Assembly (NCBI GenBank): GCA_017447625.1
Contig: JAFSNB010000037.1
Coordinates: forward strand, 1,630 to 65,629
Reading direction: 5' to 3'
DNA length: 64,000 nucleotides
Source of the DNA: Bacteroidaceae bacterium
Lineage (GTDB): Bacteria > Bacteroidota > Bacteroidia > Bacteroidales > Bacteroidaceae
In this document: one piece after another, positions 1-64,000 of the stretch
How positions within the stretch are numbered: position 1 is the first letter of the stretch
How the letters are laid out: each line of letters begins with the position of its first letter
Notes under the pieces: model-generated
Told to the model about the DNA's origin: nothing
Seen by the model: the letters and a program-made list of their open reading frames with translations, nothing else
The model's database searches: none
Translations under genes and position numbers: made by a program

Positions 1-131
1 GCATCAAACCACCATTCGTACAGCATCAGTATGCTGTTGGACCTGCATCAATTTTCGAGGCTTGCCTAAATAATAGTAACCTTCATCATTTCTCATTTAA
101 ACTACTGATTAATAAGATGTTACATCAAAAC

Positions 132-196
132 AAACCTACATCAAACCTACATGCAACCATCATTATGTAGGTTCAATGTAGGTTTGATGTAGGTTT
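132..196. repeat. Perfect 21-bp inverted repeat forming a long hairpin (arms 132-152 and 176-196), built from ACCTACAT-type short repeats
   Basis: AAACCTACATCAAACCTACAT at 132-152 is the exact reverse complement of 176-196. It is followed by ATTTTG and lies downstream of the adaptor gene that ends at 320. Confidence 0.7.
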
Positions 197-319
197 ATTT
201 TGAAATAGATTCCTACAAATCAGGCACTTAGGCTCAAAATGATGAAGGTTACTGTCGTTCTTAGCGTAGACACCCTTCTTGGTGGAGAGTGCCCTTTCAT
301 TCATAGGAGCAAAGTTGGT

Positions 320-1438
320 TTACTTCTCGGGAGTGATTTCCAGACCGCGCAGTTTTTCGTCTTTCTGCAGTCCCTTTTTGATTTCGATGTTGATGCCGTC
401 CGAGAGGCCGGTGACGACGGCGCGACGCTCGTATGTCTGCTGGCTGCCCTCACCGTGAATAACGTGGACGAAGGCGGTGTCGCCGCTGAAGGTGATGGCT
501 CCCTCGGGGATGGAAAGCACCTGCTTGGCTTCGGCCAGTACGATTTGGGCGGTGGCGCTGTAACCGCTGCGGATGTCAGCTGCGGCTCCGTCGGCTGTGG
601 CTGGTATGGTAACGGCGGCTTTAATCTCGAACTGATTGACTCCGCTGGCTTCGGTTGCCTTCGGGCTGATATATTCCAGACGGGCTTCGAAGCGTGTGTT
701 CTGCAGGGCACCGATGGTTATCTGCATCGGCATCCCCACGGAGAGGCGGCCCACCTCGGTCTCGTCGATGTTGCCGCGGAAGATGAGGTCGGACATGTCG
801 GCTACGGAGGCGATAGTTGTACCGTCGTTGAAGGTGTTGCTGAGGATTACGGAGTTACCGACCTTGACGGGGATGTTGAGGATGCGGCCGCTGATGGTAC
901 TGCGGACGAGGGTGTTGGACGAGGAGGCGTTGGAGGAGGAGACGCCGTCGCGAACGACCTCTAACTGGTCTTGGGCTGCCAGCACCTCTTCGCGCGACTG
1001 GTCGTAGGCTTGTTTCGCTTTCTCGAACTCGTTGGCAGAGATGAGGCCTTTGTCGAAGAGGCGCTGCTGACGCTCGAAGTCGGTGCGGGCCTGGTTGGCG
1101 TTGATGTTGGCCAGACGGACGCGGGCCTCGGCGCTGCTGAGCTGGTTCATGTCGGGGATTACTTTCAGACGGGCTATCACCTCGCCTTTCTCCACGCGGT
1201 CGCCGGCCTCTTTGAGCAGCTCAGCGATGATGCCGCTCATCTGCGGCTTCACGTTCACCTCGTCGCGCGGCTCAATCTTACCGGTGATTACGGTGGTTTT
1301 GCTTATGTCACGCAGCATGGGCGTGACGGTCTCATAGACCGTGGGGGTGGGGCGTGACTGCCACCAGAGGAATACGAATGTCCCGACAAAAAGCAGCAGG
1401 ACGAGCAGGATTACGATGGGTCGGATAATCTTTTTCAT
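320..1438 (-). CDS. Efflux transporter periplasmic adaptor subunit (HlyD/MacA-type membrane fusion protein)
   Basis: ORF 320..1453 has an N-terminal membrane anchor (IRPIVILLVLLLFVGTFVFLWW) and coiled-coil plus beta-barrel regions typical of MFPs. It is the last gene of an ATPase-permease-permease-adaptor operon. The start was moved to MKK at 1438 because upstream codons run into a GC hairpin repeat. Confidence 0.85.
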   Translation of the reverse strand: MKKIIRPIVILLVLLLFVGTFVFLWWQSRPTPTVYETVTPMLRDISKTTVITGKIEPRDEVNVKPQMSGIIAELLKEAGDRVEKGEVIARLKVIPDMNQLSSAEARVRLANINANQARTDFERQQRLFDKGLISANEFEKAKQAYDQSREEVLAAQDQLEVVRDGVSSSNASSSNTLVRSTISGRILNIPVKVGNSVILSNTFNDGTTIASVADMSDLIFRGNIDETEVGRLSVGMPMQITIGALQNTRFEARLEYISPKATEASGVNQFEIKAAVTIPATADGAAADIRSGYSATAQIVLAEAKQVLSIPEGAITFSGDTAFVHVIHGEGSQQTYERRAVVTGLSDGINIEIKKGLQKDEKLRGLEITPEK

Positions 1439-1453
1439 TGTGATAAGACCCAC

Positions 1454-1704
1454 CCCCGAACCCCTCCCGTGAGGGAGGGGAGCGGCTAGCGCTTGGAGGT
1501 TTATAGGGTCATTATTTTAAATTAACGATTTTACTATTAACGATTTACTATTGATATTTATTTTAAATACATCCCGCAGGATTCCCCTCCATTACGGGCG
1601 ACTGGGGTCTTTAGAGAAGCCACTGAATGTGGCTTCGGCCCCACAAAGGGGAGCGAATCCCCATTCGCGACGGAGGGCAGGTGCCCTTTAGGGCGGGGTG
1701 GGTC
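1454..1704. repeat. Composite repeat-filled operon spacer: chain of small GC hairpins plus AT-rich tandem units
   Basis: Hairpins seen: CCCCTCCC-GTGA-GGGAGGGG (1461-1480), GAAGCCAC-TGAAT-GTGGCTTC (about 1614-1636), CCCC-ACAAA-GGGG, GCGAAT-CCCC-ATTCGC. The region is bracketed by AAGACCCACCC (1446-1456) and GGGTGGGTCTT (1696-1706) in inverted orientation. Confidence 0.75.
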
Positions 1705-2952
1705 TTAATCCTCATGCATGGCCTCGACGGGCTTGATGCGCATGGCGCGGAGGGCAGGCGGGAGACCGGCAAGGATGCCAAGGACGGTGAGCAGGAGGAC
1801 TGCGCCGATGGCGGTGCCTACTGCCACCTGGAAATGTGCGGCGACGATGCCGTCCTCGGTGTTCGCCAGTTGCAGCATCTGCAGGATCATCACGGCAAAG
1901 AGAATGCCGCTCATGCCCGCCACGGCCGTGAGCACGATGCTCTCGCTTATGATTTGGGATAGGATTTTCAGTGGTGTGGCTCCGATGGCGCGGCGGATGC
2001 CGATCTCTGTGGTTCGTTCACGCACCGTCACCATCATTATGTTGGAAACGCCGATGGCTCCGGCAAGCAGGGTGCCGATGCCCACGAGCCAGATGAGGAA
2101 ATTGACTCCGCTGAAGAGGTTGTCCATAACGCCGAAGAGGACTTCGGTGTTGAAGATCATCACCGCCTTCTCGTCCTCCGGGTCAACGTCATGAGCGCGG
2201 GCTATCACCTCGCGCATACGCGGGGTAATCTGACTGATGGTCACGCCGGGCTTGCCCGTGACGGCAATGAGTTCCAGCGTGTCGCCCATGTTGTATGCCT
2301 GCTGCATCAGGGTGAACGGCACACACACGCTCTCGTCTGCCGACCCGTTGATGTTCATGTTGCCCTCGGCATAATCCACGCCGATGACCTGGTAATAGGT
2401 CGAGTCTATGCGAATAAGCTCGCCCGAGGGGTCGCCGCCGCCGGGGAACAGGGTCTTGTAGATCTTCTTGCCTATGACACACACCTTGCGGTTCTGCATC
2501 ATGTCCATGTCGTTGAGATAACGTCCGAAACGGATGCGGGGCGCATCGACCTTGGCGTAGTCGGGTTGCAGGCCCTTGACGTTGCATGAGACGCGATGGT
2601 CGCCATAGACGGCTCCCGCTCCCCAGTGGGAGAGCACGGGTGAGACGACATCCAGCCCGGGAACCTGAGCCTGCAGACGTTCCACGTCGTGACGGACCAT
2701 GCTCCAGCGGCGTCCCTTGCGGAAGCCGTGGTAAGGGCGTGTCGTAGGCTGGGACCAGACGAGGGCAGAATTGGTGGCGAAGCCCTCGAAGGTGTTCTCC
2801 AGAAGTTCCTTCAGGCCGTCGCCTCCGCCTATCAGGGCCACGAGCATGAACACGCCCCAGAACACGCCGAATCCGGTGAGGAAAGAGCGCGTCTTGTTGC
2901 GGAGCAATGTCTCCGTAATCTCGCGGAAGGAATCAGGGTCGAACCAGAGCAT
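1705..2952 (-). CDS. ABC transporter permease, FtsX/MacB-type (MacB periplasmic core domain plus C-terminal FtsX helices)
   Basis: 415-aa ORF with an N-terminal TM helix, a large extracytoplasmic domain and three C-terminal TM helices. It is adjacent to a paralogous permease and an ABC ATPase. Confidence 0.85.
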   Translation of the reverse strand: MLWFDPDSFREITETLLRNKTRSFLTGFGVFWGVFMLVALIGGGDGLKELLENTFEGFATNSALVWSQPTTRPYHGFRKGRRWSMVRHDVERLQAQVPGLDVVSPVLSHWGAGAVYGDHRVSCNVKGLQPDYAKVDAPRIRFGRYLNDMDMMQNRKVCVIGKKIYKTLFPGGGDPSGELIRIDSTYYQVIGVDYAEGNMNINGSADESVCVPFTLMQQAYNMGDTLELIAVTGKPGVTISQITPRMREVIARAHDVDPEDEKAVMIFNTEVLFGVMDNLFSGVNFLIWLVGIGTLLAGAIGVSNIMMVTVRERTTEIGIRRAIGATPLKILSQIISESIVLTAVAGMSGILFAVMILQMLQLANTEDGIVAAHFQVAVGTAIGAVLLLTVLGILAGLPPALRAMRIKPVEAMHED

Positions 2953-2997
2953 GTTTGATGTAAAATCTTTTACTTTTTAATTTTTACTTTTTCCTTT

Positions 2998-4254
2998 TCA
3001 TTTGTTTAGTGCCTCTATCGGGCGGATGCGGGCGGCTTTGAGGGCCGGAACGAGTCCGGCGAGGGTGCCTGCGACGATGAGGACTATGGTGACGCCGATG
3101 CTGGTGCCGAGACCAACGGTGGGGTTCACGAACATCGTGGTCTGGAAGAGGCCAGTGTCGATGACGCGGCTGCCGAGGGTGGCATCCATATATAGGTTGG
3201 CAATCACTCCGAGCAGCATACCGATGTAGCCGAAGATGGCTGTGATGATGATGCTCTCGGTGATGATGATGCGGAGGATGGAGGCGGGTGTGGCGCCGAT
3301 GGCTTTGCGGATACCGAACTCGCGTGTGCGCTCGCGTACCGTTATCAGCATTATGTTCGAGACGCCCACGATGCCGCTGAGCAGGGTGAAGAGTCCGATG
3401 ATCCACAGCGAAGTGCGGATGATATTCATACCCATAGCCATCTGCATGGCCTGCGTGAAGCGATTCCACAGCCAGATGGCCTCCTCGTCGTCCGGCGCCG
3501 CCTGGTGGTTGCGGTTCAGGGCAGCGCGGTAGCGGCCCTCGAACTCTTCGTTCGCCTTTTCGGTGGCGAGACCGTGGAAGGTGAAGGCGATGCGGTCGGC
3601 GCGGTCGCCACGGTTGTATATGGAGCGCAGGGTGGTGAAGGGGGTGGTCACGTCGGTGTTGCTGCGGCTCTTGTCCTCCTGCTCGATACCGACTACGGTG
3701 AATACCATCCCGCCGACTTTCACGTTCTGTCCCACGAGCGAGCGCGGGGCGCGGGGATAGAGCTCACGAGCCATATTCTCCGGCAGAACGAGGACTTTGC
3801 GCTGGTCGCGTATGTCGAGATCGTTGATGAAACGGCCTGCGGCCATCTTCGTCTTGCTGATTTCGGCGTTTACGGGATATACTCCACGCAGGCTGCCGTT
3901 GACGTAGTTCTCGCCGTAGGTGATGATGGCTCCGCCCTGTTGTATTATACCTCCTGAGCGGTCGATATTCTCGGTGAAACGGGTGTTTGTAATCAGCATG
4001 TCACCGTCGTTGAGGTTTATGTTTCGCCCTTCTTTCAGACCCTCGTAGCCCTTAGATGTCTGTCCGCCGAACACCATCATGGAGTTATCGACCCAGCGGT
4101 CGTTGTTCGCCTCCTGAGCGTTGATGAGGCCGTTGCCCGCTCCGAGCAGGACAATGAGCATGAAGATGCCCCACGCCACAGCGAATCCTGTGAGCGCGGT
4201 GCGGAGGCGGTTGCGCCTCGCTGTCTGCCATATTTCCCTCAGAAGTTCAAACAC
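2998..4254 (-). CDS. ABC transporter permease, FtsX/MacB-type
   Basis: 418-aa ORF, a paralogue of 1705..2952 with the same topology (example segment RERTREFGIRKAIGATP). Confidence 0.85.
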   Translation of the reverse strand: MFELLREIWQTARRNRLRTALTGFAVAWGIFMLIVLLGAGNGLINAQEANNDRWVDNSMMVFGGQTSKGYEGLKEGRNINLNDGDMLITNTRFTENIDRSGGIIQQGGAIITYGENYVNGSLRGVYPVNAEISKTKMAAGRFINDLDIRDQRKVLVLPENMARELYPRAPRSLVGQNVKVGGMVFTVVGIEQEDKSRSNTDVTTPFTTLRSIYNRGDRADRIAFTFHGLATEKANEEFEGRYRAALNRNHQAAPDDEEAIWLWNRFTQAMQMAMGMNIIRTSLWIIGLFTLLSGIVGVSNIMLITVRERTREFGIRKAIGATPASILRIIITESIIITAIFGYIGMLLGVIANLYMDATLGSRVIDTGLFQTTMFVNPTVGLGTSIGVTIVLIVAGTLAGLVPALKAARIRPIEALNK

Positions 4255-4552
4255 CTTAGTTTAATTCATAATTCTTAATGCATAATTCATAATTATTCGA
4301 CTACGCTCATCAGTACGTCATAAATAGGCTGCGCGAAGCTATCAATAAACGAACACTAATCTCACTAATTAAACGAATCATTCTTCAACATTAATTGCCA
4401 TTAATTGGCACGTTAATTTATCATTAATGAATAATTATATGGACAAATTTATAATAATTATATGTGAAAAATAAAAGGGTTCGCGCAGCCCAATGGTCAA
4501 TGTTCAATGGTCAATGTTCAATGTTTAAAGTTCAATGTTCAATGATCAATGT
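4255..4552. repeat. Composite AT-rich modular repeat inside an operon spacer
   Basis: Contains ATTATGA/C-type heptamers on the reverse strand (4262-4295) and the core TTCGACTACGCTCATCAGTACGTCAT (4296-4321). Module A at 4374-4490 is about 90% identical by eye to 31921-32040. An AATGTTC heptamer array starts at 4488. Confidence 0.8.
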
Positions 4553-4566
4553 TCAATGTTCAATGA
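4488..4566. repeat. Tandem heptamer array, about 11 units of AATG(T/G)TC
   Basis: Read directly as AATGGTC AATGTTC AATGGTC AATGTTC AATGTTT AAAGTTC AATGTTC AATGATC AATGTTC AATGTTC AATGATG. It overlaps the last codons and the stop of the ABC ATPase gene. Confidence 0.9.
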
Positions 4567-5215
4567 TGCCGTCTTTAATGCGGATTATGCGGTTGGTCTG
4601 CGCGGCCACGCCAGGGTCGTGGGTTACGATGACCATGGTGATATGCTCCTCGCGGTTGAGGCGTTTCAGCAGTTCCATCACTTCGACGCCGGTGGCGGAG
4701 TCAAGGGCGCCGGTGGGCTCGTCAGCGAGGATGATCTGCGGACGTGTGATTAGTGCGCGGGCTATGGCTACGCGCTGTCTCTGTCCGCCACTCATCTCTG
4801 CCGGATAGTGCTCGCTCCAGCCCGTAAGCCCCATGTATTCAAGCTGCTGCATGGCCAGCTCGTGACGTTTGCGCTTCGACACACCCTGATAGAACAGGGG
4901 CAGCTCGACGTTCTCCACCGCCGTCTTGAAATTGATGAGGTTGAAGCTCTGGAAGATGAAGCCGATCATCCGGTTGCGGTAGTGGGCGGCACGTGTCTCG
5001 CTCAGGTCTTTGATGAGGGTGCCGTTTAGCCGGTAGGTGCCGCTGTCGTAGTCGTCGAGTATGCCGAGGATGTTGAGCAGGGTACTCTTGCCGGAACCGG
5101 AGGCTCCCATGATGCTCACCAGCTCTCCCTCGGCGATGTCGAGGTTGATGCCCTTCAGCACATGCAGGGGCTGGGCACCGGCGTAGGTCTTGTTTATGTC
5201 GCGTAGTTCTATCAT
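4553..5215 (-). CDS. ABC transporter ATP-binding protein (MacB/LolD-like)
   Basis: Walker A GASGSGKST, signature MSGGQRQRVAIARAL, Walker B ILADEPTGALD. The ATGA start/stop overlap with the upstream gene lies at 5212-5215. Confidence 0.92.
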   Translation of the reverse strand: MIELRDINKTYAGAQPLHVLKGINLDIAEGELVSIMGASGSGKSTLLNILGILDDYDSGTYRLNGTLIKDLSETRAAHYRNRMIGFIFQSFNLINFKTAVENVELPLFYQGVSKRKRHELAMQQLEYMGLTGWSEHYPAEMSGGQRQRVAIARALITRPQIILADEPTGALDSATGVEVMELLKRLNREEHITMVIVTHDPGVAAQTNRIIRIKDGIIEH

Positions 5216-6867
5216 CTTGAAGTCATTGTGAGGCGCAAAAGACCGATGAAACGGCCGTTTTTGCCCATTTGGTTGTCTATGACGCTTTGCCCGTCGAGGT
5301 TCTGCAGCACTTCGGGCCGAGTGAAATAAGTGTGGCTGTGACCGCCAAGGACGATGTCTATGTTGCGGGTTGCAGGTATCAGCTCCTCATCGCTCGTGCC
5401 GTCTATTTTCCATCCGAGGTGGCTGAGACAGATGATGAGGTCGCAGTGTTCCACGTCACGCAGGTAGTCAGCCACGGGCTGAGCCGCCTCGATGGGGTCG
5501 GTGTATTTCACCCCCTTGGACGTGGAGGCTGACACCAGCCCCTCCAGTTTCGGGCCTACGCCGAGGATGCCTATCCTCGCGCCCGCGCGATTAATAATAA
5601 TGTATGGTTTTACGAGTCCCTCGCAGGGAGTGCCCGTGAAGTCGTAGTTGCAGCAGACGATGGGGAACTTGGCCAAGCGGAAGATGCGGGCCATGTTCTC
5701 CAGTCCGAAATCAAACTCATGATTGCCGATGGTGGCAGCGTCGTAGCGCATCAGATTCATCAGACCCACCTCCACGTCGCCCTTGTACAGCGAGTAGTAG
5801 GTGGAACCTTGGGAGAAGTCGCCGCAGTCGAACAGCAGCAGGTCGGGGTTCTTCTGTCGCAGGTCGCGCAGGAACGCCATGCGGCGCAGATATCCGCCCT
5901 TGTCTGCCTGTGCTGTGTCGGACAGGTTCGGGTTCAGCGGCTCAACGCACGAGTGGGTGTCGTTGGTATGGACAACCAACAGGGTGGAGGACTCTCCCCC
6001 CGCCCTCCCTGTGAGGGAGGGAGCAGAATGAGTTTGGCTGGATGTAGTCCTGCTTTGTATATCTTGTTCCTTGTCTGGCGAGTAACTACTCCCCTCCCTC
6101 ACAGGGAGGGGCAGGGGGGAGAGTCCGCCGCTAATGCGTCCCTCAACCTGTGCTTTGGCTTTCTCGCCGCGTTCGTTCAGATAGGTGAAGTACTGGCAGA
6201 GCAGGTCGCGGGTGGGGACAGGGTAGTCCTTGCGGGCCACTGCGCTCTTCAGAGCCGTCATCTTGTCGTTGCCGTCGGCGAGGTAATTCAAAGTGGATAT
6301 AGTGTATGTGGCCTCGGGGTCGATGGGCTTGCCGTCAAGTGTGGCAGATACCAGCGTGCGTGTCTGTGTGTTTATCACCAGACGCACCTCGCGGCTCACT
6401 CCCTCGCCACCAACGAACGCGATATTCTCGAAGAGGCGGGTCAGGTCGCGACCTTTCAGCTGCACAATGCTCAGCACGTTCTCGAACGGCGCGATTGCCA
6501 TGATGTCACCCACGCGCACCGTGTCCTTCGGCATCGCCGCACGCAGACCGCCAATGTTGCACAGTCCCATGTCAATCTTCTGGCCCTGCTGCTCGCCTGC
6601 CCATTTCATCACGTCAGCCACCCAGTTGGAAAGCGGGCTCTCGGGTCGGCGGGCGTACATGCATTCCTCGCTCAAGCCGACAAACGGGCGGCGCAGCGAA
6701 TCCACACCCGCTTTATACGGGGCTATGAATTCCTCTGCCTCACGCGACGGGTTCGCATCCAGCCTCTTCGTCACCTCATAGCGCGACGGGCGCACGCGGC
6801 TCAGACGATAATTCTGCGCGAAACATTGAAGAGGGAGGAGCAGCAGAAGTAATACTTTATATCTCAT
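5212..6867 (-). CDS. Fused 5'-nucleotidase: signal peptide plus 5'-nucleotidase C-terminal (substrate-binding) domain, joined by a repeat-encoded linker to a calcineurin-like metallophosphatase domain
   Basis: Signal peptide MRYKVLLLLLLPLQCFAQ. The C-terminal half has metallophosphatase motifs (VVHTNDTHS, GNHEFDFG, GGHSHT). The linker is encoded by the 138-bp TIR element at 5989-6126. Confidence 0.75.
   Translation of the reverse strand: MRYKVLLLLLLPLQCFAQNYRLSRVRPSRYEVTKRLDANPSREAEEFIAPYKAGVDSLRRPFVGLSEECMYARRPESPLSNWVADVMKWAGEQQGQKIDMGLCNIGGLRAAMPKDTVRVGDIMAIAPFENVLSIVQLKGRDLTRLFENIAFVGGEGVSREVRLVINTQTRTLVSATLDGKPIDPEATYTISTLNYLADGNDKMTALKSAVARKDYPVPTRDLLCQYFTYLNERGEKAKAQVEGRISGGLSPLPLPVREGSSYSPDKEQDIQSRTTSSQTHSAPSLTGRAGGESSTLLVVHTNDTHSCVEPLNPNLSDTAQADKGGYLRRMAFLRDLRQKNPDLLLFDCGDFSQGSTYYSLYKGDVEVGLMNLMRYDAATIGNHEFDFGLENMARIFRLAKFPIVCCNYDFTGTPCEGLVKPYIIINRAGARIGILGVGPKLEGLVSASTSKGVKYTDPIEAAQPVADYLRDVEHCDLIICLSHLGWKIDGTSDEELIPATRNIDIVLGGHSHTYFTRPEVLQNLDGQSVIDNQMGKNGRFIGLLRLTMTSR
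5989..6126. repeat. 138-bp MITE-like element with roughly 35-bp GC-rich terminal inverted repeats, in frame inside a CDS
   Basis: The left arm GGACTCTCCCCCCGCCCTCCCTGTGAGGGAGGGAG (5989-6023) pairs with the right arm CTCCCCTCCCTCACAGGGAGGGGCAGGGGGGAGAGTCC (6089-6126). Each arm also contains its own CTCCCT-loop-AGGGAG hairpin. Single arms recur at 16719-16762, 51994-52030 and 54295-54365. Confidence 0.85.
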
Positions 6868-6939
6868 TTTTACATTAAACTTTAAACCTTAACTTTTTAA
6901 CGATTTAATTTTTTAAGCTTTTAACCTTAAATGGATGCG

Positions 6940-6947
6940 CAAAGGTA
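6940..6947 (-). promoter_or_regulatory. Bacteroidota -7 promoter box (TACCTTTG on minus strand) for the nucleotidase/ABC operon
   Basis: The reverse complement of CAAAGGTA matches the TAnnTTTG consensus about 70 nt upstream of the start at 6867. Confidence 0.55.
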
Positions 6948-7073
6948 CGTAAAAGTTGCAAAAGGGAAGTCGAGATTAGGTTAAATAAGTCAAATAAGGT
7001 CTCAAAAAGCACTTTTTTATGCCAAAAGAGAAAAAAACTATGAATAATGAATTGTCAATTGTGAATTAATCCG

Positions 7074-7081
7074 TACCTTTG
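7074..7081 (+). promoter_or_regulatory. Bacteroidota -7 promoter box TACCTTTG for rplS
   Basis: Matches the TAnnTTTG consensus about 95 nt upstream of the rplS start. Confidence 0.55.
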
Positions 7082-7174
7082 CGCCCGCTTTCGGCGTGGG
7101 TCGCTGGCAGGAAGGTTCGAGTTGCCTGTTATGCCCATGCTTGATCGACAAACAATTTTAAAACCATCAACAAA

Positions 7175-7549
7175 ATGGCAGACTTACTTAAAATTGCTGA
7201 AGAAGCATTTGCTACTGGCAAGAGCCACCCCACATTCAAGGCTGGTGACACCGTGACTGTAGCTTACAAAATTGTCGAGGGTAACAAGGAGCGCATCCAG
7301 CTCTATCGCGGCGTAGTCATCAAGATCTGCGGTCACGGAGAGAAGAAGCGTTTCACCGTTCGCAAGATGAGCGGCACCGTCGGTGTGGAGCGTATCTTCC
7401 CCATCGAGAGCCCGAACATTGACAGCATCACCGTCAACAAGGTCGGTAAGGTGCGTCGCGCTAAACTCTATTATCTGCGTAACCTCACCGGTAAGAAGGC
7501 ACGCATCGCTGAGAAGCGTCCCAATGGCGGCAAGCAGGTTGAGGATTAA
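7175..7549 (+). CDS. rplS: 50S ribosomal protein L19
   Basis: 124 aa. [60 protein letters not shown] is the canonical L19 pattern. Confidence 0.95.
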
Positions 7550-7593
7550 AGAGCAAGGCAATCCAATAAGACACATCGGTATCTTATTCAAAT

Positions 7594-7624
7594 ATAGGCG
7601 GCACGTAAATGTCGCCTATGTTTT
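7594..7624. terminator. Rho-independent-type hairpin between convergent rplS and fucI
   Basis: ATAGGCG (7594-7600) pairs with CGCCTAT (7613-7619), followed by TTTTGTTT. A second small hairpin AATAAGA/TCTTATT lies at 7565-7588. Confidence 0.6.
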
Positions 7625-7645
7625 GTTTATGAGATTTTAATTTGC

Positions 7646-9523
7646 TTACTTGTAAATCGGGCCGAAGTTCTGGCAGGCACGGTAGTCTGCTCCCTCCTTG
7701 TCCATTCCGAAGGCGTTCCAAGCGGCTGGCCTGAAGATGTCCTTGTCAGCAACATTGTGCATGCAGACGGGTATGCGGAGGATGCTGCAGAGGGTGATGA
7801 GGTCGGCACCGATGTGACCGTAGGCGATGGCGCCGTGGTTAGCTCCCCAGCAGTTCATCACGCTATAGACGTCCTTGAAGCAGTCCTTAGTCGGGTCGAG
7901 ACGCGGCACGAACCACGTGGTGGGCCAAGTCGGGTCGGTGCGCTTGTCCAGGATATCGTGGGTCTTCGGGTCGAGTTCCACGGTCCAACCCTCAGCCAGC
8001 TGCAGCACAGGACCGAGCCCCGCTACCATATTCACGCGCATCATCGTCATCGGCATCCCACCTTTAGTCACGAAGTGAGAGCTGTAACCGCCTCCACGGA
8101 AATAGTCGCGGTCGGCCGGCATCCACGATGTGGCTTTCAGACAGGCTTCTGCGTCTTCGGGAGTGATGTTCCACGGCTCCTTCATCGTGGGCTTGCCGTC
8201 AGATGCAGTCATCGCGCCGGTGGCATCGAGGGTGGTAGCACCGCTGTTGATGAGGTGGATGAAGCCCTGAGCGGGCAAGCCGCTCAGCACGGTGCCCGTG
8301 ACGCGCTTGACGGCTTCGGGACTCCAGTAGGTGCGGATATCAGAGAACATAACGCCGCGGTTCGTCAGCAAATGTCCGAAGAGCATCGAGAGGCCGTTCA
8401 GGAAGTCGTTCTCTGTGGCGAGAACGTCGGCCTCGCGCGTGCCGTTCCAGTCGAACGAGGTGCAGAGCATCGACTCGGGGAAGTCGAAGTTGGGGCGGTA
8501 GTCGGTCCACTGGCGCTGACCCTGCACGCCGCCGAAGAGGGCGTTGTGGCCCAGAGCCTCTTCCTTGTAGCCAAGTTCCAGTAGGCGCGGGTTGCCGTGC
8601 ATGAGGTCGCGGATAATCATCATCGTCTTTACGGTGAACTCCCAGTCGGCGTCCTTCTCCTCGCGGTTCTTACCTTTGCCCTTACCGTTGAAGGTGGTCA
8701 TCGGCGTGCCCGGGAAGAGCGGACGGTCCTCGTTGTAGTCGTGACCCTCCTGCGGCTTGCAGTATTTCTCTACCCAAGCCATAGCCTTTTTAAACTCTTC
8801 GGGGTCGAAGATATTGAAGTCCACGCGGCGCAGAATCTCTACGAGCGAGACATACTCTGTGCGCATACCGAGGTAGTGCTGCAGGAAGTCTGCATCCACG
8901 ATTGAGCCGGCAATGCCCATACAGGTGTTGCCCATAGAGAGGTAGCTCTTGCCGCGCATAGTAGCCACAGCCTGGGCTGCGCGAGCGAAGCGCAGAATCT
9001 TCTCAGCCACGTCCTCGGGGATAGTGTTGTCGTTGATGTCCTGCACGTCGTGACCGTAGATGCCGAAAGCGGGCAGACCCTTCTGAGCGTGGGCGGCCAG
9101 AACGGCAGCGAGATAGACAGCGCCCGGGCGCTCTGTGCCGTTGAAGCCCCACACGGCCTTGGGGTAATGCGGGTTCATGTCCATGGTCTCAGAACCGTAG
9201 CACCAGCAGGAGGTGACTGTGATGGTAGAGCCCACGCCCTCGCGCTCGAACTTCTCGGCGCAGGCGGCGCTCTCAGCCACGCGACCGATAGTAGAGTCTG
9301 CGATGACGCACTCCACGGGCGAGCCGTCGCCGTTGCGCAGATTCGTGCTAATCAAGTCAGCGACGGCTCTGGCGAGTGCCATAGTTTTTTCTTCAAGACT
9401 CTCGCGGACCCCGCCCTGACGGCCGTCAATGGTGGGACGGATGCCGATTTTGGGATAGGATGAGCCACTTCCTGGAATGGTTTGTTGTTTGTGAGCAGAA
9501 AAAGATTGAGCAGATGACTTCAT
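7646..9523 (-). CDS. fucI: L-fucose isomerase
   Basis: [25 protein letters not shown] matches the conserved FucI N-terminus, and the roughly 625-aa length fits. The start is set at MKSS (9523) because the ORF's first ATG (9562) lies inside the -7 box at 9560-9567. Confidence 0.9.
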
Positions 9524-9559
9524 AGTTGGATAGTTTTTATGGTTTCTGATTTCCGACTG

Positions 9560-9567
9560 CAAATGTA
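9560..9567 (-). promoter_or_regulatory. Bacteroidota -7 promoter box (TACATTTG on minus strand) for fucI
   Basis: The reverse complement of CAAATGTA matches TAnnTTTG. Confidence 0.5.
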
Positions 9568-9993
9568 CGAAAAGAGTTTGAGTTAGAAATTTTCTCTTTA
9601 TTTTTTTAGGATAATTAACTCATCACCGATACATAATTGAAAGACAAATCCTTAAGCACCCATCAGAATTATTGTCCCGATATAAGGCCACCCTTACGCC
9701 ATCTGACGCTTAAAGTTCATAAACTTTCGTGCATTTATCCGAAGGGTTTTCGCTAAAACCATATAGGGTTTGGGGCAAAACCCCATGGACTTCTTGAATC
9801 GTGATGCAAGGGTTCTTGCGGAAGCAGAGTGCCGTCATTTATCCAGAACGGAAGGATGCATTCGTAGCTCTGATGACCGGTTTGGGATGATCCCTGACAG
9901 CCTTATGAGAATGAGGCAAAGCCCCCCCTATGGCCCCCTATATAGGGGCCTAAGGGGAGGGGCTATTGCCTAAGACGGCGGCAACGGGTCGAA

Positions 9994-10428
9994 CTAGCCC
10001 CAAGTTCCTTGTCTCCCAGAACATGTTGTTCCATATCCGTGAACCGCAACTGAGCAACGACTGCACCCTGGCATGCATATCGCTGTAGAAAATGCGTCCA
10101 GTACACCATAGGGCATGAGTAATGCAGGGCGAAACCGTTGCACGGCCGCCTTGAACAGTCGTAGGCGCTGCATTTGCAGAACCTTGTCAAGAAAACAACA
10201 GACCATAAGTATGGCGTTGAAGAGAGTCTTAGGGCTCTTAGCCTTGCCTGTGGCGGCTACCAGCTCGCCGCGTGGGAAGTATGGTTTCCCGATAATATGG
10301 AACAGGAACTTTATTGGCGGCAGTATTGTGTCACGCCTGATGTGCAGCTTTTCAAACCGTCTCTTGTCGTCGGTCATTGGATGTTGAACCACCGACAGAT
10401 GTACTAAGTAAAAATTTTTCTCATTCAT
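9994..10428 (-). CDS. Hypothetical protein or gene remnant (no recognisable domain)
   Basis: 144-aa ORF in a region of coding-like composition. A TAnnTTTG box lies upstream at 10604-10611 (minus). No motif was recognised, and overlapping ORFs occur on both strands. Confidence 0.2.
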   Translation of the reverse strand: MNEKNFYLVHLSVVQHPMTDDKRRFEKLHIRRDTILPPIKFLFHIIGKPYFPRGELVAATGKAKSPKTLFNAILMVCCFLDKVLQMQRLRLFKAAVQRFRPALLMPYGVLDAFSTAICMPGCSRCSVAVHGYGTTCSGRQGTWG

Positions 10429-10464
10429 AATAGTAACTTTGACCGGTCTCGGATAATGATTGTG

Positions 10465-10528
10465 AGTTATTAGTTTATTAGTTTATTAGTTTAGTGGTTT
10501 AGTAGTTTATTAGTTTAATAGTTAGTAG
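10465..10528. repeat. Tandem octamer array (AGTTTATT-type, about 8 units)
   Basis: Read directly as AGTTTATT AGTTTATT AGTTTAGT GGTTTAGT AGTTTATT AGTTTAAT AGTTAGT. Confidence 0.8.
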
Positions 10529-10530
10529 CC

Positions 10531-10591
10531 CTTACACTCCCCTTTAGGGGGCTTGGGGGCTCTTACACTCCCCTTTAGGGGGCTTGGGGGC
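10531..10591. repeat. 2 x 31-bp tandem repeat, each unit containing a CCCC-TTTA-GGGG hairpin
   Basis: CTTACACTCCCCTTTAGGGGGCTTGGGGGC occurs twice back to back with no spacer. Confidence 0.85.
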
Positions 10592-10603
10592 AAGCATTGG
10601 GTG

Positions 10604-10611
10604 CAAAGGTA
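10604..10611 (-). promoter_or_regulatory. Candidate -7 promoter box (TACCTTTG on minus strand)
   Basis: The reverse complement of CAAAGGTA. It points toward ORF 9994..10428 across the repeat arrays. Confidence 0.3.
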
Positions 10612-10801
10612 ATCAATTATCAGCAAACTCGCATGGAAAGCGTTCCAACAATGTTGGCACGAAAAAGTGATAATTTAACTTTTATTTAACCCAAATTTCT
10701 GAAGTAGTTAAGTAGTCAGTAGTTAAGAAGTTGAGCAACAAGCGAAACTTAAAATGTTCAGCCCTAATCATTAGAACGTGATGTATAGGGTCTGAAATAT
10801 A

Positions 10802-10860
10802 CGGCTCTTTAAATAATACAACTGCCGAACCCACACTTTACTGTGCAGATTCGACAGTTT
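10802..10860. repeat. Left 59-bp direct repeat of island (contains a terminator-like hairpin with one stem mismatch)
   Basis: CGGCTCTTTAAATAATACAACTGCCGAACCCACACTTTACTGTGCAGATTCGACAGTTT matches 14563-14621 with one A/G difference. Confidence 0.9.
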
Positions 10861-10965
10861 ATAGAGACATCTTTTCTGACGACGTTGCTTTCTAGAATAA
10901 CCCTATTATTTGCCAATGAAACTTAATTTCAAGACATAAAGAATTGTTGTATGAAAGAAAATCTG

Positions 10966-10973
10966 TACCTTTG
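10966..10973 (+). promoter_or_regulatory. Bacteroidota -7 promoter box TACCTTTG at the left end of the island
   Basis: Matches TAnnTTTG upstream of the plus-strand 3-gene block. Confidence 0.45.
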
Positions 10974-11037
10974 CAGCATGAAATTCAAAATTGTGTAAAA
11001 TGACGTAATAGTTTAACAAGACATATCATCAGAAGAA

Positions 11038-11775
11038 GTGTTTTACTTCTTGCATGTGACATTCGGAAAATCGCCAGTTAGAAGAATGAGCCACAATAGC
11101 AAGTTAGTGAAATGCTTGTACCTACGGGTGCAGGCTTTCCTTATTTGTGTGGCAATGGTGTTTGGCGATACCTCCGAATGTGCAAATACAGGATTGTTTG
11201 CACCTTTTCTTTTTGTGTGTCGCAAAACAAAATGGGCAATGAGTAATTTTAGAAAATGGGAATTATCATATTTTTGTGGGATATATGGAAGAGTTATCCC
11301 TCATTATCTGCCAGATGGAAAGCATTTCGTTTCCTTCCATTGCAGTAATCGTGATGGGGATACGCCAACAATTAAGGTTGATGATTCTCTTGGTGAGATG
11401 AGGTTTGTTGACCTTTTTGGCTATAACAAAAGCATTGTACAGATAGGAGATGAATATGTTTTGTGTTCAAATGAAAGGGCAGATGCCTTGGAGCAAGAAC
11501 ACAGAGAAACAGAAACTTCCCACAATACAATACCCCGTGCAATGCAAGACACTTCATATAAAGCATACGAAAAGTGTACAACTTATGACATAAAAATGGA
11601 ATCTTTGTTTTTCAGTCCTATGATGTTGCAAAGTAGATATAGTTTAATCTGTAAGGATGATTGTTTATATCCCACATGTCCATTTTACTCAAAATGGGCA
11701 ATTGACAATCGTGCTTATCAGCATAAAAACGACTATGATGAATGGATAGTAGAAGCATATAAACAGCTGAAATGA
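11038..11775 (+). CDS. Hypothetical protein (island cargo gene 1); alternative start at 11239 (MSNFRKW)
   Basis: 245-aa ORF with no recognised domain. Its stop lies 9 nt before the next ORF. The first 67 codons look non-protein-like, so the 179-aa version from 11239 may be the real product. Confidence 0.4.
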   Translation: MFYFLHVTFGKSPVRRMSHNSKLVKCLYLRVQAFLICVAMVFGDTSECANTGLFAPFLFVCRKTKWAMSNFRKWELSYFCGIYGRVIPHYLPDGKHFVSFHCSNRDGDTPTIKVDDSLGEMRFVDLFGYNKSIVQIGDEYVLCSNERADALEQEHRETETSHNTIPRAMQDTSYKAYEKCTTYDIKMESLFFSPMMLQSRYSLICKDDCLYPTCPFYSKWAIDNRAYQHKNDYDEWIVEAYKQLK

Positions 11776-11784
11776 AGCATAAAT

Positions 11785-12006
11785 ATGAATGCAATAGAGT
11801 TAATAGTTGCTATAATCCTTGGCTCATTTGTAGCCATCCCACTTTTTCTCCTAATTGCAGGATTTGTTAAGAATAATATAGATAAGGGAGAGAAAGAAAG
11901 CACAGGAATAGTAGGGTGGATAATTGCAATACTCATTGCTTGTGCCATCTTTTATGCTCTATTCTTTGCTGATGAGTGCAACTTTGACCATTTTAGACAT
12001 ACTTAA
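11785..12006 (+). CDS. Small membrane protein with two predicted TM helices (island cargo gene 2)
   Basis: 73 aa with hydrophobic segments LIVAIILGSFVAIPLFLLIAGFV and IVGWIIAILIACAIFYALFF. It is tightly packed between its neighbours. Confidence 0.5.
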   Translation: MNAIELIVAIILGSFVAIPLFLLIAGFVKNNIDKGEKESTGIVGWIIAILIACAIFYALFFADECNFDHFRHT

Positions 12007-12008
12007 AG

Positions 12009-13169
12009 ATGAAAGCATTAGACTACATATTGGCGAATTACCAACAAGAGAAGTACCAAGCCAGTCTTGCTGAAAGGGGTGTTTTGAGAGCTTTGGTACA
12101 TACCCTCAACAAGGAAGAACTGCTTATACTTCAAAAGAAATTGAAGCGTGGCACTTCCAAATGGAGTGTAGGTAATGGACTTTACGAAGAAGCCGCTAAA
12201 GTCTTGAATAGGATACAGCCACATAAGAATGAAAGCATTTCTGCCCTATTGAATGCCTTTACAGACAAACAGAGTGGCAAGGTTGCAGAAGCAAGGGCAG
12301 AACTACGAGACAGATTTGGCAAGCAATCTTTCCAGATGCAGCGTAAGATACTCAAAGCCATGCTTTCTGCGTCAAAGCAAGACAGAGTTTGGACATACAA
12401 GCAATTAGGCAATGTTTGGGACGATTATTTCTTTGAAGATGTGAAAAACTTATGGGAACAGTACCATGAAAAAGAATGTGGTGCTATGATTATAAAGCAC
12501 TTCCCTATGGAATATGTATATGATAACCTGTCCGCATTAGATATACGTGGCAACTACACTAATCTTTGCATCAAGTTAATACATCACCCAAAGTTCCAGA
12601 TAGATAAGAAGAGGCTAAAAGAAGCACCTGTATTTTATGGTAGCCCCGAAGTGGAATATCTCTACATCCTGGCTAAGTCTAAAAGTAAGATAGAAAAAGG
12701 AGAAGCCACACGTACATTATTTAATCAGATGGCAGTATTTATCAACATAGTTAATACTCCACCCCAATTTATAGGCAACAGGGCATACAACTTTGAACGT
12801 CAGATAGAAGAAAGGGATGTTTCCACCAAGCATTTCGATTTTGTATCTGGCATTCTCTGGTGCATGGGAGAACTTGGATTGGTTGATGAACTGATTGCTT
12901 TTGAAGAATGGGACAACATGGTTAGGATAAAGTTCTTGGGAAGTGAGGAACTGCAATATATGGGAAATGCCTATTCTTTTGAAGAAAAAAAGGAGTTGTG
13001 GCACCTCTTTCTTCAAACTCTAATTGAATGTTTGCCGACAGAATATCAGCAGTTAGTCCAAGCGAAGTGTCCCTCAACCTCAAAGCCAACAAAGGAGGAT
13101 TTGCTTAACAACAACCCTGCTCTTAAATATCTTGTGGAGAAACTTGGGTTAGAAATTGTGCGATACTGA
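12009..13169 (+). CDS. Hypothetical protein, 386 aa, no recognised domain (island cargo gene 3)
   Basis: Long uninterrupted ORF in AT-rich DNA starting 2 nt after the preceding stop. It is followed by a strong hairpin. Confidence 0.6.
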   Translation: MKALDYILANYQQEKYQASLAERGVLRALVHTLNKEELLILQKKLKRGTSKWSVGNGLYEEAAKVLNRIQPHKNESISALLNAFTDKQSGKVAEARAELRDRFGKQSFQMQRKILKAMLSASKQDRVWTYKQLGNVWDDYFFEDVKNLWEQYHEKECGAMIIKHFPMEYVYDNLSALDIRGNYTNLCIKLIHHPKFQIDKKRLKEAPVFYGSPEVEYLYILAKSKSKIEKGEATRTLFNQMAVFINIVNTPPQFIGNRAYNFERQIEERDVSTKHFDFVSGILWCMGELGLVDELIAFEEWDNMVRIKFLGSEELQYMGNAYSFEEKKELWHLFLQTLIECLPTEYQQLVQAKCPSTSKPTKEDLLNNNPALKYLVEKLGLEIVRY

Positions 13170-13191
13170 AAAACAAAGAGGAACAAATAAT

Positions 13192-13232
13192 CAGTTACCC
13201 TGCTTACCTTGTGAAGGGTAAGAGGGTAACTG
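13192..13232. terminator. Bidirectional hairpin terminator between convergent island genes
   Basis: CAGTTACCCT (13192-13201) pairs with AGGGTAACTG (13223-13232), with inner CTTACC/GGTAAG pairing. It is flanked by A/T runs. Confidence 0.65.
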
Positions 13233-13253
13233 AAAAATCAAAGTTATTCAAAT

Positions 13254-14300
13254 TCAGTGTTTTTTCTCCTTTACCAAATATCCATACACCCCATTCCTTT
13301 TCACTCTTTCAAATTTTATGTCTCTAAGAATGCGACCCAAAACCTGAATGGAAAGCGACTTAAAGCATGTTTCCTGAACCAAAGCCTGCTGTATCTGTGT
13401 GGTCTGTAGAAAAGAGGTCTCGTCCCCTGCATGGCATGGTTCAAAATGTGCTTCTAAAGCCTCTTCTTCTACAGATATATACCTAAACTGGGCATTTTTC
13501 TCATTGAGCAGGGCTATCTCGCTTTCATCGAACCAAAACTGAAACCCAGTCTTGAAGAGGTGAAGCAATTGGGCGTATAATTGATTCAAAGGTACTTGGT
13601 GATTGAGATTGATGTTCTCCACTTCAAAACAAAGAAATCTCCTATTGCCTGTTAAGTCTGTGAGAAACTGTTTCTTGTTTACCGTACCCGCGAAAGAAGC
13701 CCTCCTTGTGTAGGACTGGCTGATGGTCTGATAGGCTCTCCTCATGTAGATACTCTCTTGTGTCATAAGCATCTTCAATGCGTCGATGTTCCTGTCTGAC
13801 ATATTTTCAAGTTCATCCATCAAAATAAGAATGCACTCCGAAAGTCTCACGTTTGTTTCCTTGTCCTTTGTTTGGATGTAACCCTCGTAGATAAACTCTT
13901 TCAATTCTGGAGAAATAATTGTGTGAAACCACCTTGTTTTGCCAATCCCTTGTGGACCAGAGAAGATAATTGCGGTATGGTTCACCGCTTTCTCATCAAC
14001 AAGTGAAGCCACCATTGCGACAAGCCACTTTTTCAAACAGAAGACCCAATGCTTTTGGTCTGTAGTGGTAACACTATCTGCAAGTTTACTCACATAATCT
14101 GTTCCGTCCCATTCTGGCAAACCATTTAGGTAAGCCAGAAATGGGTCAAACTTGTTTACGTAGTCTGAGAACAGCACCACTCTCAACAAGTCCTTGGAAC
14201 ATCTGATATTGGCTATCTTGATGTTCTTTAGAATTGTGTTAAACTCAAAATCAGTCAGATAGTGAAAATCATCCGTCCCTGATTTTGATTTAACAAGCAA
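13254..14300 (-). CDS. VirE/VapE-family P-loop NTPase (primase-helicase-associated), probably N-terminally disrupted
   Basis: Walker A FSGPQGIGKTRWF, Walker B ILILMDELE and the family motif TGNRRFLCFEV. The frame continues upstream to an ATG at 14402 but is interrupted by TAA at 14352-14354. Confidence 0.7.
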   Translation of the reverse strand: MLVKSKSGTDDFHYLTDFEFNTILKNIKIANIRCSKDLLRVVLFSDYVNKFDPFLAYLNGLPEWDGTDYVSKLADSVTTTDQKHWVFCLKKWLVAMVASLVDEKAVNHTAIIFSGPQGIGKTRWFHTIISPELKEFIYEGYIQTKDKETNVRLSECILILMDELENMSDRNIDALKMLMTQESIYMRRAYQTISQSYTRRASFAGTVNKKQFLTDLTGNRRFLCFEVENINLNHQVPLNQLYAQLLHLFKTGFQFWFDESEIALLNEKNAQFRYISVEEEALEAHFEPCHAGDETSFLQTTQIQQALVQETCFKSLSIQVLGRILRDIKFERVKRNGVYGYLVKEKKH

Positions 14301-14398
14301 TCTGTTAGTGTTGCCATTATACTTGAACAGGTAATTGGCCGTCAGATAATTTTACACCATCTGCACATTAGTAATCGTTGTGCTCTCTGGTACTTGGG

Positions 14399-14539
14399 TC
14401 ATAATATACCTCCTTTCTGCACGATTACGGCTTCAAGTTGCTTGTGCGTTAAATACAATCTACCTCCAAAATCTATCAAGGGAAAAATACCTTTAGCCCT
14501 CCAATTGAAAAGAGTTCTCTTGGTTACTTTGAAAAGTGG
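14399..14539 (-). pseudogene. N-terminally truncated excisionase/MerR-type helix-turn-helix gene fragment
   Basis: My translation of the minus strand is PLFKVTKRTLFNWRAKGIFPLIDFGGRLYLTHKQLEAVIVQKGGIL*. A stop codon sits immediately upstream (14540-14542) and there is no start. An ATGA overlap with the VapE-like upstream ATG lies at 14399-14402. Confidence 0.55.
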
Positions 14540-14562
14540 TTAACAGAAGTCGATGCTCAGCG

Positions 14563-14621
14563 CGGCTCTTTAAATAATACAACTGCCGAACCCACACTTT
14601 ACTGTGCAGATTCGGCAGTTT
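14563..14621. repeat. Right 59-bp direct repeat of island; intact hairpin plus T-run (terminator for the GH51 gene and/or the island)
   Basis: AACTGCCGAA...TTCGGCAGTT is followed by TTTTTATTT. Confidence 0.9.
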
Positions 14622-14677
14622 TTTATTTGATGATGCTTGATGATATTTATTTCACCAATTGCAGATTATAGTATCGG

Positions 14678-16699
14678 TTAGAGATTGTAGCGAAGCATCA
14701 CGAAGGAGTAGGGGGCCAGAGTGGTCTTGAACTTCTTCTCGGGTTTGAAGGTCTCGGTCTTGGGCTTGATGGGCTGAGCGTCGTAGTTGTTCTCATCCTC
14801 GGGCTGACCGCTGAGGGTGGTCTTCGTGGCAGTCTTGCGAAGGCCGAAACGGGAGAGGTCGATAGAGGCCGTCTTGGGTTCGGCGGTGGCGTTGCAGAGT
14901 TTTACGAAGAGCTGACGGGTACGGGTGTTGAGGACGACGGACTGTCCGTAGTGTACGTCCTCCTGGGGCTGCTCAATGCCCTCGGCATCGCCGTCGAAGC
15001 GGACGCAGTTTCCGTAGTAGTACTGGCCTGAGCTCTGACCGAACATCTGTTGGATGTAATAGCTACATGTGAGGTAGGGGCGTTCGTTGTCAAAGTAAAT
15101 CAGGTCGGGATTCCAGTTGGTGCCGTCCTTCTTGGCAAAGAGGGGGGCATAGGAAGTCATGGCCACGATGTCGCCATTGCGCTCCACATGCAGGAGGTAG
15201 AGACCTTCAGCCAGGGCGTCGATGAGTTTCTTGTCTTTGGCTGCATACTCGCCGAGATAGACCTTGGTGTTGCGGGTGCGCGGGTATTTGTCGTACTGGC
15301 GGCTCTTGAGGAAATAGTCGTTCTTCTCATAATAGTGCTCATCAATTATGGGCATATCGAGCTCTTCTGCCAGCTTCCAGCCGTTCTCAAGGTCGGGGTT
15401 GCCGGGGTGTGAACCGGGGCCTGCTGTGCCCACGATGACGATGTCGGGGTATTTAGCCGTCACTTTCTTGTAGATGTAGCGGAAACGCTCGGAGAACTCG
15501 GGAGTAATCTTCTCCTCGTTGCCGAGACCCAGATACTTCAGATTGAAAGGCTCCGGGTGTCCGGCTTCAGCACGCTTACGGGCCCATTGGTTCTTAGCGG
15601 GGTCGCCGTTGGCCCACTCTATGAGGTCGATGGCCTCGCTGACCCACTCGTCCATCTCAGACATCGGCACCACGTCCTGAGCCTGAGTCTTCATATTCCA
15701 ACCGCCGTTTGTTCCTTGGCAGCTGACACCACATGGCAGGATAGGCAATGGCTCCATGCCCAAGTCTTCGCAGAACTGGAAATACTCGAAGTAACCAAGA
15801 CCCATGCTCTGATGGTAGCCCCAGGTGTTCTTCAGCTGACGGCGCTGTTCCTTCGGACCGATAGTGGTCTTCCAGCGGTAGGTGTTCCAGAAGCCGTCGC
15901 CGCCGCCGTGAACTACGCATCCGCCGGGGAAGCGCATAAACTTAGGCTTCAGGTCTGCAAGAGCCTGAGCGAGGTCCTTGCGTAGGCCGTGGCCTTTGTA
16001 TGTTTCCTGCGGCATAAGGGAGACCATGTCGATGTCGAGGTCACCTTTGGTCAGCACGAGAATCTGAAGGGCTGCGTTCTGTGCACTCTCAGAAGGCATA
16101 AGGGTGGTCTCGTATTTCTTCCAGTTGGGAGAGCCAACGCCCAAGATTGCCTCTGCCAGAAGCTTGGGCGCTTTGCCCCAGCCCTGAGGCACCACGAGAG
16201 CCACGCGCACCTGCTTTGCGCCGCCGCCGGAGTTGCGGCAGAAGGCGGAGAAGTCATAGAGGTTGCCGGCTTTTACGCTGATGCCGCCGAAACCGTCGTT
16301 CTGCAAGCCGAATCCTTTCCAACCGTCGTAGTCGTAATACTCCTTCACGCGCTCGGTGTGCAGGCGCATATAGGTCGGGTTGTTCTGGTGAATAGGCTTG
16401 TCCATTCGAGCCTCCATATATCCCAGAGAATGTCCCGGGCGGAGCATACGCCACGCGGTGCTTGGCCCCCAGCCGTCGCGTTCGTTTCCGTTGAACTCGA
16501 AGGAGCCGTTCTGAATGAGCTCGGCGTAGAGACCGCCGTCGGCGCTGGAGCTGATGTCCTCGAAGAAGATTCCTATCAGTTCGTCGCTGATGGGTTTGCC
16601 GCCTTCAGGTGCCTTCATAGCTTTCTGGGCATTGGCGGTGAGGGTGGCAAAGAGGAACAGCCACCCGATGAAATGTGCACGATTTAGAGTTGTTAGCAT
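14678..16699 (-). CDS. Alpha-L-arabinofuranosidase, GH51
   Basis: Has a signal peptide, the GGLYAELIQNGSFEF N-terminal motif, the LGLGNEE acid/base region and a C-terminal beta-sandwich. Confidence 0.85.
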   Translation of the reverse strand: MLTTLNRAHFIGWLFLFATLTANAQKAMKAPEGGKPISDELIGIFFEDISSSADGGLYAELIQNGSFEFNGNERDGWGPSTAWRMLRPGHSLGYMEARMDKPIHQNNPTYMRLHTERVKEYYDYDGWKGFGLQNDGFGGISVKAGNLYDFSAFCRNSGGGAKQVRVALVVPQGWGKAPKLLAEAILGVGSPNWKKYETTLMPSESAQNAALQILVLTKGDLDIDMVSLMPQETYKGHGLRKDLAQALADLKPKFMRFPGGCVVHGGGDGFWNTYRWKTTIGPKEQRRQLKNTWGYHQSMGLGYFEYFQFCEDLGMEPLPILPCGVSCQGTNGGWNMKTQAQDVVPMSEMDEWVSEAIDLIEWANGDPAKNQWARKRAEAGHPEPFNLKYLGLGNEEKITPEFSERFRYIYKKVTAKYPDIVIVGTAGPGSHPGNPDLENGWKLAEELDMPIIDEHYYEKNDYFLKSRQYDKYPRTRNTKVYLGEYAAKDKKLIDALAEGLYLLHVERNGDIVAMTSYAPLFAKKDGTNWNPDLIYFDNERPYLTCSYYIQQMFGQSSGQYYYGNCVRFDGDAEGIEQPQEDVHYGQSVVLNTRTRQLFVKLCNATAEPKTASIDLSRFGLRKTATKTTLSGQPEDENNYDAQPIKPKTETFKPEKKFKTTLAPYSFVMLRYNL

Positions 16700-16718
16700 A
16701 ATTTGATTTTTAAGATTT

Positions 16719-16762
16719 GGACTCTCCCCCGCCCTCCCTGTTAGGGAGGGAGCAGAATGAGG
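16719..16762. repeat. Single arm of the GGACTCTCCCCC...CTCCCT-loop-AGGGAG element, in the 5' leader of GH51
   Basis: GGACTCTCCCCCGCCCTCCCTGTTAGGGAGGGAGCAGAATGAGG resembles 5989-6030 and 54310-54355. Confidence 0.85.
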
Positions 16763-16826
16763 AAAGGCTAATTATTTAAATGTTTATAATTCGTGAAATC
16801 CGTTGTTTTACAAAAAATGAGTGGTC

Positions 16827-19325
16827 TCACTTGAGCCGTATAATGTTCAGGGAGAAGGGTTGAGCGGCGAAGAGGAAGGGAGTGCCGACGCGCAGAGAGG
16901 TCTCTGTGGGAGACACGTTCATGGGGCGCTCCATCGTGTTCTCGTCCTTGCCGTTGCCGGAGGTGAGGCGGATAAGGCGTGCCGTAGTGGGTTTGAAGCC
17001 GCGGATGTCGATGTTGAGGGCGGCCGCCTCTGCGGTCGGGTTCACGAGTTTGATAATCATTTCGTCGTTGCCGTTCATCGCAGCTGCGGTGTATATATGC
17101 TGCGGCTCGGGCAGGGTGAAGTCAAACATCTGACTGCCATCCAAAGAGCAGGTTACGTGAGTGCCGCGCACCTCGATGTGAGCTTTGTAGGGGCGGCCGG
17201 TCTCAAGAGAGCCGCGCACGGCCTTGATGGTGCTTTTCGAGCCGGAAGAAATGTGCTCGATGGCGTGCTGACCATTGCCCCAGCCTCCGAGATTCCACCA
17301 TAGGTAGTTGTCTGCGTCCTCGTAACCAAACACTATGATTGCACCCTCGGCACCTTCCTTGCGGGTGAAGGTGAGGTCGATGGCGTAGTTGTTGCCAAAG
17401 CGTGTGGAGTTGAGGAATACAGAGCCTTCGCTGCGCTGGTCGTTCTGCGTGACGGAGCCTCCGCTCAGAGTCCAGTCGCCGAGGCTGCCGCGCTGTCCGG
17501 GCTGTGCTTTCCAGTCGGAAGAGAGGGCTACGGGTTTGCCGCTGTCGAGGTCTGTGATCCGGAAGTCGGAGTAAGAGACCTGAGTTCCCCAAGAGGAGAC
17601 GCCCATCTGATGTCCGATGCGTGCCGGCAACAGGTTGTTGTTGATGTCAAAGGCTATGTTTTGAGTTCCGACGTTGTTTGCCATCAGGTTCTGGACCCAA
17701 TAGGACGGAGTCCCGAAACTCTTGGCTGCGTTGAAACGTATCATGTCAGGCCTCCAGGCCTGATCCTCCTCGTGAACAAAGATGGGGGCGTAAGAAGCGT
17801 GAGCCACGATGTCGGCGTTGCGCTCCATTCCCAGCATGTAAATGGCCTCGCCGAGTCCGGCCGTGAGGTGGCCATTGGTGCCGAAGTCACTGGTGACAGC
17901 ATATTCGCCAACATAAATCTTCGGTCCCTTGCGGTCGTAGGAATCGTATTTGTGGTAACGCGCAGCGAACCAAGAGGGGCTGCGATAGTAATGCTCATCG
18001 AGCAGATCCACGGGCAGCTGACTGCGCCATGAAGGCTCGTCCGTTCCCCACGACTCCACGTTGCCGATGATCTGAACGTCGGGGTATTTCTTCTTTATGG
18101 CATCGTAGAACATCTTGTAGCGCTCGAAGTACTTATGGCTTTGGTCGCTGTTGTCGTCGAAGTGGAAGTTCGCGTTCTCGTTGCCCACTTCCAGCAGACG
18201 CAGGCCGAAGGGAGCCGGATGTCCGTTGCGGGCGCGCTCCTTGCCCCATTTGGTTTTCTTAGCGTCGCCGTTGGCATATTCGATAGCGTCAAGAGCCTCC
18301 TGGATATAGGGCTGCAGGCTGTCCAGAGGGACCATCCACCCGTGACCAAGACCCACGTTCACCACGAAGAGAGGCTCTGCGCCGAGGTCTTCGGAGAGTT
18401 GCAGCATCTCGTGGTAGCCAAGTCCGTCGCTCACGTTGTAGCGCCAGTTTACGTTCAGATGACCCGGACGCTGTTCGATAGGGCCAACGGTGTTTGACCA
18501 CACGAAACGGTTTTGTTTGCCGTTGCCTGCAGTCTGACCCTCGACATAGCAACCGCCTGGGAAGCGCATAAATCGCGGATGCAAATCAGCCAGAAGCTGT
18601 GCGAGGTCGGGGCGGCAGCCGTTGGGCCGGTCTTTGAAGGTAGGCGGGAAGAGGCTCACCACATCCATGAGGACAGTGCCCGGCTGGTCGAATGTGAGAT
18701 ACAGATTGGCCTGAGTGTCGGATTTCGCGGCCGTGATGTCTGCCTCCACCTTTGTCCATTTCCCTTTTGTCTTAACCTGAGTCTGAGCCGAGCCGAGAAT
18801 AACGTCGGCGTTATCGCTGTTGCGCAGAGAAACAGTCATCTTAGGCGTGTATTTCTTATCGGTCTTAACCCACGCAGAGAAATGGTATTTCTTTCCGGCC
18901 GTGACATTTATTCCCCAAAAGCCTTCGTTGCGTATGCCGCCGTCAGCCTTGCTGATAATCAGTTTCAGGGAGCGTGTCTGGGCGTTGTTCAGCAGGTTCG
19001 CGGAGTCGAGCATCATCTCTGCATCCACGGTGTGCCAACCGGTGATGGCATTGCGCGGGCCTGTGACTCTGCGGCCGTCGGGACGTACGCGACCACCGTG
19101 ACGGGGTGAGTTTGGTCCCCAAGCAACATCGTCCTCAAAAGAACGGTTGCGAACAAGCTCAGCATAGATGCCGCCGTCGCCTGCGTGGTTTATCTCCTCG
19201 AAGAAGATGCCGTAGAGATCGCCGATAGGAGCTCCTTTGCGTGATGCGTCGATGATAAGAGTCTGCTGCGCGCATACATCAAGTGTCAAGGCGAGCATGA
19301 AGAGGGAAATGAAAAGTTTGCGCAT
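16827..19325 (-). CDS. Alpha-L-arabinofuranosidase, GH51, with extra C-terminal lectin-like domain
   Basis: Has a signal peptide, GGIYAELVRNRSFE, LEVGNEN, and an additional roughly 250-aa beta-rich C-terminal region. Confidence 0.85.
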   Translation of the reverse strand: MRKLFISLFMLALTLDVCAQQTLIIDASRKGAPIGDLYGIFFEEINHAGDGGIYAELVRNRSFEDDVAWGPNSPRHGGRVRPDGRRVTGPRNAITGWHTVDAEMMLDSANLLNNAQTRSLKLIISKADGGIRNEGFWGINVTAGKKYHFSAWVKTDKKYTPKMTVSLRNSDNADVILGSAQTQVKTKGKWTKVEADITAAKSDTQANLYLTFDQPGTVLMDVVSLFPPTFKDRPNGCRPDLAQLLADLHPRFMRFPGGCYVEGQTAGNGKQNRFVWSNTVGPIEQRPGHLNVNWRYNVSDGLGYHEMLQLSEDLGAEPLFVVNVGLGHGWMVPLDSLQPYIQEALDAIEYANGDAKKTKWGKERARNGHPAPFGLRLLEVGNENANFHFDDNSDQSHKYFERYKMFYDAIKKKYPDVQIIGNVESWGTDEPSWRSQLPVDLLDEHYYRSPSWFAARYHKYDSYDRKGPKIYVGEYAVTSDFGTNGHLTAGLGEAIYMLGMERNADIVAHASYAPIFVHEEDQAWRPDMIRFNAAKSFGTPSYWVQNLMANNVGTQNIAFDINNNLLPARIGHQMGVSSWGTQVSYSDFRITDLDSGKPVALSSDWKAQPGQRGSLGDWTLSGGSVTQNDQRSEGSVFLNSTRFGNNYAIDLTFTRKEGAEGAIIVFGYEDADNYLWWNLGGWGNGQHAIEHISSGSKSTIKAVRGSLETGRPYKAHIEVRGTHVTCSLDGSQMFDFTLPEPQHIYTAAAMNGNDEMIIKLVNPTAEAAALNIDIRGFKPTTARLIRLTSGNGKDENTMERPMNVSPTETSLRVGTPFLFAAQPFSLNIIRLK

Positions 19326-19403
19326 AATAATATAATAATGTAATAATGTAAAATGTCAAATGTAAAAGCGGCCGTCCAATCGTAAATTATCTTCAATTTG
19401 GGG

Positions 19404-19411
19404 CAAAGGTA
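19404..19411 (-). promoter_or_regulatory. Bacteroidota -7 promoter box (TACCTTTG on minus strand) for GH51 gene 16827..19325
   Basis: The reverse complement of CAAAGGTA. Confidence 0.5.
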
Positions 19412-19475
19412 CAAAAAAGGCAGGGTTACGAACAACTTTTGCCCGCTTTTTTTTGTCAATCCCCGTCCTTTGCTG

Positions 19476-19483
19476 TATTTTTG
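19476..19483 (+). promoter_or_regulatory. Bacteroidota -7 promoter box TATTTTTG for the coiled-coil gene
   Basis: Matches TAnnTTTG 22 nt upstream of the ATG at 19505. Confidence 0.5.
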
Positions 19484-19504
19484 CGCTCTCAAAATAGAAA
19501 AAGT

Positions 19505-22195
19505 ATGCCTTTTATAGAAATAGAGAATGCCGAAGAAGCCACCAAACGATGGTGGATGGAACATTACGGAACTCCTCTTCCCGATGAAGTCCGCAGTTGG
19601 TTACGGAGTATGTCGCGTCAGGAGGCGCAGCGTGCTTTGCGCATGGAGCACATCATGGATGATGCGACTCTTGTGAAGACTCAGGAGAGCCGCCGCCTTG
19701 TAACTACCCGTTTGGCTAACGTGGAAGACCAGATATCACAGATTCACAAGCAACAGGAGTTGCTGCACCGGTTTGTACGCATCAACACCGAACTGCGCGA
19801 ACAGATGCAGAAGCTCTATGACGTGAACAAACGCAGAGCCTGTGTGCTGAGCGAAGAACGTGAACTGAATCGTTTTGAGACGTTCGAGGCCGTGAACGGT
19901 CGTTTCCAGCGTCTGCATATGCTCACTCGCACCATCAACGGGTCTCGCTCAGAGCAGAGCCGCCTTTCGGTTGAAGCAGAAGAGGCCCAACGACAGGCTG
20001 ACGACAAGGAGAAGGTTTTGAATATAGAGAAGCAGAAAGCTAAAGAACTGCAGGCAGAGGTGGAGCAGACAGCCCTCCTGCTGAGTGATAGCGAGCGTCT
20101 GCACGCCTCCATAGCAACTATGGAGACTTGTGAAGACGATTATTCAGAGCTGGACAACTCTCAGAGAATATACCTGCAGTCACTGCACAAGGAACTGCAG
20201 GAGCAGGAGGCAACGAAAGCGACCTTGCAGGAACAGTTGGATGAACTGCAAAAAGAACGTCAGATGTTGGAAGCGCACCACGAAATGATTATTCACGGCG
20301 ATGCCCTTCAGATACAGTTGGACGAGTTGCTTGCTGCCATGCAACTGCATGATGATCTGCAACAGCAGCTCGGAATAGCTGTGCGCCAACAGAATGAGCG
20401 CAATGAGCAACTAAGCCGACTCTTCACTGAAAGCCAGAACTTAGAGTCCAGTACGCAGACGATGAGGGAGGAAGTTGAAGCACACCGTAGAAGTATTGCA
20501 GGCCTTACCAGCTATGCGTTACAGAACCGTGTGATGGAACTTCGCAGTAGGCATCTGATGCTTGAGACCGCACTCTCACTATGGAAGAGCATTGCAGCCG
20601 GATTCGACCAAATAGAAACCAAGGAGCATCTTATCACCCAGATGCGTCTCGAAGCAGACCACCTGAACCGCACTATAGATTCACTTGACACAGAGGTGAG
20701 GTCGCTGTGTCGTCAGGCTGAAGAAAAAGAATATCATTGGACACTCTCCAAAAGTCAGAATGTAGTGTCTCTGCGCCAGGATCTTGAAGAGGCTGTTCCG
20801 TGTCCTGTATGCGGCGCAACCCACCACCCTTGGCACAGCGAAACCGTTACGCAGCAGAATGCGCTTATAGCCTCCATGAAAGCCGACTGTGAAATGTTAG
20901 AAGCGGAGGTCGGGGCAAAGAAGAAACAGCTTTTGGAACTGCAACTCAAACTGACATCTGTCCGGGGTAAGATTCAGACGGAGACCGAAAACATGGAAAT
21001 GCTGAAGGAACGTCAGAAGAAAGACACAGACGAATGGGGTACATTCAGTCAGCTGGACCGTTCCTTTACTGACTGCTCGCCGTCAACGAACCGTGAGGCC
21101 CGCACTGCGATGCTTCGGCAGCTGATAGAGAAAACCACCGTTGACGAGGAGACGGCCCAAAAGGACTTGAATATGTTCAACTTCCACATGGATGCCATCA
21201 GCCGGCTCGGAAGCGAGATTCAGAGCAAACAGCTAGAGGCAAACGACTTGGCTGTGCGCCTGAACGAACTGAACACCGCATGTCAGGTGATGGCAGGCCA
21301 GGTGGATCGCCTGAATAACCGCTTGGCAGCTGCGACTCAGGACTTCAGCCACAGATTTGATGCAGTCGATAATATTATTACAATTCCCGATTGGGTACGT
21401 ATGTGGAAAAGCTCATCTGAGAGTGTCAAACTGCGTATATCTGATATGGTAGAGAAATGGCGCTCTACGTCAGAAGGTATCAGTAATTTTGAGGCTCAGA
21501 TGATGAAGACACAGGCCCTCATTGAGATCCTGAACCGTGGAATAGCAAACATCACAACCACTATTACAGAGACGGAAGTCTTCTGGCGTAAGGCTGGAGA
21601 ACAGGTCTCTAAATGGAAGGACGCATCTCAGAAATTGTTCGAGGGCGGCGACGGACATATCAAATTCAGCCAGGCTTGCGATGCTTTGAAGGCACAACAG
21701 GATAAATGCAGAAGGGTAGAGGCTGATTATCTGCAATCTATCAGCCGTCTGGCGGACACAAAGGCTCAATATGCATTCATGGATTATCAGATTCACCGCG
21801 CTGAGACAATGTCGGCTTCAGAACAGCAAGAACTGGATGTCTGGATGCATAGCTACAACGCAAATAATCCTCCTGTACAAATGGGCGAATTGGAGCGACT
21901 GCTGGCTGACGGAAGAGACTGGACTGAACTGCGCAGCCAGATTCGTGCCATAGCGCTTGAACAGGCTCTCGTTCAGGCCCGTGTAGATGAACTCCGTGCG
22001 GAGATAATCGCGCTTCAGGCCGAAGGAATGCAGCCTGTGGCTGAAGACGGGCGGGCAGAGCAGGATTCACTTCAAGCCCAGCTGTTGGATTTGGAACGCC
22101 AGCGTCGTGATATATTGAAGCAGATTGCACATTATGATGAGTTGTTAGACGCTCATGAGAAGGCCCAAAATGCAGGACAAATATTAAATAATTAA
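19505..22195 (+). CDS. Long coiled-coil protein with central CxxC hook (SbcC/Rad50-arm-like) lacking ATPase head domains
   Basis: 896 aa from MPFIEIE. The sequence is almost entirely heptad-like and Q/E/L/R-rich. VPCPVCGATHHPWH sits near the middle. No Walker A, signature or Walker B motif was found. The start is placed after the -7 box. Confidence 0.7.
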   Translation: MPFIEIENAEEATKRWWMEHYGTPLPDEVRSWLRSMSRQEAQRALRMEHIMDDATLVKTQESRRLVTTRLANVEDQISQIHKQQELLHRFVRINTELREQMQKLYDVNKRRACVLSEERELNRFETFEAVNGRFQRLHMLTRTINGSRSEQSRLSVEAEEAQRQADDKEKVLNIEKQKAKELQAEVEQTALLLSDSERLHASIATMETCEDDYSELDNSQRIYLQSLHKELQEQEATKATLQEQLDELQKERQMLEAHHEMIIHGDALQIQLDELLAAMQLHDDLQQQLGIAVRQQNERNEQLSRLFTESQNLESSTQTMREEVEAHRRSIAGLTSYALQNRVMELRSRHLMLETALSLWKSIAAGFDQIETKEHLITQMRLEADHLNRTIDSLDTEVRSLCRQAEEKEYHWTLSKSQNVVSLRQDLEEAVPCPVCGATHHPWHSETVTQQNALIASMKADCEMLEAEVGAKKKQLLELQLKLTSVRGKIQTETENMEMLKERQKKDTDEWGTFSQLDRSFTDCSPSTNREARTAMLRQLIEKTTVDEETAQKDLNMFNFHMDAISRLGSEIQSKQLEANDLAVRLNELNTACQVMAGQVDRLNNRLAAATQDFSHRFDAVDNIITIPDWVRMWKSSSESVKLRISDMVEKWRSTSEGISNFEAQMMKTQALIEILNRGIANITTTITETEVFWRKAGEQVSKWKDASQKLFEGGDGHIKFSQACDALKAQQDKCRRVEADYLQSISRLADTKAQYAFMDYQIHRAETMSASEQQELDVWMHSYNANNPPVQMGELERLLADGRDWTELRSQIRAIALEQALVQARVDELRAEIIALQAEGMQPVAEDGRAEQDSLQAQLLDLERQRRDILKQIAHYDELLDAHEKAQNAGQILNN

Positions 22196-22245
22196 AAAAT
22201 ATCAAAAAAGCCGACAAAAGACTATGGCTGCTTTATTCTTTTTCA

Positions 22246-22253
22246 TAACTTTG
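22246..22253 (+). promoter_or_regulatory. Bacteroidota -7 promoter box TAACTTTG
   Basis: Matches TAnnTTTG about 50 nt upstream of 22305. Confidence 0.5.
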
Positions 22254-22304
22254 CGCCCAAATTAACAATCGAAGCAATCAACACTTTTACACAATCGCAC
22301 TATT

Positions 22305-22766
22305 ATGGAGAAATACAACTATCATCAGAAAAAGGAGAAAGTGGCAGCTTACCGCACATTGGTAAAGCCCGAGGTTATGGACGAAATCTATGAGCAGATC
22401 TTGAAAAAGATGGTTGTAGAGAAAAAGTACCGTGACCCCAATTACTCTGCAAAACTACTTGCCAACGAGATCGGCACTAACACACGTTACATCAGTGCAA
22501 CCGTGAATCTGCGATTTCAGATGAACTATTCTGAGCTCGTGAACGGTTACCGCATTCGTGATGCGATGTACATGCTCACAGACCGTCGCAACCGCAACAT
22601 GACGATGGGAGAGGTGGCTACGGCCGTTGGCTTCTCAAACCGTCAGTCGTTCTATTCGTCATTTTATCACATTCAAAAGCAGACTCCGAGAGAATACCAG
22701 ATGGCTTTCTTCGAGAAGATGAAGCAGGCTGGCAGAGAACCGAAGGAGAGTAAAGCAAAGGCGTAA
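22305..22766 (+). CDS. Small AraC-family helix-turn-helix protein (HTH_18 only)
   Basis: 153 aa. ANEIGTNTRYISATVN...MGEVATAVGFSNRQSFYSSFYHIQKQTPREY is a typical AraC double HTH. Confidence 0.75.
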   Translation: MEKYNYHQKKEKVAAYRTLVKPEVMDEIYEQILKKMVVEKKYRDPNYSAKLLANEIGTNTRYISATVNLRFQMNYSELVNGYRIRDAMYMLTDRRNRNMTMGEVATAVGFSNRQSFYSSFYHIQKQTPREYQMAFFEKMKQAGREPKESKAKA

Positions 22767-22770
22767 AACG

Positions 22771-24825
22771 ATGACACTAAAACGTTTTATCATTGTTATG
22801 ACATTATTTACCGCGGCTACTGCCCAAGAGGCAGTGGCCGAAACTTTTTCATATAATAACGAGCGTTTTGCAGACCTGCAAATGCTGAGATATCAAGTCT
22901 CCGGCTTTGAGAATTTGACGCTGAAACAGAAGAAACTGATTTATTATCTCAGCGAGGCTGCTCTCTGCGGGCGTGATATCCTTTGGGATCAGAACGGGCG
23001 TTACAACCTGCGTATCCGTCAGTTGCTTGAGAGCATCTATATCTCTTACAGCGGCGACCGCTCCACCACCGAGTGGCAGGCTTTCGTGACTTATCTGAAG
23101 CGCGTCTGGTTCAGCAACGGAATCCATCATCATTACGGCTGCGACAAGTTCCAGCCGGGATTCTCCGAGCAGTTCTTGCGCGAGGCTATCCGTCAGTCTG
23201 ACATGAGCCGCTTCCCGTTGGCTAAAGGCCAGACGATGGAGGCCTTCTGTGCTGAGCTCTTCCCTGTGATTTTCGACCCGGCGGTGATGCCCAAGCGTGT
23301 GAATCAGGCTGATGGCGAAGACCTCATCCTGACCAGTGCTGAGAATTATTACGGCGTTGGTGTCACACAGGCTGAGGCTGAGGAGTTCTACGGTAAGATG
23401 AAGGAAGCCGCTCCCGACCCGCAGCGTCCCGTGATGTTTGGGATGAACAGCCGTCTCGTGAAAGAAGGCGGCAAGATTAAGGAGCGGGTGTGGCGCAGCG
23501 GCGGTCTCTACGGAGAGGCCATAGACCGCATTGTCTTCTGGCTTCAGAAGGCTCGCACTGTGGCTGAGAGCGCCAAGCAGGAAGCTGTGATTGACAAGCT
23601 GATTGAAGTCTATCGCACAGGCGACCTCAAGGCTTTTGATGACTACACCATACTGTGGGTGAACAACACCGAGGACGATGTGGATTTCACCAATTATTTC
23701 ACAGAGAGCTACGGCGATCCGCTCGGGATGAAGGCCTCGTGGGAGGCTATTGCGAACTTCAAGGATCACGCTGCTACAGAACGCACACGCAAGCTGAGCT
23801 CCAACGCACAGTGGTTTGAGGACCATTCGCCCGTGGATCCGCGTTTCCGCAAGGACCGCGTGAAGGGCGTGTCTGCAAAAGTTATCGTGGCAGCAATCCT
23901 CGGCGGAGACCTCTATCCCAGCACAGCGATAGGCATCAACCTGCCAAACAGCAACTGGGTGCGAGCTGAACACGGTTCGAAGAGCGTGACCATCGGAAAC
24001 CTTACAGACGCCTACAACAAGGCGGCTCACGGAAACGGTTTCCAGGCGGAGTTCGTCATCGATGCCGAGACTCAGAAGAATATAGACGATTATGGCGACT
24101 ACTGCGACGACCTGCACACAGACCTTCATGAGTGTCTAGGCCACGGGAGCGGCAAGCTTCTACCCGGTGTTGATGTGGATTCGCTGAAGGCATACGGGAG
24201 CTCTATTGAGGAAGGGCGTGCCGACCTCTTTGCACTTTACTATCTGGCTGATCCCAAGCTGGTTGAGTTGGGCCTCCTGCCTAATGGCGATGCCTACAAG
24301 AGCCAGTATTACACATATCTGATGAATGGCCTAATGACACAGCTTGTGCGTATCGAGCCGGGCAAGAATGTCGAGGAGGCTCACATGCGTAACCGCTCTT
24401 TCATTGCCCACTGGGCTTTGGAGCAAGGTCGCGGCAAGGCGGCAGGCGGCGGCGATGTCGTTGCTCTCGTGAAACGCGATGGCAAGACTTACGTCAAGAT
24501 AAACGACTATAAAGCCCTGCGCGGTCTCTTTGGAACCCTCTTGGCTGAGGTTCAGCGAATCAAGAGCGAGGGTGATTTCGAGGCCGCACGTCAGCTCGTT
24601 GAGACTTACGGCGTTAAGGTCGATGCATCTCTTCATCAGGAGGTGCTTGCACGCTATAAAGCACTGAACATCGCTCCATACAAAGGATTCATCAATCCTC
24701 GCTACGAGGCGGTAACGGACAACAACGGCGAGATTACCGATGTGCGAATCTCCTACGACGAACATTACGATCAGCAGATGCTCCGTTACAGTAGGGAATA
24801 CAGCACCCTGCCGTTAGAGAATTAA
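22771..24825 (+). CDS. Dipeptidyl-peptidase III-like zinc peptidase, family M49
   Basis: HECLGHGSGK (the HExxGH motif) and EEGRADLFALYY (the second zinc motif), plus a signal peptide. The 684-aa length is typical of Bacteroidota DPP III. Confidence 0.85.
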   Translation: MTLKRFIIVMTLFTAATAQEAVAETFSYNNERFADLQMLRYQVSGFENLTLKQKKLIYYLSEAALCGRDILWDQNGRYNLRIRQLLESIYISYSGDRSTTEWQAFVTYLKRVWFSNGIHHHYGCDKFQPGFSEQFLREAIRQSDMSRFPLAKGQTMEAFCAELFPVIFDPAVMPKRVNQADGEDLILTSAENYYGVGVTQAEAEEFYGKMKEAAPDPQRPVMFGMNSRLVKEGGKIKERVWRSGGLYGEAIDRIVFWLQKARTVAESAKQEAVIDKLIEVYRTGDLKAFDDYTILWVNNTEDDVDFTNYFTESYGDPLGMKASWEAIANFKDHAATERTRKLSSNAQWFEDHSPVDPRFRKDRVKGVSAKVIVAAILGGDLYPSTAIGINLPNSNWVRAEHGSKSVTIGNLTDAYNKAAHGNGFQAEFVIDAETQKNIDDYGDYCDDLHTDLHECLGHGSGKLLPGVDVDSLKAYGSSIEEGRADLFALYYLADPKLVELGLLPNGDAYKSQYYTYLMNGLMTQLVRIEPGKNVEEAHMRNRSFIAHWALEQGRGKAAGGGDVVALVKRDGKTYVKINDYKALRGLFGTLLAEVQRIKSEGDFEAARQLVETYGVKVDASLHQEVLARYKALNIAPYKGFINPRYEAVTDNNGEITDVRISYDEHYDQQMLRYSREYSTLPLEN

Positions 24826-24834
24826 GGCCCCCTT

Positions 24835-24858
24835 AATGTTCAATGTTCAATGTTCAAT
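24835..24858. repeat. AATGTTC heptamer array (3.5 units) containing the start codon of the next gene
   Basis: AATGTTCAATGTTCAATGTTCAATG, read directly. Confidence 0.85.
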
Positions 24859-25419
24859 GAAATATTGAAAAATATCAAAGCCGACCTTCGCTCTGCGATG
24901 AACGGAGTGACTGCCGCCCGTATTCGTGAGAGCGGGATGGATTACCATCTGGTGTTTGGCGTTGAGTATCCGCGCTTGCAGTCTATAGCAGCCGCATACA
25001 CGCCCGACCGCCAGTTGGCACAAGCGCTCTGGCAGGAGGACGTGCGTGAGAGCCGCATCCTGGCAACGATGCTTATGCCCATAGAGGACTTCTTTCCGGA
25101 GTTGGCAGATCTGTGGGCTGAAAGTATAAAGCCCACGCAGGCCGAACTGGCAGGATTCCTCGTGGCGAATCTCCTCTGCCGCGCGCCTTATGCCTCTGAT
25201 AAGGCATTCGTGTGGATGGCAACGGACGACCCGGTCCTGCAGCTTCTCGGCTTCCTCCTCATCACCCGTTTGCTGAGGCAGGGTGCACAACTCTCGCCCG
25301 ACGCAGAAGCCGAGTTCTTGGATCAGGCAGAGGCCACACTCCCGTCGCCTTTCCTCCCGCTGCGCAAGGCGGTTCAGAATGCGCTTATGGCGCATCAAAA
25401 TGCAGAATGTAAAATGTAA
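24850..25419 (+). CDS. DNA alkylation repair (AlkD-like HEAT repeat) family protein, tentative
   Basis: 189 aa. The pattern GMDYHLVFGVEYPRLQSIAAAYTPDRQLAQALWQEDVRESRILATML resembles PF08713-type proteins. The last codons and the stop lie in an AAATGTA heptamer array. Confidence 0.5.
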   Translation: MFNEILKNIKADLRSAMNGVTAARIRESGMDYHLVFGVEYPRLQSIAAAYTPDRQLAQALWQEDVRESRILATMLMPIEDFFPELADLWAESIKPTQAELAGFLVANLLCRAPYASDKAFVWMATDDPVLQLLGFLLITRLLRQGAQLSPDAEAEFLDQAEATLPSPFLPLRKAVQNALMAHQNAECKM

Positions 25420-25518
25420 AATGCGGCAATCCGCAATGTAAAATATAAAATGTAGAATCACTTCTGCCCTCGCCCCTATAGGCAGTCCTCCCCACCAGGG
25501 GGGAGTTAGAGGGGGGCC
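25400..25518. repeat. AAATGTA-type heptamer array (about 25400-25460) followed by GC hairpin module (25467-25518)
   Basis: The heptamer part reads AATGTAAAATGTAAAATGCGGCAATCCGCAATGTAAAATATAAAATGTAGAATC. The hairpin part reads CCCTCGCCCCTATAGGCAGTCCTCCCCACCAGGGGGGAGTTAGAGGGGGGCC. Confidence 0.8.
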
Positions 25519-25525
25519 AATCACC

Positions 25526-26011
25526 TTGTCCGAACTTCAGAACATACAGAAAAATGTTGCCGAGCGATTGCAAACCTACTTGAAGGCGTGCAAGTTGCGG
25601 CAGACGCGTGAGCGTTTTGCCATTTTGGAGGCTATATATGACACCGAAGGGACGTTTACGGCAGAGAATCTGCAGGAAATAATGCTTCAGCGGAAATTCC
25701 CAGTGAGCATAGCCACGATATACTCGACAACACGTCTGTTGGTGCAGGCCAACCTGTTGCTGAGACATCCGTATAATTCGGCATCCGCCGTTTTTGAACG
25801 CATATTGGACTCGCGTCCGCGTACGTATCTTGTGTGTGACCATTGCGGCAGTGTCACACCGTTAAAGAATAAGGAGCTGGCATCTGTTTTTGAGACAACT
25901 CGCACCCCGCGTTTCACCTCGACACACCGCATAGCGTACATTTACGGTAACTGCTCCAAGTGCCAGCGCAGCCTTCGAGCTAAAAAGAAGGGTCAAAGTT
26001 CTAAAGCCTAA
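25526..26011 (+). CDS. fur: Fur-family transcriptional repressor
   Basis: Winged-helix region RFAILEAIYD...SIATIYSTTRLL and metal-site cysteines CDHCG...CSKC. An apparent TTG start, lying upstream of purA. Confidence 0.75.
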   Translation: MSELQNIQKNVAERLQTYLKACKLRQTRERFAILEAIYDTEGTFTAENLQEIMLQRKFPVSIATIYSTTRLLVQANLLLRHPYNSASAVFERILDSRPRTYLVCDHCGSVTPLKNKELASVFETTRTPRFTSTHRIAYIYGNCSKCQRSLRAKKKGQSSKA

Positions 26012-26145
26012 AGGCCCCCCATAATCCCCCGAAGGGGATGTGGGAAAGAGAAAAAGAGAAAAAATAAACGGCTGCAAAATCGTAAATAAACTCAATTGTA
26101 AATAAATCGTAAATAGTAAATAGTCAAATCGTAAATTTAATAGTG

Positions 26146-27438
26146 ATGAACTCAATAACACCTAAGACGAACAGAGGACAGGTAGATGCCCTGCTCGGTA
26201 TAGTTTTTGGAGACGAAGGCAAAGGAAAAGTCGTGGATGTGTTCACTCCGCGCTATGATGTCGTAGCCCGTTTCGCAGGCGGCCCCAATGCCGGACATAC
26301 GATTATCTTCGAAGGAAAGAAGTTCGTTCTTCGCAGTATTCCATCGGGAATCTTTGATGAGGGCAAGCTGAATATCATTGGCAATGGGTGCGTGATAGCC
26401 CCGGATCTCTTTATGAATGAGGCCCGCGAGCTGGAGACTGCCGGTTACGACCTGCGCAGCCGTCTTCACATCAGCAACCGCGCTCATCTTATCCTTCCTA
26501 CCCACCGTGTGCTCGACCGTGCTTACGAAGCAGCCAAAGGCAAGAACAAAGTAGGCACAACCGGCAAGGGAATCGGCCCCACCTACAGCGAGAAAGCGAG
26601 CCGTACGGGCCTTCGTGTGGGTGATATCATGGAAGGTTTCGAAGCCAAATATGCAGCTTTGAAGGCTCGTCATGAGCAGATCCTGCGCGACCTGCATTAC
26701 ACGGACTATGACATCACTGACGAAGAGCGTTTGTGGCTCGAGGGCGTTGAATACATGCGTCAGTTCGTAATCACCGACACAGCAACGGAAATCAACCGCC
26801 TTATTGACGAAGGCAAGAATGTTCTTGCCGAGGGCGCTCAGGGCACGATGCTCGACATCGATCACGGCACATATCCGTTTGTCTCCTCATCTTCAACCAC
26901 CACGGGCGGCGTATGCACCGGACTTGGCGTGGCTCCGAACCGTCTTGGCGAAGTATTCGGAATCTTCAAGGCTTATTCCACACGTGTCGGTTCCGGTCCC
27001 TTCCCCGTGGAGCTGTTCGACGAGACGGGCGACCGCATCCGCGAGATTGGTCATGAGTACGGGGCTGTCACAGGCCGTAACCGCCGTTGTGGGTGGGTTG
27101 ATCTTGTGGCTCTGAAATACGCTATAATGATAAACGGAGTCACCCAGCTGATAATGATGAAGGGAGACGTTCTGGACGGTTTCGACACCATCCGGGCCTG
27201 CGTTGCCTATGAGAAGAACGGACAGCGCGTCACAGATATGCCGTTTGACACCGAGGGCTGGCAGCCTGTCTATCGCGACTTCCCCGGCTGGACGGAGGAT
27301 CTCTCTACGATGACTTCGGAGCAGCAGTTCCCAAAGAACTTCAGCGATTATATCTCGTTCCTCGAATCTGAACTCCAGACCCCGATAACGATTATCTCTG
27401 TAGGTCCGGACCGAGCACAGACGATTATCAGGGGATAA
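26146..27438 (+). CDS. purA: Adenylosuccinate synthase
   Basis: GDEGKGKVVD, GPNAGHT, TTGKGIGPTY and GAQGTMLDIDHGTYPFVSSS. The ATG at 26146 is preferred over the GTG at 26143. Confidence 0.95.
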   Translation: MNSITPKTNRGQVDALLGIVFGDEGKGKVVDVFTPRYDVVARFAGGPNAGHTIIFEGKKFVLRSIPSGIFDEGKLNIIGNGCVIAPDLFMNEARELETAGYDLRSRLHISNRAHLILPTHRVLDRAYEAAKGKNKVGTTGKGIGPTYSEKASRTGLRVGDIMEGFEAKYAALKARHEQILRDLHYTDYDITDEERLWLEGVEYMRQFVITDTATEINRLIDEGKNVLAEGAQGTMLDIDHGTYPFVSSSSTTTGGVCTGLGVAPNRLGEVFGIFKAYSTRVGSGPFPVELFDETGDRIREIGHEYGAVTGRNRRCGWVDLVALKYAIMINGVTQLIMMKGDVLDGFDTIRACVAYEKNGQRVTDMPFDTEGWQPVYRDFPGWTEDLSTMTSEQQFPKNFSDYISFLESELQTPITIISVGPDRAQTIIRG

Positions 27439-27640
27439 GGCCTCTCCCCCAACCCCTCCCCGTGGGGGAGGGGAGTCCACAAACCACTAAATCAACGATA
27501 ACGCTAACGTTAACGATAACGACCAAGCTACTAAGCTACTAAACCACTAACCCCATTGGCCCAACCTCTCCCCCCCCCACGGGGGGAGCTGGAGGGGGGC
27601 CTACCAAACCACCAAACCACCAAAAAATCAGGGGAAGTTA
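27437..27640. repeat. Composite spacer: two GC hairpin modules (27437-27478, 27558-27602) separated and followed by short tandem arrays
   Basis: Hairpins CCCCTCCCC-GTGG-GGGAGGGG and CTCCCCCCCCC-ACGG-GGGGAG. The tandem arrays are of ACGATAACG, CTACTAAG and CAAACCAC types. All read directly. Confidence 0.8.
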
Positions 27641-27744
27641 ATTGGACCAATCGTCCTTTTAACTTCCTTTTCGTTTCTCTATATCTTCCTCACAGCTTCA
27701 TTCCTCAATACATGGAAACATTTTTATAATTATTTGAGACGTGA

Positions 27745-31890
<4,146 letters not shown>

Positions 31891-31920
31891 CAAGAAACGA
31901 ACACGAATCTACCTAATCAC

Positions 31921-32040
31921 ACGAATAATTCTTCAACATTAATTGCCATTAATTATCCCGTTAATTTATCATTAATGAATAATTATATGGACAAATTTAT
32001 GATAATTATATGTGAAAAAATAAAAAGCATCGCGCCAGCC
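31921..32040. repeat. Intergenic module A (second copy; first copy at 4374-4490)
   Basis: ACGAATAATTCTTCAACATTAATTGCCATTAATT...ATATGTGAAAAAATAAAAAGCATCGCGCCAGCC aligns along its length with 4374-4490. Confidence 0.85.
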
Positions 32041-32042
32041 AA

Positions 32043-32166
32043 ATTCGTACAATTAACTTTGTTGATTGTACTCCCGCTCGGCAGACTGAAAGCAAGCTTT
32101 CGTATGCTCTCGCTTATTCGTACAATTCGTTCTATTTGTGTTCGAAAATAAAGGCATCGCGCAGCC
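32043..32166. repeat. Intergenic module B (copy 1)
   Basis: ATTCGTACAATTAACTTTGTTGATTGTACTCCCGCTCGGCAGACTGAAAGCAAGCTTTCGTATGCTCTCGCTTATTCGTACAATTCG...CATCGCGCAGCC. Further copies lie at 35690-35812 (direct) and 35458-35545 (inverted). Confidence 0.85.
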
Positions 32167-32213
32167 TAATTATGCATTATGCATTAAAAATTATGAATTG
32201 AACAAAGGCCGCC

Positions 32214-32254
32214 AAATCCTTAAATATAAAATCTATAAATCCTTAAATAGCGTT
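32214..32254 (+). promoter_or_regulatory. Shared AT-rich leader motif immediately 5' of a CAZyme start codon (copy 1 of 3)
   Basis: AAATCCTTAAATATAAAATCTATAAATCCTTAAATAGCGTT-ATG. Related copies lie at 35813-35854 and 42526-42570. Confidence 0.35.
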
Positions 32255-35200
32255 ATGAAAAAATATTGTTTACTGCTTTTGGCATTTGCCTTGCAATGCG
32301 CTTCTCTGTTCGCCCAAGAGCGCAGACCCATTGACTCGCAACACCCGCTGTGGCTCATCCATATCGATGTGTGGAACAAGGCTGACCCACAGAAAATCAT
32401 CGACCTTATCCCTGATGATGTGAAACCCTATGTTTGTATGAACCTCTCTCTCTCCTGTCAGTACGACACCCAGAAGAACGTCTATAAGATGCCGCAGAAC
32501 GCCGTCCGCACATATAAGTCGTGGGCAACTGTCTGTCAGGCAAACGGACTTTGGTTCACTTGCCAGCCGGCCAGCGGCGGCCACACCCACATCCAGGACA
32601 ACGACCTCGAGACCTTCGAATACTTCTACAAACGCTATCCCAACTTCCTCGGATGGAACTATGCCGAGCAGTTCTGGGGATTCGACGAGGCCGGCGATCG
32701 CAGCTCCAGCACACAGGCTTCACGTATCGCCCTGTTCGCTAAGTTAGTGCCTATGGCTCACAAATACGGCGGTTTCCTCACCGTCTCCTTCTGCGGTAAC
32801 ATCTGGAGTCACCCGCTGAACCCCATCGGGATGATGAAGCGCAACAAAGACCTCTTGGATGCCTGCAAGGAGTACCCCGAGGCCATCCTCTGGCTCTATA
32901 AATACACCACCTCCAGCTGCTTCTACAACAACGAGAGCGTCACCTTCGGTCCCTTTATTTCCGGTCTGGCCAAGAACTATGGCGTGCGTTACGACAACTG
33001 CGGATGGAACGGAGCTTTGGATGCTCTGCTCGGAGATGGACACGGTAAGAAATATCCCATCGCTGCCGGCATCGGAACGGTTATGGAACAGACCGCCGTC
33101 AACGGAGGCGCCGTGTGGGACGGCCCCGAACTCATCTGGACCGAGGACTTCCAGAACCTGAACAACACCACCGTTAGCGGTTACACGCGCCGCAACTGGG
33201 GCACATTCTCCAGTTTCGACAACGCCTGGATAGATATGTTCCGCAAGATTATCGACGGAACATTGCGTATCCCCACACGTGAAGAGGTCGTGCAGAAGAC
33301 CAAGATCGTGGTCATAAACAACATCACATCCGGCAACGACGAGCAGAAATACGCAGCCTGGGGAGACCTCTATGACGGCCTATACAAGCAGACCGACCCG
33401 TTCAACAGAGGCAACGGACAGTGGATGGACAACTTCTGCTATTTCAAGAGCACGGGTCGCTATGCCGCTATTCCCATCGTCACGGGACTCTATGACGACG
33501 CGGCCAACGCTATTCCCGTCAAGGTGAACAAATCTGCCTACACCACGCGCTGGTCCACTCAGACCAAGAAGGTGAACGAGTTCAACAAGCAATATCCCGA
33601 AGTCTCCAAAGGCGACCTCTACGTGAGTCGCAGAGGCAACCAGCTCGTCACCTACACCCCCTACACCTATCTGAACAAGAAGAAGACGGCCACAGCCGAG
33701 ATACCTCTGGTCTATAACGCTTGCGACACGCTTCAGCTCACCTGGGGCAAACTCAGCAGCGGTCTTATCCGCGAGTTCTCACACCACATCGACTTCTATT
33801 TGAACAACTACCGCAGCGACACCACCACCGTGCAGCTCGATAAGATTGTCATCAAGGGAGCCGTCTCCGAACCCACCTACACCTTTACCAAACGCGCTAA
33901 GGCAACGGGCTCCGCTACAGCCACCTACGATGCCGAGGCGAAGACCTACACCCTTGAGGTCAAGCACAATGGTCCCGTAGATATCACCATCAGCGACTGC
34001 TACGGCAACAATGTGCGCGAGGATATAGCTGAACGCGAGATTGAGCCTCTGTCTCTGCCCAAACAGCCGGAGGAGTATGTCGGTGAGATCATCATCGAGG
34101 CCGAGGATATGGATTACAAGAGCATCAAGAACTGCGCCACAGACCCATACAATTGGTATCCCAACGTGCGCGGACACTCAGGCAACGGATTCATAGACCT
34201 CGGTACGAGCACTTCGGCCGCCCTGCGCCACGTCCTTAACCTGAAACAGGGTGGTGACTACACCATTGCCGTCAGATACACGGGCTGCACCCAGACGGGC
34301 AAGAAACTGACCGCCACCGCAGGCGGCCGCCGCGGTTCGCTGCCGCTTGAGGTAACAGCCACCAACGAGTGGAAGAAAGCCGTCTATACCGCCACCCTGA
34401 AAGAGGGTAACAACACGCTCACTCTCGTCAATACCAGCGGTGTAGGCATCTTCATAGACCAGATAATCTACACTCCCGTCGGAGTGCCTGCTGAGAAGTT
34501 CCTCGTCACCGTAGGTGAGGCCGAGAACGGAACCGTAACCGCCGACGTGGATGAGGCAGCCGAGGGTGACACCGTGACGCTCTCTGTCGCTCCTGCTGAC
34601 GGCTTCGCGCTCACAGGCTGGATCGTGGGCCACGGAGGAGTAACCCCGTCTCTGGCTGAGGAGACTGAGGACGGCTTGGTTGCCTCGTTCGTTATGCCCG
34701 ACGACAACGTAACCATCACTCCCGTGTTCAAAGACACCACAGTAGTCTATGCCCTTGATTTCACGAACTTCGTCGGTGGCACTATGCCCGAGGGCTGGCG
34801 CACCATTCAGGGCAGCGACGAGAAGCACGAATATCCCAACACCTACACCTCCGGCGCACGCATATTCGCAGGCTTCACTGGCTATCAGGGCAAAGCCCTC
34901 TACTGGCGTGAGAACTGCGCCGAGTACGGTCGTCTGTCGGCTTATCCCCTCAACCTCAAGCCCGGCTCTTACACCCTCTCGTTCGCCTGCGCCGCGTGGA
35001 AAGGCACACCGAAATACAAGGTCAGCATCCTCTCCGCTGCGGGTGAGGCGGTGGCTGAATCAGCCGTGTGCAACGCCACACCCAACGCCAACGGCAACTC
35101 TTCTGCCAACCTCTCCTCGGCAAAAATCTATCAGCTGGACTTCGACATCACAACACAGGGCAAGTATATCATCAGTTTCCAGAACAACGGCACCGGCTTC

Positions 35201-35404
35201 GATGAGTTCCTCCTGCTCGAATGTCGCATCAACTCCACCGTTCCGGTTGGGATTGCTAACATTGAACATTCACCATTGAACATTGAACATTCTGCTGGCG
35301 CGGTGTATGACCTCAGCGGCCGAAGAATAATGGTCAATGGCAAGAAGAGGAGTCTCGGCATCTTCGTCACCCCCGACGGTAAAGTCCGCAAAATCCTCTA
35401 TTGA
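32255..35404 (+). CDS. Secreted multidomain glycoside hydrolase (tentatively GH98-like endo-xylanase) with CBM6/35-like modules and T9SS C-terminal sorting domain
   Basis: Signal peptide MKKYCLLLLAFALQCASLFAQ. The N-terminal roughly 550-aa catalytic region is assigned to a family from memory only. CBM-like EAEDMDYKS...GNGFIDLG...GDYTIAVRYTG. The CTD DNA is identical to that of the GH2 gene. Confidence 0.8.
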   Translation: MKKYCLLLLAFALQCASLFAQERRPIDSQHPLWLIHIDVWNKADPQKIIDLIPDDVKPYVCMNLSLSCQYDTQKNVYKMPQNAVRTYKSWATVCQANGLWFTCQPASGGHTHIQDNDLETFEYFYKRYPNFLGWNYAEQFWGFDEAGDRSSSTQASRIALFAKLVPMAHKYGGFLTVSFCGNIWSHPLNPIGMMKRNKDLLDACKEYPEAILWLYKYTTSSCFYNNESVTFGPFISGLAKNYGVRYDNCGWNGALDALLGDGHGKKYPIAAGIGTVMEQTAVNGGAVWDGPELIWTEDFQNLNNTTVSGYTRRNWGTFSSFDNAWIDMFRKIIDGTLRIPTREEVVQKTKIVVINNITSGNDEQKYAAWGDLYDGLYKQTDPFNRGNGQWMDNFCYFKSTGRYAAIPIVTGLYDDAANAIPVKVNKSAYTTRWSTQTKKVNEFNKQYPEVSKGDLYVSRRGNQLVTYTPYTYLNKKKTATAEIPLVYNACDTLQLTWGKLSSGLIREFSHHIDFYLNNYRSDTTTVQLDKIVIKGAVSEPTYTFTKRAKATGSATATYDAEAKTYTLEVKHNGPVDITISDCYGNNVREDIAEREIEPLSLPKQPEEYVGEIIIEAEDMDYKSIKNCATDPYNWYPNVRGHSGNGFIDLGTSTSAALRHVLNLKQGGDYTIAVRYTGCTQTGKKLTATAGGRRGSLPLEVTATNEWKKAVYTATLKEGNNTLTLVNTSGVGIFIDQIIYTPVGVPAEKFLVTVGEAENGTVTADVDEAAEGDTVTLSVAPADGFALTGWIVGHGGVTPSLAEETEDGLVASFVMPDDNVTITPVFKDTTVVYALDFTNFVGGTMPEGWRTIQGSDEKHEYPNTYTSGARIFAGFTGYQGKALYWRENCAEYGRLSAYPLNLKPGSYTLSFACAAWKGTPKYKVSILSAAGEAVAESAVCNATPNANGNSSANLSSAKIYQLDFDITTQGKYIISFQNNGTGFDEFLLLECRINSTVPVGIANIEHSPLNIEHSAGAVYDLSGRRIMVNGKKRSLGIFVTPDGKVRKILY

Positions 35405-35457
35405 CAAGAAACGAACACGAGATTTGTCGCAGACCCACGAGGAACGCAGTAATTTTG

Positions 35458-35545
35458 CGAATTGTACGAATAAGCGAGAGCAGATGAAAGCTTGCTTTCG
35501 ATATGCCGAGCGAGAGTACAATCAACGAAGTTAATTAAACGAATT
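35458..35545. repeat. Intergenic module B, inverted copy
   Basis: It is the reverse complement of module B, about 88% identical by eye. It forms an inverted pair with 35690-35812, 144 bp away. Confidence 0.8.
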
Positions 35546-35689
35546 ATTCCTCAAACAACGGATTACGCGGATTTTACGGATTTAAATCAATGCTTAATGC
35601 ATAATTAAAAATGCATAATTGGCAGACTGCTATCATAAAACGAACACGAATCTTACGAATTAAACGAATTAAAAATCGCGCCAGCCTAT

Positions 35690-35812
35690 ATTCGTACAAT
35701 TAACTTTGTTGATTATACTCCCGCTCGGCAGACTGAAAGCAAGCTTTCGTATGCTCTCGCTTATTCGTACAATTCGTATGATTCGTGTTCGAAAATAAAG
35801 CATCGCGCAGCC
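35690..35812. repeat. Intergenic module B (copy 2, direct)
   Basis: Near-identical to 32043-32166. Confidence 0.85.
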
Positions 35813-35854
35813 TAAATCATTAAATATAAAATCATTAAATCTTTAAGTTTCGTT
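35813..35854 (+). promoter_or_regulatory. Shared AT-rich leader motif (copy 2 of 3)
   Basis: TAAATCATTAAATATAAAATCATTAAATCTTTAAGTTTCGTT-ATG. Confidence 0.35.
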
Positions 35855-37885
35855 ATGAAACAAAAATTTCTTTTGAGCACAACTCTCTTGAGCGCCTTTA
35901 TGATGTTTATTTCAATTTCATCTGTGGCTCAGGAAAACAAGTTGAACAGCCCGGACAGCCAACTGTCAGTAACCCTGAACCTGTCTGGCGGCAAACCCAC
36001 ATATAGCGTCTCCCGCGCCGGAGCCGTATGTCTGGAGAACTCCCCTCTGGGTCTGAAGATGGACTTCGAGGACCTCACACAGGGTCTCACCCTGAAGGAG
36101 AGTAACATCCAGCCCGTGAAGGACGAGTACTCACTGAAGACCATCAAGCAGAGCCGTGTCACATACGAGGCCACCGAGGGCGTGTTCCAGTTCGAGAAGG
36201 ACGGCCGTCACGCCTTGGACATCATCTTCCGCGTGTCCAACCGCGACGTCGCTTTCCGCTATGTTGTATATCCGAAGAAGGGGAGACTCGTTGGAGTCGT
36301 GCAGAGCGAGGCCAGCGGCTTCAACCTGCCCGACGGCACAACCACCTTCCTCTGCCCGCAGTCGAAGCCTATGGGCGGTTTCGCACGCACCTCTCCCAGC
36401 TACGAGACCTCCTACACCCTCGACGAGCCCGCAGGCAAGAACGGCTGGGGCGAGGGCTACACCTTCCCCTGCCTCTTCCGCCTCCCCTCCAAACTGTCAA
36501 CTTCTCTCCCCCCCACGACTTCTCTCCCCCCTACGGGGGGAGCCGGAGAGGGGCTCGGAGAGGGGCCTTGGGTCTTGATCTCCGAGACCGGCACCGATGG
36601 CAATTACGTGGGCTGTCGCCTGCTTAACGACGGCGGCGCTGCCTACAAAATTGGCTTCCCGCAGGCTGGCGAGATGAACGGCGTCGGCTCTACCACGCCC
36701 TCTATCGCTCTGCCCGCAGCTACCCCTTGGCGCACCATAACCGTAGGTCCCACACTGAAGGAGATCGTGGAGACCACCGTCCCCTGGGATCTCGTTCAGC
36801 CCAAATACAAGGCCTCACGTGAATACACCTACGGCTGCGGTACCTGGTCCTGGATCATCAAGATGGACTCCAGCTGCAATTTCGACGAGCAGAAACAGTA
36901 CATCGACTTCGCCGCCGCCCTTGGCTACCGCTCCGTGCTCATCGATGCACTCTGGGACGTGCAGATTGGTTACGAGCGCATGGAAGAGCTGGCTCGCTAC
37001 GGCCGCTCCAAGGGCGTGGGCATCTTCCTCTGGTACAACTCCAACGGCGCGTGGAACGACGCTCCGCAGTCGCCCCTCGGCAAGATGGACCGCTCTGCCG
37101 CCCGTCGTCGTGAGATGGCTTGGATGCAGCGCACCGGCATCCTCGGCATCAAAGTGGATTTCTTCGGCGGTGACAAGCAGCCCATGATGCAACTCTACGA
37201 GGACATCCTTACCGACGCCAACGAGTTCGGTATTCAGGTCATCTTCCACGGCTGCACTCTGCCGCGTGGCTGGGAGCGTATGTATCCCAACTATGTCGCT
37301 TCGGAGGCCGTGCTCGCTTCGGAGAACCTCCATTTCGGTCAGGGCGCCTGCGACGCCGAGGCCCGCAACGGCTGCATCCATCCGTTCATCCGTAACACCG
37401 TCGGCTCTATGGATTTCGGAGGCTCCACGCTGAACAAGCGCTACAGCGCAGACAATCAGCATGGCACCTACCGTCGCACCAGCGATGTCTATGCCCTCGC
37501 CACCGCCGTCCTCTTCCAGAGCAGCGTCCAGCACTTCGCTATGGCTCCCAACAACCTCACCGACGCTCCTGCCTGGGCCATCGACTTCATGAAACAGGTT
37601 CCCACCACTTGGGACGAGGTCCGTTTCCTCGACGGCTATCCCGGTAAATACGTCATCTTTGCCCGTCGCAACGGTGACAAGTGGTACATCGCCGGCATCA
37701 ACGCCGAAGCAAAGCCGCTGAAGACCACCCTCACCCTGCCCATGTTCCCCGCGAAGTCCGAGGTCACCCTCTATGCCGACGACGCCACTCTCACCGGCAG
37801 CGTGAAAGCCGTCAAACTGAACAAAAAACAGCAGCTCTCCATCACAATCCCCCAGAACGGCGGCCTCGTAATCCTCGGGAAATAA
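35855..37885 (+). CDS. GH97 glycoside hydrolase (alpha-glucosidase/alpha-galactosidase family) carrying a repeat-encoded insertion
   Basis: N-terminal SPDSQLSVTLNLSGGKPTYSVSRAG..SPLGLKM is the typical GH97 N-domain. The TIM-barrel region includes IKVDFFGGD. The insertion is RLPSKLSTSLPPTTSLPPTGGAGEGLGEGP. Confidence 0.85.
   Translation: MKQKFLLSTTLLSAFMMFISISSVAQENKLNSPDSQLSVTLNLSGGKPTYSVSRAGAVCLENSPLGLKMDFEDLTQGLTLKESNIQPVKDEYSLKTIKQSRVTYEATEGVFQFEKDGRHALDIIFRVSNRDVAFRYVVYPKKGRLVGVVQSEASGFNLPDGTTTFLCPQSKPMGGFARTSPSYETSYTLDEPAGKNGWGEGYTFPCLFRLPSKLSTSLPPTTSLPPTGGAGEGLGEGPWVLISETGTDGNYVGCRLLNDGGAAYKIGFPQAGEMNGVGSTTPSIALPAATPWRTITVGPTLKEIVETTVPWDLVQPKYKASREYTYGCGTWSWIIKMDSSCNFDEQKQYIDFAAALGYRSVLIDALWDVQIGYERMEELARYGRSKGVGIFLWYNSNGAWNDAPQSPLGKMDRSAARRREMAWMQRTGILGIKVDFFGGDKQPMMQLYEDILTDANEFGIQVIFHGCTLPRGWERMYPNYVASEAVLASENLHFGQGACDAEARNGCIHPFIRNTVGSMDFGGSTLNKRYSADNQHGTYRRTSDVYALATAVLFQSSVQHFAMAPNNLTDAPAWAIDFMKQVPTTWDEVRFLDGYPGKYVIFARRNGDKWYIAGINAEAKPLKTTLTLPMFPAKSEVTLYADDATLTGSVKAVKLNKKQQLSITIPQNGGLVILGK
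36478..36567. repeat. About 90-bp GC hairpin element in frame within GH97
   Basis: AAACTGTCAACTTCTCTCCCCCCCACGACTTCTCTCCCCCCTACGGGGGGAGCCGGAGAGGGGCTCGGAGAGGGGCC. It belongs to the same family as 51415-51459, 58636-58723 and 27558-27602. Confidence 0.85.
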
Positions 37886-37989
37886 AACCCCTTCAAAAGT
37901 TAAAACAGCCTTATCTTCGACGTTATTACGTTATATCGTTATATCGTTATTTCGCCGGGCCGCTAAATCGTAAAATAAACATTATTGAA

Positions 37990-39624
37990 ATGAATATGAA
38001 GAATCTTCTTATGCTGCTGTTTGCTGTCACGCTGACGGCACAGGCACAGAACACGCCCAAGGAACCTTATTATCAGAAGGTGGAGGCGATTCAGAACCCG
38101 ATGTTGTGGGCAGATGTGCCTGACCCCGACGTGATCAGGGTGGGGGACACCTATTATCTGGTTTCGACCACGATGCACCTGATGCCGGGCGCACCCGTGA
38201 TGCGGTCCAAAGACCTGAAGAACTGGGAGACCGTGGGCTATATCTTCGACCGGCTGACGGACTCGCCCAAATACGACCTGCAGGAAGGCACGGTATATGG
38301 CCGCGGGCAGTGGGCTACGTCACTGAAGTATCACGACGGGAAGTTCTGGGCTCTGCTGGCTCCGAACGAGATGGGCAGTATGGGAGATACGTATATCTTC
38401 ACCGCTCCGAAGGCCGAAGGGCCGTGGACTATCCACTCGCGTCTGCGCCACTTCCACGACGCGACGCTGTTCTTCGACGACGACGGCACGCCGTATGTGT
38501 TCTTCGGAACGGGCGAGATGTGCCAGCTGACACGTGACCTGAAGGGGGTGGTAGATGGAAGTCTGCGCCGCTATTTCCAGAAAGAGGAGGACGAGCGCGG
38601 TCTGCTGGAAGGTACCCGCGTGATCAAGCACCGCGGCACCTACTACGCGCTGCTCATCAGCCACACGTACGCTCCCGGCCGTCACCGCCGCGAGGTCTGC
38701 TACCGCACGAAGGACCTGAAGGGGACGTGGGAGAAGAACGTGGTGTTAGAGAGCGATTTCGGCGGCTTCTCGTATCTGGCTCAGGGAACGATTGTGGATA
38801 GCGAATACGGCGACTGGTACGGTATTATGTTCCAGGATCGAGGCGGCGTGGGCCGTGTGCTCACGGTGTCGCCCGTGCGCTGGATTGACGGCTGGCCGCA
38901 GCTCGGCGACGAGAACGGCCGTGTGCCGGAGACGATGCGCCCACTGGTGAGCTGGCAGCCCGCAACGCAGATTGTGTGCAGCGACGACTTCAGCTCGACG
39001 AAACTGGGGCTGCACTGGCAGTGGAACCACAACCCGATAGACAACGCCTGGAGTCTGACTGAGCGCCCGGGATGCCTGCGTCTGAAGACCAACCGCGTGG
39101 TGCCGAACCTGTATCTGGCCCCGAACACTCTGACTCAGCGTATGTTTGGCCCGACATGCAGCGGCGCCGTATGCATAGATTTCGCGAAGATGAAGGACGG
39201 CGACTGCGCCGGATTCTCTGCCTTCAACGGCGACAGCGGCGTGCTCACGCTCAAGAAGAAGGGCAAGACCGTGACGCTGGAGATGAGCGAGCAGAAGGTG
39301 AGTCTGACTGACCGCGAGAAGGCCGTAACGAACGTGGATGAGAAGATTGTGGAGACTGTGGCACTCAGCAAGCTGTTACCCAAAGCCACGAAGATATGGC
39401 TGCGTATCGACGGCGACTTCCAACCCCGCCACAACGACGCTGCCAACTTCTTCTACAGCATGGACGGGCAGAACTGGACACAGATCGGCACCAAGGACTA
39501 CCGTTGTGTGTTCGATTACCGCCGCTTCTTCATGGGTTCGAAATTCGCCATCTTCAACTATGCCACAAAGAAAGCCGGAGGTTATGTCGATGTGGAGGAA
39601 TTTAAGATAAATGGCCCCCTATAA
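37990..39624 (+). CDS. GH43 beta-xylosidase/alpha-L-arabinofuranosidase with C-terminal lectin-like domain
   Basis: Signal peptide MNMKNLLMLLFAVTLTAQAQ, then NPMLWADVPDPDVIRVGDTYYLVSTTMHLMPGAPVMRSKDLKNWE. The ORF's 5' extension (37681-37989) overlaps GH97 and is rejected. The last 3 codons and the stop lie in a GC hairpin repeat (39612-39650). Confidence 0.85.
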   Translation: MNMKNLLMLLFAVTLTAQAQNTPKEPYYQKVEAIQNPMLWADVPDPDVIRVGDTYYLVSTTMHLMPGAPVMRSKDLKNWETVGYIFDRLTDSPKYDLQEGTVYGRGQWATSLKYHDGKFWALLAPNEMGSMGDTYIFTAPKAEGPWTIHSRLRHFHDATLFFDDDGTPYVFFGTGEMCQLTRDLKGVVDGSLRRYFQKEEDERGLLEGTRVIKHRGTYYALLISHTYAPGRHRREVCYRTKDLKGTWEKNVVLESDFGGFSYLAQGTIVDSEYGDWYGIMFQDRGGVGRVLTVSPVRWIDGWPQLGDENGRVPETMRPLVSWQPATQIVCSDDFSSTKLGLHWQWNHNPIDNAWSLTERPGCLRLKTNRVVPNLYLAPNTLTQRMFGPTCSGAVCIDFAKMKDGDCAGFSAFNGDSGVLTLKKKGKTVTLEMSEQKVSLTDREKAVTNVDEKIVETVALSKLLPKATKIWLRIDGDFQPRHNDAANFFYSMDGQNWTQIGTKDYRCVFDYRRFFMGSKFAIFNYATKKAGGYVDVEEFKINGPL

Positions 39625-39792
39625 TCCCCCGGCGGGGGATAAGGGGGAGAGACGAATTGCCCAAGCGAAGGCGAAAAAAAAGAAAAGAGAGATTTTCAGA
39701 GAAAAGATTTAAGCGGCCTGAGGGTTATTCGATTGACGATTAAACGATTAAAAATTATTCGGGATTTAAAGGCCGCAAAATAAGACTGCGTG

Positions 39793-42282
39793 ATGAGAAA
39801 AATTATAACAATATTCGTGTTTATTGTGCTGGCAGCCGGAGCAGTGGTGCGTGCGGCCGACGGGTTCGTGACCTTTGCACCGCGGGCAGATGCGCTGCCG
39901 CTGAAGGGCGCCACCATAGGTTACAGCGAACAGGACTACGAGGGCGTGAAGATTGCCATTCGCAGTCTGCAAGCGGATTTCGAGCGTGTGCTGGGTGAGC
40001 GCCCAAACACCGTGACGGCTGACTCACCGGCTGGCAAACCGACAATCCTGATAGGGACGCTCGGCAAGAACAAGGATATCGACCGTCTGAAACTGGCAGA
40101 CCTGAAAGGTAAGTGCGAGAAATTCGTCATCACCACAGTGGGCAGTCAGCTGGTGATTGCGGGCAGCGACCGCCGCGGCACCATCTACGGCATCTACGAG
40201 CTGAGCCGTCAGATGGGTGTCTCGCCCTGGTATTGGTGGGCAGACGTGCCTGTGGAAAGGCGCGAGAACGCATATATTATAAAAGGTACATACACGGACG
40301 GCGAACCGGCTGTGCACTGGCGCGGACTTTTCCTCAACGACGAGGCTCCCTGTCTGACGTCGTGGGTGAAAAACACCTTCGGCACAGGCTATGGCGACCA
40401 CCGCTTCTACGAGAAGGTATTTGAGCTCATACTCCGTCTGCGCGGCAACTTTCTCTGGCCCGCGATGTGGGGCTGGGCCTTCTATGCCGACGACCCGCAG
40501 AACTCTGCTACGGCTGACGCGATGGGTGTTATCATCGGAACGAGCCACCACGAGCCGATGGCACGTAACCACCAGGAGTGGGCCCGCAACCGCAGGCAGA
40601 ACGGCGCTTGGAACTACCAGACGAACCAGAAGGTGCTGGATCAGTTCTTCCGCGAGGGCATAGAACGCATGAAAGGAACCGAGGACATCGTGACCATAGG
40701 TATGCGCGGCGACGGTGACGAAGCTATGAGTGAAGAGGCCGACACTAAACTCTTGGAGACGATAGTCAAGAACCAGCGCAAGATCATAGAGAAGGTGACG
40801 GGCCGCCCCGCACGTGAAACACCTCAGGTCTGGGCCTTGTACAAGGAGGTGCTGGACTATTACGACAAAGGGATGCGGGTGCCGGATGACGTGACCATTC
40901 TGCTCTGTGACGACAACTGGGGCAATGTGCGTAGGGTGCCGACCACAGAGAAGGAACGCAAGCGTGCAGGAGGCTGGGGACTCTATTACCACGTGGATTA
41001 CGTGGGGGCTCCCCGCAACTCCAAATGGCTGAACGTAACGCCCTCGCAGAACATGTGGGAGCAGCTCACACTGGCTTACGAGTACGGGCTGGACCGCCTA
41101 TGGATTCTTAATGTAGGCGACCTGAAACCGATGGAATATCCGATAACACTGTTTATGGATATGGCGTGGGCGCCACGTTCTGTAACCCGCGACGTCGTGG
41201 GAACACACACGCTGCCCTTCTGCGCTCAGCAGTTCGGCGACGACGAAGCAGCCGAGGCCGCAGAGATTCTGAACCGTGCCTGCAAGATGAACGGACGCTG
41301 CACGCCGGAGATGCTCGATGCCCGCACGTATAACGTGGAGACGGGCGAGTGGCGGCAGGTGGCTGACGAGTATATGCGTCTCGAAGCAGAGGCGTTGAGG
41401 CAGTTTGTGCGTCTCCGTCCGGAATACCGCGATGCCTATCAGGAGCTGATTCTGTTCCCCGTGCAGGCTATGGGCAACTTGCATCAGATGTACTACGCTC
41501 AGGCAATGAACCACCATCTGGCCAAGCTCGGAGACCCCGAGGCCGACGTGTGGGCATTGCGTGTGCAGAAGGCTTTCCGCCGCGACTCGCTGCTTTGCGC
41601 AGCCTATAACCACGACATCGCTGGCGGCAAATGGAACGGGATGATGACGCAGAAGCATATTGGTTACACCTCGTGGAACGACAACTTCCCAGCCGACCGT
41701 ATGCCGCAGACGCGCACAGTGGATTCGCAGTCGGGTGCCGGCGGCTTCACGTTCAAGGGCCACGACGGATATGTGGCAATCGAGGCAGAGCATTTTTATT
41801 CAGCCACAGCCTCTGAAGGTACGGAGTGGACTGTGCTGCCTCATTTCGGACGCACACGCAGCGCCATGACTCTATGGCCTTACACGAAGCCCACCACGGG
41901 CGCCTCAATCAGCTACCGCTTCTCGCTCGACGGCGCAAAGGCTGAGAGCGTCAAGGTGCACGTGATAACGAAATCCACACTGGACTTCCTGAACAACGGC
42001 GGTCACGTGTTCACGGTCTCACTGGACGGCTGCGAGCCGCAGAGCGTCAACTTCAACTCCCGCCTGAACGAGAAGCCCGAGAATATCTACAGCGTCTTCT
42101 ATCCCACCGTGGCGCGCCGCGTCGTTGAGTCCGTGGTGACTCTCCCGCTCGGCGACAGCGACCTGCACACACTGACGATTGCACCGCAGTCGCCCGCCAT
42201 AGTGATAGAGAAGATAGTTATAGATGCGGGCGGCTACCAACCACAATATCTGTTCGGAAAGGAATCTGAACGCACGGATTAA
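39793..42282 (+). CDS. GH115 xylan alpha-glucuronidase
   Basis: GSDRRGTIYGIYELSRQMGVSPWYWWADVP and the overall roughly 830-aa architecture are typical of GH115. Confidence 0.85.
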   Translation: MRKIITIFVFIVLAAGAVVRAADGFVTFAPRADALPLKGATIGYSEQDYEGVKIAIRSLQADFERVLGERPNTVTADSPAGKPTILIGTLGKNKDIDRLKLADLKGKCEKFVITTVGSQLVIAGSDRRGTIYGIYELSRQMGVSPWYWWADVPVERRENAYIIKGTYTDGEPAVHWRGLFLNDEAPCLTSWVKNTFGTGYGDHRFYEKVFELILRLRGNFLWPAMWGWAFYADDPQNSATADAMGVIIGTSHHEPMARNHQEWARNRRQNGAWNYQTNQKVLDQFFREGIERMKGTEDIVTIGMRGDGDEAMSEEADTKLLETIVKNQRKIIEKVTGRPARETPQVWALYKEVLDYYDKGMRVPDDVTILLCDDNWGNVRRVPTTEKERKRAGGWGLYYHVDYVGAPRNSKWLNVTPSQNMWEQLTLAYEYGLDRLWILNVGDLKPMEYPITLFMDMAWAPRSVTRDVVGTHTLPFCAQQFGDDEAAEAAEILNRACKMNGRCTPEMLDARTYNVETGEWRQVADEYMRLEAEALRQFVRLRPEYRDAYQELILFPVQAMGNLHQMYYAQAMNHHLAKLGDPEADVWALRVQKAFRRDSLLCAAYNHDIAGGKWNGMMTQKHIGYTSWNDNFPADRMPQTRTVDSQSGAGGFTFKGHDGYVAIEAEHFYSATASEGTEWTVLPHFGRTRSAMTLWPYTKPTTGASISYRFSLDGAKAESVKVHVITKSTLDFLNNGGHVFTVSLDGCEPQSVNFNSRLNEKPENIYSVFYPTVARRVVESVVTLPLGDSDLHTLTIAPQSPAIVIEKIVIDAGGYQPQYLFGKESERTD

Positions 42283-42525
42283 ACTCTGAAACGAATATGA
42301 ATAATTAGAATAATTTTTCTCACGAATAAGAATAATAAATTATAACTATTAGTGGATTTAATTATTCATATTATTCACATTAATTTCGATAACATAACGA
42401 AAACAATAAGCAACAATAAACAATAATTAAGACCAACAATAACAAAAAATATTATTCCCTATTCTTGGATTGAATTTTTGCGTATTCTTGCCAATTCTTT
42501 TCCAAAATCTAAAACATCGCGCGAG

Positions 42526-42570
42526 CTATAAATCCTTAAATGTAAAAACATTAATTCTTTAAATATTTTT
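42526..42570 (+). promoter_or_regulatory. Shared AT-rich leader motif (copy 3 of 3)
   Basis: CTATAAATCCTTAAATGTAAAAACATTAATTCTTTAAATATTTTT-ATG, preceded by CATCGCGCGAGC. Confidence 0.35.
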
Positions 42571-43740
42571 ATGAAGAAAATAGCATTGATGTTATTCGCC
42601 TGTGCTCTTTTTGCTACAGGCAAGGTAAGTGCCCAGCCGCGCTGGGTAGGCACGTGGGCTACTGCTCCCGAATACACCGGTGACGGGGATATGCCTCGCA
42701 CCACGAACCTGACAGACTGCTCGCTGAGGCAGATTGTGCGTGTATCTCTTGGCGGCGACAAACTGAGGATGCAACTCTCCAACGAGTTCAGTGATGAACC
42801 AGTGGAGATTAAGGCTGTGTATATCGCAGACGCCCTCGACTCATGTGACATCCAGACTAAGACTGCCCGCTACCTGACGTTTGGCGGTAAGAAGAACGTG
42901 ACTATTGCTGCAAAGCAGGCTCTCTTCTCCGACGAAATGGCCTACAACCTGCGCCCGCTGCAGCGCCTCTCTGTCACTGTGGTTTATGGCAAGACGCCTA
43001 AACACGCTACGTCACATCGCGGCTCACGCACCACCTCGTACATCATGAACGGGGTGTCCAAACCCAACAAACCCTTTGTAACGACGGAGCGTCTGGACCA
43101 CTGGTATAACATCGCCGCCATTGACATTCAGTCGGAAACAAAACAGGCTATTGCCATACTCGGAAACAGCATCACCGACGGGCGCGGCAGTACAACCAAC
43201 GCCCAGAACCGCTGGCCGGACTTCTTGGCAACAGCCCTGGGCGGAACTAAGGGCGTGCTGAATCTCGGCATCGGAGGCAACTGCATAGTGCGTGGCGGTC
43301 TGAGCCAGCCCGGACGCGAACGTTTCGACCGCGACATTCTCGGACAGCGCGGTGTCAGCACAGTTGTCATCTTCGAGGGCGTGAATGACATCGGGGGCAG
43401 CAAAAAGAACTACGAGGAGGTGGCTGAGGTGCTCATACACACCTACAAGGAACTGGCGGCCAAAGCACATAAGGCCGGTCTGAAGGTCTATGGAGCCACA
43501 ATCACTCCGTTTGGCAAGAGCTTCTATTGGGACTACTACCACGAGGCTGTCCGAATGACAGTGAACGAGTGGATTCGCAAGACGGATGCCTTTGATGCAG
43601 TAATAGACTTCGACTTAATAGTCCGTGACCCGGAGAATCCCAGTCAGCTGTTGGAGGAGTTTTCCGACGACTGGCTACATCTGAATCCCAACGGCTACGC
43701 TAAAATGGGTGAGTACGCTACAAGCTTCTTAAAGAAATAG
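42571..43740 (+). CDS. SGNH/GDSL-family hydrolase (probable carbohydrate esterase)
   Basis: Signal peptide, block I ILGNSITDG and block V DWLHLNPNGY. Confidence 0.8.
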   Translation: MKKIALMLFACALFATGKVSAQPRWVGTWATAPEYTGDGDMPRTTNLTDCSLRQIVRVSLGGDKLRMQLSNEFSDEPVEIKAVYIADALDSCDIQTKTARYLTFGGKKNVTIAAKQALFSDEMAYNLRPLQRLSVTVVYGKTPKHATSHRGSRTTSYIMNGVSKPNKPFVTTERLDHWYNIAAIDIQSETKQAIAILGNSITDGRGSTTNAQNRWPDFLATALGGTKGVLNLGIGGNCIVRGGLSQPGRERFDRDILGQRGVSTVVIFEGVNDIGGSKKNYEEVAEVLIHTYKELAAKAHKAGLKVYGATITPFGKSFYWDYYHEAVRMTVNEWIRKTDAFDAVIDFDLIVRDPENPSQLLEEFSDDWLHLNPNGYAKMGEYATSFLKK

Positions 43741-43823
43741 GACAAAAGTATCCATTTAGCGTACAAAATAGACTTAATAGAAGAAAATCTTGAGAAAAAG
43801 GAATCGTTTATCAGACTATTGTT

Positions 43824-43831
43824 TATCTTTG
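43824..43831 (+). promoter_or_regulatory. Bacteroidota -7 promoter box TATCTTTG
   Basis: Matches TAnnTTTG 19 nt upstream of the ATG at 43850. Confidence 0.5.
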
Positions 43832-43849
43832 CAGCGTAAAACTGATAGA

Positions 43850-46564
43850 ATGAAACGATTCCTACTATTTTCATACGCAATATTCTGCACTTTAATATCC
43901 TCTGCTCAAGCCCTCTTCTTTGGGCCTGAGCGACTCAGCAGTACTCTTATCACATCTGTCGTGCAGTCCAGCGACGGACTCATCTGGGTCGGAACATCCA
44001 ACGGGCTCAGCCGGTTCGACGGATACCGCTTCACGCAGACCAACGCTTTTGACGAACTCGGACGTCCGTTTGAGGTGTCTGAGCTCTTCTCAGACCAAAG
44101 CGGAAACCTCTGGGTCGGTACAGCCCGCGCCCTGTTGCTTCACGACCACGCTACAGACCAGATGTTGCCCGTAGCCTTCCCCGACAGTATTGAACCGCGA
44201 ATCACAAAACTCTCTTCCACCTCTGACGGGAAACTTCTGGTCGGAACGGCTGGCTATGGCTATTTCATCGTAGATCCCGCTACTCTGCAGGCGCAGCCGC
44301 GCAACGGAGCTATACCAAGCGGCGAGGAGGCCTTTATCAAAGACCAGAAAGTGCAGCCGCGACTGTTCGCTATGGCGCCTGAAGGAGTGCAGCTCACCTG
44401 CTCAGTTCAGGACAACTCCGGAAACATATATATAGGTACGCGTGGAAGCGGCCTCTTCTGGATTCCGGCCGGTATGTCCGAAATGCAGCGGAAACAGGTG
44501 TTCGTGAGCGGCATAGATCTGGACAGGGCTCGCATAGAGACTCTGTTTATAGACCGTCTGGGCAACCTCTGGGTTGGGTGTCAGCAGAAAGGACTCCTGA
44601 TGATTCCGCTCCACCGGATGCCGCTGTTCAACACGTGGAGCTTCTCGGAGCAGAAGCAAGAGCTGGGAACGTGCGTCTCTGCAATAGCCTCCCGTGCGGC
44701 AAATGGCAATCAGGCTGCGACCCAAATAATCTGGTGTGCCGTTCAGGGCGACGGGATTTACGGGTTCGACGAGAACGGAAAGATTGTGGCTCACCCCGCG
44801 TCTCCCACCGACGTGGAGACTCTGGCCTGCGATTCCGACGGAAACTTCTGGCTCGGCACGAACGGCAGTCTCTGGAGCTACGACCCCGAAAGCGGACAAG
44901 CACGCTTCAAGGCCCGTCTTGGAGGCGAGCGTGTGAACGTCATCAGGGAGATTGACAAAGAGCGACTGGCGGTGTCGGTGTTCGGCGAGGGCCTGTTTAT
45001 TGTGGAAAAGGCTTCAGGTACTGTGCTGCGCCATCTGTCTATGAACTCAACGGACACCGTAGGCCGAGGACGTCTTGCCAACGACTGGATATTCTGTCTT
45101 GACACCGATTCTCGCGGATGTCTGTGGATAGCCACCTCAGCAGGTGTTTGCTGCTATGATGTCAAGAGCGGGTCGTTCAAGTCCAAAGGCTGGTCTGTGC
45201 TGGTGGAAAACGAACAGTGTGAGGCTCTGTGTGTGACAGCGTCTGACGAGGTGTTCATTGCCAGCGAGCGCGGACTTATGCGCTGGAACTCTGAGCAGGG
45301 ACTGCAGCCGGAAAAAGGCTCCGACCTGTTACGCGGTAAGGGTGTTGCGTTTATGGCGGAGGACAGCGAGGGCGACCTGTGGCTAAGTACGAACGAAGGC
45401 ATCTGGCTGTGGAATCCAGAGGAAAAGATATTTGTGGAATATGTCGGAGCGTTCGGACTGAAAGAGCGCGAGTTCGTTCAGGGAGCGGGCTTGCAGACTC
45501 CCGACGGGAGAATCTATTTCGGCACATCCGACGGCATAACGTCCTTCTCGCCCGAAAAGTTGCGAAACCAGGTGCGTGAGACATCGACCGTGCATCTGAC
45601 ATCGTTTGTTATTGCAGGCGAGACAGCTAACGCACAGACACGCAGCAACGGGAAACTGGTTATGGACGGTCCCGTGTCCGAATGTCACCGATTCAACCTC
45701 AGTTATGTCGATGCGGTATTCAGACTGGAATTCTCGTTGTTGGACTTCGCCACCGCCGAGGGAGTCTCATTCGAGTACCGCATGAACGGCGAGAACGTAT
45801 GGCAGCAGACAGCCCAGGGAGAGAACTCCATCACATTCAGTCATCTGGCTCCCGGAACATATAATCTGGAGGTGCGGGCCATTGCCGGTGGTGTCTATAC
45901 TCCGTCGGAGACGTGGGTTATAGAGGTACGTCCACCCTGGTGGCGAACCACCTTTGCCCATTGCCTTTACGCCCTCTTGTTTATCGCTGGCGCAATCGCA
46001 GTGGCTGTGGCTTACAGACGATATATCCAACACCAGTTAGACAGGGAGAAACTCCACTTCCTGATGAGCGCCATAAACACCAAGGACACCCCGCTGACGC
46101 TGGACGACATGAAGCGCGCCATAAACAGTTTTGTGCAGAGCCGTAAACGCCAGCGCAGCATCTACGGCAACAGCGCCGAGATGGCAGACCAGATGGATAT
46201 GCTGACCGTACAGGGTAACGACGAGGCACTCATGGAGCGGGTGGTGCAGAGCGTAAACCGCCATCTGGGCGACAGCGATTTCAGCGTTGAACAGTTGTGT
46301 GAAGAGGCTGCCATCAGTCGCGCTCATCTGCATCGCAAGATGAAAGAGATGACGGGTTTGTCCGTTACCGAGTTCATACGTAACATACGCATGGAGCAGG
46401 CTGCACGCCTCCTGCGTGAACAGAAACTGAATATAACGCAGGTGGCCTACACCGTGGGCTTCTCCAATCTGGGATATTTCTCAACCATCTTTCGCAAACA
46501 TTTCGGCGTCTCGCCGCGCAGCTTTGTCAGCGACGCCCCCCTGCCCCCGGAGGGGGAAGATTAG
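43850..46564 (+). CDS. Transmembrane sensor-regulator: periplasmic beta-propeller/Y_Y_Y sensor, single TM helix and cytoplasmic AraC HTH; no histidine kinase or receiver domains
   Basis: Repeated propeller motifs (LWVGT, IWVGTSNGL). TM helix FAHCLYALLFIAGAIAVAVAY. About 90 aa later comes a canonical AraC HTH (EEAAISRAHLHRKMKE...VGFSNLGYFSTIFRKHFGVSP). No H-box, ATP-lid or receiver-domain motifs were seen. Confidence 0.8.
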   Translation: MKRFLLFSYAIFCTLISSAQALFFGPERLSSTLITSVVQSSDGLIWVGTSNGLSRFDGYRFTQTNAFDELGRPFEVSELFSDQSGNLWVGTARALLLHDHATDQMLPVAFPDSIEPRITKLSSTSDGKLLVGTAGYGYFIVDPATLQAQPRNGAIPSGEEAFIKDQKVQPRLFAMAPEGVQLTCSVQDNSGNIYIGTRGSGLFWIPAGMSEMQRKQVFVSGIDLDRARIETLFIDRLGNLWVGCQQKGLLMIPLHRMPLFNTWSFSEQKQELGTCVSAIASRAANGNQAATQIIWCAVQGDGIYGFDENGKIVAHPASPTDVETLACDSDGNFWLGTNGSLWSYDPESGQARFKARLGGERVNVIREIDKERLAVSVFGEGLFIVEKASGTVLRHLSMNSTDTVGRGRLANDWIFCLDTDSRGCLWIATSAGVCCYDVKSGSFKSKGWSVLVENEQCEALCVTASDEVFIASERGLMRWNSEQGLQPEKGSDLLRGKGVAFMAEDSEGDLWLSTNEGIWLWNPEEKIFVEYVGAFGLKEREFVQGAGLQTPDGRIYFGTSDGITSFSPEKLRNQVRETSTVHLTSFVIAGETANAQTRSNGKLVMDGPVSECHRFNLSYVDAVFRLEFSLLDFATAEGVSFEYRMNGENVWQQTAQGENSITFSHLAPGTYNLEVRAIAGGVYTPSETWVIEVRPPWWRTTFAHCLYALLFIAGAIAVAVAYRRYIQHQLDREKLHFLMSAINTKDTPLTLDDMKRAINSFVQSRKRQRSIYGNSAEMADQMDMLTVQGNDEALMERVVQSVNRHLGDSDFSVEQLCEEAAISRAHLHRKMKEMTGLSVTEFIRNIRMEQAARLLREQKLNITQVAYTVGFSNLGYFSTIFRKHFGVSPRSFVSDAPLPPEGED

Positions 46565-46699
46565 TTTAAAGTTTAGAGTTTATAGTTTAGAGACAGTTTA
46601 AGAAGTTTAAGAGTTTAAGGTAAAATGTAAAATTCAGCCCGCAGGCCTCCCCTCCATTACGGGAGGGGTTGGGGGTGGGTCTTTAAATCAATAAATTCA

Positions 46700-48907
46700 A
46701 TGAATAAAATTAAGTTCTTTCTTATCGCCGCAGCCTTCCTTGTGTCGGTTTTCTCTTACGCAGAAAGCGTGAAGTTCGGCAAGGGTACACTCAATGTCAG
46801 ATATGTGGCACGAAATGCCGTGAGGATTCAGTATCAGGAGCAGGCTCCCAAGTGGGATTTGCCCGACTGGATTTATGTCAAGCAAGACGAAGTGTCCAAT
46901 CCGGACTTCAAGGTGGAGACAGATGTGAAGCGTCAGACCGTCAGCATCCGCAACAAAAAGGGTAAGGTGGTATTCAAGGCCACAGCTCATCAGCTCCGCC
47001 CGAACACATCCTTAAGTAACCTGTCTGCCTCCGAAGCCTCTCTGACCATCGCCTCTCCGAAAGATGAGTTCCTGTTCGGTCTCGGACAGTTTCAGGACGG
47101 ATACGCCAACGTGCGCGGTCTATCACGCCGTCTTACTCAGGTAAACACTCAGATTTCGATACCGATGCTGATTTCAAGCAAAGGCTACGGAATCCTGTGG
47201 AACAACTACGGTCTCACAAACTTCAACCCTTGCCGCCAGAGTCTCCAACTGGCCAAAGACAGCAGGGCAGGGGAGCGTGAAGTCGTTGATGTCACATCCA
47301 CCGAAGGCGGTAAGAAAGAGGTGCGCGAGCGCAATATATTCTACGGTGAACTGGATGTTCCGCAGACGGGCGACTACAGCCTGCTGCTCGATGTGGGACA
47401 GACTATGGCCCGACGTCATAACCTCACCATTGACGGTCAGACGGTGATAGAGATGCAGAACCTGTGGCTCCCGCCTACTGCCTCTGCTATCGTTCATTTG
47501 AAGAAAGGGCGTCACCGCATCTCTGCCGAACTGACAAATAACGACCGCCCGACTCTCTTCTATAATCTCGTGAAGGACGAGACCGTACTGCAATCGCCGG
47601 TGGCTGAGGCTGTTGATTATACTGTCTTCCTGGGTTCTCCCGACGAGATCATTGCCACATATCGCGACATCACTGGCAATTGTCCGCAGATGCCTACGTG
47701 GGCACTGGGATATATCCATTGCCGCGAGCGCTTCCACTCGTCCGAGGAAATACTGCAGACAGCCAACCGCTTCCGCAGTGAACAGATGCCTGTGAGTGTG
47801 CTTGTGCAGGACTGGCAGTATTGGGGCAAGCACGGCTGGAACGCTATGCGCTTTGACGAAGACCACTATCCCGACCCCAAGGCTCTGACCGACAGTCTTC
47901 ACAAGATGGATATCCGTCTTATGCTCTCTGTCTGGTCCAAGATTGACAAAAACTCCGAGGTAGGCCGTCAGATGCAGGCCGATGGCCACTATATCCCCGG
48001 TACCGACTGGATTGATTTCTTCAAGCCCGAGGCCGCAGCTGCCTACTGGAAAAACTTCTCCGAGCGTCTCGTTCCGCTTGGCATCGATGCGTGGTGGCAG
48101 GATGCTACAGAACCAGAGAACGATGACCTCGTGGGCCGTCGCGTGAACGGCGGACGCTGGGCTGGCGAGCAGGTGCGCAATGTCTATCCCCTGTTGGTCT
48201 GCAAGACAGTAAGTGAAGGAATTAGAAGTGAAAAATTAAATGGGAAAAGTGAATCTTCCTTCATCTTGACCCGTTGTGGTTTCCCCGGAATTCAGCGTTA
48301 CGGCATAGCCCTTTGGTCGGGCGATGTGGGTAACGACTGGGAGACCTTCCGCCGCCAGATTGTTGCCGGTTTGGGAATGCAGGCGGCTGGCATCCCTTGG
48401 TGGACCTACGATGCAGGCGGTTTCTTCCGTCCGGGCGACCAATATACCAATCAGGAGTATATCGAGCGTATGCTGCGCTGGATAGAGACTTCGGTCTATC
48501 TGCCTCTGATGCGCGTTCACGGATACATGAGCAACACCGAACCTTGGAACTACGGTGCCGAGGCCAAGAGGATTATATCCGAATGTCTCCGTGAGCGTTA
48601 CCGCCTGTTGCCATATATAGAGCGGTGTGCCAAGGATGTGGCTGAGAATGGCGGCACACTGATGCGTCCGCTGGTATTCGATTTCACCGATGACAAGGAG
48701 GCTCTACAGCAGAAATATGAGTATATGTTCGGGCCGGAACTGCTCATCTGCCCCATAACAGAGCCTGGAGTCGCCACTTGGCGCGTCTATCTGCCCCGTA
48801 ACGCCGCCGGTTGGACAGACACCCGCACCAACCGCCACTACGCCGGTGGACAGTACGTCGTCGTTCCAGTAACTATGGAGAAGATTCCCGTTTTTAAACG
48901 GAACTAA
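46700..48907 (+). CDS. GH31 glycoside hydrolase (alpha-xylosidase/alpha-glucosidase type)
   Basis: Signal peptide. The catalytic region includes IDAWWQDATEPEN and WSGDVGNDW. Confidence 0.85.
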   Translation: MNKIKFFLIAAAFLVSVFSYAESVKFGKGTLNVRYVARNAVRIQYQEQAPKWDLPDWIYVKQDEVSNPDFKVETDVKRQTVSIRNKKGKVVFKATAHQLRPNTSLSNLSASEASLTIASPKDEFLFGLGQFQDGYANVRGLSRRLTQVNTQISIPMLISSKGYGILWNNYGLTNFNPCRQSLQLAKDSRAGEREVVDVTSTEGGKKEVRERNIFYGELDVPQTGDYSLLLDVGQTMARRHNLTIDGQTVIEMQNLWLPPTASAIVHLKKGRHRISAELTNNDRPTLFYNLVKDETVLQSPVAEAVDYTVFLGSPDEIIATYRDITGNCPQMPTWALGYIHCRERFHSSEEILQTANRFRSEQMPVSVLVQDWQYWGKHGWNAMRFDEDHYPDPKALTDSLHKMDIRLMLSVWSKIDKNSEVGRQMQADGHYIPGTDWIDFFKPEAAAAYWKNFSERLVPLGIDAWWQDATEPENDDLVGRRVNGGRWAGEQVRNVYPLLVCKTVSEGIRSEKLNGKSESSFILTRCGFPGIQRYGIALWSGDVGNDWETFRRQIVAGLGMQAAGIPWWTYDAGGFFRPGDQYTNQEYIERMLRWIETSVYLPLMRVHGYMSNTEPWNYGAEAKRIISECLRERYRLLPYIERCAKDVAENGGTLMRPLVFDFTDDKEALQQKYEYMFGPELLICPITEPGVATWRVYLPRNAAGWTDTRTNRHYAGGQYVVVPVTMEKIPVFKRN

Positions 48908-48980
48908 GAATAAAACACAAGTCCACAGAATCCCCCTCCCAAGGGAGGGGATAGGGGTGGGCCCTCGTCTTTAAACGTTT

Positions 48981-51900
48981 ATGAGAACAAAAGCCTTTCT
49001 TACCCTTGCTTTGTGTTTGCTGCCATTCGCAGGCAGTGCGCAGAACCCCTTCGGCAAAGCCCTCGTGCCCGACATGATAGCAGATGCCAGCATCGAGCTT
49101 ATCGGTGACACCTTCTATTGCTTTGCTACCACCGATGGCTATGGCCGCGGGCTGGAGACTTCGGGCCCGCCCGTGGTGTGGAAGTCAAAGGACTTCCTCC
49201 ATTGGAGTTTCGACGGAGTCTGTTTCCCATCGGCTGCCACAGAGAAGTTCTGGGCACCAAGCAAAGCCGTTGAGCGCGGCGGTCGCTGGTATCTCTATCC
49301 CACGGTGAACGGTTTTATGCACGTAGCTGTGGCAGATAAACCCGACGGCCCTTACCGCTTGGCACGCGGCGCGGACAAATTTGAGAAGCCCTTTACACCC
49401 GCCTCCACTCTGCTTCAGGGTAAGGATCGCGGCGGCATAGACACAGAGGTCTTCATTGATGACGACGGTCAGGCATACGTATTCTGGGGAATGCGCCACG
49501 TAGCGAAGCTTGCGGAAGATATGGTCACAGTTAGCGACATCAAGACTTTGGAGACGCGCCGTAAGGAGTATAGCGAAGGCCCGATCTTCTTCAAGCGCAA
49601 GGGGATATATTATTATCTCTACACTATCGGCGGTGACGAGAACTACGAGTATTATTATATGATGAGTCGCACGTCGCCTTTCGGCCCGTACGAGACACCC
49701 AAGCACGACCTCGTATCCACGACCGACGTTGAGCGTGGAGTCTTCGGCCCGGGCCATGGGTGTGTGTTCAACGACGGAGACAACTATTACTTCGCTTTTC
49801 TGGAGTTCGGCCGCAACAGCACCAACCGCCAGACATATGTCAACAAGATGGAATTCAACGAGGACGGGACGATACGTCAGGTGCGAGTCTCGTTAGACGG
49901 CGTCGGGGCTCTCCGACACGAGAGCGGCAACCGCGAACTGCGCCCCGTATCCATCACAGCTTCCAGCACAATGGAGCCAAAGAAGATACGCTATTTCAAC
50001 GACCGTCGTTGCGACCGCACCGAGCGTTTCGATGCCGCCTTTGCCATAGACGGAGCCAACGGCTCGCGCTGGATGAGCGTAAATGCGGATTCCGCTACAT
50101 CTAACTGGTTGATGATAGATCTCGGCAAAAGCATGAAAATTAGTAGCAGCGAGATTGCTTTTGTCCGTCCTACGGCTGGCCACGCCTACGTTCTCGAAGG
50201 CTCTCAGGACGGCGTGAAATGGAAACGCTGCGGAGGTCACGCCGACGTGCAGCTACGTTCACCCCACACCGATAATATAAACAAAGCCTTCCGATACCTG
50301 CGCGTCACCATAACCAAGGGTGTGCAGGGCGTCTGGGAGTGGCGCGTACTTGGCGATCAGCCCATAGACCCCCGCTATGCATCTAACCAGCCCACTGTGC
50401 GCTGGGGCGATTGGCAGATTTGGGGAGAAGTCCCCCAGGCGCAGCAGCTCCCCTCCATTACGTACCGCAACCCCGTAATCCCAGCCGACTACAGCGACCT
50501 CGACTGCATCCGCGTAGGTGATGACTACTATGCCATCAGTTCCACGATGCAGTTCTCGCCCGGGATGTCAATCCTGCACTCGCGCGACCTCGTCAACTGG
50601 GAGATTGCTGGCAACGCCGTAGCTGACCTCACACAAATCTCTCCAGCCCTCAGTTGGAAGGAGATGGACCGCTACGGACGCGGTATTTGGGCAGGCACCC
50701 TGCGTCACCACAACGGCCGCTTCTATCTTTTCTTCGGTGCACCCAACGAGGGCTATTTCATGACTTCAGCCGAGAAAGCCGAGGGGCCGTGGGAGCCGCT
50801 TACGACGCTTCTTGCCGAAGAGGGCTGGGACGACTGCACTGCCATCTGGGATGAGCAAGGAAAGGCTTGGTTTGCAGGCACCTGTTTCCGCGATGGTTAC
50901 AAGACATACATCTTCCGCATGTCCGACGATGCCAAGAGCATAGACCGCGCCAGCGCACGTCTGGTAAACGAAGGTAACGGGCGCGAGGCCAGCAAACTGA
51001 TATACCACGATGGTTACTATTATCTGATATTTAGCGAACACCGCGGGGGCATAGGCCGTTATGTTATGGCTAAGCGCGACCGCAAGATGACGGGGAAGTT
51101 CAATGAGGAGCGTCAGCTGCTGCTCCCCTGTGTTGAATCCAACGAACCTAATCAGGGCGGCGTAATCCTCGGTCCAGATGATAAGTGGTATTTCCTGACT
51201 CATCACGGCTCGGGCGACTGGAGCGGACGCATAGTCAGTCTCTTGCCCGTAGAGTGGTACGAGGGTTGGCCTATGATGGGAAACACCTCTGGCGGACAGC
51301 CCGGCTCAATGGTTTGGGAGGCAAGAATAGAGAAAAGAGAAGAAGAGAAAAAATTATATCTCCAGCGCAGCGACGAGTTCGACGGGACTTATCAGTTATC
51401 CTCTTCCTCACAGGTTCTCTCCCCCCCACGGGGAGAGTCGGAGAGGGGCCTCTCCCCTCAGTGGCAATGGAACTACCAGCCGCGTACGGAGATGTTCTCT
51501 CTCACCGAACGTCCCGGATGGCTTCGTCTGAAAGCTTTCCGTCCACTGGAGAACGATAAGCTGCTGAAGGCTGGCAACACCATCACACAGCGTTCCTTCC
51601 GTTCGCGTCACAACGAAGTCACCGTCCGCATAGATATCAGCTGCATGGCCGACGGTCAGCACGCCGGACTAACACATTTCGCCAGCGAGTCAGGCTGTCT
51701 CGGTCTGGTGTGCGAGAATGGAAAGACATATATTGAACGCCGTCATAACGACCACGCAGAACGTGGTGCCGAAGTCAGTTGCCAGTACATCTGGTTACGC
51801 TCCACGTGGGGGCTCGACGGTCGTTCGCGCTTCTCCTACAGTACCGACGGCGACCGCTTCGTCCCCTGCAATGACTACCATCTCTCTTGGGGCTTCTATC

Positions 51901-51989
51901 GCGGCGACCGCATTGGCATCTATTGCTACAATAACCTCTCCGACACCGGCTTCATCGACATCGACTACTTTCATTATCAAATGAAATAA
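48981..51989 (+). CDS. Tandem GH43-discoidin-GH43-lectin-like multidomain glycoside hydrolase with repeat-encoded insertion
   Basis: Two GH43 N-terminal signatures (DASIELIGDTFYCFATTDG and YRNPVIPADYSDLDCIRVGDDYYAISSTMQFSPGMSILHSRDLVNWE). An F5/8-type C-like segment AFAIDGANGSRWMS. The insertion is ..[19 protein letters not shown]. Confidence 0.85.
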   Translation: MRTKAFLTLALCLLPFAGSAQNPFGKALVPDMIADASIELIGDTFYCFATTDGYGRGLETSGPPVVWKSKDFLHWSFDGVCFPSAATEKFWAPSKAVERGGRWYLYPTVNGFMHVAVADKPDGPYRLARGADKFEKPFTPASTLLQGKDRGGIDTEVFIDDDGQAYVFWGMRHVAKLAEDMVTVSDIKTLETRRKEYSEGPIFFKRKGIYYYLYTIGGDENYEYYYMMSRTSPFGPYETPKHDLVSTTDVERGVFGPGHGCVFNDGDNYYFAFLEFGRNSTNRQTYVNKMEFNEDGTIRQVRVSLDGVGALRHESGNRELRPVSITASSTMEPKKIRYFNDRRCDRTERFDAAFAIDGANGSRWMSVNADSATSNWLMIDLGKSMKISSSEIAFVRPTAGHAYVLEGSQDGVKWKRCGGHADVQLRSPHTDNINKAFRYLRVTITKGVQGVWEWRVLGDQPIDPRYASNQPTVRWGDWQIWGEVPQAQQLPSITYRNPVIPADYSDLDCIRVGDDYYAISSTMQFSPGMSILHSRDLVNWEIAGNAVADLTQISPALSWKEMDRYGRGIWAGTLRHHNGRFYLFFGAPNEGYFMTSAEKAEGPWEPLTTLLAEEGWDDCTAIWDEQGKAWFAGTCFRDGYKTYIFRMSDDAKSIDRASARLVNEGNGREASKLIYHDGYYYLIFSEHRGGIGRYVMAKRDRKMTGKFNEERQLLLPCVESNEPNQGGVILGPDDKWYFLTHHGSGDWSGRIVSLLPVEWYEGWPMMGNTSGGQPGSMVWEARIEKREEEKKLYLQRSDEFDGTYQLSSSSQVLSPPRGESERGLSPQWQWNYQPRTEMFSLTERPGWLRLKAFRPLENDKLLKAGNTITQRSFRSRHNEVTVRIDISCMADGQHAGLTHFASESGCLGLVCENGKTYIERRHNDHAERGAEVSCQYIWLRSTWGLDGRSRFSYSTDGDRFVPCNDYHLSWGFYRGDRIGIYCYNNLSDTGFIDIDYFHYQMK
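51415..51459. repeat. GC hairpin element in frame within the double-GH43 gene
   Basis: TTCTCTCCCCCCCACGGGGAGAGTCGGAGAGGGGCCTCTCCCCTC encodes [13 protein letters not shown]. Confidence 0.85.
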
Positions 51990-51993
51990 AAGA

Positions 51994-52140
51994 GGACTCT
52001 CCCCCCTGCCCCTCCCTGGAGGGAGGGGAGTAATTAGAAGACAAGAAGTGATAACAGGGCGCAAATTATGAATTATGCATTATGCATTATGAATTAACAA
52101 AGTGCAGCCCCAATTATGAATTATGAATTGTGAATTATGA
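51994..52140. repeat. Spacer composed of one GGACTCTCCCCCC...CCTCCCT-GGAG-GGAGGGGAG arm (51994-52030) and ATTATGA/C heptamer arrays (about 52066-52140)
   Basis: Read directly. The ltaE start codon lies in the last heptamers. Confidence 0.8.
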
Positions 52141-53228
52141 ATTCAAATAACCTCGTTCATTTAGAAAGTGACTACAACAACGGGGCGCACGAGGCTGTGC
52201 TTCAACATCTGATTGAGACTAACGACGAGCGCACTCAGAGCTACGGCGACGACCGCTTCAGCAACAGTGCGCGTGAACTGATACGTGAGGTCTGCGAAGC
52301 GTCCGAGGCAGAGATTTTCTTCCTCGCTGGCGGCACGCAGACCAATGCCACCATCCTGGACTGTGTGTTGCAGCCCTACGAGGGCGTGCTGTGCTGCGAC
52401 ACCGCACATATCAATGTCCACGAGTCCGGGGCTGTGGAATTTACAGGCCACAAGGTGATCGCCCTGCCCGGAGAGGATGGCAAGCTTAGCGCAGACACCT
52501 TGCGTGAGTGGCTTGATGCCTATTTCGTTGACGAGACAGCAGAACACATGGTTCGTCCGGGAGCCGTCTATATCACTTTCCCCACGGAACTTGGCACCCT
52601 CTATACAGCTGACGAACTGAAGGCACTGAGCCAGATCTGCCACAGCCGCGACCTCCTGCTCTATGTCGATGGAGCTCGTCTGGCATACGGGCTTGCTGCC
52701 AGCCCGGATGTGACTCTGCCTTTTTTGGCGCGTACAGCTGACATCTTCTACATCGGAGGCACTAAATGCGGAGCCCTATGCGGCGAGGCTGTGGTCTTCC
52801 CCAAAGGGAACACACCCAGTCACATGCTCAGTCGCATCAAACGTCACGGCTCGCTGCTGGCCAAGAGCCGCGTTGTTGGAGTCCAGTTCGATGCGTTGTT
52901 CAGCCAAACTGAAAAATGGTCAATGTTCAATGGCCAATGTTCAATGATTATTTACTTGGCTCTCGGCCGTCACGCCGTGCAGCTTGCAATGCGTCTGCGC
53001 CGCCTCTTCGTGGAGCGTCTTGGCTACAAGCCCTTTATAGACTCGCCCACAAACCAGCAGTTCTACGTTATCCCCAACTCCGATCTGGACGCCCTGCGCC
53101 AGCATATCGGCTTCGAGGTCTGGTGTCCCGTATCTCCCACCCACACCGCCTGCCGCTTCGTCACCAGTTGGGCTACTTCAGAAGAGGAAATTGAAACTCT
53201 GGAAAAGGAACTCGTCAATAATCTCTAA
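52137..53228 (+). CDS. ltaE: Low-specificity L-threonine aldolase family (PLP-dependent beta-eliminating lyase fold) with repeat-encoded insertion
   Basis: LESDYNNGAHEAVLQHL...QSYGDD....AGGTQTNATILD...CCDTAHINVHESGA is a threonine aldolase-like pattern. The insertion QTEKWSMFNGQCSMII sits at 52908-52955. Confidence 0.75.
   Translation: MNSNNLVHLESDYNNGAHEAVLQHLIETNDERTQSYGDDRFSNSARELIREVCEASEAEIFFLAGGTQTNATILDCVLQPYEGVLCCDTAHINVHESGAVEFTGHKVIALPGEDGKLSADTLREWLDAYFVDETAEHMVRPGAVYITFPTELGTLYTADELKALSQICHSRDLLLYVDGARLAYGLAASPDVTLPFLARTADIFYIGGTKCGALCGEAVVFPKGNTPSHMLSRIKRHGSLLAKSRVVGVQFDALFSQTEKWSMFNGQCSMIIYLALGRHAVQLAMRLRRLFVERLGYKPFIDSPTNQQFYVIPNSDLDALRQHIGFEVWCPVSPTHTACRFVTSWATSEEEIETLEKELVNNL
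52908..52955. repeat. In-frame heptamer-type insertion (half copy of the 45-bp element family) in ltaE
   Basis: CTGAAAAATGGTCAATGTTCAATGGCCAATGTTCAATGATT shares GAAAAATGGTCAATGTTCAATGG with 63520-63545 (reverse complement). Confidence 0.8.
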
Positions 53229-53268
53229 ATCTTACTTGCCAATCTTCACAAATAGAAGAGCTTGACCG

Positions 53269-54384
53269 TTAAAAGGCGATGGGTTTGAGGCGGAGACCGG
53301 TGTCTTCGGGAAGACCGAACATGAGGTTCATGTTCTGGAGGGCTTGGCCGCTGGCGCCTTTGAGGAGGTTGTCTATTATGCTGGTGACGAGAAGTTTGTT
53401 CTCGTATTTTTCGATGTGGACGAGGGCTTTGTTGGTGTTCACCACCTGCTTCAGGTCTATGTCGTGATCGATATAGTGAGTGAAGGCGGCATCGGCGTAG
53501 AAGTGGCGGTAGAGGTCTGCCACAGCGTCCTCGGAGCTGTCCTCGTTCAGGCGGACGAGCTCTGTGCAGAAGATGCCTCGTGGGAAGTCGCCGCGATAGG
53601 GGATGAAGTCTATGGCGGCGCTGAACTCGGGCTGCAGTTGTGTGAGCGATTGGCGGATTTCTGCGAGATGCTGATGTCGGAAAGGCTTGTAGATGCTCAG
53701 GTTACCGGTGCGCCACGAGAAATGGGTGGTTGCAGCGGGCTTCACGCCTGCGCCGGTTGAGCCGGTGATAGCGTTTACGCTGATGTCGGAGGTGAGCAGA
53801 CCTGCAGCTGCCAGCGGGAGGAGTCCGAGCTGGATGGCTGTGGCGAAGCAGCCCGGGTTAGCCACGAAACGAGCCTTGCGTATTTCCTCACGATTGAGTT
53901 CGGGCAAACCATATATCCAATTCATAATTGGTAATTCATAATTCTTAATTTCCTGGCGGGATGCATCGTGCAACCCAGATTGTGAAATTACCCTAAAATC
54001 TTGTGCGAGGTCGATTATGCGGACGTGGTCCGGGATGTTGTGTTCGCGCAGGAACTGCTCGCTCTTACCGTGCCCGAAACAGAAGAAGAGCACATCAACG
54101 GCGTCAAAGGGCATCTCTGCGGTGAAGCGCAGGTCGGATTCGCCGAGAAGACCCTCGTGGACGTCAGCCACAGGGTTCCCGGCGTTGGACTCGCTGTTTG
54201 CAAACACAATCTCTGCCTCGGGGTGATTCAGCAGCAGGCGGATAAGCTCTCCGCCCGTGTAGCCTGCCGCCCCGAGAAGGCCGACTTTGATGACGGACTC
54301 TCCCCCCAAGGACTCTCCCCCCGCCCTCCCTTGTAGGGAGGGAGCAGAATGAGTTTGGCTGGATGAGTTCTCTTTATGACTCAT
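53269..54384 (-). CDS. argC: N-acetyl-gamma-glutamyl-phosphate reductase with repeat-encoded N-terminal extension and internal insertion
   Basis: GAAGYTGGELIRLLLNHPE (NAD-binding motif) and NPGCFATAIQLGLLPL (active-site Cys). The only in-frame start is the ATG at 54384, inside or next to the repeat. Confidence 0.9.
   Translation of the reverse strand: MSHKENSSSQTHSAPSLQGRAGGESLGGESVIKVGLLGAAGYTGGELIRLLLNHPEAEIVFANSESNAGNPVADVHEGLLGESDLRFTAEMPFDAVDVLFFCFGHGKSEQFLREHNIPDHVRIIDLAQDFRVISQSGLHDASRQEIKNYELPIMNWIYGLPELNREEIRKARFVANPGCFATAIQLGLLPLAAAGLLTSDISVNAITGSTGAGVKPAATTHFSWRTGNLSIYKPFRHQHLAEIRQSLTQLQPEFSAAIDFIPYRGDFPRGIFCTELVRLNEDSSEDAVADLYRHFYADAAFTHYIDHDIDLKQVVNTNKALVHIEKYENKLLVTSIIDNLLKGASGQALQNMNLMFGLPEDTGLRLKPIAF
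53919..53985. repeat. About 66-bp AT-rich intergenic-type repeat inserted in frame inside argC
   Basis: The reverse complement GATGCATCCCGCCAGGAAATTAAGAATTATGAATTACCAATTATGAATTGG aligns with the intergenic GATACATCCCGCCAGGCAATTATGCAATATGAATTAATAATTATGAATTGA at 58488-58540. Confidence 0.8.
54295..54365. repeat. GGACTCTCCCCCC (x2) plus CTCCCT-TGTA-GGGAG hairpin arm, encoding the ArgC N-terminal extension
   Basis: GGACTCTCCCCCCAAGGACTCTCCCCCCGCCCTCCCTTGTAGGGAGGGAGCAGAATGAGTTTGGCTGGATG belongs to the same family as 5989-6050. Confidence 0.85.
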
Positions 54385-54416
54385 TTTACATTAAACGTTA
54401 AACATTAAACTTTAAA

Positions 54417-55658
54417 CTATCGCTCCTCGTCTTTATGAATTCCGTAATAAACGCGGAGGGGGGTGGAGAGAACTTTGATGAAGCCCTTGGCCTCGTCAGC
54501 AGTCCATCCCGTCTGTGTCTCGCCGTATTCTCCGAGCTTGGATTTGGTGAGGTCGTTGACGGAATCCACGCCTACTGTCTCGTAACCGAGCGGACGAAGT
54601 TTGAGGATGGAGGTTCCGGTGACGTTGCGCTGTGATGAGGTTAGCATAGCCTCTATATCTGGCATAACGGGCTCGAGATACTGGCTCTCGTGAAGGAACA
54701 TTCCGTACCAGTTGGCGACCTGATCCTTCCAATACTGTTGCCATTTGGAGAGGGTGGATTTCTCCAACAGGCGGTGAGCCTCGATGATGAGTTTGGGAGC
54801 TGCGGCCTCGAAGCCTACGCGTCCCTTGATGCCGATAATTGTATCGCCCACATTGGCGTCGCGGCCAATGGCATAGCTGGCGCCGATCTCCTCGATCTTC
54901 TGGATGGCTTTCACGCGGTCGTTGAAGTGTTCGCCGTTGACGCCTACAATCTCTCCGCGCTCAAATTCGATGCGGAGCAGGCTCTCGTCGGTGCGGGTGG
55001 GGTGTTTCAGATAAGCCTCTTCGGGCAGTCCCTGAGTGGCATCCAGGAGTTCGCCGCCGCAGATGCTTGTGCCCCATATACCTACGTTGTATGAATACTT
55101 CAGTTTGGCGAAATCGGCGTTGAAGCCGTGGGCGTTAAGATAATCCACTTCCTCCTTGCGGGTGAGTTTCTTGTCGCGAGTGAGGGTGATGATTTCCACT
55201 CCGGGGGCCATAACGAGGAAGGTCATGTCAAACCGTATCTGGTCGTTGCCTGCGCCTGTAGAGCCGTGGGCTATGGCGTCAGCACCGATCTCGTTGGCAT
55301 AGCGTGCTATAGCGATGGCCTGGAAGATGCGCTCGCTGCTGACGGAAATCGGGTAACAGTTGTTACGGAGCACGTTGCCGAAAATCATGTATTTCAGCGA
55401 CTTCTCATAATATTCGTGTGTGACGTCGAGGGTTACATACTTCGTGGCTCCCAGTTTGTAGGCGTTTTCCTCGTTTATGCGCAGTTGCTCAGGGCTGAAA
55501 CCTCCTGTGTTTGCGCACGCTGCGTGAACCTCATAGCCCATTTCTTTTGCCAGATACATCACGGTATAACTGGTGTCAAGCCCTCCGGAGAAGGCTACTA
55601 CTACTACTTTGGCCCCCTTTGCCCCCCGGAGGGGGGGGTTGTTTCCTGCTGTATTCAT
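54417..55658 (-). CDS. argG: Argininosuccinate synthase with repeat-encoded N-terminal residues
   Basis: VVVAFSGGLDTSY (ATP pyrophosphatase motif) and a length of about 400 aa. N-terminal MNTAGNNPPLRGAKGA is encoded by the GC hairpin at 55611-55641. Confidence 0.92.
   Translation of the reverse strand: MNTAGNNPPLRGAKGAKVVVVAFSGGLDTSYTVMYLAKEMGYEVHAACANTGGFSPEQLRINEENAYKLGATKYVTLDVTHEYYEKSLKYMIFGNVLRNNCYPISVSSERIFQAIAIARYANEIGADAIAHGSTGAGNDQIRFDMTFLVMAPGVEIITLTRDKKLTRKEEVDYLNAHGFNADFAKLKYSYNVGIWGTSICGGELLDATQGLPEEAYLKHPTRTDESLLRIEFERGEIVGVNGEHFNDRVKAIQKIEEIGASYAIGRDANVGDTIIGIKGRVGFEAAAPKLIIEAHRLLEKSTLSKWQQYWKDQVANWYGMFLHESQYLEPVMPDIEAMLTSSQRNVTGTSILKLRPLGYETVGVDSVNDLTKSKLGEYGETQTGWTADEAKGFIKVLSTPLRVYYGIHKDEER
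55611..55641. repeat. GC hairpin module (GGCCCCC..CCCCCC-GGAG-GGGGGG) at the argG 5' end
   Basis: GGCCCCCTTTGCCCCCCGGAGGGGGGGGTTG. Related to 39612-39650, 26009-26045 and 56041-56075. Confidence 0.8.
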
Positions 55659-56074
55659 AGGTGTTGTTTTATCTTATTAATAACTAAGTTAATGTTTCCG
55701 ATTATTTCGTCATTACTAAAACGTATGACTTTAAGTCCTTGAGATTCTAACCATTGTGTGCGTTCTGCATCGCTGACTTGTTGTTCAGGTAACTGATGAT
55801 ATCCCCCATCTACCTCAATAACAAGTTTGCGTGAGAGGCAGACAAAGTCTGCAATGAATTGTCCAATTATCTGTTGTCTTCTGAAGGATGCGCCTAAATT
55901 CCTTTCTTTAATGTATTCCCACAATATACTTTCAGCTTGTGTCTGGTTCTTCCGGTTTTTATCAGCCAAATCCTTCAACAATGCGTATGTTGCACAATCC
56001 GCAGTTTGGTATAGTGGTTTCCGAAATAACTCATCTGGCTGATCGCCCCCCCTCTGGGGGGCTAAGGGGGGCAT
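55655..56074 (-). CDS. DUF559 (Vsr/MutH-fold) endonuclease-domain protein inserted in the arg operon
   Basis: QAESILWEYIKERNLGASFRRQQIIGQFIADFVCLSRKLVIEVDGGYH...ERTQWLESQGLKVIRFSNDEI is the DUF559 signature. The segment is AT-rich. The start is taken at MPPL (56074). An ATGA overlap with the argG start lies at 55655-55658. Confidence 0.7.
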   Translation of the reverse strand: MPPLAPQRGGDQPDELFRKPLYQTADCATYALLKDLADKNRKNQTQAESILWEYIKERNLGASFRRQQIIGQFIADFVCLSRKLVIEVDGGYHQLPEQQVSDAERTQWLESQGLKVIRFSNDEIIGNINLVINKIKQHL

Positions 56075-56678
56075 CCAGCTTCTTGATGCGCTCAATGACA
56101 TCCTGTGGGATTTTGGCGGGAAGGGTTTCCTGCGGGTCGAAGAGCATCGCGGTGCAGATGCAGTACTTGCGGCCGGTGCGGTGAAGCACATCCACGTTCA
56201 CGCAGCCCTCGCAGCCACGCCAGAAAGCCTCGTCGTCCGTGAGGTCGGCGAAGGTGACGGGTTTGTAGCCCAGTTCTGTGTTCATCTTCATCACAGCGGC
56301 GCCGCTGGTGAGGGAGAATATCTTCGCGTGAGGCCAGCGTGTGCGAGCCAAAGAGAAGGTCATGTCCTTGATGCGCTTGGCGATGTGGCGTCCACGGAAC
56401 TTCGGGCTCACGATGAGGCCGGAGGTGGTCACATATTGCTTGTTTCCCCAGGTCTCGATATAGCTGAAGCCGGCGAACTCGTCTTCCGAGAGAGCTATTA
56501 CGGCCTTAGCCTCGCGCATCTTCGTGGCCAGATATTCGTGGGTACGCTTGGCGATACCAGTACCACGGTCCTTGGCAGCTTCGGCGATGGTGTTCAGGAT
56601 TGTGTCGATATATTTCTCATGTTGCTCGTCAGCAATGAGAATCTGTATATCGTCTTGTGGAATTTCTATATTGTCCAT
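56031..56678 (-). CDS. GNAT-family N-acetyltransferase of the arginine cluster, with repeat-encoded C-terminus
   Basis: Acetyl-CoA motif region VSPKFRGRHIAKRIK. Its position between argR and argG is as in other Bacteroidota. The last 13 codons and the stop (DAPLSPPEGGRSAR*) lie in hairpin repeat 56041-56075 and overlap the DUF559 start. Confidence 0.75.
   Translation of the reverse strand: MDNIEIPQDDIQILIADEQHEKYIDTILNTIAEAAKDRGTGIAKRTHEYLATKMREAKAVIALSEDEFAGFSYIETWGNKQYVTTSGLIVSPKFRGRHIAKRIKDMTFSLARTRWPHAKIFSLTSGAAVMKMNTELGYKPVTFADLTDDEAFWRGCEGCVNVDVLHRTGRKYCICTAMLFDPQETLPAKIPQDVIERIKKLDAPLSPPEGGRSAR
56041..56075. repeat. GC hairpin module (CCCCCCC-TCT-GGGGGG .. GGGGGG) at the GNAT/DUF559 junction
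   Basis: GATCGCCCCCCCTCTGGGGGGCTAAGGGGGGCATCC. Confidence 0.8.
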
Positions 56679-56710
56679 GTTTTATTGTTGTGGATTTTTG
56701 GTGAAATGGG

Positions 56711-57199
56711 CTATTGAACTTGCAGTTGTCCGTAGGGGATAATCGCTGCGATGTGATCCAGTACGTCCGGGCGGCTGGCGTTTTCAGTCAGAGCTACGAA
56801 TATGGTGTCGTCTCCGGCAATTGTGCCCATAACCTCTGCGATGTTGGCGCGGTCTATGTCGTAGGCCACGTGCGAGGCGTGTCCGGGCGGTGTGTGAATC
56901 ACAGCGATGTTGCCGCTGAAGCGGATGTTCAACATGCTGAGCTGGTTTATGCGGCTGGCTGTTATGTGTGTGTCGCTGATGCGGCGGTAGCGCTGCTCAC
57001 CCGGCAACATATACGCGTACTGGCCGTCTTCGGTGAGAGCCTTGACTATGCGCATCTGCTTCAGGTCGCGGCTCAGGGTCGCCTGTGTCGATGGGAATCC
57101 GGCCTTGAACAGCTCCTGCAACAGCTCTTCCTGGTTGCTTACAGCCTGGCTCGTGATGATCATCTTTATGACTTCCTGACGTGTGTTCTTTTTGCTCAT
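56711..57199 (-). CDS. argR: Arginine repressor
   Basis: N-terminal winged helix [47 protein letters not shown] and a C-terminal oligomerisation/arginine-binding domain ([11 protein letters not shown]). Confidence 0.9.
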
Positions 57200-57243
57200 G
57201 CGTTAGGTAGGAATTCTCAATTGTTATTTTGACAAATCGGGCG

Positions 57244-57251
57244 CAAAGGTA
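57244..57251 (-). promoter_or_regulatory. Bacteroidota -7 promoter box (TACCTTTG on minus strand) for the arg operon
   Basis: The reverse complement of CAAAGGTA, 45 nt upstream of the argR start. Confidence 0.55.
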
Positions 57252-57356
57252 ACGTTTTATTATGAATAAGCTGCATATATTTGCAGGATTTTTGTTATTT
57301 TTATGCATATTGGATATTAATAAGCGAATATTCTTCCTCATTACAATAAATTAATG

Positions 57357-57364
57357 TACCTTTG
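57357..57364 (+). promoter_or_regulatory. Bacteroidota -7 promoter box TACCTTTG for ilvE
   Basis: Matches TAnnTTTG 32 nt upstream of the ATG at 57396. Confidence 0.55.
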
Positions 57365-57395
57365 CAGCCGTTTTAGCAACCAATAATAAAAAAAT

Positions 57396-58418
57396 ATGAA
57401 GGAAATTGATTGGAAGAATCTGTCGTTCGGTTATATCCCGACCGACTACAATGTACGTTGCGCATATCACGATGGCAAATGGGGTGAAATAGAGATTACC
57501 TCTGATCCTAACATAAACCTCAGTATGGCTGCCACCTGCCTGCATTATGGTCAGGAGGCGTTCGAGGGTCTGAAGGCTTATCGCTGCCCCGACGGAAAGG
57601 TGCGTATCTTCCGTGTGGAGGAGAACGCAGCCCGTCTGCAATCGACCTGCCGCGGACTGGTTATGCCCGAGCTTCCCACCGAGCTTTTCGTTGAGATGGT
57701 GAAGAAGGTGGTTCGTCTGAACGAGCGTTTTATCCCGCCCTATGAGAGCGGTGCAACGCTGTATGTCCGTCCGCTGCTTATCGGCACCACGGCACAGGTG
57801 GGAGTTCACCCCGCACAGGACTATCTGTTCGTGATCTTCGTCTCTCCCGTAGGTCCTTATTTCAAGGGCGGCTTCTCCACCACTCCTTACGTTATCACCC
57901 GCGACTACGACCGCTCAGCACCCCTCGGCACCGGCTGTTATAAGGTGGGTGGCAACTACGCTGCCAGCCTCCGTGCCAACAAGTGGGCTCACGATCAGGG
58001 CTACTCCTGCGAGTTCTATCTCGATGCACGCGAGAAGAAGTATATCGACGAGTGCGGCGCAGCCAATTTCTTCGGTATTAAGAACAATACATACGTTACG
58101 CCGCTGAGCCACAGCATCCTGCCCTCTGTCACCAACAAGAGCTTGATGCAGTTGGCCGAAGACCTTGGTATGAAGGTTGAGCGCCGCCAGATTCCTCTGG
58201 AGGAGCTCGAGACCTTCGAGGAAGCTGGAGCTTGCGGCACAGCAGCCGTAATCAGCCCCATCGAGCGCATCGACGACCCGCAGACGGGCAAGAGCTATGT
58301 GTTCGCCAAGGACGGCAAGCCCGGCCCCGTCAGCACCCGCCTCTACCAGAAGCTCATAGACATCCAATACGGCAAGGAGCCCGACATCCACGGCTGGACC
58401 ACTGTTGCCATTGAATGA
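57396..58418 (+). CDS. ilvE: Branched-chain amino acid aminotransferase
   Basis: 340 aa. LHYGQEAFEGLKAYRCPDGKVRIFR..ENAARL and a PLP fold type IV pattern. Confidence 0.9.
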   Translation: MKEIDWKNLSFGYIPTDYNVRCAYHDGKWGEIEITSDPNINLSMAATCLHYGQEAFEGLKAYRCPDGKVRIFRVEENAARLQSTCRGLVMPELPTELFVEMVKKVVRLNERFIPPYESGATLYVRPLLIGTTAQVGVHPAQDYLFVIFVSPVGPYFKGGFSTTPYVITRDYDRSAPLGTGCYKVGGNYAASLRANKWAHDQGYSCEFYLDAREKKYIDECGAANFFGIKNNTYVTPLSHSILPSVTNKSLMQLAEDLGMKVERRQIPLEELETFEEAGACGTAAVISPIERIDDPQTGKSYVFAKDGKPGPVSTRLYQKLIDIQYGKEPDIHGWTTVAIE

Positions 58419-58419
58419 C

Positions 58420-58544
58420 AAATTCATAATGCATAATTCATAATTATTCGACTTCGCTCATCAGTACGTCATAATTAGGGCTGCGCGATACATCCCGCCA
58501 GGCAATTATGCAATATGAATTAATAATTATGAATTGAAAAAATC
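58420..58544. repeat. Composite AT-rich modular repeat (ATTATGA-type heptamers, core TTCGACTTCGCTCATCAGTACGTCAT, GGCTGCGCGAT junction, CATCCCGCCAGG module)
   Basis: It shares its left part with 4262-4340 and its right part with the argC insertion at 53919-53985. Confidence 0.85.
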
Positions 58545-59387
58545 ATGAGTAAAGGGAAACTGGCCAAGTTTGCCGATATGGCATCCTACCCGCACGTCTT
58601 CGAATTTCCTATGGGGAAGTTCGAAGACGTTCCTTCAACTGTCAAGTCTCAGCAACTTTCCCCCTCACAGCAGTTCTCCCCCCCACGGGGGGAGTCAGAG
58701 AGGGGCCTCACTGTCAACTGTCCTCTGCGTGGGCGCTGGCGTGAGGATTTCTTCAAGAACGACAACCCGATAGTCTTGGAGTTGGGCTGCGGACGCGGAG
58801 AGTATGCCGTAGGGCTGGCCCGCCGTTATCCCGACCGCAACTTCATCGGGGTGGATATCAAGGGTGCGCGTATGTGGAGCGGTGCCACAGAGTCGCTGCA
58901 GGAGGGCCTGAAGAACGTAGCTTTCCTGCGCACAAACATTGAGATTATCGACCGCTTCTTCGCTCCAGGCGAGGTTCAGGAGATCTGGCTCACCTTCTCC
59001 GATCCGCAGATGAAGAAAGCCACCAAACGCCTCACCTCTTCTTATTTCCTTGCTCGCTACCGCCGCTTCCTTGCAGACGGAGGACTTATTCATCTGAAGA
59101 CAGACTCAAACTTCCTCTTCACATATACAAAATATGTGGCGGAAGTGAATAAGCTGCCTGTAGAGGTTTGCACGGAGGATTTGTATAAGGGAGGGGAGGG
59201 CTCTCTCGACCTCTCTATCCGCACATATTACGAGCAGCAGTGGTTGTCTCGCGGCATTTCCATTAAATATATGCGGTTCCGCCTGCCGCACGATGGCGAA
59301 CTGACGGAACCGGATGTCGAGATAGAGATGGACGATTATCGCAGCTACAACCGCGACAAACGCTCTTCGCTCACTATGAGCAAATAG
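58545..59387 (+). CDS. trmB: tRNA (guanine-N7)-methyltransferase with repeat-encoded insertion
   Basis: GKLAKFADM..., SAM motif [32 protein letters not shown] and HLKTDS. The insertion [29 protein letters not shown] lies upstream of the SAM motif. Confidence 0.9.
58636..58723. repeat. About 88-bp GC hairpin element in frame within trmB, flanked on both sides by ACTGTCA heptamers
   Basis: CAACTGTCAAG...TTCTCCCCCCCACGGGGGGAGTCAGAGAGGGGCCTCACTGTCAACTGTCC. Confidence 0.85.
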
Positions 59388-59422
59388 ATGAGCAAATAAA
59401 GAACTCTCTTTGAGTTTTGGCC

Positions 59423-62326
59423 TTACTGTCTGTCGCGATTGCCCCATTTGCGGTTGTAGCGGCCTTCGGTGTCGAGTTTGCCGCCGAACATATTCAGACG
59501 GTAACGGACATGTAGCATAGCGTAAGAGTTGATGCTGTTGTAGTGTGTGTCGCTGCGTCCGTTGGCGTTCACCCACCGCTCGTAGTTGCTTTGTTTGCCA
59601 AGTAGGTCGTAGAAGTTGAGGGCAACGACGAGCGTCTTTGTCTTCAGGAAACTCTTGGAGATCTGTCCGTTCCAAATCAGCTCGTTGGTGTTCGAGGCGG
59701 GGTTGTTGTATCCCCGACGGCTGTTCTCGTGTATGTTCGTGGAGATCTCGAATCCGAGTGGCAGACGGAACATTATCTGTCCGCCGTAGCTGAACCGCCA
59801 GGTGTCGAGATTGGCGGTGGGCTGCAGTTCGTTGCGTGTGTGCTGGTAATTCACGTTTCCGTCCAGAGTGACTTCGAGCCAGTCGTTGCGGAAGCTGAAG
59901 TTCAGCCTTTGGTTGAGAGTCGTTGTTCGGGTTGTTGATGTGGTGGCATCGCTGAGGCTGTTTGCCATTGATGTGGCTGAGGTGACGTTCTCCTTCACGT
60001 AGCTCACATAGTTGTTGTAACGTATGCGCGTGTCCGAACCCATATTCCAGTGGGCGGCTGAGTCGAGAGCCGTGTTGAAGTTGAAGCCTCCGTCGGCGTT
60101 CCAGTTGCCGTTGATGTTTTCCGGTCGCGACGTACTGCCACCGGTCTCCGCGTTGTATCGCACCAGATTGGATATGGAGTTGCGTATGTGGCGGTAATTG
60201 CCGTAGAGGACAAATGAGCGCTTGTATTTGGTGATGTAGTTCTTGTAATAGACGTTGAACGAGTTGGTGAACTGAGGTTTCAGACCCGGGTTACCCTGTG
60301 TGATGTAAAGTGGGTTGGAGTCGTCGGTGATGTCTAGCAGTTGGGTGATTTCGGGCTGACGGGTATCGCCTCTGTAGTGAAGCCAGATATCGTGCTGATC
60401 GCTGAATTTATAGTGGAAGTCGATTGTTGGTGTCAGGTTCGTTACGTTGCGCACAGTGTCCACGAACACGCCGCGATAGTCCTGAATGAAGTTCGAGTGT
60501 TGCGGCTGAACGAGCACTCCGATGTTGTAGTCGTATTTCTCCTGCCAGTGGCGCAGGGTGAGGCGTATGTTGTGTGTGTAGTTTCGGTATTCTGAGTAGC
60601 GGCTCAGCTCTTTGTCGAAGAATCCGTCCAGACTGTCCTGCACGGTCGAGAGCCACGAGTCCCAGTCGCGGTATTCGGGCACTACGCCGGCAAAGGGGTT
60701 CTCCGGCATGTGACTGAAATCGAATGTCTGACGGTCGCTCTTGTTCCGGTTGTAGCGCAGTTCGTAGTTCATCTGCAGGTGTGCTCCTTTCCACAGCGGT
60801 TCGCTGTAGAGGGCGCTCAGCACATACCCTTTGTTGTCGCTCGGGGTGGTGCTGTAACGCGAGGTGAAATAGGTTGAGTCCTCGCCAGCGATGTTCTTCA
60901 CTCTGTGCAGATACACCTCGTTGTTCGAGGCGTTGCGGTTCTCGCTGTTGCCTATACTGCCTTCGACCCGCAGCGTGACGTTACGGCCGCGCGAGTTCAG
61001 TTTGCGGTAGAACTGTAACATAGCCCAGGCGTTCTTGTTCTCCCCGTAGCTGAGGCTTGCGCCGTGGTTGTGGTTTACGAGATAGGGGTAGAGTGGGGAG
61101 TTCGGGTCGTGGACGATGGCCAGCGGGTCGTCTGCGTGCAGATACGGGTCTTCGTCAAAGGTAGCGCTGGCCGACGTGTTTGTGCCGTCGTTTGAGCCGT
61201 AGCTGCCGTTTGTCCTGAATAGGATATTTGTCAGAGTGTCCGGCTTCCACTCTAAGCGTATGTTGCCGTTCCAGTTGTTGTTGCGCCCAAGGTTCAGCGA
61301 CTGGCTGTTGGAGAATGTTCGCGATGTCTGGCTGTAGAAGTTCTCGCTGGCGTTCTCGTTCTCGTTGTTGGTGTTACGGTGGTTCCAGCGCACGGAGAAA
61401 TCGAATTTCAGCTTCTCGCTGTCGTCATAGTTGAAGTTCGCTCCTACCATCTTGTTCACGTTCAGGCCTCGGCGATTCCACCAGCCGGCGTTCTCCTCCT
61501 TGTTGTTGAAGTTGGCCATCAGCACAAATCGCGTCTTGTCCGTGAAGCTGCTCCCCATGCCGCGTGCAGAATAGCGTTCGCGGGTGCCGCCGGCAACATC
61601 CAGATTCGTCATGTAGCCGCGGTTCATCCCGCGCTTTATGGTGAAGTCCAGCACCGTCTCCTTGTTGCCGTCCTCGATGCCTGTGATGCGTGCCTGATCG
61701 CTCTGCTGGTCGTAGAACTTCACGTTCTGGATTATCGCCACCGGGATATTCTTCAGAGCCGTCTCCACGTCGCCGAGCATGAACTCCTTGCCGTCCAGCA
61801 GGATTTTCTTCACCTGCTTGCCGTTGATGGTTATGTTGCCGTCCTCATTGACCTCAGCTCCCGGCATACGTTTTATGAGCTCTTCTATGGGCGAGCCTTC
61901 GGGCGTGCGGTAAGCCTCGGGGTTGTAGAGCAGAGTGTCCTTGCGCACAACCACCTGAGCCGCCTGACTCGTCACCACGGCCTCTTTCATCAGTACCGCG
62001 TCGGGCGACATCAGCAGATTGCCCAAATCCGCGCTGCGGTCCTTGCGCAACGTAACCTCGCGTTCCATCTTCTGAAAGCCCATGCAGGAGAAATTCAGAC
62101 GGAAGGTGCCGTTCGACGGAACTTCTATCGAGAAGTTACCCTTCTCGTCGGACACGACACCGCCGAGGAAGGTGCTGTCGTTCGCCCAGAACAGCTGTAC
62201 TGTGACCATAGGCAGAGGCTCCTTCTGCTCCACATCTATCAGATGCCCGCTGATATTTTGTCCCTGAGCCAAAGCTCCTGCGATTGTCACTACCCAGAAA
62301 AATAAGAATAAGGCTGCGTGTCTCAT
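59423..62326 (-). CDS. TonB-dependent-receptor-like outer-membrane beta-barrel protein with N-terminal carboxypeptidase-regulatory-like domain
   Basis: Signal peptide. CarboxypepD_reg-like GHLIDVEQKEPLPMVTVQLF. Plug-like region. A long region of alternating-pattern beta strands ending in aromatic-rich YRLNMF..... No SusD partner gene is present. Confidence 0.8.
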   Translation of the reverse strand: MRHAALFLFFWVVTIAGALAQGQNISGHLIDVEQKEPLPMVTVQLFWANDSTFLGGVVSDEKGNFSIEVPSNGTFRLNFSCMGFQKMEREVTLRKDRSADLGNLLMSPDAVLMKEAVVTSQAAQVVVRKDTLLYNPEAYRTPEGSPIEELIKRMPGAEVNEDGNITINGKQVKKILLDGKEFMLGDVETALKNIPVAIIQNVKFYDQQSDQARITGIEDGNKETVLDFTIKRGMNRGYMTNLDVAGGTRERYSARGMGSSFTDKTRFVLMANFNNKEENAGWWNRRGLNVNKMVGANFNYDDSEKLKFDFSVRWNHRNTNNENENASENFYSQTSRTFSNSQSLNLGRNNNWNGNIRLEWKPDTLTNILFRTNGSYGSNDGTNTSASATFDEDPYLHADDPLAIVHDPNSPLYPYLVNHNHGASLSYGENKNAWAMLQFYRKLNSRGRNVTLRVEGSIGNSENRNASNNEVYLHRVKNIAGEDSTYFTSRYSTTPSDNKGYVLSALYSEPLWKGAHLQMNYELRYNRNKSDRQTFDFSHMPENPFAGVVPEYRDWDSWLSTVQDSLDGFFDKELSRYSEYRNYTHNIRLTLRHWQEKYDYNIGVLVQPQHSNFIQDYRGVFVDTVRNVTNLTPTIDFHYKFSDQHDIWLHYRGDTRQPEITQLLDITDDSNPLYITQGNPGLKPQFTNSFNVYYKNYITKYKRSFVLYGNYRHIRNSISNLVRYNAETGGSTSRPENINGNWNADGGFNFNTALDSAAHWNMGSDTRIRYNNYVSYVKENVTSATSMANSLSDATTSTTRTTTLNQRLNFSFRNDWLEVTLDGNVNYQHTRNELQPTANLDTWRFSYGGQIMFRLPLGFEISTNIHENSRRGYNNPASNTNELIWNGQISKSFLKTKTLVVALNFYDLLGKQSNYERWVNANGRSDTHYNSINSYAMLHVRYRLNMFGGKLDTEGRYNRKWGNRDRQ

Positions 62327-63360
62327 GTACTTTCCCTGATGTTCAGTTGTGCTTTAACGATAATGTGTCTGATTTTCTCCACTTCGTCCGTATTCTCCAC
62401 GTCCTGCTTTCGCTCATGCTCGATTTGTTCCATCAGCAGTCGGAACGTCCGTCTGCTGATTTCGCGCAGGTTCTGTTTGACGAAAGTGATTCTTGGGCAA
62501 GCCATACTGGATACCCAGTCGCTCATGAATCCGATTATGGCTACGTCCTGCGGTATGCACAGACCTCGGCTTATGATAGCCTGAAAAGCGGCCAGAGAGA
62601 GCAGACCGTGATCGGCCAGAATAGCCTCGGGCGGTTCCGGCATACTGAGCAGCTCCATCGTGTCCGAGAGTCCTGAGTTGAAGCTCACCGGCCCGCTCTT
62701 TATCATCTCTTTCCTTATCTCCATCTGCTTCTCCCGCAGAGCCTCCAGATATCCGTGCTTGCAGTTCAGCGACTGTTTGATGTGGTTTGGGCCTCCGAGA
62801 AAAGCGATGCGTTTTTTCCCGCTTTCTATGAGGTGCAGGGTAGCCTGCCGCGCCGCATCCACATCGTTGCTGCTTACGGTCGGGAAGCCCGCGTCGGCCA
62901 CTCTGTCAAAGAGCACCACGGGAATATGGTTTTCCTTCAGCTTCAATAGATGAGAGAGATCCACAGTCTCCTGCGATAGACATATAGCGATGCCCTCGAC
63001 ATGCATGTTGAACAGTTGCTCAACACATTCAACCTCGTTGCTGTATTTACCGCCTGAGTCCGTAACGATGCACATATACCCGTTCTTGCGGGCTTCCGCC
63101 TCGATCCATTTCACTATGTGCGCATACTGGCTGAACGACAAATCCGGCACAATAATCCCCAAGGTGCGGGTGTATCCGTAGCGCAGGCTCATAGCAAAGG
63201 GATTCGGCCTGTAGCCGTAAGTCTTTGCCAGAGAGATAATCTGCTCGCGAAGCTCGGCGCTGACGCCGGGCTGCCCTTTCAGCGTGCGCGACACTGTTGA
63301 GGCGTTCACACCCAGAATGCGGGCTATTTCACGTTGTGAGATGCTCTTTTTCATTTTCAT
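62323..63360 (-). CDS. LacI-family transcriptional regulator
   Basis: HTH SQREIARILGVNASTVSRTLKG and a periplasmic-binding-protein-like effector domain. The start is set at 63360 because the ORF's first ATG lies inside the -7 box. There is a 4-nt overlap with the downstream barrel gene. Confidence 0.85.
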   Translation of the reverse strand: MKMKKSISQREIARILGVNASTVSRTLKGQPGVSAELREQIISLAKTYGYRPNPFAMSLRYGYTRTLGIIVPDLSFSQYAHIVKWIEAEARKNGYMCIVTDSGGKYSNEVECVEQLFNMHVEGIAICLSQETVDLSHLLKLKENHIPVVLFDRVADAGFPTVSSNDVDAARQATLHLIESGKKRIAFLGGPNHIKQSLNCKHGYLEALREKQMEIRKEMIKSGPVSFNSGLSDTMELLSMPEPPEAILADHGLLSLAAFQAIISRGLCIPQDVAIIGFMSDWVSSMACPRITFVKQNLREISRRTFRLLMEQIEHERKQDVENTDEVEKIRHIIVKAQLNIREST

Positions 63361-63375
63361 TTCCGAAAAACAGCA

Positions 63376-63383
63376 CAAAGATA
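63376..63383 (-). promoter_or_regulatory. Bacteroidota -7 promoter box (TATCTTTG on minus strand) for the LacI/barrel operon
   Basis: The reverse complement of CAAAGATA. Confidence 0.5.
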
Positions 63384-63462
63384 CGTATATCCCGTCTCAC
63401 TGACGTAAAATAGCCCGCAAAAGTGTTGCGCAACGCGTTGCTTTATTTTCGTGTCATCCTGA

Positions 63463-64000
63463 TTACTTCACCAGAACCTTCTTCCCGTTCACGATATAGA
63501 GGCCCTTCTTTCCATTGAACATTGACCATTTTTCGCCTTCGCTCAACAGTACGTGACCATTGACTTTTATTCTGCGTCCGCTCAGGTTATACACTGCGCC
63601 AGCCTCATTATGAATTGTGAATTCTGCATTATGAATTCCTTCAACTCCCACAATCGCTGCGTTGTTACCGTGGAAGTATAGGCGGAAGCTGTCGAACATA
63701 GTCCAGTAGTAGCTCGGTGCCGAGGTGCACTTGATGCCCAGCTTGAGCTTGCCTTTCTTTTTGAGGCGTGCGGTCACGTTGCTGTCGTAGAGTCCGGCTG
63801 CGAAGTACTTCTCCGCGCCTTCCATATTGTTCGGCACGTACTTGTTATCACCCGTCTTGCTGTCATAGGAGTTTCCGATAGCGCTGCTCTGACGGTCCTC
63901 GCAGATGTGCATTACGGGTTCCGTAGTGCTGTTGATGTACAGAGATGTGGTGATCCTCGCTGTGCCGTTCTTGTAAGGCGTATAGATGGCGTCGGGATTG
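63463..64000 (-). CDS. Secreted protein with T9SS C-terminal sorting domain (partial; 5' end beyond the window)
   Basis: My translation shows the frame stays open from 63912 to 64000. C-terminal GAVYNLSGRRIKVNG...KKGLYIVNGKKVLVK is a T9SS CTD interrupted by HVLLSEGEKWSMFNG. Confidence 0.7.
   Translation of the reverse strand, partial: NPDAIYTPYKNGTARITTSLYINSTTEPVMHICEDRQSSAIGNSYDSKTGDNKYVPNNMEGAEKYFAAGLYDSNVTARLKKKGKLKLGIKCTSAPSYYWTMFDSFRLYFHGNNAAIVGVEGIHNAEFTIHNEAGAVYNLSGRRIKVNGHVLLSEGEKWSMFNGKKGLYIVNGKKVLVK
63512..63570. repeat. Third copy of the roughly 45-bp in-frame element inside a T9SS sorting domain
   Basis: The reverse complement reads AGTCAATGGTCACGTACTGTTGAGCGAAGGCGAAAAATGGTCAATGTTCAATGG. 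Compare 31775-31826. Confidence 0.8.

Follow-up and report, generated by a model that had tools for sequence, protein, structure and literature searches.

GC-rich hairpin repeats in spacers and, in frame, in unrelated genes of rumen Prevotellaceae

Results

A hairpin repeat family in a 64-kb window

The stretch of DNA analysed here, 64,000 nt in length (the window), carries genes for glycoside hydrolases (GH97, GH43, GH2 and two arabinofuranosidases), for a fused nucleotidase and for core enzymes such as TrmB, ArgC and ArgG. Short hairpins with a C-rich 5' arm and a G-rich 3' arm lie between and within these genes. We found them at 19 loci when scanning for perfect stems of at least 6 bp with a 5' arm of at least 70% C and a loop of 3–6 nt, compared with 0.37±0.55 (maximum 2) in 30 first-order Markov shuffles. 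A recurring hairpin module had been the original prediction for this DNA; every coordinate listed there holds the feature described and the encoded peptides quoted are correct, but a strict loop length of 4 nt does not hold, since loops range from 3 to 6 nt.

Copies were located with nhmmer profiles, an approach that had been suggested, and members of at least four subfamilies (A–D) were identified, each with a hairpin and an additional box rich in G (or in C). In its basic form the module has a C-rich arm of 7–9 bp, a loop of 3–6 nt, a G-rich arm and then the second G-rich box; in the opposite orientation a C-rich box precedes the hairpin. Type A has two larger forms, an inverted doublet of 113–170 nt and a half-element with its own ATG and a leader of ~10 codons. 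Type D, a weaker subfamily, follows the pattern GGCCCCCyWTAATCCCCC-loop-GGGGGAT. Hairpin and box belong together: searching with the box motif alone, a hairpin of at least 6 bp adjoins in 70–94% of cases versus 2–3% in shuffled flanks. Fold energies are uninformative, being no better than those of composition-matched C/G-run shuffles (z from −0.3 to −1.9), and a tRNA scan of the window returned nothing.

The window holds 16 strong copies of types A–C and ~7 of type D. Nine of the 16 are intergenic and seven lie in open reading frames (ORFs), where all are at loops, linkers or termini. The non-coding 11% of the window thus holds 9 of the 16 strong copies (P = 1.4e-5), which suggests that coding insertions are selected against. 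Copies in spacers or at gene ends, listed together with two further type D matches (9924–9963 and 10529–10600), are:

1444–1488, minus strand: type B (nhmmer), intergenic, with its end 6 nt before the ATG of an HlyD-family gene
1575–1606: degenerate type B (nhmmer)
9924–9963: profile match to type D, the weaker subfamily
10529–10600: profile match to type D, the weaker subfamily
16718–16761, minus strand: type A, intergenic, between two arabinofuranosidase genes
25482–25521, plus strand: type C, intergenic
26013–26044, plus strand: type D, directly after the stop codon of a Fur-family gene
27436–27476, minus strand: type C, starting directly after the purA stop codon
27564–27603, plus strand: type C with both C-box and G-box, intergenic, a long palindrome (−15.4 kcal/mol as single-stranded DNA)
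39612–39653, plus strand: type D, overlapping the 3' end of a GH43 gene (37990–39624)
46541–46564, plus strand: weak C/G hairpin at the C terminus of an AraC-type sensor-regulator
46640–46685, plus strand: type B, intergenic
48924–48966, plus strand: type B, intergenic
51993–52037, minus strand: type A, intergenic, starting 4 nt past a GH43 stop codon

Two gene-end copies differ in detail from what had been predicted. A copy placed at the GH43 C terminus and stop (39612–39624) is correctly located, and we now recognize this segment as the C-box belonging to a type D copy; the TAA of that copy is the GH43 stop codon, and the GH43_C2 domain reaches to residue 540 of the 544 encoded. The sensor-regulator hairpin is present, but its membership of the family is doubtful given its 5-bp stem and nhmmer E value of 3.6. 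Type D was also considered as the supplier of the Fur stop codon, and rejected as the coordinates place that copy just after the stop.

Most copies sit at gene boundaries (after the stops at 27439, 26013 and 51993, 6 nt before the start at 1444, and at codons 10–14 of genes), as would suit RNA or DNA signals selected by the host, the coding copies being overlaps with gene ends. Such hairpins might be mRNA stabilisers, attenuators (the C-arm pairing with either the G-arm or the G-box), G-quadruplex or i-motif switches, or protein-binding sites. The type B G-arm and box, GGGAGGGGTTGGGGGTGGG, read as a canonical four-tract G-quadruplex motif, and by inspection the C-arm of type A is complementary to the G-box apart from one mismatch and two G-U pairs. 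Moreover, in a purM orthologue pair (L139/L143) the hairpin arms and G-box show 100% conservation, against ~50% identity in the leader and divergence at synonymous sites, which hints at constraint, or gene conversion, beyond a purely selfish element. We nevertheless regard host-selected signalling as a distinctly unlikely account of the family. The G-quadruplex motif is not common to types A, C and D; Rfam 15 gives no match at gathering score anywhere in the window; copies also occur in mid-gene and in both orientations; most related genomes lack the repeats entirely at orthologous loci; and presence or absence differs between near-identical strains inside a housekeeping gene. No T tract follows the hairpins, and none of the A–C copies between 44000 and 60000 was flagged as an intrinsic terminator on the gene strand. 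Intrinsic (Rho-independent) terminators were rejected on the absence of downstream T tracts.

Copies within genes occupy loops, linkers and termini

Copies inside or fused to genes are:

5989–6126, minus strand: full-length type A doublet of 138 nt in ORF 5212–6867, with type A modules placed by nhmmer at 5988–6032 (minus) and 6083–6127 (plus)
31696–31740, minus strand: type B in the GH2 ORF (27769–31890), antisense to the gene
36482–36567, plus strand: type C in GH97 (ORF 35855–37885), nhmmer core 36518–36555
50442–50462, plus strand: type B half-copy (CTCCCCTCCATTACG, without the G-arm) in an inter-domain linker of the double GH43 gene
51413–51459, plus strand: type C in the double GH43 gene (48981–51989), nhmmer core 51413–51453
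54295–54384, minus strand: type A half-element at the argC start, nhmmer core 54309–54353 (minus)
55611–55643, minus strand: type D-like hairpin (CCCCCC-TCCG-GGGGGG with a GGGGGCC box) at argG codons 6–16
56041–56072, minus strand: type D-like copy at the C terminus of ORF 56031–56678
58632–58725, plus strand: type C composite in trmB (ORF 58545–59387), nhmmer core 58670–58710
59190–59201, plus strand: GGAGGGGAGGGC remnant (GGEG) at a second trmB site

The hairpin of the GH97 element, CTCCCCCC-TAC-GGGGGGAG, is accompanied by a 5' AAACTGTCAAC flank and by duplications of the C-arm plus loop (18 nt) and of the G-box (12 nt). The insert lengthens a β-turn of the N-terminal domain by ~25 residues, from 4–5 residues in orthologues of ~75% identity to ~30 in the window. 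Because the AlphaFold2 model of GH97 was of too low quality for mapping the loop (mean pLDDT 65, pTM 0.42), the closest solved structure (PDB 5xfm) was aligned by sequence instead; query residues 211 and 235 mark the two sides of the break in this alignment, and both correspond to chain residue 202. In trmB, the composite comprises a hairpin and a GAGAGGGGCC box flanked by ACTGTCAA oligo motifs, where most TrmB orthologues read YPFSVVEDVPFEMRGRW without an insert. The AlphaFold2 model of TrmB has pLDDT below 50 at residues 24–56 and above 90 in the core.

Other copies lie between domains. The type C element of the double GH43 gene adds 19 residues to the linker that joins the GH43 catalytic domain to GH43_C2; all 70 orthologues compared lack these residues, and at this position two proteins (P0273 and P0290) have different hairpin inserts. 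The GH2 copy lies in the linker between an F5/8 type C domain, ending at residue 1298, and the C-terminal tail. The 138-nt doublet has two hairpin-plus-box modules in inverted orientation on either side of a spacer and, being read through, forms the linker of a fused 5'-nucleotidase-C/metallophosphatase, whose fused homologues elsewhere have short or unrelated linkers. That this ORF is an artefactual two-gene fusion created by the repeat was rejected as fused, permuted homologues with other linkers exist; hence the fusion predates the element or is independent of it.

At the argC start, the half-element supplies an ATG leader, a hairpin and a duplicated G-box, giving MSHKENSSSQTHSAPSLQGRAGGESLGGES and ~30 extra N-terminal residues. 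No alternative start codon was found before the conserved IKVGLLGAAGYTGGEL, and ArgC homologues in the PDB align only from query residue 31–35. Similarly, residue 3 of Thermus thermophilus ArgG aligns with residue 19 of the ArgG encoded here, so that 5xfm and the solved ArgC and ArgG homologues all lack the segments. A copy had also been assigned to a GNAT gene; it is present, as the type D-like copy at the C terminus of ORF 56031–56678, but the GNAT identity has no Pfam match behind it. Further ORF copies fall between Pfam domains or at termini. As to surface-loop placement, raised as something to check, the copies lie in tolerant regions, as shown by the 5xfm alignment break at the GH97 β-turn, the low pLDDT of the TrmB segment, and the linker and terminal copies. 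Comparison of host genes with their orthologues identifies the segments as indels: far from being carried family-wide, they are missing from orthologues of GH97 and the double GH43 and from most of those of TrmB.

Filled and empty alleles preserve the reading frame

The trmB gene of strain L085 provides an empty allele. Upstream of the insertion site, 87 of 87 nt match the window, and the two flanks are 100% and ~97% identical. The 94-nt composite is absent from this strain, which has 10 nt in its place; the net difference is 84 nt or 28 codons, and the change is hence a replacement and no clean insertion. At the second trmB site it is L085 that carries a full type B element, net 69 nt more than the window. 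Two reciprocal indels of 84 and 69 nt therefore distinguish genes that are otherwise ~97% identical. In GH97, the copy of the near-identical strain L086 is 30 nt shorter, an unduplicated form without the 18-nt and 12-nt internal duplications.

All measured indels (84, 69, 57, 30 (18 + 12) and ~75 nt) are multiples of three, and none introduces an in-frame stop. The unbroken frames noted in the original prediction are thereby confirmed, with the qualification that the cores of types B and C are free of stops in five of six frames, so that an unbroken ORF alone says little and only the multiple-of-three length is informative. The length constraint bears on whether the segments reach the protein at all. 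They might be excised from mRNA, skipped by the ribosome, as are the byp elements of yeast mitochondria and the insert of T4 gene 60, or, for N-terminal copies, bypassed by a downstream start, leaving the proteins unaltered. Strong GC hairpins are plausible bypass or processing signals, and Di Nocera et al. warn that many N-terminal repetitive extragenic palindromes (REPs) may in fact be extragenic (PMC3733652). Restriction to multiples of three without in-frame stops would, however, be needless if the segments were removed or skipped, and in ArgC, ArgG, ArgB and Lpd the stretch from the element to the conserved N-terminal motifs contains no ATG, GTG or TTG. We consider untranslated inserts highly improbable, and infer that the segments are translated.

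The same DNA is read in different frames: type C as one ten-residue peptide and as LPPTGGAGEG, type A as PSLTGRAGGES, PLPHREGQGGES or SLPNREGGGRV. Those used in host genes are the stop-free ones. The occurrence of the same DNA in spacers and in several reading frames upholds the proposal that these are nucleotide-level repeats and not protein motifs. This bears on a further alternative, that the segments are hypervariable Pro/Gly/Ser-rich loops generated by slippage and selected as spacers, their likeness to intergenic DNA being compositional. The GH97 loop, GH43 linker and TrmB site do vary in length across many lineages, with many non-hairpin inserts, and copies contain internal tandem duplications of 18, 12 and 15 nt. 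Different lineages have different inserts at these three sites, which may point to local slippage or recombination at permissive sites instead of repeated transposition. Yet near-identical DNA of 35–75 nt, arm complementarity and box included, recurs in spacers and unrelated genes, box and hairpin are linked far above the shuffled level, and type A, a pattern of 28 specified bases, occurs in more than 120 unrelated metagenome contigs. Usage of different frames and of both strands largely refutes low-complexity linkers, which we hold to be very unlikely.

By pN/pS (0.16 for trmB, 0.18 for GH97), the host genes are under purifying selection. Disrupted pseudogenes, named in the original prediction among the outcomes that would refute it, were not found by these sequence criteria, frames also being intact. 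Poly-C and poly-G tracts are error-prone and the data consist wholly of metagenome assemblies, so assembly or sequencing errors at homopolymer hairpins, or decay of the hosts, deserve mention. We rate both as extremely improbable. Against them stand, besides the intact frames and pN/pS values, an identical GH97 insert in four independent assemblies (ENA and Logan samples) and 99%-identical TrmB and GH43 proteins with inserts from other samples.

Patchy distribution and the type A forms

Among 80 GH97-syntenic loci of GTDB species, copy density is 3.0 per 10 kb in the window and 2.3–4.1 in four others (L058, L015, L067 and L012); most of the remaining loci lack the repeats, including loci of 58–61% GC. 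In 2.34 Mb of related DNA there are 287 A–C copies, about two thirds of them in ORFs. The type A pattern matched more than 120 public metagenome contigs, and 68 of 88 unique type A copies are in long ORFs (cut-off for both location counts, at least 120–150 amino acids). Neither the type A nor the type C pattern had a match in 2.9 million viral contigs, and a phage origin is accordingly unsupported.

A large fraction of type A copies, 34 of the 88, lie at codons 5–18 (mostly 10–14) of long ORFs. Pfam domains begin just after the element in nine of ten such ORFs tested, including NadC, ArgB, Lpd, PurM, GltB and IlvN. The cassette of ATG, ~10-codon leader, hairpin and G-box encodes M..KEN.SSQ..SAPSLTGRAGGES. 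Its 3' boundary is sharp, at GAGAGTCC, with flank information content of ~0 immediately outside. In trmB of L207 the ATG-leader cassette lies in the interior of the gene, and the ATG hence belongs to the element. Among the unrelated housekeeping and biosynthetic genes that start with the cassette are argC, argB, purM, nadC, lpd, gltB and ilvN.

Type A doublets of 113–170 nt with inverted termini of ~35 nt occur in the window, in L093, L138, L113, L117 and L126, and in others. None of 13 doublets has a target-site duplication, their flanks lack direct repeats, and no target-site consensus marking the insertion event was found. Scanned ORFs of the 64-kb window contained no transposase, RAYT, Y1_Tnp domain or parent insertion sequence (IS), and 2.3 Mb of related loci contained no matching termini 260–4000 nt apart that might bracket a parent IS.

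Discussion

The repeats are most probably a lineage-restricted superfamily of short GC-rich hairpin DNA, REP/REPIN- or MITE-like in form and behaving like Rickettsia palindromic elements (RPEs), that, in some Prevotellaceae of the rumen, multiplies and turns over at the level of DNA. New copies would land anywhere, and purifying selection would purge most coding insertions. Those surviving in genes would be the copies whose length is a multiple of three, whose frame is stop-free and whose site is a surface loop, inter-domain linker or terminus, the Pro/Gly/Ser/Glu/Arg-rich peptide being tolerated as a disordered stretch. At gene ends, copies can provide a start codon (the type A leader) or a stop codon (type D). 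Resident copies would then alter by slippage, with duplication or deletion of arm or box, and by partial deletion. As no transposase was found, we infer the mechanism of mobilisation, and mobility itself only from distribution and polymorphism; doublet structure and the lack of target duplications point to transposition of single-stranded hairpin DNA, possibly by a trans-acting RAYT or IS200/IS605-type enzyme.

A rather unlikely alternative for type A is that the half-element is a portable translation-start cassette that has replaced the native starts of dozens of housekeeping and biosynthetic genes in rumen Prevotellaceae, and is kept for shared post-transcriptional or translational control by the hairpin and G-box through two alternative pairings. 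If so, it would be a mobile module, both cis-regulatory and coding, and not merely a tolerated parasite.

In-frame palindromic repeats are usually portrayed as peculiar to Rickettsia, with its reductive evolution; here they are dense in free-living, abundant rumen Prevotellaceae, the window density extrapolating to roughly one copy per 3 kb, or of the order of a thousand per genome. They decorate core enzymes (TrmB, ArgC and ArgG) and polysaccharide-degrading glycoside hydrolases and vary between strains, and so would give rise to proteins of differing length, to linkers between domains, to fused genes and to new start and stop codons. They also interfere with gene calling, with the prediction of start sites, with the clustering of orthologues and with the assembly of rumen metagenome-derived genomes, and could serve as strain markers. 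The natural filled and empty alleles offer a tractable system for studying the insertion tolerance of proteins and the movement of hairpin repeats in Bacteroidota.

Comparison with known systems

GC-rich mobile hairpins are known from mitochondrial genes, as yeast GC clusters, Magnusiomyces byp elements and Allomyces double-hairpin elements. The repeats resemble these in being short GC-rich hairpins that enter coding sequence without loss of gene function. The mitochondrial elements are organellar, however, and byp elements are frame-breaking segments that the ribosome skips, whereas every insert here keeps the frame, so that read-through translation is expected.

Miniature inverted-repeat elements (MITEs) and similar repeats (Correia, ERIC, BOX and BrickBuilt) are likewise small and non-autonomous, and some MITEs make in-frame fusions. 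Type A doublets share their inverted termini, but lack a fixed-length target-site duplication; solo half-modules dominate here, and 2.3 Mb of related loci yielded no parent IS with matching ends. MITEs are reported to be ~90% intergenic (PMC11602168). BrickBuilt of Porphyromonas gingivalis, another composite small repeat of a Bacteroidales host, is described as strictly intergenic (PMC4596501) in the account given by a review (PMC10969869). Our literature search for prior descriptions in Prevotella or Bacteroidota returned only BrickBuilt and general MITE/REP surveys, and no characterised REP/RAYT-like system of Bacteroidota.

With REPs and REPINs the repeats share short (~20–40 nt) imperfect palindromes in many dispersed copies, singlets and inverted doublets with a short spacer, the lack of target duplications and a typical site just downstream of genes. 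REPINs are mobilised by RAYT transposases (Bertels & Rainey 2011, PMC3116915); scanning of the window's ORFs turned up none. Di Nocera et al. (2013, PMC3733652) described REPs with GTAG or CGTC tags, in several phyla, that lie within ORFs or at their N termini. Here only a subset has CTAC 1–2 nt 5' of the C-arm, for example GTAACTACTCCCCTCCC, with polarity opposite to canonical GTAG REPs; other aligned copies have TTCTGCT or GCGCAGCC at this position. The hairpin is, in addition, adjoined by a G-box, and the copies are not predominantly extragenic (7 of 16 in the window, 68 of 88 for type A and about two thirds of the 287 A–C copies lie in ORFs).

RPEs (Ogata et al. 2000/2002) are palindromic repeats found in spacers and in frame in genes, as summarized in two later articles (PMC10969869 and PMC3733652), the former, a review, giving a length of ~150 bp. 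On these summaries several traits are shared: both families occur in spacers and in frame in many unrelated, apparently functional genes, at tolerant positions that include N-terminal decorations, and their presence varies by lineage. The analogy with RPEs drawn in the original prediction therefore holds for behaviour, as indel lengths, pN/pS and placement attest, and not for membership. From RPE-1 to RPE-10 the repeats are set apart by host (rumen Prevotellaceae, by GH97 synteny and homology), GC-richness and a length of 35–140 nt. As far as those summaries go, the RPE host is an obligate intracellular α-proteobacterium where the host here is a free-living rumen Bacteroidota, and the modules here are of 35–75 nt (doublets 113–170 nt) and extremely GC-rich, with poly-C/poly-G arms and a second G-box. 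One subfamily here, moreover, brings an ATG and leader of its own. Both REPs and RPEs have been described within genes before; the repeats here are a variant of that behaviour in a new lineage.

Hairpin and box form one module

A blind scan of the window for perfect stems of at least 6 bp, with a 5′ arm that is 70% C or more and a 3–6-nt loop, returned perfect C-rich hairpins at 19 loci, against a chance expectation of 0.37±0.55 (maximum 2) in 30 first-order Markov shuffles of the window. The original prediction had reported such hairpins both within and between genes, and each position it listed proved on inspection to have a C-rich arm and a G-rich arm separated by a short loop. Once brought into one orientation, every copy has the same layout, a hairpin with a second G-rich box on its 3′ side, read on the opposite strand as a C-rich box and then a hairpin. 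The copies were grouped into four subfamilies with the following consensus sequences:

Type A: (CATCCAGYCAAAYTCATTCTGC)TCCCTCCCT-nnn-AGGGAGGG-C-GGGGGGAGAGTCC
Type B: CCCCTCCnTnACGGGAGGGG-TT-GGGGGTGGGTCTT
Type C: TTCTCTCCCCCCC-ACG-GGGGGAG-TCR-GAGAGGGGCC
Type D (weaker): GGCCCCCyWTAATCCCCC-nnn-GGGGGAT

The profile scan proposed with the original prediction, carried out here with nhmmer, recovers 16 strong type A–C copies in the window, along with remnants. When the box alone is used as the query, a hairpin of at least 6 bp adjoins it for 70% of type B, 73% of type C and 94% of type A matches, compared with only 2–3% when the flanks are shuffled. Since this adjacency is far above that of the shuffles, box and hairpin constitute one module. 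Single-stranded fold energies of the modules (−8 to −15 kcal/mol) are no better than those of composition-matched shuffles. No module matches Rfam, and among the type A–C copies in 44000–60000 none has an intrinsic terminator signature on the gene strand. Many hairpins of types B and C have a recurring GCGCAGCC-type motif 5′ of them.

Module copies within genes

The GH97 copy (36478–36567) lies within a 676-residue ORF (35855–37885; domains GH97_N, Glyco_hydro_97 and GH97_C) and encodes LPSKLSTSLPPTTSLPPTGGAGEGLGEGPW, the peptide originally assigned to it. The DNA at this site is ...AAACTGTCAAC TTCTCTCCCCCCCACG ACTTCTCTCCCCCCTACGGGGGGAG CCGGAGAGGGGCT CGGAGAGGGGCC..., with a predicted junction peptide of ...LPPTGGAGEGLGEGPW..., and the GH97_N match of the window protein is broken into two. 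Orthologues of ~75% identity have a turn of 4–5 residues here (K-TADKG-W), whereas the window has ~30. Alignment with the closest solved structure, 5xfm, stops at query residue 211 and restarts at 235, with chain residue 202 on both sides. Across 80 genomes the loop ranges from 4 to 32 residues, and in two related loci (L058 and L067) it holds other copies of the hairpin family. A canonical single copy is found in L086, a strain whose GH97 protein is 97% identical; the window copy differs from this form by two duplications, one of 18 nt (C-arm and loop) and one of 12 nt (G-box). The GH97 protein is identical in four independent assemblies, and the nearest species-level genomes by GH97 are uncultured rumen Prevotella/Prevotellaceae MAGs of at most 74% identity.

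In the double GH43 the insert is 19 residues long (804–822) and sits in the linker that joins the catalytic domain to the C2 domain; 70 orthologues are without it, and at the same site two further lineages carry hairpin-type inserts of other kinds. At the TrmB site, most of 120 orthologues read HVFE-YPFSVVED-VPFEMRGRW, and the window gene has 28 additional codons. The trmB gene of a related strain, L085, is identical to that of the window for 87 nt upstream and ~97% identical downstream, and has 10 nt where the window has 94, the window segment being missing. After TEDLYK, in turn, a type B copy is present in L085 (net 69 nt), the window keeping only GGAGGGGAGGGC at this position. The two trmB alleles, filled and empty at opposite sites, form a reciprocal polymorphism of a housekeeping gene. 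The GH97, double GH43 and trmB segments are absent from orthologues or from L085, and the indel lengths are all multiples of three. The alternative that the host genes are disrupted pseudogenes is at odds with their sequence divergence, pN/pS between strains being 0.16 for trmB and 0.18 for GH97. An AlphaFold2 model of TrmB has pLDDT below 50 for the insert (residues 24–56) and above 90 for the core. The TrmB hot spot also holds QLSTFNFQLST repeats in other lineages, and one lineage has a long palindrome of (AATGACGAAT)n...(ATTCGTCATT)n.

Further coding copies in the window are as follows:

argC: N-terminal extension of ~30 residues relative to solved homologues; predicted junction peptide, MSHKENSSSQTHSAPSLQGR
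argG: N-terminal extension of ~16 residues relative to solved homologues
Nucleotidase ORF (fused, permuted): linker formed by an entire type A doublet (138 nt)
GH2: copy past the last domain and ahead of the C-terminal tail
GH43 gene: TAA stop at 39622–39624 comes from a type D copy

There is no alternative start codon downstream of the element in argC or argG. The argR-(ORF)-argG-argC cluster is compact apart from a 372-nt lower-GC spacer (55659–56030) between argG and the ORF upstream of it. The nucleotidase ORF (5212–6867) places the 5′-nucleotidase C-terminal domain ahead of the metallophosphatase domain; this form also exists elsewhere with other linkers, similar public proteins being separate genes (~250 and ~280 aa) as well as fusions of 503–571 aa with unrelated linkers.

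The same element is read in several frames

The frames in which the copies are read bear out the proposal that these are nucleotide-level repeats rather than a protein motif, the same element appearing in several frames and on both strands. Type C is read in trmB and the double GH43 in a different frame from that in GH97 (LPPTGGAGEG), and type A is read in three sense frames and from the antisense strand. The type B and C cores are open (stop-free) in five of six frames, and in the leader form of type A only the ATG frame is open; frame usage thus has the look of filtering for open frames. The non-coding 11% of the window holds 9 of the 16 strong copies (P=1.4×10−5), an excess consistent with selection purging most coding insertions.

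A type A cassette carries its own ATG

A type A pattern of 28 specified bases was run on metagenome contigs, more than 120 of which are among the matches listed. Among these listed matches, ORFs of at least 120 aa run through 68 of 88 unique copies, and 34 of the 88 lie in sense at codons 5–18 (mostly 10–14) of long ORFs, behind a leader that is semi-conserved (ATG...AAAGAGAAYWCATCCAGYCAAAYTCATTCTGCT). Ten of these ORFs were tested, and in nine a Pfam domain starts directly past the element (U32 peptidase, NadC, RadC, ArgB, Lpd, PurM, GltB, UDP-GlcNAc 2-epimerase and IlvN). The ATG-leader cassette also occurs internally, in trmB of the related locus L207 and, with ATA replacing ATG, in the window nucleotidase linker, which argues that the ATG is part of the element. 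Its 3′ boundary is abrupt, at GAGAGTCC. Doublets of 113–170 nt end in inverted repeats of ~35 nt, and no duplication of the target was seen beside them.

Applied to 2.34 Mb of related DNA, nhmmer detects 234 copies of type A, 41 of type B and 12 of type C; roughly two in three fall inside ORFs of at least 150 aa. The family is patchy across 80 syntenic loci: copy density per 10 kb is 3.0 for the window and 2.3–4.1 for L058, L015, L067 and L012, and most other loci have zero copies, even at 58–61% GC. Patterns for types A and C had no match among 2.9 million viral contigs. In purM-like orthologues from two species (L139, 911–1000; L143, 4316–4420) the type A arms and G-box are 100% identical, with the leader only ~50% and downstream coding DNA ~87% identical; the pattern could stem from constraint on the nucleotide sequence, from gene conversion or from separate insertions at one site.

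Other repeats and islands in the window

AT-rich oligonucleotide leaders with a period of 7–9 nt lie directly 5′ of the ATG of most window genes (for example 46565–46639, 52060–52136, 54385–54416, 4490–4552, 26070–26145 and 58500–58544; units tttaaagtttagag, aattatgaatt, caatgttcaatg, aatcgtaaat and aatgtaaaat), and similar leaders precede genes in related metagenome contigs. Such repeats also occur in frame, in the GH2 tail (31782–31826), the GH98 tail (35255–35292) and trmB of the related loci L209 and L210. The GH2 and GH98 ends (31725–31890 and 35293–35404) encode nearly identical tails of ~35–50 residues from almost identical DNA, and could be a common C-terminal sorting domain or the product of recent conversion between neighbouring genes. 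A 45-nt insert bounded by TCAATGG in the GH2 tail is missing from the otherwise near-identical GH98 tail, which carries NIEHSPLNIEHS.

Longer intergenic repeats of ~80–200 nt, such as cttcaacattaattgccattaatt...gataattatatgtgaaaaa and attcataattattcgactycgctcatcagtacgtcataa...gctgcgcga, are found at 4262–4500, 31891–32050, 35405–35854 and 58419–58500. A low-GC island (10429–14677; 39–40% GC compared with ~54%) contains a VapE-like gene (13254–14300) and ORFs without Pfam matches, is flanked by a 51-nt direct repeat (10803–10853 and 14564–14614) and has probably integrated as a mobile element. At the left edge of the island (10529–10600) are two hairpin-plus-box variants in tandem.

Mechanism and relation to known systems

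The original observation is confirmed, and its interpretation as insertion is supported by the orthologue, strain and frame evidence. Together the data support repeats that act at the level of DNA, spreading and turning over in certain Prevotellaceae lineages, with selection for length, frame and position filtering the copies. The permissive sites of GH97, TrmB and GH43 take different inserts in different lineages; this, with the conserved arms and box and diverged leader of the purM-like pair, would also allow for a preference for certain sites, gene conversion or a host function.

In having doublets and singlets, hairpins and no duplications, the elements resemble products of REPIN/RAYT or IS200/IS605-type single-strand transposition. 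No transposase was found in the window ORFs scanned or between long-range element pairs in related DNA. The GTAG/CGTC tag of REPs is not conserved and the copies are not predominantly extragenic; nor do they show the duplications of MITEs. We therefore assign the family to neither class. Around 90% of MITE copies are intergenic in surveys (PMC11602168), and BrickBuilt, a known Bacteroidales MITE, is reported to be strictly intergenic (PMC10969869). No prior description of the hairpin family was found in the literature searched, and its interest rests chiefly on the high coding fraction, on the changes between strains in core genes and on the cassette that bears a start codon. In behaviour it is like the intragenic REPs, including N-terminal ones, of Opitutus, Rickettsia and others (PMC3733652), and its likeness to the Rickettsia palindromic elements, as summarised in PMC10969869, is one of functional behaviour.
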